This document shows positions 1 through 64,000 of a DNA stretch of 64,000 bases, in pieces (position 1 is the stretch's first letter; each line of letters begins with the position of its first letter). Location: the NCBI RefSeq assembly GCF_052425735.1, contig NC_135759.1, forward strand, positions 45,446,001-45,510,000, in the 5' to 3' direction. Under the pieces are notes generated by a model. The model did no database searches and had not been told where the DNA came from. It saw nothing but the letters and a program-made list of their open reading frames with translations. The translations under genes and the position numbers were made by a program. Source of the DNA: Oculina patagonica. Its lineage: Eukaryota.

Positions 1-238
1 AAGCGCTTTTAACTTCCGGGTCGAAAGTTCTTCTGTTGCGTTGCTTCGCTTTGCTGCATATTTTTTATCCAGTTCTTACCCTTGTTCAAATTCTTGATTA
101 GGCTAAGGCAGGAGCCCATGGCTAAGGCAAAACAGTTGTAGAGTCAACTCTCCCTTATTGAAGATCTCCATAAGACGGACACCTGCTGTTAGTCCTGTCC
201 TTGCCGTTTTTTCGGTCATTTTTATACTCTAACCAGCT

Positions 239-461
239 AGGCTACGTTTACACGGGACCGGACTGGAGCCGTTCCGAACTGGACCGGACCGGATCGGCCT
301 CTGTTTACACGGAAGCGTTTGGCACCGATCCATGTGTTTACACAGGACGGTTCTGGAACCGGTCCGGAACGGTTCCATAACTTGACCTGCAAAATAGCAG
401 GTCCAGTTTTGGTTCCATCCCGCACTGGTTCCAGAACGGCCCCGTGTAAACAGAAGGCCTA
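239..461. mobile_element. MITE-like element with GTTTACACG / CGTGTAAAC and GGACCGG subrepeats
   Basis: ggctacgtttacacggg...ccccgtgtaaac with internal palindromic subrepeats. Confidence 0.55.
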
Positions 462-523
462 TCCTATCCGTGTAATTAGAAGGCATATCCTATCCGAAAA
501 TCGGACCGAAACGTTCCGGACAG

Positions 524-930
524 TAGCAGTGGTTGATAAATCGATTCGGCCGGCAAATCTTCTTTTCGAAAACTGAGATTTGTCGGCCCTTTGTCATGCG
601 GTGTGCAGATAATGTATTTCACACTTGCGTAACTTCCGGCACATGAAATCGACAACCGCCGTGACCAGATAGCACCCTGCGTTTTGGTATAGTATTGGTT
701 GAGGCACCATATTATTGCTATATTAATATAAGCTCTAAATGAAAAACTTTTGGGCTGAACATGTAATTAAGTTTCACTTCAGGTAGCTACCGTTTGTGAA
801 AGTTGCTAAATAGTTGCATGACAGCGCTTTTAACTCCCGGGTCTAAGGTTCTTCTGTTGCGTTGCTTCGCTTTATAGTTTTTTTTTTGTTCTTACCTTTG
901 TCCAAGTTCTTGATTAGGTCAAGGCAAAAC
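524..930 (+). repeat. Interspersed repeat; inverted copy at about 2240-2622 and partial copy at 1-135
   Basis: agcagt..tgataaatcgat..ggccggcaaatctt...gttgcgttgcttcgcttt matches the reverse complement of 2240-2622. Confidence 0.75.
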
Positions 931-2717
931 AGGTGAAAGCAAAATCTAAGATGTTATCGTTGGATCCGTCTTCCGTGAATGTTAAAAAATAATTTTTTTA
1001 TGACCATGTATATATTCTGTTGGGGTCCGGCGTAAACAAGGGAAGGTGCCCCCGCCGCGCCAGAGCTTGCGGGGAGGGACAAGCGCCTCGCCGTCAGGGA
1101 ACCCAAATGTACTAAATATCATAGTCATTATATAAATATTTTGTTTTTAAACCTGTTTTCCGGTGTGTTTTTGAGTTGATTTGGAAGCTATTAGGGGAAA
1201 ACGGTTTAAGTTTCAAATATTATCCGCAGTCTATTCCTTCATAAATAAGACGGTTGTAATTATAATACGACTCAAGTTTTCAAACAACAAGAGATATAAA
1301 GTAATAACTTTATAATCACCTTAATTCTCAATTCAATAGGCGAACTTTATTAGGAAGGAGTTGTCGAAGCTGGGGTATTCCCCAAAAACGGCTCTGTGCC
1401 GTCCAATGAGGTCGTGGTTTTGGGTTCCCGATCTAGAACGGGATTTTCAATATCAGACGATATCTAGAACGAGATATGGTATTTTGAACACACAAAAGTT
1501 CCAAAATATCAGCAGCCAAAACGGGGTGACTTGTTTCTAGAACGCGGTATCTTTTGAATGCAAGTTCTTTCTAACTGAATACCAGAGGCCCTTCCAATTA
1601 CGCTGGTAAAAAGGGAATGTTATGCTTCTAACAATGCTTGTTTTTTGTCCGATATAATGCTCAACTGTAATTATGCTCATTTTTTTTTTTTTAATAATGC
1701 TACTTTGGTATAAATGCTTTGTTGTACTTTGCAGAAATAAATACAAAATATGGCATCACGTCAGAAGTCCATCACAAACTTCTGATTACGTGTACTTTTC
1801 TTCACCTAGCTTAATCTAATGAAGTGAAAAGCACCCTTTCCTTAATTTTTACACCAATATACACCTTGGTGTAAACAGTCATAAATGTTCAGCGTTTTAT
1901 AAATTGTTTACCGTGACTGGTATTACAACTGCATATACATGATATATGGTCCCTTTTTTCCCCACCCCTTCCCACCTTTCCTTCCCGCTTTTATTTCGCC
2001 CAATCCTCCACAGGAGAAAGAAGGAGAGCTTGTTTACAGGCTAGACTACACAGCGGAATATATATTTTTAACTAACATTCACGGGAGACGGATCCAACGA
2101 CGCCACTAAGGTTTTGTGTACAGCCAACTCTCTCTGAAACGGGTACCTTCGGGACCGGCTCCAACTCAGTTCGTCTAAAAGAGATCTCCGTCTTATAGGG
2201 ATTTTAACGTCGTTTCAAATTTTCCACTGAAGAAGGGACAAGAATTTGAACAAGGGTAAGAACTGGATAAAAAATATGAAACAAAGCGAAGCAACGCAAC
2301 AGAAGAACTTTCCACCCGGATTTCATGCAACCATTTAACAACTCTCTCGAATTGTGGCTAACTGAAGTGAAACTTTATTACAAGTTCAGCCCAAAAGTTT
2401 TTCATTGAGAGCTTATGTTAAAATGATAAAAATAGTGCCTCGACCAATATTTCGAAAAGGAGGGTGCTATCTTGTCACGGTGGTTGTCGATTTCATGTGC
2501 CGGAAGTTACTCAAGTGTGAATTAATTATCTGCATACCGCAGGACAAAGGGCCGACAAATCTCAAATGGCGGTTTTCGAAACGAAGATTCGCCGACCGTA
2601 TCGATTTATCTATTACTGCTGCTAAGCTTTAAGTTGATTTAAAGCAAAGTACTTCGTATTCCTGTTTACACTGATCAGTTAAGACTCAGGACTGTTTTCA
2701 AGAATGCATGGAAAATA

Positions 2718-3142
2718 CCCGGGGGGGGGGGGGGTACTCCATATAATGGCCTATACGGGGAGGCTCCGCCCGAAAGGGGTACCTTTTTCAAGCTTCAGGT
2801 ATATAAAAGGGTAGGGATTTCACAAGTTTAGGTATATGAAAGGGTATGTAAATCCGTCATTTAGGTTTTTTAAAGGGCCTTGAATTAAAATATTTCAAAC
2901 AGACGCAATTTGTGGCTGTATTATTTTAATTTATAAAGCGCAACATGAAAATGACAAGAAAACGTCCTGTTCTAAGTCTATGCCATGTCTTTTAGGTATA
3001 TGAAAGGGCTACCTTTTTTCAGTAAAAGGTATACGAAAGGGGTACAATTTCTGTGAAAATGGTATATAAAAGGGTAAGGGGTAAGAGCTTGGGGCGGAGC
3101 CTCCCCGTATAAAACTTTTTTGAGTGCCCCCCCCCCCCCGGG
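2718..3142. mobile_element. MITE with CCCGGGGG(G)n...(C)nCCGGG termini
   Basis: TIR includes tatacggggaggctccgccc / ggggcggagcctccccgtata, with internal ggtatatRaaagggta subrepeats. Confidence 0.7.
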
Positions 3143-4346
3143 GGAAAATAACTGTCACTTCAAGACGTGGAAATCAGTTACAAATGGCGCGTCAAGAAAA
3201 TTGGATAACAGCTTCGCCGAGGGCTTAGGTTTTGTCGTAAATGAAGAAAACAGGATTTACAATGTATCAGCGAACACCACGGTAAGCAAGTCTATGTTTT
3301 TATTTTACTCAGTTGAAGTTCACATGGGGAAAATTAACCTTTGCGTGGAATGTTTACATAATGTTGATAAGATCAACAATGTCACGGTCGGTTAAATTAA
3401 CGAATTTTAAGCAACTTTGAGATCTGAAAGCATCGCACTAAATCATTTCCCTAGGAAATCCTTTTAGTATCGAAAAGAACAATCATTTATCTGTCTAATA
3501 CCAAATTTTCGGCCATTTATTTCGCTTCGCTCATACTTAAATAAAGCGATAAGTTTGACCTATTTTGAATTAAATGAAAAGTGTGTCGAATAAACTTAAT
3601 TATATTTTGTAAATAAAAGGACTTTAAGAGCAGAAATTGCTTTCGACGTACTAATTTGATGTTATTCTTCGATATTAAATAGGTATTTTTCTTCCAGAGT
3701 GCTTTATTTTTCGACGCGAAGCTAACAAACTCGGCATAAATTTTGAGCTCCGAAAGCGTCAATTTTGCTGGATTTTAGAATTATCGATTTTCTCGAAAAC
3801 AAATCGATATTTAGCCAAACAAAGTATACTGTGATTTATTTCATATTGAGACCTACCCATGGTAAGAGAATGAGCGAAATCCATTTAAGGACTCTTACCG
3901 ACATATGTTTGACCGTAGGAAACCTGTGCTCTTAAAACTTAGGAATTACATGTTTATTCTTATTAGCTAAGGACTTTCTTGCATTATGTTTAACATATTT
4001 TTTTTTTATAAAAAATTATGTATAATTTTCATTATTTAATAAGTGAATCAAAAATATCTCTTTGAGCCCTGTATTTTAAATTGTTATTAAAAATACAAGT
4101 TGAATTAATTTATTACCAGTAATATACATTTATTGTTTACTTTTTGTTACTGGAGAATTCTTCCACAAAACGTGTTCAAAATTGTTGACTAAAAACAATT
4201 GAAAAACCCAAGTACGCATTAGTCTGTCTGAGTATTGGGAGGGTTGGTAGCATAAAATAAAATTTTTCCAGAGGTTTGCAATATATAGTGACAGTAAATT
4301 AAGAAAGCAATAATATTATTGTCAAAGTAATTTCTGCCATTAGTAC

Positions 4347-6214
4347 CTTGGTGTCAAGAAAATTATGTCGTCTGAAGTGAATCCATATTGAAATCCTAAA
4401 TGGTCTTGGTTTGATGCTCCATCCTCTATGAACAAAATCTGTAAGATTGATAAAAGAAAAAGGATTAAAAAATACAGTTTCTATTTATAACCTTATCGTT
4501 CAATCCCTGAAACTATTCAGGAACATCAATGACAACAAATAAAATAATATATTATGTGGAAGTGAAAGGTAAGGAAAAAACCAAAACCTAAACCCTATCT
4601 ACCATGGGTTCAGATTCTAATTAAAACAGACTAGCTTGGAATGACATACCCTAGACCATACCCTATCCAGTGGCATGTCCCTGTATAGGTAATACACCCC
4701 TCCCCACTTCCCCTCCCCCTCCCTCCCCTCCACCTCAACACCAGACTGACTGAACACAAACAAGGGACAAGAAATGGTGATGTCAACAATCACATTTCTG
4801 AACACCATTGACTTACTAAACACAAAATTGACAGGGACTCTGCTGAATGCTGAACCTACAGCACTAACTATTTTCAACAACTGGCTCTGGAAAGCTGGTA
4901 CTCAAAATTAGAACAGATGCTTATCAACAGATGTCAACAACTACGGGCACCTTCCAAACAACTTATTCACAACGTAAATAGAGCCAACGTAAATAGAACG
5001 TAAATAGAACCGACAAATGAACTGCCAACAGAACGACCTAATTTGACTAAAAATAGACGGAACAGAACAACTTAATTAGACTAACAATAGACGAATGGAC
5101 CAATTACTAATGACAAACTATACACAAGTCTTACAGCCAATAACATCATGGCTAAACTGACCAATCAACATCAACGGACCAGACTTATAACATCATCGAC
5201 TGACGACAACTTTTCACTTCACTCTGAAGATGACTTCGGCTCAGGTTGTCAAAACATCAGTCACCAACAACAGTTCTTCTTAGAACTACTCACACCCGGA
5301 CGATCACACTATACGATCACCTACTGATTTTTTTGACTAGATAGTAAGGATGGGCCGGTATTCGATACCAAATATTCGATAGACCGATATTTTGACAACT
5401 TTGAGAAGTATTGATACTTTCAAAAAATATTGCACTTTCGATACGATTTTGATACTGCACACATGATCTAAGCCTGCGGTCTTCTGGTCAGCACCTGAGG
5501 TTTAAAATGTAATTTTGCTCAAACAAATATTGATGTTCTTGTCAATATTTTATTTTTTTATTGCCTTGCCTGCTGTCCGCACATTGCTGATGCAAAAGTG
5601 AAACAAAAAGACAAAAAATCGACATTCATGGCATTCAATGATAATGTCAGGACATTCCTTTGTGTGGTCAGACAAATCACGTGGCATATTAACGACGTCA
5701 GAACAGAAATGATGTCATAATATCGATATCGATATTGTAACATTTTGCAAAAACCTGTATCAGCGGTATCCGGTCACCTCGCCACCAGGCAATCTCGCCA
5801 CCAACCAACTTGCCACCAAAACTGGTGTATTTCTCGTTCTTTAATCCATGACCCGAGGTGACTTTGCTTGGTGGCAAGATTGCTTTGTGGCGAGGTGACC
5901 GGCATTCGTATCAGCCCATCCTTACTAGATAGTTTTGGATTTACTTAATTGCGGCGTGACAGTGGCGTGACAGTGAAAACCAGCAGTGTCCCCGAGCGCA
6001 AACGGCGGGAAAACTGTTTACTATATTTAAAAAAATACCAGTACCAGCTATGCATGTTTAGCTTGCTGGTGGCGAAACATACCTTTCCAGATGTACTGAT
6101 TCCCAGTATTTTATCTTGCATTATTTCCATCTCATTTTGCGGGGTGGAATGAACAAAGGTTCCACGAAAAACATATGAGCACTTTTTCCACTCGAACTTG
6201 TCCGCGACCGCCAT
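4347..6214 (-). CDS. GDA: Guanine deaminase, 5' part (coding exons 6214-6083 and 4438-4347; the gene continues beyond the left edge)
   Basis: Exon 1 encodes MAVADKFEWKKCSYVFRGTFVHSTPQNEMEIMQDKILGISTSGK, matching the GDA N-terminus (human ...IFRGTFVHST...MEVLRDHLLGVSDSGK), with a GT donor. Exon 2 encodes ILFIEDGASNQDHLGFQYGFTSDDIIFLTP(R) with AG/GT sites and matches IVFLEE.... The next exon (PGxxDxHxH) was not found in 1-4346. Confidence 0.88.
4760..5325 (+). mobile_element. Penelope-like retroelement 3' remnant with decayed hammerhead motif
   Basis: Degenerate GIY-YIG C-terminal-like coding (NHIS.HH.LTKHKID.DSA.C...LESWY) followed by a pLTR-like tail actctgaagatgac...gtcaaaacatcagt. Confidence 0.6.
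5345..5924. mobile_element. hAT-type MITE with perfect 8-bp TSD (CTAGATAG) and a nested small element at 5771-5901
   Basis: TIRs TAAGGATGGGC / GCCCATCCTTA, with TSD at 5337-5344 and 5925-5932. Confidence 0.85.
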
Positions 6215-7230
6215 GTTGGATTGTTCTTGTCCTTGAGAGGTAGTTACAAAAGTCGGACCGGACAACTCGGATCGCTGATTTGAATAAGAATAGCAGCTAT
6301 TCAAGAACGCGAAAATACACAATAGATGGTGTTCTTATTTTAATCAATGATCCGAGTTGATCCGGTCCGACTTTTGTACCTACCCGTCCTTGAGTGGTCC
6401 CTTTATCCAGGCTTTATGGATGGTTTGTGTGGCACTTCTTCTTGGAGTATTAAAGCAGATCCAGCTATACACGTGTACACAGTGGATACAAATGCCCACA
6501 GGGCCACTGAACAGTGGCTATCTCATTCAAAATTCTCTTTCCAGCCTTCACAAAGGCAATTTTAGTTTCCATAGTAGCTGCATATCCATAGTGAATACTT
6601 TCTAGTGGGTCTCTATACCGCAGTGTAGGGAGTACGAGACAGTGTCCTCCCCACTCCCCTCTCTTCTCATTCTGGCTTTTCTGATCTGTGCCAGTCGACC
6701 GCTAGTCGACGCGCCAGTTTCACCCGGGACATTTTGTCACAACGACAAAATCACAAGCGTTATGGAAAATTCGGGCCAACAGACTTTAGTCCGGGCGAAC
6801 CCCTTGAATTGGGGGGTTATTTTTGGAGTTAAAATATGGTCATGGGGTTAAGAACATTTGCGGCACACGTCTATCCGAAAATTCTAAAAAAATTCCCTCC
6901 CCCCCTTCCCCGGGCTGCACCTTCTGCACAATTATACATTTTTAAAGTCTGATCAGTTAACTCTTTATGACTCTTTTAGCAGCCAGAATCTGAACAATCG
7001 TTAACAACTGAATTCCGTTTAGTACACTAACAAGTTTGCTGACTGAACTCGCAGAAAGTCAGGAAAGTCACGAACTATGTTTAGCGGTTACCACATGATG
7101 TCATCTAGCCCAGAAAAAAATTATGGCATCGTTCCAAATTTACAAACAAGGAGGGGAATTTGCGAAAACTAACTTCAATTTTCTGCTGTGTAATTTTCAA
7201 TGATCTGAAGCTAACAAGCCAACTGTAGAC

Positions 7231-7392
7231 ATGTCTGATGATGAAGACCAAAGCAGAGAGTATTTGATCAAGTTTTTAGCCTTGGGGGACTCAGGAGTCG
7301 GCAAAACGAGTCTTTTATATCAGTACACAGACGGTCATTTTAACCCTCGGTTCGTTCCTACAATCGGAATCGATTTCAGAGAAAAGCGCGTG
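7231..7392 (+). CDS. RAB27: Rab27 alternative (duplicated) first coding exon 1a
   Basis: Encodes [54 protein letters not shown], then gtaagt, a phase-0 donor at the same position as exon 1b. No separate downstream exons were found before 9539. Confidence 0.85.
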
Positions 7393-8669
7393 GTAAGTAT
7401 AATATAGACCCTTAATTATCGTTTCACTGAACGACTTCAAGCAAATTATGATATAAGGTTTCTCACTAGGAGAATTTTGAATGAAAGCCAGATATTTTTC
7501 GTAGTAATTCAATGTTTACTTAATATACCTGCACCAAGGAGACTGCACTCTCATTTATTTTTGTTATTCTCGTTTTATTATTTTTTGTTCGATTTTCTAG
7601 TGAAAACAACCGTGATTATACTTTGCAATTAAGCGCTGGATGCAATTTTGGCTCTAATCATCTACCGCAGTTTATTTTGTTGAGGGTATTTTTAATTCAG
7701 GTTTCAATTGTTGTTGTAACGAAAGGTGTTTATATGCAACCACACCGCGCCTCCTAGTAGGTTGATAATTGACTTATGCTGTTCTTTTGTAAGAATTTAC
7801 TTCTGAAGCACGCCCGATTGTGCTGAATTTTGAAAAAAATTATGACAGTCTCCAAGATCTTTTTATTCATATTTTTATGAACAATTTAATATCGTCAAGG
7901 ATCTTATAAAATACAAAAAAAGGATCTTATCAAAACAAAGGCGATATCGCGTCTTTTCGGGACACAAAAACATTTTAAAATTACTTCGCGCGTAAGTGAA
8001 ATAATTTTAGGCTGAGGTTTCCTTTTAAAACTCATGCATTATGCGATAGACAATCGATCATTAGCGAAACACTGAACAAATGACAATATTTTAGCAGGTA
8101 CCTGTCTGTTTATAAAGTCAACCTACAGATGGGCGGAGTTTTTCATAGTTCAGCCCTGCTTGCTGTTTGACGCTGTTATTACGTGCAGTGATTGGTTTTC
8201 TTTTTTATTTGACAGTAGTGTAGCTCAACTCTCGTCATCTTGTAATTTAACTGGTCCTCAAGTAAGGCTTTTTCATGGGGAAGAGAAGAGGGGAAGGGCC
8301 GTTATTTTAGGAAATTTTACGTCTCAAAGAAGCTGGTTAGCTTTATCTATTCTTTAATTTTTTTCTACGGTTCTGCATGCTATGCAACCAAGATACCACT
8401 TGAGGTTTTAATTTTAAAAGTCATGTTTCGATCTGAACAAATGCTGTTGTAAAAAACGTAAAAAACTCCCTGAACTTGCCAACTCAGAACAAGCTGTGGA
8501 TTGAAAAGTGTATCATTCTTAAAGAATTCGAAAATTTATATTTTATTATATTCCCATTTGGGTCGTACTGTCAGAGGAATTTCAATCAAGATTGAAGAAG
8601 AGCTGTTATGTTCTCAACGAGGGGATGTTGAGGAAGATCACCATGTTCTGCTTCAACTAATATTAAATA

Positions 8670-8920
8670 CCCATTTATACCATGCCATAGAAAATACAGC
8701 CAATCAGAATACAGGAAAGCCGTTGTATATTCGACGGTATTCAACCCAACCTTCCCATAGTGCGCTGCGACTGTATTTATACTATGGAATATCCCACTTG
8801 TCACTTGTATTTTCTTGGCATACACACTCGCCTAAAGGCTCGTGTCGTAGTATACCGAGAAAATACAAGTGACTCGTGGGATATTCCATAGTATACCACT
8901 CGAAAGCGTTGCATAACTAG
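8670..8920. mobile_element. Interspersed element with internal hairpin
   Basis: atactatggaatatcccac..gtcacttgtattttct / agaaaatacaagtgac..gtgggatattccatagtat inverted arms. Confidence 0.55.
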
Positions 8921-9435
8921 GACTAGTATATATTGTATCTTACTGACTGAGAATTGTCATTCGAAATTAACGTCCCTTGTTTCGACTGTTTCCAGTTCAG
9001 TTTTTTAAAAAAAAACTTTCTGTCGCTCTACAATTTTTGTCACAACCGCCTGATTTGCGAACACGCTAAAACGGTATGTTGCTTCATTTATTTCAGTTTG
9101 AGTAGAAATCTTTACGTAAAATGTTGCCTTTATTTTGAAATCTTTACACTGGCACGTTGTAATCTCTGTCTGATCTCTGTGTCGGTTTTCGGCCACTATT
9201 TTGGCGGTTTCCCACAATTGTGAATTGGTGTTAATTTCAAAGGTCAAAGTCATTGCTGTAATAAATATTGAATACTTTATAAGTCTTCAATATTGTGTAG
9301 TTTACTGCCCGTATATTGTTTCAGTAGAATATTCCAGTCTGAGAAAAGAAAATGACAAATGTCTGCTCACCCTTCTCCACCCAGCCGTCTAGTATTGCCG
9401 CCAAATTTCCACATTTACAATAAGAAACCACAAGT

Positions 9436-9478
9436 AACCAATCAGAAAGCGTAAGAGTTATCGACGGACCAATCAGAA
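9436..9478 (+). promoter_or_regulatory. Tandem CCAAT (NF-Y-type) boxes upstream of Rab27 exon 1b
   Basis: ACCAATCAGAA occurs twice (CCAAT at 9438 and 9469, 31 bp apart), about 70-100 bp before ATG 9539. Confidence 0.55.
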
Positions 9479-9538
9479 CAGCCGTTAGATAAACATCAGC
9501 TTATACCGCAAGTTTGAAGGAAAACTCCCGAATCAAAC

Positions 9539-12500
9539 ATGGCGGACGCAGATTATGATTATCTGCTGAAGTTTTTGGCTCTCGGAGATTCGGGCGTCGG
9601 TAAAACTAGCCTTTTATTTCAGTACACGGATGGAACATTTAATCCTAAATTTATATCTACCGTAGGAATAGATTTTCGTGAAAAACGAGTGGTAAGTGAT
9701 ATCTTTTGTTCAATTTATATTTTGTCATGAACATCCATTGACATCGATCTTTGTATTATTCCAGTGCGTTGAGAATTTTTATTTTCATTAATATTTTACG
9801 TCTAAGGGTGGATTCTTTATGCTTAAAGAAAATAATCACTAGTTTTCAGTAGAAATGTTATTTTAACTCGTATTTAACCGGCTATTTTAGATGCTGTAGA
9901 ACTTATCTTGTGTTTATACCCGTAGGCCCGTTCAGGCCCGTTCGTTGTGTTTTGCTTCATCCCACGCCAAAAAATGATTATTTGCTGTTATTTGACCGTG
10001 TACCGTAACTTAAATAGCGTTTTAAGATTGTTTGGTACAGGCAGCGGAAAATGAAAGTGTTGTTTCTACTTGGCATTGATTCGAAATAAAGCCAGCTGTC
10101 TTGTTTACAACACGATCTAGACATGACAAGATTTAAGCGGCATCTATGTTCATGATATTTCACATCTATTTAACACTTTCCTTCTAATTCGATCAGGCCC
10201 GGTACATTTGTTCAAATATAATGATATTTCTTCCCTGAATTATTCCCAAATCAGTACGGCATATAAGCTCATTTTGGTTCGTTACAAAATAGTGAACTCC
10301 GAAAATACCATATTGTTTACGACAGTTGAATATTTAAATCTTTTGTAGTCAAACAATATTCAGTTTCAATGTGAATTTTCACTGAAAACCGATCGAAGAA
10401 TCCCCACTAAAATTGTAATAAGGAAACGGAGAACTTTTAATGAGATATGAGAAGAAAATGGTGCCTCAAAATCTTCACACTTATTTCACACCATTAATTG
10501 TGTATTTTTTTTTCTTTTGAATTTCAAATAGCTTTACTGTGTGTTTCATAATTTTCAATTTCAAAATTTTTAATTCTAGATGGGGGTACCGTCTGGCACA
10601 CCACTGAAAATAAAACTCAAATGCCACAAAATCCTTACTAACATTATTTTACTATTTACAAAATAATTGTGTGGTTTCCCATTGAGAAAGTAACATTTTT
10701 AAACTGAAGAATGAAATTTAACATTCATGAAATTTTCAAGGGATAAAAACTCCTTTTTATTTTTCACCTGGCTGCCAAGTGACAAAAAAGAATGAGGGTC
10801 AAGCTGCTCTGAAGAACTGGTTTTCTAGGATAGTGAGGGAATATCTAACAATTTATTACAAGTTCAAATCTAACTTCATACAGATGAATAATAGTCGATA
10901 ACTTCTCACGTAGAAAAAATTATTGTGTATAGTCAGTCACTGAATTATTTTTCATGCTCACAAAACCAGCTGCCTTGGTTCTCTTGACATTTTGTTTTCT
11001 GCAACAAAAATGCAAATCTATGATTTAAGATTTGAATATTTTACAATTTTAGTTTTTGTTTGTCATTTATGTTGGCACAATGAAGCAGTTAAAAATAAAG
11101 TTATACCGGAGATGTCTCAAATTCTAGCTTTGTTGTTTTCTTAATTCTTGTCAACTACATGAATAAATCCTGTTGGCACAATGTAGCTCTTTGGTTTCCC
11201 ATAAAAAAAACCTGTCATTTCATCCACGACCTTCTCCACTATACATTTTGGTACATTTTAGCTATTTCCCTCCTCACAGCTCACTATAATACTAACATTT
11301 CTCTATGATTTGTGTGTATTTCTTAAAAATGATAATTATGTGGATTGTGGGGTGTGAAGCCACATAGCTATTTGCACTTCCTGTTGAAATGATATAAAAT
11401 AATAAATTATATATTAGAAGGAATATCAGTTCAAAACAGGGAAGGCTTCTTTAAATTCTTAAAAATGTACACATTGTTTTTAATAATAAATTATATTACT
11501 TTTGAATCATGGCAGAGCCTCCTGCCCATAATTTAGTAGCCCTCAGTTGACTTTTGTGGCTTTTTTAAAGGTATACAACTGAAGGTACATCACAGAAAAA
11601 TATTATTTAATAAACAGAATATATTCAGAAAAAAACACACGTGCATGCCTGAAAATCCTACGTTTCAGCACGTGTGCCCTCAGAGAGTTACCTTGATTCT
11701 GTTAGGGCTTGCTGGGTCCTTCCTTGAGGTTACAAAGTGAGTAATCCATGTAAAATTCCTGCAGATACATCATCCGCTAAATCCAGATGGAAGTCGTTCA
11801 ACAAGAGGACAGAGAGTACATCTTCAACTCTGGGATACCGCTGGACAGGAAAGGTAATAATGTTAAAAAAGTTTTTACCCTGTATTATGGGGCGCCCTAC
11901 TGTATAACTGTTTGTTATGTTAAAGGTAAAGGTTATTGGTACATGTATACAGTCTGTCCGAGTTAAAACTTAAGGATCATTATCAGTAAAACTTAATTAG
12001 GTGCTTTCATGTACCAGGTTGGCACATACAGTACAGTAACTCTCTCTGAGTATTTCTAACTGTAGTCAATAGCTGTGGCTTCCCTTAAATTGGGTAGCCC
12101 CTGTTTCCTTCCTCCCTCCCCACGTCCTTCCTTCCTTCCTTCCTTCCTTCCTTCCTGTCTATCTGTCTGTCTCTGTGTCTGTCTGTCTTCCTGCTTTTCT
12201 TTCTTTCCATGTTTATTTTTTTTTAACTCACTTTGATGTTAAATACTTTTTCAGACATTACATTAAGTTAATTAGCTAAATGACACAAGAAATTAAAATT
12301 GCTTAATTGTGGTTAATAATATTATAGTTTAAAGTTATTGCGTGTCAACGCTAACTTGCATGATTTGTAGGGAGCAGGGATGGTGCAGTGGTGAGAGCGC
12401 CCCCCTCCCCCCTATGTGGTCCGGGTTCGCTTCCGGCCCGGTCCATTGTGGGTTTTTTTTTTTTTTTGTTTTCCTCCTTTCTCCGGGGTTTTTTCCCCCG

Positions 12501-14349
12501 GCTCCCCCGTTTCCCCCCCCCCAAAAAACCACCTTTTTTTTTTCTCTCCAAACCAAACCCCCCCCCCTTCTCGCCCAACCCCTCCCTCCCACCCCCCCCA
12601 AAAAAAAAATATTTTTTTATTAATGTTTTTATTTTCAGATTTAGGAGTTTAACTACAGCATTCTTTCGAGATGCCATGGGATTCCTTCTAGTCTTTGATC
12701 TGACGCACGAGCAATCATTCTTAAATATAAGGAACTGGTTAAGTCAGCTACAAACACATGCTTACTGTGAAAACCCTGATATAGGTATGGGAAACCATCT
12801 TTCTTTACATTCTCCTTAAGGCCACTTAACATAGGTGAAAATGATTGGAAAATCCTCATTGAAACAGCCTATGGGTGCTTGCTGCTCCCTAATAGAGGTG
12901 GCCGCCATATACTGACAATGATTTTAGGACGTAACATGTGATTACTGAATACAAGTTCATCTTTCTCTGGTCAGCTGGCTTTAACAAGGGTTGCCACAGG
13001 TCAGGGAAAATAAAAATTCTTGAAGGTCAGGGAAAAGTTTGGGAATTATATTTTGAGTCAGGGAAAATGGACATTTTGAAGAAAAGTCAGGGGGTATTGC
13101 TAACGTACCACTGCATCGGGGGTGTTAGTGCAAAATAGGTTTCTCCAAGCAATTTTTTCAGGTTGCTCAATAGTTCTCTTGTCCCTCTTGTAGACAGAGA
13201 CACCATTAGAGTAGAGCTTCCTGCCCAAGAACACTTGTTAACCCAATAAGAGGGTCCTGCCCAAACCTACGCTCTTGTTCCAGTGTTCAGTGACCATGAT
13301 CCAACTGCACTTAAAGAGAAAATAACTGTTGTTTATTGGAGAGCTGTTATTGACCATTGTGCAAATTGTTGTTTACGTGCCAAAATTTCTTATTTGACCA
13401 TTTCTACTTGAGCAAAGCAACACATGTATATTCTTGACTTGTTTATGTAAAGTACCAATGTGTTGTATTTCTTTTTTCAGTTCTTATTGGAAATAAAGCA
13501 GACCTGGAGGATCAGAAACAAGTAGATGAAAATGAAGCAAGAACACTTGCAGAGAATCTGGGTCTGAAGTATTTTGAGACAAGTGCATTTAATGGACAGA
13601 ATGTGAGCAAGTCTGTAGAAGCTCTGCTTGACCAGGTGAGAACTGGCTGTTGATTGCGTTGTGATTTCAGGGTTACAGTAAAAACCTGTGTGTAAGAACC
13701 TACTGGCAGAATTTTCCATTTTGATACCCCAATATATATTAAAAACCTGTTTAGCCAAGCAAGATCAAGCAGTTTCCTATACATGGGTTACAGTTACAAT
13801 TATGATAAACATTTTAACTAAGGAGTTTGACTAAACACTACATACATGTATACACAATTATCCACCTAAGCTAACAGTAGCCTAGGCTAACTAGAATGGA
13901 TCCCATGTTACTTATTTTTAAACGTTGGTGTGATATCCGAAATGGAATTTTTACCGATGTAATAACATGTAGATGTAGTTGCCTAGATGCCTCACACTTT
14001 GTGACGACCCAATAAGGATTGCTATTGCCTTTGGATGATATGTTGATCTATCACAGTCTTAAAACCCAGCAACTCTCTCATCTCTAAAGTCCTTGTAATG
14101 TTTCTTTCAAGAGTTCAAAGTTCTTTAAGGTGAACAAATAGCACTAAGTCAAGTTCCCATAACGTCACTCATCTCTATATTATTTTTGACTGATTTTTTT
14201 TTATCTTGTAGGTTATGGCAAGAATGGAAAACTGTGTCGATAAAGCCACATTACCTAATAATGTTTTTAACAACAACCCAAACAGGGGCACAAAACTAAG
14301 AGAAGTTGATGAAGCAAATGATGAATCTCAAGGGGGCTGTTCCTGTTAG
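9539..14349 (+). CDS. RAB27: Ras-related protein Rab27 (exons 9539-9691, 11765-11853, 12639-12784, 13481-13635, 14212-14349; about 226 aa)
   Basis: Motifs [64 protein letters not shown] and C-terminal GGCSC* (CxC prenylation). All introns are GT-AG with consistent phases. Confidence 0.96.
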
Positions 14350-15163
14350 ATAAAACATAATAATGTTACTTCACAAAATAATGTAATTTTAAGGTGCATA
14401 TGTAATTTTAAGGTGCATATGAAAATATTATGAATGAACTATTTTCTTTTTAAATAGGAATTTATTATCTTAATATTATGAATTTGAAAAATTGTAAATT
14501 GCCTTAACACTAAAAATTTCAAACTTGGTTTGAAATTTGTTAGGGCTAGTGTAAACATTGCAACTTCGAAATTCATTCGTTAGGTTGCATGTAGGAAAAT
14601 CACTTTTCAGTAAGTAGGTTACAAGGCAATGGTTTGCAAAGAAGATTGCTAAATTTGGACTTTCTTAGATTTAATATTTGATAATTTTAAAAATAATAAA
14701 CTAAAATACTTTCATATGCACTTTACAATGTACAACCTAGTATATAAAACTAGACCTAATTAATAATTAACCAGAACAGCTGTGGTTAGGTGTTTATAAT
14801 AGCAGTATTTATTGTGTGGATAGAGATGCATGGCAAGTTTACCATTTTGGCAAAGTCCAAGTTTTTATTTGTGATAGTGGAATGAATAAATAAATTGGGT
14901 CAAATTGCCCACAATATGGATAATTTGAAAAAAAAACATTTTCCGTATTATATATAAAATGTTTTGGCAACACAAGTGGAAACTATTTTGATCAACTTCA
15001 AACCTTTGCAATTGTTGCCTTACTGAAGCAAGCAGTTTGAAATTAGACTTTCTTACATGGAATAGCCAGTTAGACTGAATATACTGTCTTAAGTTGGTTT
15101 TTTTTTTTTCAACGATTTTTTATAACCATGGCTGTATTTATATCTTAACTACACTTCTACTTA

Positions 15164-15339
15164 CAGTCAACTCCCTCTATAACGTACACCTTCAGGACCA
15201 CCATTTGGTGTCCGTAATACAGGAAGTCCGTAGTAACGAGAGTCATTTTCAGTAATTCCTATTCGCCGGGACCTCAACCCCTGTCTGTAATAACGGGGTG
15301 TCCATAATAGCGAGGTGTCCTCACGATGAGAGTTGACTG
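15164..15339. mobile_element. Tc1/mariner-type MITE
   Basis: TA-CAGTCAACTC...GAGTTGACTG-TA termini. Confidence 0.7.
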
Positions 15340-16977
15340 TAGACTGTGCAAAGTTTCCTATTACTTCCTGGCCAAACAGTACCCAGAAGTATGTGACAGG
15401 TCTACAGGACTTGGTGATAGATATAATGCGTTTCTTTCAACATGATAGCTTATGCAATATTGTATAGTTGACACTTTCGTCACCCTTTTCCTTGCGGATA
15501 TGTGAATATTAATAGGAAAAATAAATTCTTGTCACTCTTGGGACTTAAAATGGTCAAAGAACGAAGTCTGAGTTTACTTGTAAGCAAAATTCTAAAGTCT
15601 CTTTCCAGAAACAATTTACAGTAATGGTTAGTTCCTTGCCCCCGGGTGGGGGATAGGGCCGGAAAATTAGGTTAATTATTGGCAAATTATTTGCCAATGA
15701 CTTCAGAAAACTTGGTAAAGAGAGCATTTATGAGAGTTTATGGCACAAGTCCTGGGATACAGCCAACTGCTGTTTCGGGCATTCAATTCCTTTGCAAGAA
15801 CGCTTACGCCCATCAACAACCTTTACTATTCATAGGTTTCCAAAGTGTAGGGACAAAAGGCTGGTGTGCAGGAAGCATTGTGAGGAGATGAGAGAAAGAA
15901 ATCGGTGTAGTTTATCTTAGCTCTTTCTTCCCAATCTCCATACATTGACCTCGAAAAGAGTAAAAAAGAACCCTGTACAGAGGAGAGAAACCCACCAAGT
16001 ATTACACATTTATAAGTGCCAGTCTGGTGCTCAGACTTTGCCTTGGCCCTGAGTTTCTGGAGGGGGTGGGGGTGGGCGATCTATTTGAATAACATTTTTG
16101 CCTAATAGAGAAACAAGCCACAAGGTTGAATAGAGAAACGTCAGTTTTTTAAAAGTACCAATGTCATAGGTGAGAAAAATAAATTGTACTCTTGCTATAA
16201 ATTCAGCCTTCCTGTTTCGGTTTAAAAAAAAATTTCTTATGTTGTATTCTTAATTTGTAATTATTTGTGCAATTATTTATATTCATGAAGGTCAAAACTG
16301 TTTGACTTGCAAATAGTAACAAAATAAAATGTTTTCTGCTGATAGATGGTTGATATTCATGATATAAATGTGAACTTAGTATAACTAAATGATTTGAACC
16401 CAGGTGAATCGCTAGTTTTTCAGGTGTGATTATTGTCCGGATGAGGATGCTGTACTTGACTAGCGTTTTGACAGATTGAACGGAAATCTTCTTTAGAGAA
16501 GATGACACTGATGCCACCCCCGGGTAGCAGTGGCGGATCGAGGGAAGGGGCTCGGGTCCCCACCTTATTTTCAGGCCAAACATAGTCCTGTAGGGCTAAG
16601 AAAAATTATTTTTGGGAGTAGCCCCCTTCCCCGCCCCCTCAGTATTCTTGGAGTCTGGATGATCAGCCCCACCCCCCCCCCCCCCCCCACTCACCTGAAG
16701 GCAGACTCACACTGGAGCCTGCTATACAGCCGCCACACATTCGCTCGCGCTACTGGGGCCTGAGTGCAAAACGCGAAGAGGCGTTTTGCACGTAGTAGCG
16801 CGAACGAATGAGAGGCGACTGTATTCGCAGGCTAAACCCAGGGAGAGTGACTCCCATCTGAAAGGGACGGGGATGCTCATCGTATCGAGGATCCGTGGCA
16901 AAACCACTGTCCAATAATCAGGCAAGTCAGTCCAAAAATCAGTCTTCACACTGACTCTTCAAGCCTGTATACAAGCC

Positions 16978-17222
16978 ATAATAATAATAATTTATATAGC
17001 GCTTTTTACATGTGCAGATCAAAAGCGCTTTACAGTAATTTCATTAAAAACAATAAAAAGTATGGATGTATATACATAAAACAACTAAAACCTAAAGGTA
17101 AAATACAATAAAAATTTAAAAAGATACATTTAAATGCTGATCTAAATAAAAATGTCTTAAGTTTACTTTTAAAAACACCAAGTGTCGTAATAATACGCAG
17201 GTCGGCCGGCAAACTGTTCCAT
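16978..17222 (-). mobile_element. L2/CR1-type LINE 3' end
   Basis: Encodes W(N)SLPADLR...FKSKLKTFLF, then an AT-rich UTR and a (TTA)n tail. Confidence 0.7.
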
Positions 17223-17390
17223 AAAGTAGCTCGTCATAGCGCAGTTTCTTTGGAAGCCGGTGATCTGGCATGCGAACTACATGCCCTGCCCAACAAAAAT
17301 AGCCCTGCATCAGGATGGAGGGAATACTGGGCAAATTAGCACGTGCAAGGATCTCTGTGTCTGGTATCTTGTCACGCCACTGTAGACTGT
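17223..17390 (-). mobile_element. RTE-type LINE fragment
   Basis: Encodes WRDKIPDTEILARANLPSI...WAGHVVRMPDHRLPKKL. Confidence 0.7.
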
Positions 17391-19425
17391 CAGCCAACAG
17401 TACCACTGATCAGAGTGGATTGAAGTCACAGCAATTTTTTGCAAACACACACGACTCCCTCAGTGTCCAGCAGTGCAGGTAATGATCAGCGGTTCTACGG
17501 ACTTTCCAAGCGACCCCACCCCACGTACCCTTGGACCCTTTCTCAAGTTCCCAGGTGACTGTTATCTTACTTTTGTTACTCGAGCGAAGCGAGCTTAAGG
17601 ACCGTTAGGCCGCGAAGTGGCAGAGCGAGCGACTAAGTTGCGAGAACTGAAAAGGGCCACCCTTGTCAACATCCTTGGTGCTCCAAGCTTCCTCCTGCAT
17701 GATAATGAATGCTAAGTTTCGTGTCCTTTATCATATTCATATCATGCAAGAGGTAGCTTGAAGCACTAAGGATGTTTACTAGGGTGGCCCTTTTTGTGGT
17801 GCACGTGATGGGTGGGCCGGCCCCGCGGGAAAATATGGAGGGGTAGGGGGGGACCGACCGGGAGCGGGGAGAAGACGACTCAGGAGGAGGCCCGTGGACC
17901 CGTACGTGCGCGGTAGTGACGTCCACTGCGGGGGGAGAGACTCGCGGACAAGACCAGGAGCGGGTGAAGGACGGGGACCCCTGTCTGGTTGACGCCGGGT
18001 CACCACGCCGGAGGGGACACGTACTCGGGCATGCGCAACAGGGACGGAGGGGTGGGGGGGGTCGACGGCGGAGCGACGCCTCGTCACCTCGGCGCCCTCC
18101 ATGGATGGACGGCGCTCGGGGAGGGGGGCGGGGAGGACCGGGGCGAGCGATGGGGGGGGGAGGGAGGGGGGTGGGCGGAGGCCGGGGAGGGGGGGGGGGG
18201 GGGGGGGGGGGAGGGGGGGGGGGGGGGCGGGGGGGGGGGAGGGGCGGGGGGGGGGACACGCACTCATGTCCAATGCACTGCACACAAATCATCGAGATTT
18301 TTCAATTATCATGCTCCTACCCCTGACATCCCTGCCAAGACCGAGTTATGGTTTCGACCCTTCTTGTCCTGTAGAACAGTTTATATAGCTTGTCACTCAG
18401 TAAAAGAAACGAATTTTAAAAAAAACATAATTCTCGGGAGCCGAGGTAGGGGATAGCTCGGGAGATCTGTCTGAGGTGGGGCCGCGGGGGTTGTGACGCG
18501 CTGTCATTTGGACTGAACTCTGTGCCAGAGGGTTGATCGCGGCACTTTCGACCCCCCGACCTAGGAGAGCGGCGATCTGCTATATTTTTTTTTGTGGCTC
18601 TAGCCTATCGTTTCGAATAAAATAATAATAATCAATAATACGTTAGTAGGGGACAATAATTATAATAATAATAATAATAATAACTTTATTTAAGTCTAGT
18701 CTTCTAGGTAGCCTTAGCTTACTAGTGGGGCCAGTGTTTAAACTAAAATATATATATACACGATCTCTTACATAATTCACTTTTCCACACTAACCTCCAT
18801 AGAACATTACGGTCGACATATTTAATACTTATATGTTAATCCTCCCTAATTAATTACATATTACATACTTAACTACATTGTAACCAATGATTTGTGTCAT
18901 GACTGTCAAGTGCAGGCACGCGCCTGGAGCCATAATGACAGTAATTATTGTGTTTTTGGAAGTAAACACTACATTCAGACGAATGACAGTTAGGTCGATT
19001 GTTTTTTTATTCTTCGCCGTTTTAAGGTGTTCAAGTATAGACATTAAAGGGCGATTATTTCGATCTCTAGTAAATCATTATAAACCCTGGAAATGGAGTT
19101 ATGGTTTCAGCATTTTGTTCTACAAAGGCATTTGCCATTTTTTTTTATGCCTTCATTGTCACACACGCTATAGAATGCCCTGTGCTTCAGTGTAGTCATC
19201 CACGGGCAGTTCCAAAGTTCATCAGTCCAAGACGACCAAGACTGGTTGATTCTTACTGGCACTGAGGATCTGGGACGAGTTTCTTTCCGCCATTTTAGCA
19301 AGGCTTGGTTACCTGTGCACAGCTTGTATTTCACATGCACTGTACTCCACTGCACTTCAGGTGAAGTCTTCTGCCAGATATATTCCTTTAGACCTTTCAA
19401 GCTTTTGCTTTTTGACAGTCTTAAA

Positions 19426-22400
19426 ATGTCTTTTTCACCTGGTGACTTAATCTGGGCGAAGATGCGAGGCTATCCACACTGGCCCGCGCGGGTAAGTACT
19501 ACAACAAGATGATTTGGAATCAAAGCAAAACCTTGCGTGGCTTTTAAGACCTTTTAATAATTTCTGGAAACTCGAGTAGCTTTGTTATTTCATTTGAGTT
19601 TTTTTAATCTCCATTTAGATTGATCTTGCTTCACCAGAAGAGAAGATTCCTTCCAAGAAATTTCCAATCTTCTTCTTTGGAACACACGAGACGTAAGCAC
19701 ACCCGAGGTTTTTTTGTAGATCGACTAATTTGGCTTGCAAAACTGCGGCTGCAATCTTGTTTGTAGTCTTGTTTAGTGACAGGCTATTTTTTGTTATGCC
19801 ACGGACGTATTATTATTATTATAAGTATTAGTATTATTATAAGTTTTCGTGATTACTTGATTATCTGTGTACAAAGCCTTGCAAAACACGTCAAATCTCG
19901 TTTTTCAACTGTTGTGTATTAGGGTCAAGATTTTAGTACATGTATGCTGAAGGATTTTCAACCGTGTTTAAATAAAGTAATCTATAGGCATAGGCAGTAG
20001 AGCAGAGGGGCTGTAGCGCCCCCCCCCCCCCCCCCAAGTTTTGGTGCCAAAAGTATCGTGAGCACAGCATAACATTGGTTTCTCAAAATAATTATTCTTA
20101 AAAAAAATAATATGTGAGTGAGTTCAAACATCTTCAAAATTGCCTTGGAAGTCTTCAGGAAACTTTGTTTCTCTACAGAAAAGTTTGAAAAATGATCGGA
20201 AACCTTCCTACGGCTTCGAACAATAATCAGAGAATCTTCCAAAATCTTTGGTCTAGAAACTGCTCAGGAGACAAAAAGGTTACTAGAATGGAAAAAAAGT
20301 TGCTCCAAATATGAAAATCTGCTGAGTATTTTTAGGACAGTCTTAGCCCTCCATGTTCCAAAACCCTCCACCGCCTCTGATAGGTCACTCCATATTTGCA
20401 GTTGTATCGGTAAACAAGTGCAGTTAGACTGCAAGTAATGTCTGTTCTACACAATAGTTGGCACTTTTAGACCACTGAGCTACAGGAGCCACGTGGAAGC
20501 TAGGCCATATAACTATAGGTTTAGTTGTGACAAACTGCTAGTAGTATTACCGGTATTGTTGAAGAGTGAGGATCTGCAAGGAAGTAAATGGTGGTAGTTT
20601 TGAGCTTGGACAAAGATATTATTCTTTCAGTAAATAATATTCTCATTGCCTTTCTCCATGCTAAAAATATACATGTACCATCATTTATTTCCATAATAAT
20701 TATTATTTTTTTGTAACTGGTATATATTGTTGTTGTAGATCTTAAGTAATCGTTTCCTTATCTGCTACATTCATTTTTGCACTTCTAGAGCTGTAATGCA
20801 AGCTAAAGATCTGTTTCCATATGAGAAGAACAAGGATAAGTTTTTGAAAAACTCAAACCGATCTCGAAAAGGTTTCAAGGAAGCATTAGTGGAAATTGTG
20901 GAGAATCCAAAGGTTAAGTGGGGGATGAGAGGACAGGAAGAGGATGATGATGATGACGACGACGACGATGAGGAGGATGAGTCAGCTGGAGAAGAGAAGT
21001 CAGGAGATGAAGAATCAGATAAAGAAAGCACGGATAAGGAAGTTAGTAAACCATCGCAACATGAAATGCTCACATGTGACAAGTACGACCCACACAAGTA
21101 CTACTCATGACCCACCCACCCATGCGATATAGCATCACCCGTTTATGATGGTTGTTGTAGTTATAAATTTCTTAGACATCTTTTTAACGGGTCACATGTC
21201 AGTTAATAATAATATTTATTTAAATGCTTTCTTGTAGAAGAAAACAAAAAAAAAGAAGGAAAAAAAGAAGCAAGCGCAGCAGAAGAAAACAGCCAAATCT
21301 GAGTCTCCAGAAAAGGTTTGATACTGTATCACTCTTATTACCATAAAAACTCGTGTATAAGCCGCACTCGTAGATAAGCCGCACCCCCAAATTTCAAAAA
21401 TATTTTTAAAAAAAAAAAAAAAACTGGGGAAAAAATGCCCCGTTTTTTTTAAAANNNNNNNNNNNNNNNNNNNNNNNNNNNNNNNNNNNNNNNNNNNNNN
21501 NNNNNNNNNNNNNNNNNNNNNNNNNNNNNNNNNNNNNNNNNNNNNNNNNNNNNNNNNNNNNNNNNNNNNNNNNNNNNNNNNNNTNNNNNNNNNNNNNNNN
21601 NNNNNNNNNNNNNNNNNNNNNNNNNNNNNNNNNNNNNNNNNNNNNNNNNNNNNNNNNNNNNNNNNNNNNNNNNNNNNNNNNNNNNNNNNNNNNNNNNNNN
21701 NNNNNNNNNNNNNNNNNNNNNNNNAAAAAAAAAAAGTTTTGAAAAGAAGGGGGGGGGGGGGGGGGGGGGGGTAATAATGATTGTTCATTAACCTGGATCA
21801 AGAATTTACCTTGGTCCTACATTGTGTACAGATGTAGACACTGTTACTGATGTACTATTAAAAATTATTACTGGGGACCAGCAAATTAAATGCTGGGGGG
21901 GGGGGACCTGCAATGGACGTAGGATCCCATCCAGGCAGGGGTAGAAATAGTCCTAGTTGCTTCATGCTACGAAAACTAAGATAAGCTGCAGCATGATGGA
22001 CCACTTGGCTTAAATGCACATGTTCCAAGCGACTGTTGTTTTCTTGTTCTTCAGGAAAGTTCTTTTGAAGAAACACCAGACGAGGAAAGTTCAGATGAAG
22101 ACAAAGAGGAAGTGAGTACTTTACAAACAGAACGGTGAAAAGACACAACTTATGGCAGCTTTGTTGTTATTTGATCAGAACAAACAAATGAAGTTTTAAA
22201 ATCAATTCTGCAACAGATTTCACTTTCAGTGCTGTGCATTATAAAAATTCATTTACATGACTTTATACTAACAGCAACTGAGAGGATTCTCTTGCAGTCT
22301 CTGGTTAAGAGAGCTCTATGGTTTATGGGAATATAGACCAAGAAAATGATGTAACCTGAAACACAATGTTAGGCTAATTTCAGAAAACTTGAGAAACTCT

Positions 22401-25400
22401 TGCCACTTTATCAAAACCAAAGTTCGGCAAGTTGTGAAATGTCAATTGAAACATTTAGAGTAAAATGTTCCAAAGCTTCAAGTGGAAAAACTGTAATCTT
22501 AACAACAATCTGTCACATGCTCATGCAACTTTAGGCTGAATTTCTGTCTTGTTTTCTATCAAGTGAGCATGGTTGATTTGTCAAATACATGTATCTTTCA
22601 GTTGCACTAATAATCAGTGTCATGGTACCAAGTTGTTATGATGATGATGACAGTGACATGACTGCGTAGCAATGCAATACTAATTGGAGCTTGTTTAATG
22701 AAAGGACCAGATTTTCCTGTAATACCCACCCCCAATACATTAAAGGTATAATGTGTTGTTTGTAGGAATATAAACCTGTTCCCAAGAAGAGAGTGACTTC
22801 CAAAGAGTCTGGAAAGAAAAGGAAATCATCAAAAGTTGTCAGTGACAGTAGCAGCAGTAGTGATGAAGACCAGGCTGATAAGAAAGTAAGCGTAATTAAA
22901 ATGTTGTAAGGTTATAAGACTAACACTACCAAATGAATGTGTTTATCACGCTTTCTTACCTTGGAAATTCACATAAAAATACATGCATGTACAATGTACT
23001 ATGAAATTGCAACTTCTGCATCCCAATTCAATAACCAATTATACACCCAGTCAGTCAGTCCGTCCATCTGTCTGTCTGTCTGCCTGTCTGTCTTTTTGTC
23101 TGCCTGCCTGCCTGCCTGCTGTTCTTCTCAGTAATCTGTTAGTTCTAGCCCTAATGAACGTCACTTCATGTTCTTTGTACATGTTTACCCTAAAATTACT
23201 AGTAAGAAACTGAGATCAAGGGAGATTATACACATTTATCAAGTTCTGGAAAAGGCTTTTCATTGCCCGGTATCGTAGAACTGCGGTGACACAAGGGTAA
23301 AATACATGGTACATTCTTAGTCTTCACTACCAATTATTTAAGGATTTTATTAGTTATTATAACCAATCAGGATTATGCAGTGTACCTCTTTATTTATTTT
23401 CTAACATTGTATTCCATTTGATGTACTATCACTCTTACAGGATGTAAGTGACAGTGATGAACCAAAGAGCAAAAAAGCAAAATTAAAAATGGAACCCGAA
23501 GAAAAGGCGAAGAACCAGCAGCCAAAAGAAGAAGGGAAAAAGAAGAAAGAGGAAGATAAAAATAAAAAGAAAGATGAAGAAGAGAGCAAGAAGAAAGATG
23601 AAGCTGAAAGGAAGAAACAGGAAAAGCTACAAAAACTAGAAGAAAAAAAGTACGTACTAATTGAATGTTTGGATTTCTAACTTTAATGTCCTTTAATGTT
23701 GTGTTATGTTACTTGGATGTGCAGTGTGAATTTAATGAGGGACTACATGCATATGCATGCTTTTCTGGCCCTATCCCCCACCCAGGGGGCAAGGATTTAA
23801 GAGAGACATGCATTTGGAGAGACGAATCATCACTGCTGGTACTTAAACTTTGGTTTCTTTTTGAGGAGGAGTACATGTATTGCTACTCCCCTTGGAAACC
23901 ATGCAAGATGTACACGTACCTCCATCTCAGGACATAGTGAAGTCTCACATTTTTTCTAACAATTTGCTTGTACCCATTATTACTCCTGTCTGAGAGGAGG
24001 TTTGTCCCATCAAAGTGAAATACATGTACATGTATCTTGCCCAAAAATACAACACTATGTCCCATGCAGTGCTTGATCCCTGTCCTCTTGATGTGGAGTC
24101 CAGTCCAATAGTCACTATGTCATGATTTAAAGTTACATGTACATGCATGTAGTTTGCTTAGATTATACACTGTGTGCTGCCAGGTGAAGAATTTACTCCA
24201 ATCAATGATTTGGCTTTTGTCTGTATTCTGAACGTCAAAACATTACTAACAACTTAATGCAACAGATTTCTGAGTACTAAAATCTTAATCACAGAACTCA
24301 TGAACAACTGTATGAACATTTTATTGTCATTGTTTCAGAGCAATGTTGAAAGAAAAGAAGAAAAAAGAAAAACTTGAACAAAGGAAAGCAGAGAAATTAG
24401 CTGCTGAGAAAGCTAAAATGGAAGAGAAAGAAAAAGAAAAGCAAAGAGAGAAGCAAGAGCGGGAAAGAGAAAAGGAGAAGTTACGAGCCAGACAAGAGAG
24501 AGAGCGAGAGAAGGCAAGGGAAAGAGCAGAACGAGAAAAACAGAAAGAGGAAGAAAGAAAAGAAAGGGAAAGAAGAAAGTGTAAGTAGTGAAAAAATTCA
24601 GCAAGATGTGGTTCCTGGCTGTTAACAATATTATGATCATAATGATGTAAGCTCAAATGTGGCACTGTTTGATTGCTTCACTTATGATTTTTTTGTGTAC
24701 AAACCTTTGTGTTGGGAGAATAGCGAGCTTGTAAACACTGTAAGTTCTTTATTAATGGCCTTCCTCAGGCCCTTCATTGAAGTGATGCTAAAAATATCAG
24801 CTGCTAAGAGTATTATAACGTATAATGTCAGCTTTCATGTTCCAAGTATGACGCTTACATATGTATTCTTCCATTAGCTACACCGCCCACTGTGGAAGAG
24901 ATATTGGACAAAATGAATTATGAACTTGTGATGTCACTGACAGTAGAGGCTCCTGTAAGTAATTTACAAGTCAGGACGTCCTCAAGCGTCCCTATATTTC
25001 CTATTTTTTTTCAACCCCCTTTTTTTTCCCTAAATAGTTTAGAAAAGCCCTATAATTCCTATAATTCAAAGGACCTCAGTCAGCTACACTTTGAAATCGG
25101 TGAAATCTGCAATTTTCATTGCCCTCAAAATAATTATGAAAGTTGTATAATGAAGCAAAGTCTTATTTGCATTGTTCTTCACATTTACTCCCGCCACACC
25201 CCAAATTCAAATTTGATAAGGCTATAAAGAGCTCCATACATGACATGTTGAAAATACTTGAAATCCCTATATCGCTCTATATTTCTTTAAAAACTTCCCT
25301 ATATTTTGGCAGGAGGCCACTTGAAGCACTGAAGTGTTTACTGTAACTCAACAATGCATTAAGAGTAAAGAATTTTTTTTCTTCAATGAATGAAGAGTAA

Positions 25401-28400
25401 ACTTATTTTTGAACCAAGAATAGGATAACCATCTCACCACAAGTGTCTCTGTAGTTCAGTGGTGCGGAAGTTCATGAGCGCGATTTGCGTTCGTGAGGCA
25501 ATTTTTTTCTTTGGCTGACATTCACGACAAAAATTAAATTGTCCTCATAATGTTTGAATGTTCTTTTTTTATGTGATGTTAATGTGACTCCATTCAATAT
25601 AGCAGTGTTTGCCCCCTTTGCCTGCGGGGCTTTCGGAGGCGGCCGGGCCCTCCCCCCCCCCCCCCCCCACTTCTGAATCATAATATTATTTTGTTGTTTC
25701 GCTCTCAGGACGTCCCAAGGTGTTTAAAAATTATCAATCAGATCTCAGAGATGGCAATCAACCCAGATATCATCAAGAAAAACCCAGAAATAGTTCAAAC
25801 CATCAAAAGGGTAGGTGATTCATTGTGTTGTACATGTGGTGCTGTGTTATGACACGTCCTGTTATTATTATTTTCTATGCTATCTTGAAACAGTTATGCC
25901 CTCCAGAAATTAAACCAATTAAGACAAATACAGTAATTTTCTCTTGCTTTTTTTGGACGTTTAGGGTGTTTCATCACAATCACTCGCAAATATTAGTTTT
26001 ACTGTGCAGTGTATTAGTTTCCCAAAAGTTCTTTTTTTTTTCAGAAAAAAAGATTGTTTATGAATGTAAGAAATGCTGGGGCAAGTGACTGGAACTCGCT
26101 ACCTATAGAATTAAAAAAAAAAATTAAAAATTTTTTTTTTAAACTAAATTTTTTTAAACATTTAAAAAAAATNNNNNNNNNNNNNNNNNNNNNNNNNNNN
26201 NNNNNNNNNNNNNNNNNNNNNNNNNNNNNNNNNNNNNNNNNNNNNNNNNNNNNNNNNNNNNNNNNNNNNNNNNNNNNNNNNNNNNNNNNNNNNNNNNNNN
26301 NNNNNNNNNNNNNNNNNNNNNNNNNNNNNNNNNNNNNNNNNNNNNNNNNNNNNNNNNNNNNNNNNNNNNNNNNNNNNNNNNNNNNNNNNNNNNNNNNNNN
26401 NNNNNNNNNNNNNNNNNNNNNNNNNTGTACCCGCTCAGCTTTCAATAAGAGTGCAGAATCTTTTGACAAGTATTAAGATATTAAGATATGCAGTGTCAAC
26501 AACAGATATATGTATTTATTATATAAACTGCAGTGGTATAGCGAGTGGTAGCAAATCGAGGAAAATGGTATCACACATGTGTGGATAAAAATGATATCCA
26601 CACATGTGTGATATCATTTTTGACCAATCAGCTCGCAGCGTTTGCCGTGTTTCAATGCTCAATCAACCAAATTTTATCGATATTAAGTGGATATTAAGTC
26701 GGAGTTCGGATCTTCCTTGGCAATCTTTGGTAATCTTCGGAAAACTTCGGAAATTTTGATAGAAGTTCGGAGAAGTTCGGAACCATTCGTACGACCTTCG
26801 GAAAACATTTTGAAAATCTTCGGAAATCTTCGGAAAATTGTGGAAACCTTCGGAAAATTGTCCAAAACATCATAATTAGTAGGTGTATATAAAAAACAGA
26901 ATAATACATGGTTGCTTGGATATATGAAATTTATCTTCTCGTGTCTTCAAAACCGATATCTCACTCATTCGCTGCGTTCACTCGTGAGCTATCGATTTGA
27001 ACACTCGAAGATAAATTTTATATCTCCATGCAGCCATGTATTATCCTCTGTAAGTTACAGATGTGTGTATTGGTAGTGTCAGACGAATCTTTAGAAATGT
27101 GCGAGCCAATTCTTTGCGCTAATAAGTAATACTAATTTGCATTCCAGATAAGAAATTACAAACAAAATTCTAAAGTACGAGAAAGAGCGAGCCAGCTGTA
27201 TACTCAGTTCAAGTCACTGTTTACAGTCGCTGGATCAGGTCAGTGAACTACTTAAGTAACACAGTTGAACGTTCTTAATTATATTTTGGTTTGACATTGG
27301 AAGAACTGTTCAATATTTTTATCGCTTGGTGGTTATCAAGACTGAAGAGCATAAGCCGTTTAAACCTATTTCCTCCTGCAAATGTTTGGAAGAAAAATAT
27401 TTTCATGGTTATAGCTGTCCACTAAGATTCAGTGTAAATAATTTGGGTGTTCCTTTTCTAATATTTTGATCACAGTAAGGTCCTTTGGGAGGCGTGGTGG
27501 CCTGTAAGCGGGCTGGACTCCAGCTCAAGTGGTCCAGGTTTAAGCTCTTGCCGGGGTCGACATGTTGTGTTTTGGGGCAAGATAAGTTACGCCAACAGTG
27601 CTTCTTTCTGTTCTTTACACCTCGGGCTATAAATTGGTACTGGCGAATTAAATGCTTGTGGATACCCTTCGGACGTATTTAGACTAGTATCCCATCCAGG
27701 GAAAGAATAAAAACTCTGAAGATAAACGCCTGCCTGATGGGCCACTTGGCACGAATTTGACGTTACTTATATTACACTGTACGTTAATTTTACAAAAGCT
27801 GTCGTCGAACGTTATTTTTCTTTCGCAATTGCATCGTGTGCGTACCATATGTTTAAGGAGACCACGGTTCTTGCTTTTAGTGGTGTTTAATTAAACGTGC
27901 AGGAGTGCTAAATCAAGTTTAAAACACGAGGCGCAGCCAAGTGTGGTAGACTTGATAAACACGAACTGTGAGTTTATTGATGGCTTCAAAAACCTCTGAT
28001 CTTTTCATTTTTGCACTGATATTTAGATTTTGGGTTATTTTGGCCAAGAAAATTTGACATAAAATTTAGCCGTGTCTTTGTTAGATATAAAGACACTCAT
28101 TAACATTAATTTTCTCTGCATTTTCTTTATTGAAAATTTCAGAATCTACTGTAAACGTAGCGCCGGCAGCCAGCTCGAATAACGAAAGTTCTGCTCATGA
28201 TTTGTCATCTGTGGATGGCAACGAAAGAACACAAGCCACGACAGCAGAAGCCACAAGTAAACCCGAGATACCAGAAGAGAAAAACACACAAACCCACTCC
28301 ACACCTACTGAGAATGGAAGTGATCATCCTGTCCCCTCCGCTGGTGAGTAAAAATTTTCCAATGTCAATCATGAAGCATTTCTTTCAGTATACACCGATT

Positions 28401-30855
28401 TAGCGTAAGCCGGAAGTTGCATGGAAACGAGGCCTAAGGGCCCTCGGCGGCTAAAAACTATAAAGATTTTACTAGCGTTTGGGGCGTTTCGAGTCGAAAG
28501 AAAGCATTTCCTTTACAAATTAGCCATGAATCTTGATCCCTATCAGTGCAAAAGTATAAAGAGAAGAAATTGTAATGTCTACCAGGCGACAGGTGAAATT
28601 CTAACAGCTTAGCGGTAAGATTTTGCTGCCAACTTCAATATTCCCTCGCCAGCATAGGCTGAATTTCATCCGTTCTCTCAGATAGTTTACAATCAATTTT
28701 TAAGAAACAGATTTTTCTGTGGGAAGGAAGCCCTTTGGTTTTCGATCTGAATGAAAACTTTCTATTATATTAATGGTAAAACTCCCGTAAACATCACGCA
28801 TACATCATTAAAGACAGTCTACTGATTCTGTTACAGAATTTGACAGATTTTTTCAGTAGAATTTGTGATTGGCATGAACTGTTTCAGGTGTAAATTGAAT
28901 TGTACATGAATTTGAGTTGCAGATTCATACAGGTTAATAATAAAATAAATCCAGCTTTCATATCAAAAGAATTATAATATAAAGTTCGACGCCAATGGGT
29001 GAGTTGTGTGTATACACGGAAGGTTATTTAGTGTTTAAATTCATCGATGCTTTTTAAACACACAGATTCTAGAGTAGTAGCAAAATGTAGCAGTGTATTC
29101 AAAGCAGACTCGGTTTTTATTACTGATAAAATTATACCGATCGGGAAGCTTACATGTAAACAATAAAATCTTCTCTTGCTGGTCAAATTCGATCCAGTTC
29201 ACAAATGAAGTCAGGTCCGTAAAAAAAATTCAGTGAAAAAAATCTGACATACCTGTATTTGACTGGGTTGACTGTACGCTTTTCGATTGTTGATTAATTA
29301 TTATGATTGGCAAATGTTACAACAAACTGCGGTACATGTTTACGTGAGCTTCTCTGTCGAAACAAACTAACATAATTTAGTTAACTGAAACTATTTGTGA
29401 GACATGTTTACGCGTGACTTTCTCTACGATTCTATGTCGATACCTGCAACTTTTTATTCGGATTGAAAACCTAAGGGGCTCTCAAAACCAAATTAATATT
29501 GTTCTTCAAAAGTTCCATTCAGTGAATCATAAGGTAGTTCGTTTTATTGATTAACAAAATCCAAAATTGAGTGTAGCCAGAGAACGGCAAACATTCAGGC
29601 TATGCTGATGAGTGAATATAAAATATTCGATTCCAAAGAAGATCACAAAATCTTACCGGTAAGCTGTAAGAATTTCTTCTCTAGCCTGCTAGACCTTAAA
29701 TTTCTTCTTCTTATACTTTTGAACTTATAAGGATCAAGATTCGTGGCTAATTTGTAAAGGGAATGCTTTTACCGACTCGAAATGCCCCACACGCTAATAA
29801 AATCTTTATAATTTTGAGCCGCCGAGGGCCCTTAGGCCTCGTTTCCATGCAACTTCCGGCTTACGCTGAATCGGTGTATCGCCTGAGTCGGCACTTGTTT
29901 ATAGTGTTTAAAAGAATAATTTACTGGTTTATAGAACTGGAAAATTGATGAAGGTCGCAAAAGTGCGTTTGAACTATCAGGGATTGAGAAAAGCACACAT
30001 GCGGTCGTCCGGGACGAGCAGATTTTCCGTCGGGCAAGATACTTTCCATGCTCACTAGCCCAGTGGGCAGTAGCCTTTCTCCAGGCTCTCGGTAGTTATG
30101 GGAGAGCGAATAACGCGGGTGAGTGAGGAAAAAATGAGGCGGGACGAAAAAAAAAACCCCTCATTTTTTGCCCGCTCGCCCGCGTTTTTTGCTTTCCCTT
30201 CAACTACCGAGGGCCTGGAACAGGCTAGGTGGGCAGGGGCCCAGACAAGTCGTCTAACCACTATATTTGCATTTCTTGTCCGAAAGTCAAGCTGAAATTC
30301 GTTTTAAAGCCCTGACTATTATATCAAGTGAACAGAATTAACATTTTTTAATAAGGTATATTTTGGACGCCGCTATAGATTACTGAATGCAGTTAAAAAT
30401 TGAACATAACATGAAAATGCAAAAAGGAAAGAAATTGAACGTTTGTATTTTTTGGTGAGAACAATTAAGATTAGTCTCGAGAACTTGAAAATAAACAACA
30501 ATTGAAATTAAGCTGGAAATGCATTGAACTGGGGGCTTGGTTGTCTTCCAGGCGACTCGTGAGATATGAAAAAGTAATCATGCTAATAAAAGCAATGTTT
30601 AAGGTTGCAAGTCTTTTCACATTACTTTGTCCATTCTTTTCCACTTCAGTTGTGTGTTAATTAAAAAATGTCTTGTTTACAGAAACAAAACTCGAGGATA
30701 AAACAAATCTACCAGAACAGACGCCATCAGAGGAAAAGACAACAGTTTCGAATAATACAAGCATTGACAATCTTACACCTGAACCAATGGAGATCAACAA
30801 CGATGCAACAGAGGATTTATCACCGTGTGATATGGACATATCAAGCCCTGACTGA
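19426..30855 (+). CDS. HDGFL2: HDGF-related protein 2 / PSIP1(LEDGF)-like PWWP plus IBD protein (exons 19426-19491, 19619-19692, 20789-21041, 21238-21315, 22055-22111, 22766-22885, 23441-23649, 24339-24580, 24878-24954, 25709-25810, 27148-27238, 28143-28343, 30683-30855)
   Basis: N-terminal PWWP domain ([22 protein letters not shown]...[12 protein letters not shown]...[12 protein letters not shown]...[15 protein letters not shown]), an acidic and E/K/R-rich coiled middle, and an integrase-binding domain ([19 protein letters not shown]...[34 protein letters not shown]). GT-AG introns with compatible phases. Probably co-orthologous to HDGFL2 and PSIP1; exons could be hidden in the two N gaps. 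Confidence 0.9.
21454..21724. other. Assembly gap (N run)
   Basis: Ns flanked by homopolymer-rich, low-quality sequence. Confidence 0.99.
26173..26425. other. Assembly gap (N run)
   Basis: Run of Ns. Confidence 0.99.
26560..27050 (+). repeat. Interspersed repeat with CTTCGGAAA subrepeats; partial second copy at about 51335-51625
   Basis: Shared tcgatattaagt...cttcggaaa...cattcgtacgaccttcgga...taattagtagg. Confidence 0.75.
28390..29879. mobile_element. Non-autonomous foldback DNA element with long (about 370-430 bp) imperfect TIRs, in the last HDGFL2 intron
   Basis: atacaccgatttagcgtaagccggaagttgcatggaaacgaggcctaagggccctcggcggct... is matched in reverse complement at 29879; similarity is traceable to about 28760 / 29450. 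Confidence 0.85.
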
Positions 30856-32092
30856 AATGTGCAAGGAAGATTATTAACTATTTTATGAATCAGTCTACAA
30901 ACATTTTTATGACTTTCTTGTGGAAGCCTTTTTATTGTCGCGAAACATTTGGAGAAAATGTATTCGTGATGCGCGATGATTGCGAAAAACAAGATAACAG
31001 TGATTGTGACATCTTTTTTATAAATAGGAATATAATGATAGCATTTTACTTCTCACCTGTTGTGATCGCGAGATGCAAATGCAATTCTCATTTGCTCATT
31101 GAAAGGAAATTTTGTTTGTTGTATTTATAAAGGCTTATGTTGTTAGTGTCTGTCTCTTGTAAAACTATGCAACTATGCAACTTGTAAAACTATGTAAGCA
31201 TTTTAAATCACATTGCAGAATGTACAAATCTATGTTGGCTTTCTCTTTTGCCGAACAAAATCAACTGTTTCCACTTATCTACTGTATGTTACTACTTTAC
31301 TCTTTGCCAAGGCGGTCGAAATAAGATTCACTGAACAAAGTGCTTTCTTAAAATCTATTATAGTGTGAGGGACGTTTTTGCCTTCCTTTTTTGTGGGAGG
31401 CGCTGTGGCCGATGGTTAGTGCGCTGGACTACAGAACTTACCATCCGGGGTCGAGCCTTGCCCAGAGTCATTCTGTTATGTTGTATATCTCCACCATGTT
31501 TAAATGGATAACGGTGAATTAAATGCTGGGGGTAACCCTGGACTAGCATCCCATTTAGGGAGGGGTGGCAGTAGAAATACAGCTAGCCGCTTCACACTCA
31601 CGGAAACAGGAGATAAGCGTCGTATATATGGACTGTTTCTATCCTGGCCTTGCTTGACTGGTGGGAGGCGCGGTGGCCTAAGGGTAAGCGCGCCGGACTC
31701 CGGATCGAACGGTCCAGGTTCGAGCCATGGCCGGGGTAGTGTTCTTGGGCAAGACACTTTACCCTCATATCTCATACTACCTCTTTCCCCCCAGGTGTTA
31801 ACATGGGTACCGGCAAACTAATCCTGAGGGTGGGGTACCCTACAATGGGCCAGCATCCCAGGTTGAGTAGAAATATTCCTAGCCGCTAAATGCTATTGGA
31901 TCAGGGATAGGCTTTGGCAGTATGGGCCACTTGGCTCGAGGCTTCCTTTGCTCGATTGTGCAGGAGAGATCATTGGTGTTCGACTCTAACTGGTCATTTT
32001 TACACCTCTCCATGATGCAGCTAACAATTACGTCAAAGTGAACTCTACAAAAATACCCTAACGTCAAGCAGTTCATACTTTTTACTTATTAA

Positions 32093-34330
32093 GGCTGCAT
32101 TCATTATGTATGTAGAGGATTTTTTTTTTCAGCGGCTCGTTTTTTTATATCCCCCCCAAGGTCCATACAATTTTTCATAATCCCCCAATCCAATCAGCCG
32201 AAAAATGAATACCCCCCCCCCCCTCCTCCCTCACAAGAAATATCAAAATAAATATCTGTATAATAGTACACTACCTTATTATAGGAATATAACGAAGCAT
32301 TTTAACAACACGAACAAATTAAAATTTACGCGTTATAAAATTAACGCGAATTCAAGAAAGGTTCTGGTTAAATCCTTATAGTAAAAAAGTTAACATCAAT
32401 AAAATTAACGCGAATTTTTGAAATTCGCGTTAATAACATGTATCGTTAATTTCCTATAATAAGGTATATATGTTTAAGATTTCAAGAGACATGTTTAATA
32501 ACAACATCGAGAGAGTTTTGACAGTTTATGTCATATATTGCCCTGATCTTGAACATATTCGGGTTGGAGATGAGTACATTGCCCCTAAGTCTTCTGCACG
32601 CAACCTAGGAGTCATCATTGACAATTGCCTTTGTATGGAACAACATGTGAAAAAGATATGCAATGAGGCAAATTACCATCTCAGGAACATATCAAAGATT
32701 CGCAAATATCTCACTCAGGACTCTGCGGAAATTCTCATTCACGCTTTTATTGGTTCCAAGCTCGACTATTGCAACTCAATTCTGTATGGTATTCCGAAAA
32801 AGTTAATTTGTAAATTACAGCGTGTTCAGAATACAGCTGCTCGCATTGTCACGTTAACAAGAAAATATGATTCTATTACCCCAATAATGTTTAAGCTACA
32901 CTGGCTACCCGTACAATTCCGTATTATTTTTAAACTACTGTTAATAGTCTACAAAGCACTCAACGACAAAACGCCATCCTATGTTTCTAGTATGCTAAGT
33001 TTTAGAACGTTCTCTCGGTCACTACGTTCCAGTGGCCAAGAACTGCTAACTGAGCCCATGGCTAAACTCAAGACCTACGGAGACCGGGCGTTCAGCACTG
33101 CTGCGCCAAGGCTGTGGAACAACCTGCCACTGAGCATCCGAAAATCAGCATCAGAAGACATTTTTAAGAAGAACCTAAAAACTTATCTTTTTAAAGAAGC
33201 TTATGACATTTAATTTTTATTTCTTATACACGTTTACTTTAAGTCCAGTTAAATAATCATGATATTTTTAGTTTTTAAATTTTTAACTTTTAAAACTTCA
33301 CTCTCTGCATGTATAGATATTTTAGCTCAATAGATTATTTTAGTTAGGTATTTTTATATTTTATTTTTATATTTTAGCATAGTGATTGTAAAGCGCTATG
33401 AAAGACTAGCTAAATAGCGCTATAGAAATGATTATTATTATTATTATTATTATTATCATACCTATGCCAGCCAATCTAAGTAGCGCAAATTAGGTATAGA
33501 TAGCCTGCCAGCTCGTGTACGAGTACTACCAGGAGTATTGACAGGAACCTCCGTTTCACTGTCACTCTCGTCAACAAAAGCAACAACCTCATCATCATCA
33601 CTCCCACTATCACACTCATCCACGGATTCATCTCCGCTGTTGCCATCTTCTTCACCCTAATTTTCCGGCCGTTCAGCATCATTGCTCTCAAGTGCGACAT
33701 GTGCCATTATTCTCCTTATCTTATCATTTGTCTTCCCAAGGAGAGAAAGTTTATGACGGTCTAAATGTTTGTTAAGTTCTTCTACGTATAGCTTGTTCAT
33801 ATTTTCAAACGTGGACGCGGTAGTTTTCCAGTTATATTGTTCGTATCCTTTCATTAATATTGAACATTTAAGTGCACATTTGTTGTTCAATTTCATAAAA
33901 CTGTGCACTGAATTACATTGTTTTCTTTTGCATTCATTGATTCAATAAAGTTCATGCACTGCTTAGACTGAGGTTGCATTAAATGTTTCCATTTTAGATG
34001 TTTTACTTTCTATGCTATATCGAAACATTACATCTACAGGCCAGGCACACTACTTGAAAACTTCAAATAGCTACTATATAGTCTCTCAGAATAATAGAGG
34101 TACCCTTGTTGCTTACAATCCTTGAAAGAAGCTGCTGTACTGATCATTTCTTTTTTTCACTTTTTGAAAACTATTACAAAAGCTAGACAGAAGCTTACAA
34201 AAAATAAGCATCCCCCCAGTAGATATTTAACAATTTTCATATCCCCCCTTTTTTGGCTCTAAAAATTTGAGAACCCCCCCTAAAATCCTCTGCCCCCCCC
34301 CCCCCTGTAGGATACATAATGAATGCAGCC
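32093..34330. mobile_element. PIF/Harbinger-type non-autonomous element (TAA TSD) hosting nested insertions
   Basis: TAA-GGCTGCATTCATTATGTAT ... ATACATAATGAATGCAGCC-TAA. It contains a TA-flanked palindromic MITE (about 32272-32466), an L2 insertion and a SAP-like coding remnant (33690-33800, minus). Confidence 0.8.
32540..33457 (+). mobile_element. 5'-truncated L2/Crack-type LINE (RT C-terminus)
   Basis: Encodes ARNLGVIIDN...IRKYLT...LIHAFIGSKLDYCNSILYG...LHWLPVQFRIIFK...GDRAFSTAAPRLWNNLP...FKKNLKTYLF, then a 3' UTR and an (ATT)n tail. Confidence 0.92.
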
Positions 34331-35707
34331 TAATCATCCAGCGAGAAACGTGAAATAAAAGTAAGTCCGCAATGCGAACATGTGTGGACATTTGAATAAA
34401 AGTTGACATTATGAATTAATCAATGAGTAACTGTAGCACCGGTCAAAAATAAGTTAATTGACCGTCACTTGGAGTATCGACTCACGAGTCGAGTCAACAA
34501 CTTCAAGTTTCGAAACGAGAAATTTGAGATACAAGACGAAAACACAAAGAACTTATCAATCAATTTATTTTTACAAGACTTTTGGAAGAAAAAAAGTGTA
34601 CTATGAGTTGACCTATGTACTACGCTTCAAGGAACACGCGTTGCTGTTGCCGCTTGGGGTGTTACGCAATGCGAAGGAGCGTTGTGTGACATCCCTCCCC
34701 CCCCCCCCCCCCACTGCCACTACTAAAAAAAGCTGCAAAGAAGAGTTTGTCGGCCAAGCTCCAATATAGTGCAATGTAAATCGGTAAAACCTGGGACACC
34801 ACCCCTCATCCGGTTAAAAAAACCTGGGCGTGATTAAAACTTTTGTTACCCCAATTAAAAAGATACCAGTTTGCAACGTTAATAACGTTGATAAACATGA
34901 TCAATAAGTCTACAGTGACTTTAAATGATGTGTCCCTAAACACTAAACATTGACGGCTAAAAACGTTGGCGTTTTTTAAATGATATCAAAATCCGTATTA
35001 AGAAAAGACAGGAGCCTGGAAGAGACCATGACTTTTCCGTCCAATTCATATCGGACCTACGACCACAGTTGTTCAGTTCATTAGATATGCAGATTTCAGG
35101 CGTCGCGATTGTTATTTCACTTTTCATCTACGCCACCGCTGCCTTTAAAGTTGATCCTTGATGTATATTTTCCAGCCACCACACGCTCTTCGAAAGCTGT
35201 GTCAAAAAGGCTTCTAGATTCACCGTAATAAAGTGCGACTTACTCGATACTGATCGAATTTCTGATCTCACAGAAACTTCGGATTCTTCGATCACTATCG
35301 AAAACTTCCGAAAGCACTAACCCAAGTTATTACGGAAAGTGACCCCTCAATCGGAAAAACTGCATCACAACAATGTGTAAAACCGAGTTGGAAAAGTAAA
35401 ATGAGCCGCAATGCATCCAGGAAGGAGAAAGACTTAACACTTTAAAGGATTTTAATGAAACTGGCTCCTTTGACATGCAAGAATACCGCTTGAGCTAACA
35501 GGGATTTAAGAAGTGATAAACTTAACCCTTGTGATCCACGGACTTCCGGTCGTTGTGTGCGCAGACTCGGAGTTTATTCCGCAAATCTCCGCAAATCTGA
35601 TTCCGCAAATCGATAATAAGTACTCTGCGCATGCTCAAAAAGAGTTTCAACGTTTTTGGTGCTGTTCAAAAGAAAAGCGAACTCAGGGCACAAGATTGTT
35701 TTACAAA

Positions 35708-37887
35708 CTAACGAAAAACAGCCATGAAAGTACATGCTAACAGTATAACGGTGCTGACCATCGGAACTTTAGCTTCACTGTTATCATTTCTTGTGTTGTT
35801 GTTGTTGTCGTTGTTGTTATTATTGTTGTTGTCGTTGTTGTTGTTGTCGTTATCGTTGTTGTTATTATTGTTGTTGTCTTTGTTGTTGTTATTATTGTCG
35901 TTGTTGTTGTTGATATATTTATTATTGCACAAATCACCAGTGCAGCAGTGTAGGTCGCACGTGGTATTTGTTAATGTGGGAGCGTACAGGTTACAGTTAT
36001 CTGGATGGCATAACTCTGTTTCAACGCAGTCTTTCGCATATATTTTAACTTGCTGGCCGCCTCTTTTTCCCTCTAAAACGGCTTCAGCGCAACTGCCTTG
36101 CTGATTGTAAGGACAAATAATCTCGGTTTTGTTGTTTACACAATCATCCCAACTCTTTTCAGAGGAGCACATGTAGCACTTGTTTGGCTGAGGAGTGGGG
36201 CCATCTCCTGCGAGACAGGAAAAACAAAAATTGAACAAACAAACAAACAGCAGTGTTATAGCACTTGTATTGCACTCGAAAATAAAGGGTAAGCTAAAGA
36301 CAAGACCTGTCGAAACAAACTATTTTTGCACTTTGTAGAGATCCGTAGAAGTCAAACTTCTAAACTACCCTGATGTTTTAAGCAAATAAAATATAGCAGA
36401 ATTTACATTCGAACCTGGACAACATTAAATTGAAGTATAGGCAGCGACAAAATCATCAGAAACAACGAATTTAGGCTAACTAGTGTCAGTAAAAACAGTT
36501 CAAAATGGCAAACTAAATGGCAATATTCTGTACCTACCGCTATTACAGGAATCGCTTTTGCAGCAACTGAATGAACAATTTCCATTAATAGTACTGCATG
36601 CGTCTTTTGATCTGTTACAAATAGCCTGGTCCGCACAGCTTTTAGTGTTCGCTGTACCTATGCCGTTTCCAGTTTTGTAAGTGATGAAGAGTGTAAGACA
36701 TTGGTCATGTTCAGGAATACACGTCTGTAGCTTTTGTTGCTGTTCGCAGTCCTCTGCACTTTCAGTGCTGCTACAAGTGTAACAATTCAGTCCAAAAGCT
36801 GCAGTAAACAGGAATAGCAAAGGACATTACTTGCTGAATTAATAAACGTGGTGTAATTCTACTTTGGAGCCGTAACAAGATCTTGCACTCATAGTTCTGC
36901 ACTTATAAACAGCGTGATCAAACCTGATTCAGTGTGCGATCGCTGCAAGTCTAGCACTGACAGACAGCACGTAAAGGAAATTGCGCGCACATTATTTTAT
37001 TCATACGAGTGCACACGAAAGCATATGATCTAACGAATTTCATAGCATCAGAAATTAAAGCCGTCGAATGAAACGTCGATCTTGTATGGCGTACTAATCC
37101 CTTCTGCAATTTCTTTTGCCATGTAATTTCATTGTGACGCAGAATAACAGTGAAAATACATTTTTCGTTTCCGAAAGGAACCTTTCCTTCAATTGATATA
37201 AGCCTTAGCGAAATAAATTCGTATCAGAATGGAAATAAACATCTATTGAGGCCGTACAGCTTTCTTAAGCTTTACTTTAAAACCTTTTCTTTTCTGGTTT
37301 ACAGTCACTTTATAAGCTTGTCTATACTGAGGAAATTACGAAATTACGCGCACATTATTTTATTCACACGAGTGCATAGGATATCATATGATCTAACGAA
37401 TTTCATAGCATCAGAAAGCCGTCGAATATAGCGTCGATCTTGTATGATGCAGAATAATAGTGAAAATTCATTTTTCGTTCCCTAAAGGAACCTTTCCTTC
37501 AATTGATATAAGCCTTAGCGAAATAAATTGAGTGGTTTACAATATGCATCCGCTTACATACACAACCGCAACATTTGTGAAGCCCTTGGGTGATCGACTT
37601 GCTTTTTGTTTTCTTATATATACGACAAGTACAAGTAATGATACACTAGCAATTTTTCGTTTTCGACATTTTTATCGAGAATAGCTTCCCATTTTGCTAC
37701 AATGTGACATAATAATCCTGTTTCGCCCGAAATCTTGCATACGATTCTGACGATGCAGTGTGTTAGCTATAAAAAATGCCTTAATGTCTGCCGGTACTCA
37801 TGATCATTTATAAATAAAAATAGAAAAATACTTACCGGCTGTAGACATGCAAAGTGTCAGAACACAGATTGCCAAGAACTTGCTCAT
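35708..37887 (-). CDS. Ly6/uPAR three-finger protein A: two LU domains, poly-Asn linker, GPI-type tail (exons 37887-37836, 36798-36538, 36207-35708)
   Basis: Signal exon MSKFLAICVLTLCMSTA. Domain 1 is LNCYTC...CCKSDSCN and domain 2 is KCYMC...CCTGDLCN (12 Cys each). An (AAC)n-encoded Asn run precedes the hydrophobic end SEAKVPMVSTVILLACTFMAVFR*. All introns are phase 1. Confidence 0.88.
35790..35925. repeat. (AAC/AAT/GAC)n coding microsatellite (poly-Asn)
   Basis: GTT/ATT/GTC triplet run on the plus strand inside Ly6 A exon 3. Confidence 0.9.
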
Positions 37888-40014
37888 GATGTTGGATAAC
37901 GGATATTTCACTTCAATATGAGGTACACTTTCTTCGTCACAAGTTTATAAGTTTGCTTACATGGTTTACGGTGCCAATATCAACTATTCACTATATTCCT
38001 GTATCTCATATGCATAATTATTTGTACTCGACAGGAAACTGTATCGAAGTCGCAATTCACTAACTCGTGACTTATAAAACATCCAAGCTTAGTTAACCAA
38101 AGCCCTGGTTCTGCTTTGACTGATTTTAGCCTTAAGATTCTCTCTCTCTCAGTTTTTAACATCATAGTTTGTCTCCCTCGTAGTGCACGTGCTTGCAGTA
38201 TGTAGCCACAAGCCAGTAATAGTACTTTGTTTGTCAAGCTCTCAAAATATTTTGTTTGATGTTGGTTGGCAAGTCAACAAAACATTTTCGTCATCCAAGG
38301 CTATTGTAGTCAATAAAGCGTGAAATGAAAACGAAATACTTTTTCTGTTAATGGATCTTAGAAAATCTCTTTAAATCTAAGCAAAAAGCATTCTCGCAGT
38401 GTTTTATTACCGTAACACATAAGCTAAACTTTTCTCTGTTTCTATCAACTGAAAAAGAGGAATACATGCCCTCAGGCTGTTATATGCTTGAGTTAAAACA
38501 GGAAGCTATTATGCTTTGGGGCACTTTCAAGAAGAGCTCACCTTAAATTTAGCATTTCGTAAATCCTTGTTTTATCGGAGCTTTGTACGTGTTCTGCCTT
38601 TACCCTGCGTGAGCTTGTAACGTCGTAACCTCCTAACCGTTATGAGCTGTGACCTAACGGTCAGTGCTCCGGGATGCGAATCGAGCGGCCCAGGTTCGAG
38701 CCTTGACCGGGCCACTGCGTTGTGTTCTTAGGCAAGACACTTTACTCTCATAGTGCCTCTCTCCACCCAGGCCTATAAATGGATACCGGAGAATTTACTG
38801 ATGATGGGCACCCTGCGATGGACTAGTTTTAATACTCCTAGGCGGTTTATGCTACAGAAACCGGGATAAAATCCGGACTGACGAGCAACTTGGATCGACA
38901 GCAGGCTTAACCTTATTTTAACAGGCCGTCCGTCCTTTTCGCGTTTTTTACTTCTTGTTCGACGTTCACTGAATGAGTACCACACACACTGAGAGGTACT
39001 TCTGTAGTCTACTGCGAAAAACAAGAATTTTTCTATCATACTTCAGTAGTTAAATACCCTCATAAAGAGAGTTTTAATGAAGCTGAGTTATTACAAGATT
39101 ACCAAAGACCATAGTATCAGTTGAGCTTAACTTTAGACGTGCAATTTGGTCATAACGAGCAAGGAACATATAAACCCTAGCTATGACTTAAAACTTCGTA
39201 TTTTTCTATTGTCAACAGCTTTTAAAAACTCAAGCTATAACGTATTTTTAACCGGTAACGTTTGGTTATTATTAACTTGAAGTTAATAAACTCAGGTAAC
39301 TAACCTCCGTAATCAACTTGGAAAGTTTACGTTGTCAGCGCTAGTTCTTCGTCAGAGATAGAAACGCGAAGGGCCAACACACGAAACGTCAGCTCTTCAA
39401 AATTCGCTACAATGTTTAGTTTTAAAATATTTATCAATTTCAACTAGCTAACTGCCGGGCAACATTTTCTTTAGAAAATAATAACTTCAAACATGCAATT
39501 TTACTATTAATAGTTTTCAACCGATCTACATGAACGCATTTGTACTGTTAGCTGTTCAGTGCAAATCAAATCTCGTCCCCACAGCCCGCTACTTTTGCCT
39601 GCTATTATTCTTGTCTTTTATTTGTTTAACCAGCCAATGAGATTTGAGGAAAAATAGGGTCTGGACAGAGCTTGGGATTGTTGAGCTGGCAAAAAGAATC
39701 GCGGACTTTGACAAGAATAGTGCTTGTTAACAATAACCTTAACTCAAATATATAATTACGCTTGTCTTAACAGTTAGCTGTGTTTCAGATTCGTCGCCAG
39801 ACCCTGCTCTGTTTCACATCAGCACCAGGAACGCGGGCATCTGAGCGAGTCCGATTTTAAAGTTCATGACTCGCCGACTTCCGGTCGTTGTGTTCGCAGA
39901 CTCGGAGTTAATTCCACAAATGGATAATAAGTACTCTGCGCATGCTTTAAAAAGGGTCCACGTTCTTGGTCCAAAAAGAAAAGCGGGCTCCGGGCACGAG
40001 ATTGTTGCACAAAA

Positions 40015-40191
40015 CTAACATAAAACAGCAATAAAAGCGCACGTCAACAGTATAACGCTGCTGACCAATGGAACATTAGCTTTACTGTTATTTTTTCTTG
40101 TGCTGTTCTTGTTCTTGTTGTCGTTGTTGTTGTTATTATTGTTTCTGTTGTTGTTGTTATTATTGTTGTCGTTATTATTGTTTTTGTTGTT
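40015..40191 (-). pseudogene. Severed poly-Asn plus GPI-signal tail of Ly6 gene B
   Basis: Encodes NNKNNNND...NSKANVPLVSSVILLTCAFIAVLC*, paralogous to the gene A tail. It is in frame with exon 3 if the 40189-42493 insertion is removed, leaving one GTT. Confidence 0.85.
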
Positions 40192-42493
40192 TACCATTCT
40201 CACTCATTAATTATGCCGCTCATTGTCCGGCGTGGATAAGATATGGGAAAAGATTGTGGCCGAGGCAATGAGCGACTGGGTGAGAAAGCACTATAGCTGT
40301 GTATTACGTCGCCGAAGGGGAGGTGGGAGGGTCGAAAATTTGTTCGGACTTCCCGGCTTGCGTATCTCTTTCGAAATGTCCCGAAACTAAGCAAAGAGAT
40401 CTTTAAATACCGCGATTGTGCACATGCTGATTAGGCATTACATAATACAACTATCTATAAACAAACAGGGTTATGTAATCCACGCACTTGTGAATTCCGC
40501 GTCATAATTATGAATGAGAATAGTTTACCATTCTCACTCATTAATTATGCCGGTCATTGTCCGGCGTGGATAAGATATGGGAAAAGATTGTGGCCTACGG
40601 CTGCTCACGCACCTTGCTGCTTCAGTATAAACACCAAAAGACCTCCGCATTTACAGGAAATAATCCACAAAATACGCCTTCTCCCCAAAACTCAGAAAAC
40701 CCCTCAAACCCCAACCGGTATATCCAACCACGAGAGAGGCCCAACCCAGCTAGTGGGGTTACTTCCCTATACCATATCATAGCATGTATTTAGATCGTGG
40801 CTTATAATGAGAGTGAAGTTAAGAGTAAAGAAAACACCAAGACCTAAGGCGGACAGAATAACACCAGTGATGTCTGCCGAGAAAGGAAAACGTAAGACAA
40901 AAACGAAAAAAAGAACAAAAGGGAAAAACCCCACTAGCCAAGCCGGACCAGGAATCCGTCGAGGGTAAACAAAGTGGTGATGATGGTCGTAAACGGATTA
41001 TAGGGTGTAAATTAGAATGCCCTTCTGATCGCGACAAGGCCAGTGGAGGGGGTGGACTGACTTTTTATTATTTTAAAATGACATAATATTTTGAATTGTT
41101 AAAATTCTAGCTAGGGGAGAAGTAAAGGATAAACATAACTCCCGTATAACCCAGGTTGTAGCGTCTAAACGTGGATAAAATGCTTAACTCCGTGGATAAA
41201 AACGGCCGACCGGCGAGCTTTTAATAATTACAAACTAAACCTACAGAAATATACAATTGTCTATTTAAAGTTCCGCACTGGGATGTGTTAGGTAACAAAC
41301 CTTACGTTAGCCCAACGTGTTAACACTTTAACCTAAACTCATTAACACTCAAACAGCAGTAAGCTCTTAAAGAAAAGTCCACACAACTACTGTATTTTTC
41401 TTGACATGAAAGCTTATCAATTCCAGACCGATAAACCATAACAAAGCACCTAACACACCAACACTTAAAAGGACCGACACATGACTGTTGCCAAATACCC
41501 TCGATACCCAATTCAAACTTTAAACAAAGACGACGCATGGCTCTTGCCAACTTAGCTCGACACACGAGCACACTTGAGACCAAAACCGTAACACGTCGTG
41601 AAACAAATTGTGCTCAACAAAGGAGCGAACATAGCTATAGCCGACACACGGCATGTTCCAATTTCTACTCGACACACGAGCGAACGTTTTAGCTACAACC
41701 AACAGACAGCATCTGCCAATTTCTGCTCGACATACGAGCGAACGTTTTACCTATAACAGCCGACACACGGCGTCTGCCAATCTCTGCTCGACACACGAGC
41801 GACGGAACGTTTTAGCTATTACAGCCGACACACGGCGTCTGCCAATCTCTGCTCGACACACGAGCGACGGAACGTTTTAGCTATTACAGCCGACAAACGG
41901 CATCTGCCAATTTCTGCTCGATACACGAGCGAACGTAAGCTACTACAGCCAACACACGGCGTCTGCCAATCTTTGCTCGACACACGAGCGAACGTAAGCT
42001 ACTAAAGCCGTAATAAACGGGGTCCGCTAATAAATTGCCATAAACAGAACTAGATATAAAGCACACTACGCGATAAACAAACGAGATAGCAAGCAAAAAA
42101 GAAAGCATATAAATGTTTTAAAATACCGAGTAATTGTTGTATACGTTGTCCCGCTTCTCCGGAATGCTGTGGAACTGGAAAAGCGGCAGAGACTGGATAT
42201 AAGCTGAAATACAGTGTAAGTCCTGTAGTTTTTATAGCAGCAGCAGGGTAGGTACAGCCATTTACTTGCTTGGGCTTCGGCGACGTACGGCGAGAGTATA
42301 AGAAAATTCGTCCGGACTTCCCGGCTTGCGTATCTCTTTCGAAATGTCCCGAAACTAAGCAAAGAGATCTTTAAATACCGCGATTGTGCACATGCTGATT
42401 AGGCATTACATAATACAACTATCTATAAACAAACAGGGTTATGTAATCCACGCACTTGTGAATTCCGCGTCATAATTATGAATGAGAATAGTT
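40189..42493 (-). mobile_element. Non-autonomous element with split direct repeats and an att-like junction (tyrosine-recombinase type: Ngaro/PAT-like, or a tandem Crypton-like pair)
   Basis: A 73-bp repeat at 40189-40261 and 40523-40595 (1 mismatch) and a 192-bp repeat at 40334-40525 and 42302-42493 (2 mismatches). Only GTT is shared with the host at both ends, and there is no long ORF. Confidence 0.8.
41553..42000. repeat. Tandem array of about 60-65 bp units inside the split-repeat element
   Basis: About 7 units of ACAGCCGACACACGGCGTCTGCCAATCTCTGCTCGACACACGAGCG...AACGTTTTAGCTA. Confidence 0.85.
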
Positions 42494-44728
42494 GTTGTAT
42501 TTATTATTGCACAAATCACCAGTGCAGCAGTGTAGGTCGCACGTGGTATTTGTTAATGTGGGATCGTAGAGCTTACAGTAATCTGGATGGCATAACTCTG
42601 TATGAACGCAACCTTTGACATATATTTTAACTGGCTGGCCGCCTCTTTTTCCCTCTAAAAAGGCTTCAGCGCAACTGTCTTGTTGACTGTAAGGACAAAT
42701 TATCTCTGTTTTGTTGTTTTCACAATCGTCCCAACTCTTTTCAGAGGAGCACATGTAGCACTTGTTCGGCTGAGGAGTGGGGCCATCTCCTGCGAGACAG
42801 GAAAACAACAAACAAACAGCAGTGTTATAGCACTAACGTACTCAATGCCACGCAGCGCGGCGCAAACAGGAGTGACCACGTGCTCTGGGGTCTTGAAATG
42901 CTACTTTTCGTCTTCGCCTGAGCAAAATAAAAGACTATTTGCCTGGCTTGAATGTCGAACGTTAGCCTTCTCGCAAGTTCCTGTTTGAATCCTTCGATCT
43001 TTGTAGAGGTCAAGCTCCTTAACTACCCTAATTAATTATTCTCCTCCTCCCTCTAATTTTATGTTTTAACTGGCAAATAAAATATAGCAGAATTTACATT
43101 CGGAACTGAGCAACATTAAAGGGACACTATCACGGGGATTTTTCTGCTTTTCAGTAAAAAAAGTTCTAAAATTTGCGAAGTACTCTCGCTCGTACAAGAA
43201 ACGCGCCTAGAACATCAAGATGAAGATAAAAAAAATTGGTCTAAATTGTTGCTGAAGAAAGTTTTGAGCTGTTTTTCCAGGTCACTAGCAGAACTTGAAA
43301 AAGTCAGCCTTACTTTTTCAAGTTGAGATCTAAGTTCCTGATGGCATTACAATAACATCAATACTGGACCACTTTTTATAGGTTTCCATACATCTGTAGG
43401 CTCTTGTGTCCCTTTAAATTGGAGAATAGGAAGTGGCAAAATATTCAGAAAACAACGAATTTGGGCTCTTAGTGCCAGTAACAACAGTCCGAAATTGTGA
43501 ACTAAATAACAATATTCTGTACCTACCGCTATTACAGGAATCGCTTTTGCAGCAATTGAATGAACAATTTCCATTTGTAGTACTGCATGCGCCTTCTGAT
43601 CTGTTGCAAATTGCCTGGTCCGCACAGCTTTTACTGTTCGCTGTACCTATGCCGTTTCCAGTTTTGTAAGTAATGAAGAGTGTAAGACACTGATCATACT
43701 CAGGAACACATGTGTGTAGCTTTTGTTGCTGTTCACAGTCTTCTGCACTTTCAAGGCTGCTACAAGTGTAACAATTGAGTCCAAAAGCTGCAGTAAACAG
43801 GAATAGCAAAGGACATTACTGGCTGAATTAATAAACTGGTTTAATTCTACTTTGGAGCCGTAACAAGATCTTGCACTCACTCATTGTTCTGCACTTATAA
43901 ACAGCGTGATCAAACCTGATTCCACGTACGATCGCTACAAGTCTAGCACTGACTTAGACTAAACAGACAGCACGTAAAGGAAATTGCGCGCACATTATTT
44001 TATTCACACGAGTGCATAGGATATCATATGATCTAACGAATTTCATAGCATCAGAAAGCCGAATGAAACGTCGATCTTGTATGACGCAGAATGACAGTGA
44101 AAATTCATTTTTCTTTCCCTAAAGTAACCTTTCCTGTCGTATCAAAATTGAAACAAACATCTGTCGAGGCCGAAGAGTTTCTTTAGCTTTACTTTAACAC
44201 CTTTCCTTTTCTGGTTTACAGTCCCTTATAAGGTTATCGGGTTCTGCCGCAAAGGTAATTTTGTTTCGTCGTTTTGGTTTTAAGTTCATGTCTAAATAAA
44301 CTGCTTATAAACAAGATGAGATTGACTAACTGAAGTCATTTATTCACTACTGAACGCACTGAAGTGAATTTCCGACGCAATTGAGTTGTTTTCAATATGC
44401 ATCCGCTTACATACACAATCGCAACATTTGTGAAGCTTGGGTGATCGACTTGCTTTCTGTTTTCTTATATACAAGTACAAGAAATGATATAGCAATTTTC
44501 GTTTTCGACATTTCGATCGAGGACAACTTCCCATCTTGCTTCAATTTGATACGACATAATCCTGTTTCGCGCGAAATCTTGCGTAGAATTCTGAGGATGC
44601 AGTGTGTTAGCTATAAAAAAATGCCTTTATGTCTGTACTCATGATCATTTATAAATAAAAATAGAAAAATACTTACAGGCTGTAGCCATGCAAAGTGTCA
44701 GAACACAGATTGCCAAGAAGTTGCTCAT
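42476..44728 (-). CDS. Ly6/uPAR protein B, a tandem duplicate of A with exon 3 interrupted by an insertion (exons 44728-44677, 43787-43527, 42789-42476)
   Basis: Same exon structure as A and a near-identical protein. The frame runs CCTGDLCNNKYNN into the inserted element and stops at YSHS*. Confidence 0.82.
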
Positions 44729-46417
44729 GATATTGGATAACGATGTATCACTTTCAATGTGAGGAACACTTTCTTTGTCACAAGTTTATAAGTTTGCTTG
44801 CATGGCTTTCGGTGCCAATATCAACCATTTAATGTATTCCTGTATCTCTTATGCATAATTATTTGTACTCAACAGGAAACTGTATCAAAGTCGCAATTTA
44901 CTGACTCGTGACTTACAAAACATTCAAGTTCATATAACCAAAGCCCTGTTTCTTCCTTGAATGCTCTTGGCTTTAAAATTCTCTCTCTTTTTTAACATTA
45001 TAGTCCGTCTCCCTCTAAGTGCACGTGCTTGCGGTAAGTGGCCACAAGCCAGTAATATTACATTGTCTGTAAAGTTTGGTTGGCAAGTCAACAAAACGTT
45101 TCCGTCATCCAAGGCTATTGTAGTTAATAAAACGTGTTGTAAAACACGAAATACTATTTCTGTTAATGTCGATGTTAATGGATCTTAGAAAACGTCTATA
45201 AAACTTAGTAAAAAGCATTATCGCAGTGTTTTGTTCCCCTAACACATAAGCTAAGCTTTTCTCCGATTTTATCAACTGAAAAATAGTTATACATGCCCTC
45301 AGGCTGTTATATGCTTGAATAAAAACAGGAAGCTATTATGCTTTGGGGCACTTTCAAGAAGAGCTCACCTTAAATTTAGCATTTCGTAAAATCCTGGTTT
45401 TATCGAAGCTTTGTTCGTGTTCTGCCTTTACCCTGCGTTAGCTTGTAACGTCGGTAACATAGCGTGGCCTATTGCTTTTAGCCTGCTCCGAGCTGCGAAT
45501 CGAGCTGTCCGGGTTCGAGCCCTGGCCGGGGTCACTGTGTTATGTTCTCTTTGAAAAACGCCTTACTCTTACAGTGCCTGTCTCCACCAAGGTGTATAAA
45601 AGGGTACCGGCGAATTTACTGCTGGGGTAAACCTGCGATAGACTAGCATCCCATTCTATCCATTAATACTCCTAGGCGCTTTATGCTACAGAAACCGGAT
45701 AAAATCCGGCCTGACGAGCAACTTGGATCGACAGCAGGCTTTACCTTATTTTTACAGGCCGTCCGCTTGCCTTTCCTGCCGACCTTTTTCACATCTTGTT
45801 CGACGTTCACTGAATGAGTATGAAGAGGCACTCCTGTAGTCTACTGCTAAAAATACGAACTTTTTCTCAACATTTAAGCTTTAATCACACTTCAGTATTG
45901 AACTACCTTCATAAGGAGTATTTTAATGAAGCTGATTTATCACAACAATACCAAAGACCATAGTATCAGTTGAGCTTAACTTTAGATGTGCAAGTTAGTT
46001 ATAACGAGCATGACTTAAAACCTCAGTTGCATTTTCTATTGTCAGCAGCTTTTAAAAACTCAAGCTATAACGTATTTTTAACGGGTAACTTTGAAAATAT
46101 TATTAACTTGAAGTTTGTGAACTAAGGTAAATTAACCTCCGTAATCAACTTGGAAAGTTTACGATGCGTTAGTCACACATGAGGGTCACATATGAGACGT
46201 CAGCTCTTTCAAATTCGCTACAATGGTTAATTTTAATATGTTTTTCAACTTCAATTAGTGGCTTCGTAAATGCAATTTTACTATAGTTTTTGACAGATAT
46301 ACATGAACGCATTTTGTACTGTTAGCTGTTGCAAATCAAATCTCGTCACCAGAGTCTGCTACTCTTCGTGCTCGATACCAACATTACAAACTCTGGCTAC
46401 TCTTGTCTTTTATTTGT

Positions 46418-47733
46418 TTAACCAGCCAATGAGATTTGAGGGAAAATAGGGTCTGGACAGAGCTTGTAATTTTTGAGCTGACAAAAAGAATCGCAGACTT
46501 TAGGGACAAGACAAGAAGTTTCACTAAGCTTCAGTAGACAGTGCAATAGCTTCACAGAGTTAACGAAGAAAAGCTGGCTAGATTCGATGTTACCAATTTT
46601 GATGGTAATGAATGATGAACGGCAGCGGTCTTTACTAAAAGGACAACTCACAAGCTTTTGTCGTTCTACGCACTCTTGTGCACTTTCTGTGCTGTTACAA
46701 GTATAGCAGTCGATTCCATAAGCTGCAATAAAGAGTAGAAGTACCAGTTATACTGAGCTCGTTATTGTCATTATATCATTTCAGGAGTGCTTTTTTGACT
46801 TGTTAGTATAAAGGAAATGTTTCCGAATTATAATATTATTATAAATGACCTTTGTATGCTGGCGTTCATTCGCGACCCAGGGGCTGTGATTTTATTGCCC
46901 GCCACCAAGAATCACAAGGTCAGAAACGCTTGCGCTAAGAACTTGTTTTCTTTTACCATCGATTCGAGTAGAACAATTTCAAGGGCGAGTTAATTTTTAT
47001 AAGAGGAATTCGACATGTGAATTAAACCCGTATGTTGCAGTTCTCACGATGTATTTTTCTTCACTTCACCGTTTATCAGCAGGAAAAATGCACGTGTTTT
47101 GTTATAACGTAAAAAGGTGCAAAGAATTTCGTTTTTGCACCGATGGTATTTCACTGTCGAAGTTTGTGATGTAAATTGGACATTGTTGGAAGCGCGACAG
47201 TTTTTCCGACAAAATATATATTTATTATTCTTTTGGAAAAAACTCCTACTCTATCTGATTCCAGCGGGTAATTTTCCGTACGAGAAATGAAATAGGATAA
47301 ATGATAATCCGTTTGATTTTTGTAGCTTTGGTTGGTATCAATTCTAGCGTAAGACTATTCGTTACAAGATCAGTTTTTTAGATCAGCTTTGAAGATTTTT
47401 TTACCGTGGATCTGGGGCTATTTTGGGTTGCTTTTGTCGTTTAGTTTCATCATTTAAGGTTGTTTTAATAAGCTCGTGCAAATCGAATGTTTATAAACAG
47501 ATGAAATCCCATATAACTGAACCTCAGTAGAACGATGCAATGTACGCAAGTGGTTTTCCGCCTGGCCCTTTCGACAGCTTCCCATATTAATCCAGCTACC
47601 TTGATCATAAGTATATTACCGCTGTGGTGCTGATTTTCGATTTATTGGTAATCGTAAATATAGTAACACCGGAGTAACACTTACCTGTGGTCATGCAGAG
47701 CATCATAACAGAGACTGCCAAGAGTTGAGTCAT
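46418..47733 (-). pseudogene. Ly6/uPAR gene C, internally deleted (signal exon 47733-47685; exon 2 from 46722)
   Basis: MTQLLAVSVMMLCMTT-AYGIDCYTCNSTESAQECVERQKLVSCPFSKDRC... retains only the first five domain Cys. It then jumps to gcttttcttcgttaa, the AFLR* end seen in gene D, out of frame. Confidence 0.7.
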
Positions 47734-48406
47734 GTTGCTGGATAAAATACTACGCTGTAATGTGAGGTATAATTTCCGCGTCACAAGTTTATAGCTAGTT
47801 GGCGCTGTCAATATCAGGCAATCCACCTCGGCATCTTTATATTGAGCCTGTATTTATTTGCATTCAACAAGGAACTGAATCAAAATTTCATGTTAATATC
47901 TGTTAAGTAAAATTTGCGTCTAAAAACTTTTAAACATCCAAACTTTAACAACCAAGGCCGTAAGTCTGTTAAATTTGTAAGATTTTTTCTATTTTAGACA
48001 TCAATCCACTTTCTTCAAGCGTACGTGCTGGCACTCCAGTTGCCACTAGTCAGTAAAAGTACATAAACGTCATTATAATTAGTTGTTTAATTAACTATAA
48101 ACCACTTGGTATCAGCTGAAGAGTCAATTTCCGTCAAGAAAGCGTTTCTGTGTCCTCAGCTACGTTGCTGTAGTTGAAGCGTAAAGTTGCCACTGAATTA
48201 TGTTTTGGGTATACGGTATACGGGGGGGGGGGGGGGGGGATTTTAAATTGGGTATACAGTATTTTAATGCTAAAACTGGGCCTTTATGGGTATAAAGTAT
48301 ACTATGTTTTTCCAAATTTTGTGTTATGAAGCTGCTATAAAATAGTAAAAAATCAATTCCCATCGTCCGGGCGTAATGAACAGTCACCATAATTAATTAT
48401 CTTAAA

Positions 48407-48513
48407 CTAAAAAGTTTTGTTTTTTTCTTTCGTTTGTATCCTGTTAAACATCGAACTGCATTTGTTAGCACAAAACCCAATATTGCAACAAATGTAGCAC
48501 GCCAGTCCAAAAG
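48407..48513 (-). pseudogene. Ly6 exon-2 relic
   Basis: Acceptor ttgcag followed by (A)FGLACYICC, with intron flank similar to genes A and B. It degenerates and stops after about 35 codons. Confidence 0.55.
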
Positions 48514-49611
48514 CTGCAATAATTAGTATCAGCAACATTACGTGTTTAATTGCTACTTTTGAGCCATTTTGAGCCGTAGCTAGGCAGTCACACAGTTAAA
48601 GAAATCTTGACTTTGCTCAATCCCGGGCTACGTGTTTGCATATGTTTCTTATATTCACTACCCACCCACCCCCGAAGGGATGCCAATCCATCGCAGAGTT
48701 CCCTTCGCCCGCATTAAATTTACTCGCACCAGAGACTGAAAAAGTTTTTTTATAAAGCACTTGATGGCCGTGTTTTTGTCGGTTTGTGGGCTTCTCGGGT
48801 TCAGTGATTTGCTAAGAAAGATTTCTCGCGGGTCAAAAAGCACCTAAGAGGCCAAATGTTTTGCTAGACAGTATGGCGCTAAGATGTAATTATCGCCCGA
48901 AGCTGGATCCTTCTTGGGGTTACCGGTGGAAAAAGGCACGCAACTAGGCTTCGGCTTTTTTAGCAAGAAACCTGAAACCTACTTTGACCAGTATCATCAT
49001 GGAATTATACTCGCGTCAGGTCTGGCGCTTTTACTCCCTTAAATATGCTTTGGTAAAAAGGAGAAATGAATTACTTAGGACACACTCCCTCCACTATTAG
49101 CTCTTAGTCCATTTTCTCATTGCCTTCCCTGCTCCTTTTGGAAACCCAAATATCAAACGCCTAACAGGGAGACGCTGAGCTGAAGTAAGGTAGCCGGTGG
49201 TTTCATAGTCAGTAGCCCTCTGTCTTATGTTCGAGTTTTGAAGGCTGAATTTGTTTATTTTTGCTATTTCATTATTTGTTTGGTTAGAAGGTAAGGGAGT
49301 ATATGTGATTAGTAAAAATTGATCACATCACCGCACCCTCAGTCCCTTGGACAAACTACGTATCTCTTTAATTACATCTGGTCGTGTGTTTTTTAATCAG
49401 TAACGGCCAAAGTCTTGCCATTTTATTGAATATATTGCAATTTTTTTTATAATACAACCTTCTCATTTTAAGCAAAGTGAAATAAATAAAATCTGGCCAG
49501 AACACAGCAATCACAAAGCATTAAAACTTTTTCAAAGTCTACACTTGTTGACTTTCATTGTGGGATCGTAAGGCTTGCATGAAGAAGATTTATGAGCATT
49601 TCCTGACGCCG

Positions 49612-49695
49612 CTGAAAGGTGCAACCTTTAGTGTACATTGAGACTGATGCTTTTCCACTTTTATTTCTACAAGGGCTTTGCCAGAGGGATCTACG
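49612..49695 (-). pseudogene. Ly6 mid-domain relic related to gene D
   Basis: KSGKASVSMYTKGC versus KSGETSVSLYVKGC in gene D, with clear nucleotide similarity to 50290-50360. Confidence 0.6.
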
Positions 49696-50176
49696 GCAGA
49701 TAAAAAGGTAAGGTCTTTTTAAATCATTGGAAAAGTTAACCATGGTTTGGTTGTGGATAAAGCAACTGAAGATCTAATTGTAACTTACGTGGGTTAATTG
49801 TATGTGATGTGCAATTTTCCCCTTAAAAATTAGTCTCAAAGAATATACTGAACCTTAGGTATGAAGTGTCAATAATGGAAAGAGCAGCCTCTCTTGAACA
49901 AAAACTAATAGGACAAAACGACTTTAGTTTAGCTGGTTTATTTCAGAAATATCACTTAAGCTTACATTGACTAGAAGTAGCTCCTGCTTTAAAAAACTCA
50001 GTAAATGTGGCACAAATTATGTTTAAGGCGGTAACTTAATCCTTGCTAGTTTCTACTGAAGTACACATTTTGTACTGTTATCTGTTGAATAACTTCGTAA
50101 CCTTAACGAAGAAATGCCACAAGAGCGCATGCCAAGAGCATGATGACGCTGAGTCGCTGACCATTGCTACTTTGGC

Positions 50177-62100: not shown

Positions 62101-63457
62101 TCAACTCTTTTCTGAAATTTGGGGCTGGAGAATTCGCATTGAGAATTTATTTTCCGCCGATTACGCACCAGTCCCGCTTCAGTACCTGTGGAAGAAAATG
62201 ATTACCACACGGGGAGGAGCTTTTACTCTTGGTTCGGCTTATCAATCGGTGCTATCAAACATTACATGGTTAAACCATGGAATGGACTCGCCTTTCTTCA
62301 AACAGCTTCAAGGTGCAATGAAAAATGACAAAATTGACAGCGAAAGGCTATCAATACGTTTTAATGTAGATATGTACCAGAAAGAATCAAACGAAAGCAC
62401 TTTTACCATGGGACGTCTCACAGGTAGAGCATTATTGTTTTTTCTGTTTTTGTCATCGTCACTGCTTTTGCCATTTTCTACATTAACTGCCACTACAGCC
62501 TGCGTAGCTGGTGGTGTTGGATTTAAAGCGCGCACAAACTTCCTCACCAAGCCCCTTTGTTGTGCGCGCTTTTAAACCCAATACCGCGAGCTACGCAGGC
62601 TACTGCCACTTTCAAAGCAACTGTCACCATCACCATCAACATCACCTTCATTTCCACTGTCGATATGCCTACTCTGGGACCCAAAATCGCCCAAAATCGC
62701 CTTAAGTCGCCCAAAGTCGCTCTAAGTATAGATATTTTCTGTAACAGTGCTTTATGGTGTACCATGTACATGTATACCACAACTGTCGGTCACCTAAAAT
62801 TGCCTAAAAGGTCACCTAAAATTGTCGTTCAAAGTCGCCCAAAATTGCCTTAAATCGCCCAATATCGCCCGTAATTTTGGACAAAATAAGCTAAAATCGC
62901 CTAAAGTCGCCCAAAGTTACGGCGACTTTGGGTCCCAGAGTAGGCCTTTATTTTTGAAATGCCAAAGTAAAATGTGAACAGGCATGTACAATTTACGAAT
63001 ACGTCTTAAAGTTTACATTCAGTTCTACAGGTTTTGTGCGAGCTTTGGGTTTTTTATTTTAAATCACACAGGTACAATTGGTTTGTTAGGCCGAAAATCC
63101 CCGCCGTACTTTACTCACGGCCGTATGATGAAGGCACTGTCGAGTAATCTTCAGGATGCACCATTTTATGTCGATAAAGCGAATGGAAAGGTGTTTGTAG
63201 ACTTTGGTAACACTTTACCAATAGATGAAAAGGGTAGTGTAGACACTGAAATCAGAGGTGATATGTTTGTTGCCGTGCCTGTTAACCAGAATCCGTCGCT
63301 GACTTGCTCTGATGATCTTCTGTGGCTTGGTCGCATTTATAACAAGGTTCCTAACTGGTATCAGAACACTGCTGGAGTACAGGCCTTCCCATCACTTGTA
63401 TCATTATCTCCTGCTGAGATAAAAACAATCAGCCAGCATCCACTGGTTGTTGCTGAG
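59197..63457 (+). CDS. Secreted protein resembling bacterial VioB/RebD/StaD-like proteins, 5' part (exons 59197-59356, 61088-61381, 62052-62423, 63072-63457; continues past the right edge)
   Basis: Phase-compatible GT-AG exons give MKVYSSFLLFVVTIALL... followed by MNYMLWPHLHFSGTFRADVSTVNN...WNPKGSGEW...AKMVDLDSEAQLFSEIWG...YQSVLSNITW...LSIRFNVDMY...GRLTGTIG...FTHGR...VFVDFGNTLP. This parallels the VioB N-terminal motif order as I recall it (MSILDFPRIHFRG...PTAN, YNAAG, RWVDSDP, IYAG, LFQF, LTVQY, MVGVVG, AGRLL, LNLACAIP). A possible microexon lies at 63865-63888, and the window ends on an acceptor-like ttttaag. Confidence 0.8.
62667..62946. mobile_element. MITE in intron 3 of the VioB-like gene
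   Basis: TIRs GCCTACTCTGGGACCCAAA / TTTGGGTCCCAGAGTAGGC with aaRtcgccYa subrepeats. Confidence 0.75.
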
Positions 63458-64000
63458 GTTTGTCAACAATATAAAGGTTTTGATACTAACATTGTGTTAT
63501 GATTGTTACTCTCAGTATTCTTAGGGTAATCTAAGCAAAAGGTGTAATTTTATTGCCGAACATGTTAGTAGCACTTCCCACATACAGTTATTATTTATTG
63601 ACCATTGGGTATAAACAAACCTTTAATTATGCTGACTACTGCATTATCAGGACTCTTTCCAATGGTAACAATTTACTACAGTTAAGTGGGACTCTTAGGA
63701 CCACTTGGGTCAGCACTGTTCTCTTGGTACACTAGTTAAAGGGAGATCTAGTATTTATGACTGCCTTAGAAGCCACGCACTTGGAGTGAAACTCATACGC
63801 GATCACTGAAACCTTCCCGTCTTGTTTCTCCGTTTTTTCCCCTTGTTTCTATCCATACCTTTAGGTCAAGGATATTCAGCTTTCCGCAGTAAGACACTAC
63901 CTCTCTGGAACCTCTATTTTCATTCACCCGCTGTAAACACTACCTCTATTGTTATTCAGGGCTAGAGGCATTGTTGTCACCTGTTATTTATTGTTTTAAG

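Follow-up and report, generated by a model that had tools for sequence, protein, structure and literature searches.

Two homologous alternative first coding exons in the single Rab27 gene of the coral Oculina patagonica

Granules, lysosome-related organelles, and exosomes are secreted in a regulated manner under the control of Rab27. Vertebrates have two Rab27 proteins, Rab27A and Rab27B, which have overlapping effector sets, are encoded by two whole genes, and both carry DYDY and FITTVGIDF. Human RAB6A and RAB6A' are Rab isoforms that derive from a duplicated exon. Homologous alternative exons have been described as tandem duplicated exon substitution events (PMC8373072, PMC9741552). The 64,000-nucleotide stretch of Oculina patagonica DNA analyzed here (the window; NC_135759.1, positions 45,446,001 to 45,510,000 of the forward strand) contains a Rab27 gene with two alternative first coding exons, 1a and 1b. 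The coral likewise has two Rab27 proteins per organism, but it has one gene in which just the first 51–54 residues are swapped, and one version carries a derived switch I. As in tandem duplicated exon substitutions, the homologous exons are used singly, are ancient and conserved, and produce isoforms that are identical outside the swapped segment. The classic substitutions are internal cassettes picked by splicing, whereas the coral case involves the ATG-bearing first exon. The probable explanation is an ancient tandem duplication of the first coding exon that gave a single Rab27 gene two alternative first exons with separate promoters and retuned partners. Vertebrates diversified Rab27 by whole-gene duplication, whereas the coral solution swaps one module and has been kept since before the divergence of stony corals and anemones.

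Gene structure and comparison of the two first exons

Rab27 is a single gene in the Oculina patagonica genome, and the features of the locus are collected in Table 1. The initial annotation had described two intact ATG-bearing exons with identical phase-0 gtaagt donors ahead of one set of exons 2–5, and its coordinates and frames were confirmed. The shared exons (11765–14349) have AG/GT at all borders. Joining exon 1a to exons 2–5 gives an open frame of 229 amino acids, and joining exon 1b gives one of 226 amino acids; both frames end in GGCSC, so the C-terminal double-cysteine prenylation motif is present in each. The sequence common to both isoforms begins at residue 55 in isoform a and at residue 52 in isoform b; the part before it, which differs, consists of the N-terminal segment, the P-loop, and switch I. 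Exon 1a encodes an acidic N terminus ending in REY, the P-loop GDSGVGKT, and a switch I with FVPTIGIDF. Exon 1b encodes an N terminus with DYDY, the same P-loop, and a switch I with FISTVGIDF. The G motifs are intact in both isoforms (GDSGVGKT, the switch I Thr in PTIG or STVG, DTAGQE, and NKAD).

Table 1. Features of the Rab27 locus, in positions of the window.
Feature	Position	Strand	Content
Conserved block upstream of 1a	7064-7104	+	AAAGTCAC ... CTATGTTT ... TGATGTCAT, CRE/ATF-like motif
Exon 1a, coding part	7231-7392	+	ATG, 54 codons, phase-0 gtaagt donor at 7393
Dispersed repeat with 46-nt hairpin	8673-8920	.	Between 1a and 1b; outside the coding design of the gene
Promoter-like region of 1b	9395-9523	+	TTGCCGCCAAA, two ACCAATCA(G) CCAAT boxes, GTTAGATAAA, GCAAGTTTGAAGGAAA
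Exon 1b, coding part	9539-9691	+	ATG, 51 codons, phase-0 gtaagt donor at 9692
Shared exon 2	11765-11853	+	Rab27-specific loop IHHPLNPDG... and DTAGQE motif
Shared exon 3	12639-12784	+	Switch II and the helix after it
Shared exon 4	13481-13635	+	NKxD motif (GNKADL here) onward
Shared exon 5	14212-14349	+	C-terminal tail, CSC prenylation motif, stop codon

The Rab27 identity of the gene is supported by its Acropora orthologue, which matched human Rab27A (E 7e-98) and Rab27B (1e-90) in a phmmer search of the PDB, compared to approximately 1e-48 for Rab3 and 1e-45 for Rab8. Nucleotide identity to the Acropora mRNA is 84–87% for exons 2–5, and exon 1a is 78% identical to Acropora 1a. Exactly two first exons of the Rab27 type were identified in the window by tblastn, and the same two were the only ones in the whole 529-Mb genome, where the next-best match was 47% identical and came from other Rabs. 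The finding of just these two in both the window and the genome shows that their presence is not due to chance.

The two first exons are homologous and of near-equal length, and each ends in phase 0 after REKRV. The 51 aligned codons are 66% identical in nucleotides, with 23 synonymous and 14 nonsynonymous codon differences. Over a 44-codon core, pS is 0.86, which is saturated, and pN is 0.11. The encoded proteins are identical at 37 of 51 residues (76% across the 50-residue tblastn alignment). The codon strings cited in the initial annotation, along with the contrasts between FVPTIGIDF and FISTVGIDF and between QSREY and ADYDY, were all quoted correctly. In human Rab27A numbering, 1a has Arg/Lys at the Tyr6 equivalent and Glu at Asp7, along with the replacements K37R, I39V, S40P, and V42I, and these residues are specific to it. 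A haplotype or assembly duplicate was rejected as the source of the second exon based on the low identity of the pair and the conservation of both exons in other species.

Transcripts and database records

RNA-like contigs from four public runs (Oculina patagonica or close relatives) were aligned to the window. The joint between exon 1b and exon 2 (9691 to 11765, GT..AG) is present in contigs from all four runs. Two of the four also have coverage of exon 1a. In one of these, the alignment of a contig ends precisely at the 1a donor (7392), with 11 more letters beyond it, and in the other a contig is collinear with the genome without a break from 7064 to 7253. The joint between exon 1a and exon 2 (7392 to 11765) was not listed among the contigs of the four runs on the window. 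The missing joint and the two runs that leave 1a uncovered are what would be expected if 1a were left over from a tandem copy of Rab27 that has been lost, or were part of another transcript, and had no role in Rab27. This reading is already contradicted, and we give it almost no weight. Logan mRNA contigs of 1.3–3.1 kb from at least six SRA runs of Acropora contain an unbroken 1a-type coding sequence of 229 amino acids. They map as 1a, exon 2, and exons 3–5 with 1b skipped, both on this window and on a Montipora-like genome, an ENA contig used as the genomic reference standing in for the Acropora locus. Also against a relic are the RefSeq X1 isoforms of several species, the intact ATG, frame, and donor of 1a in seven genomes with pN of 0–0.08 at saturated synonymous sites, and the contig match that ends at the 1a donor.

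The initial annotation had proposed junction reads at 9691–11765 and 7392–11765 as the check on its two isoforms. The first junction was found in four runs; the second was found only in Acropora mRNA and was not listed for this species. Transcripts that join 1a to exon 2 do exist, and they are represented by both the Acropora mRNA contigs and the RefSeq isoform pairs. Both exons are almost certainly real and used in transcripts. The contigs that join 1b to exon 2, the contigs that join 1a to exon 2 (Acropora only), and the RefSeq pairs agree on one first exon per mature transcript. Splicing of 1a onto 1b was rejected; use of the AG at 9517–9518 shifts the frame, which then terminates after 12 codons, and the contigs contain no joint of this kind. 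The dispersed repeat between the two exons has a summed depth in the thousands across hundreds of contigs in all four runs, and its hairpin is formed by inverted arms at 8778–8823 and 8850–8895. An Rfam search of positions 6000–15000, the hairpin included, gave no match.

RefSeq contains X1/X2 pairs named 'ras-related protein Rab-27A-like' from Acropora millepora (XP_029212073.1 / XP_029212074.1), A. muricata, A. palmata, Porites lutea (XP_073240901.1 / XP_073240902.1), Actinia tenebrosa (XP_031553974.1 / XP_031553975.1), Exaiptasia diaphana (XP_028514550.1 / XP_020899163.1), and Dendronephthya gigantea. One isoform of each pair is 1a-type, the other is 1b-type, and exons 2–5 are common to both. 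These anthozoan pairs are orthologues of the feature described here and have the same genomic order of exons; Oculina patagonica is a further species. They are the product of automatic annotation and come without comment on origin, age, or function. The first-exon pair is thus already in RefSeq as isoforms, and no description of these isoforms was found in the literature on Rab27 with alternative first exons or on cnidarian or Nematostella Rab27. The arrangement also bears on annotation, as several public models of the Rab27 locus are in error, with tandem first exons or fusion to the neighboring PWWP gene. The sole model with both first exons in tandem is an A. cervicornis GenBank (not RefSeq) protein of 799 amino acids that is fused to the next gene, and Nematostella 1a is filed as a separate 134-residue protein.

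Upstream regions and choice of the first exon

The blocks upstream of 1a and 1b carry different conserved motifs (Table 1). The positions of the 1a block are invariant in this coral, the Montipora-like genome, Porites lutea, and the 5' UTR of the Acropora mRNA, and the block is either 5' UTR of the 1a transcript or its core promoter. Upstream, the neighbor of 1a is a guanine deaminase exon in divergent orientation, less than 0.5 kb away. The CCAAT boxes ahead of 1b are at 9437–9444 and 9468–9475. Mean column identity upstream of 1b is 81% over 160 nt in three scleractinian lineages, despite the saturation of synonymous sites. The 1b contigs begin at 9527–9538, and a 1a contig begins at 7064. 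Since the exchanged exon comes first and carries the ATG, the choice between exons is most likely made by promoter use. Together with the conserved upstream blocks and the divergent gene beside 1a, this makes separate promoters for 1a and 1b, with isoform choice by promoter, likely.

A different arrangement would have 1a and 1b as internal, mutually exclusive cassette exons downstream of a common promoter and a noncoding leader exon. The observation behind it is a Montipora 1b-type contig that leaves the genome at AG/G, 20 nt before the ATG, and continues with 43 other letters. The same gaag/gaaaac is present here at 9515–9524, and there is an AG ahead of 1a too (ctgaag, approximately 7204–7209). 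However, the 43-nt leader matches the Montipora-like locus imperfectly, on the opposite strand only, and upstream of the gene, and it has the look of a repeat or a chimeric contig. In Porites, a 1b contig follows its genome without a break across the candidate acceptor AG. Upstream of the ATG, the 1a contigs match the genome collinearly over no less than 167 nt in this window and 170 nt or more in the Montipora-like genome. Joints into the 5' side of either 1a or 1b were not listed among the contigs of the four runs, and the two CCAAT boxes lie within a conserved stretch of 160 nt ahead of 1b. The cassette arrangement is improbable given these data.

The tandem duplication of the first coding exon would make 1b the proximal, ancestral-like copy and 1a the distal, derived copy. 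Isoform choice would be made at the start of transcription. The 1a transcript would start beside the divergent guanine deaminase gene and read through 1b, which would be removed with intron 1 since no acceptor ahead of 1b appears to be used. The 1b transcript would start at its own promoter with the two CCAAT boxes.

Conservation and the swapped segment of the protein

The order 1a, 1b, and exon 2, with an ATG and a GT donor for each first exon, is intact in seven genomes from stony corals (this coral included), two sea anemones, and one octocoral. The upstream exon of the octocoral is very divergent, and a homologue search with this exon (residues 1–62) returned nothing. Loss or decay of exon 1a in related species had been named as grounds for dismissing the isoforms; its ATG, frame, and donor are intact in the six other genomes. 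Among hexacorals, pN between 1a orthologues is 0–0.08 at pS of 0.5–1, with synonymous sites saturated. The pN between 1b orthologues is 0–0.07 among hexacorals and up to 0.09 when the octocoral is added, and pS is again saturated. By these measures, purifying selection on both exons has been strong in stony corals as well as in sea anemones. The earlier proposal of an old duplication under purifying selection holds, based on saturated synonymous sites, low pN, and the retention of the exons in seven genomes. The duplication is older than the split between stony corals and sea anemones.

Every one of the 23 1a-type sequences, which come from stony corals and sea anemones, lacks DYDY and has the 1a-specific residues, whereas adjacent positions vary. 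A 13-residue 1a stretch is invariant in 22 of the 23, and the exception has FNLRF. FVPTIGIDF is absent from all 229 other Rab27 sequences retrieved, and FI[ST]TVGIDF is found in all but two of them. Hexacoral 1a forms a clade inside Rab27 (support 99/97) on a long branch, which suggests a burst of change followed by constraint. Judged by sequence, 1b keeps the bilaterian Rab27 state and is the ancestral form, and 1a is a derived clade.

The swapped part of the protein includes the N-terminal CDR1 segment, and switch II and the SF4 pocket are encoded by the shared exons. According to a review, the CDR1 segment forms part of the effector interface and is one contributor to the effector specificity of Rab27 (PMC5902227), and the SF4 pocket holds the Slp2a WF motif (PMC6450061). 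The fixed differences between 1a and 1b are mostly conservative (K/R, I/V, and V/I). The isoforms could be nearly equivalent biochemically because the differences are conservative and switch II and the SF4 pocket are in shared exons. Taken to its end, this means that both isoforms are made and are biochemically equivalent, and that the duplication matters only for two independently regulated promoters; the coding part would have been copied along because the ATG sits in the first exon. The conservative character of the G-domain core differences, the location of these major effector determinants in the shared exons, and the different conserved motifs in the two upstream regions all fit such an equivalence. 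However, the fixation of the 1a residues and of the DYDY loss in 23 of 23 sequences with variable neighbors, the long and well-supported 1a branch, and the known role of the CDR1 segment as a Rab27 specificity determinant (PMC5902227) argue against it, and we consider it unlikely.

If the duplication also retuned the protein, the fixed 1a residues would alter the interaction with some partners, which could be effectors, a GEF, a GAP, or REP/GDI, and both isoforms would keep those partners whose recognition relies on the shared switch II and SF4 pocket. The chances are even that partner binding or kinetics truly differ between isoforms a and b. Scanning the genome for the FYVE_2 (PF02318) Rab-binding domain gave one locus above the cutoff, with exon-by-exon matching being too insensitive for effector counts. 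A broader and more speculative proposal is that the exon pair dates back more than 500 million years as an isoform system and extends to all Hexacorallia, and perhaps to all Anthozoa, as the cnidarian counterpart of vertebrate Rab27A/B. Exon 1a would then have its own promoter, act in particular secretory cells, and engage partly different effectors or regulators, and the octocoral exon would be a fast-evolving version of it. The initial annotation had likewise proposed isoforms that would differ in effector specificity, possibly for a secretory cell such as a cnidocyte or gland cell.

The gene is a natural domain-swap experiment. The sequence is identical after residue 54; therefore, any difference between isoforms a and b in effectors, GEF/GAP, or localization maps to a few fixed residues. 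The tractable anemones Nematostella and Exaiptasia carry the same two exons, which makes the system testable there.

A single Rab27 gene with two first coding exons

The Rab27 locus carries two intact ATG-bearing first exons, exon 1a and exon 1b, with phase-0 gtaagt donors ahead of one set of exons 2–5, as the initial annotation had proposed. The frame is open with either first exon, giving proteins of 229 (1a) or 226 (1b) residues with the C-terminal prenylation motif CSC. The codon comparison of the two exons quoted in that annotation was exact on recheck. Over 51 aligned codons, the exons show 23 synonymous and 14 nonsynonymous differences (nucleotide identity 66%), and the 44-codon core gave a pS of 0.86, which is saturated, and a pN of 0.11 (Nei-Gojobori). 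Each first exon retains GDSGVGKT as its P-loop together with the switch I threonine; DTAGQE, NKAD, and the tail are encoded by the common exons. The Acropora orthologue matched human Rab27A with an E value of 7e-98, compared to ~1e-90 for Rab27B and ~1e-48 for Rab3.

When the 529-Mb assembly was searched in full in six frames, only these two Rab27-type first exons were recovered, and the next best match was 47% identical and came from other Rabs. No further Rab27-like pieces were detected within the window by tblastn. Rab27 thus exists here in one copy that has two first exons, which rejects both two separate Rab27 genes and an assembly duplicate.

Features of the Rab27 locus and its neighbours (window positions)
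Feature	Position	Strand	Remarks
Guanine deaminase, first coding exon	6083–6214	−	E 5e-6 to human GDA N terminus
MITE-like stretch	6240–6394		inverted repeat; inside guanine deaminase 5' UTR
Exon 1a	7231–7392	+	54 residues; ATG start; phase-0 gtaagt after
Dispersed repeat	8673–8920		between 1a and 1b; 46-nt hairpin arms 8778–8823 and 8850–8895, 91% complementary
Exon 1b	9539–9691	+	51 residues; ATG start; phase-0 gtaagt after
Exon 2	11765–11853	+	canonical AG/GT borders
Intron 2–3 stretch	12100–12620		low-complexity CT-rich tract, then tRNA-like stretch, long C/T/A runs
Exon 3	12639–12784	+	canonical AG/GT borders
Exon 4	13481–13635	+	canonical AG/GT borders
Exon 5	14212–14349	+	canonical AG/GT borders
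PWWP/LEDGF-type gene	19411–30852	+	downstream of Rab27

The tRNA-like part of the intron 2–3 stretch (~12370–12440) reads ...ggtgcagtggtgagagcg...ggttcgcttccggcc..., and the whole stretch may be a degraded tRNA-derived SINE. Two public models wrongly fuse Rab27 to the PWWP/LEDGF-type gene, one from Porites lobata (803 aa, CAH3154842.1) and one from Acropora cervicornis (799 aa, KAK2565117.1); the latter also has exons 1a and 1b in tandem.

Transcripts and upstream regions of the two exons

The region 6000–11900 (5,901 letters) was compared with the Logan contigs of four RNA-like runs, which came from three organisms and as many as four separate studies. The 9691-to-11765 joint has GT..AG borders and occurs in contigs of all four runs, which establishes the splice from 1b to exon 2. 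Contigs of two runs (X2 and X4) extend over exon 1a, and those of the other two (X1 and X9) do not. A 194-nt contig of X4 is unbroken over 7064–7253, and a 251-nt contig of X2 lies on 7156–7392, where the match stops exactly at the 1a donor with 11 more letters beyond. The joint from 7392 to 11765 was not among the joints listed for the four runs. Exon 1a is transcribed in this species, and the data are consistent with a candidate splice at its donor. The depth of the 1a contigs is about one-tenth to one-seventh that of 1b, contig depth being a poor measure of expression. The dispersed repeat between the two exons occurs in hundreds of RNA-like contigs with a summed depth of thousands to tens of thousands, and it has no Rfam match.

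The joint between 1a and exon 2 that the initial annotation had predicted is made by Acropora mRNA contigs. A 229-aa 1a-type protein (P0325) is encoded by nine Logan contigs; five of these and one encoding the Acropora orthologue (P0321), from six SRA runs, were examined. Each carries an unbroken 690-nt CDS over 1.3 to 3.1 kb, which identifies them as spliced mRNA. Placed on the window, they cover 7255–7392, then 11764–11853, then exons 3–5. On a Montipora-like genomic contig, they are collinear with 1a and with 170 nt or more of 5' UTR ahead of it, then continue in exon 2, skipping 1b. Splicing of 1a onto the AG ahead of 1b was rejected, because the frame shift leads to an early stop and the joint was not seen.

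RNA contigs extend over the guanine deaminase exon up to ~6585 (5' UTR), and the 1a transcript starts at or before 7064, a contig end; thus, less than 0.5 kb separates its start from the divergent gene, and the two genes may have a common bidirectional promoter. The MITE-like stretch is skipped in three runs by joints from 6240/6262 to 6384/6394 without GT..AG and with 12 to 21 other letters instead, and it looks like an insertion of this assembly that is absent from the sampled relatives.

A block at 7064–7104 that includes TGATGTCAT is invariant in four species. The 160 nt upstream of 1b are 81% identical over three scleractinian lineages with saturated synonymous sites, and they contain two ACCAATCA(G) boxes, GTTAGATAAA, and GCAAGTTTGAAGGAAA; the 1b contigs start at 9527–9538. 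The separate conserved upstream blocks and the contig starts at each exon fit transcription of 1a and 1b from their own candidate promoters. One point that does not fit two promoters is a Montipora 1b-type mRNA contig (L025) that leaves the genome at an AG/G site 20 nt before the ATG (L025:1–43 versus L023:10941) and carries 43 foreign letters there, which could be a leader exon upstream of 1b. However, a Porites 1b contig is collinear with the genome across this site, and the sole match to the leader is imperfect and on the opposite strand, ~5.5 kb upstream and ahead of the gene. We read the leader as a repeat or chimeric join.

Conservation and origin of the exon pair

The Rab27 gene with two first exons is a genuine feature, old and conserved. 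For at least seven anthozoan species, RefSeq already lists both isoforms, as found by word-index searches limited to the 1a region followed by cluster look-up. Acropora millepora, A. muricata, and A. palmata each have a 229-aa X1 (1a-type) and a 227-aa X2 (1b-type); the pairs are X1 229 aa and X2 226 aa in Porites lutea, X1 232 aa and X2 228 aa in Actinia tenebrosa, X2 231 aa (1a-type) and X1 228 aa in Exaiptasia diaphana, and X1 233 aa and X2 228 aa in the octocoral Dendronephthya gigantea. P. harrisoni has two GenBank proteins. Both proteins of every pair are identical beyond REKRV. Tandem duplication is known to give rise to a class of homologous alternative exons (PMC8373072, PMC9741552), and we found no literature description of the cnidarian Rab27 pair. 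A phmmer query with exon 1a against 1.84 billion representatives returned genomic calls from other corals, fragments 89 to 98% identical that run on into differing introns.

Exon 1a is neither absent nor decayed in the relatives compared (Exaiptasia, Nematostella, Dendronephthya, P. lutea, P. harrisoni, and a Montipora-like coral). All six fetched loci have the order 1a, 1b, exon 2, with 1b beginning 0.8 to 5.6 kb past the end of 1a and an ATG and phase-0 GT donor on every first exon. The Nematostella 1a is filed as a separate 134-aa "predicted protein" adjoining a 227-aa Rab27 model. Pairwise over the 44-codon core, hexacoral 1a orthologues have a pN of 0 to 0.08 at a pS of 0.5 to 1.0; for 1b, pN is 0 to 0.07 in hexacorals and ≤0.09 with the octocoral added, again at a pS of 0.5 to 1.0. 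Exon 1a shows no amino acid change from this coral to the Montipora-like one, with synonymous sites saturated. These values uphold an old duplication under purifying selection. The 343 fetched proteins include 23 of the 1a type, 22 with the 13-residue 1a motif and one with FNLRF. FVPTIGIDF occurs in none of 229 other Rab27 sequences, mostly bilaterian, and all but two of them have FI[ST]TVGIDF. Two public models are odd: Actinostola sp. P0161 (215 aa) has 1a, then ~60 residues unlike Rab27, then the common exons, and P0151 (239 aa) from the rotifer Adineta steineri has a 22-residue segment repeated twice.

A maximum-likelihood tree was built from the exon-1 core. The hexacoral 1a exons form one clade within Rab27 (support 99/97), and the 1b exons fall among bilaterian Rab27 sequences with unresolved placement, which indicates that 1a is the derived copy and that the ancestral state persists in 1b. 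The sequences place the duplication before the Scleractinia/Actiniaria split, dated to >500 My by published molecular clocks. The D. gigantea upstream first exon (L013:6001–6186; 12-residue stretch ... FVSTIGMDYREKYL) is extremely divergent and intact, with a pN of ~0.3 to both 1a and 1b, and a homologue search found no relatives of it. This exon would be either a fast-evolving 1a orthologue or an independent octocoral duplication. The best tree groups it with 1a, but on a long branch, and the AU test does not reject an independent octocoral duplication (p = 0.26).

Probable functional meaning of the swap

The main value of the locus is a clean natural module swap within a Rab. The fixed 1a-specific states (human Rab27A numbering) are Tyr6 to Arg/Lys, Asp7 to Glu, Lys37 to Arg, Ile39 to Val, Ser/Thr40 to Pro, and Val42 to Ile. 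Rab3/Rab27 effector interfaces include CDR regions, and melanophilin owes its Rab27 specificity to switch II residues and to CDR1, the segment at the N terminus (PMC5902227). The SF4 pocket that holds the Slp2a WF motif consists of the α3–β5 loop and helix α5 (PMC6450061). The SF4 pocket elements and switch II are encoded by the common exons. Because CDR1 is swapped while the SF4 pocket and switch II stay common, the exchange would most likely retune some partners rather than change the effector set wholesale. A serious rival is that the role of the duplication is purely regulatory. If the swap does retune partners, the candidates would be effectors contacting CDR1 or switch I, or the GEF, GAP, or REP/GDI.
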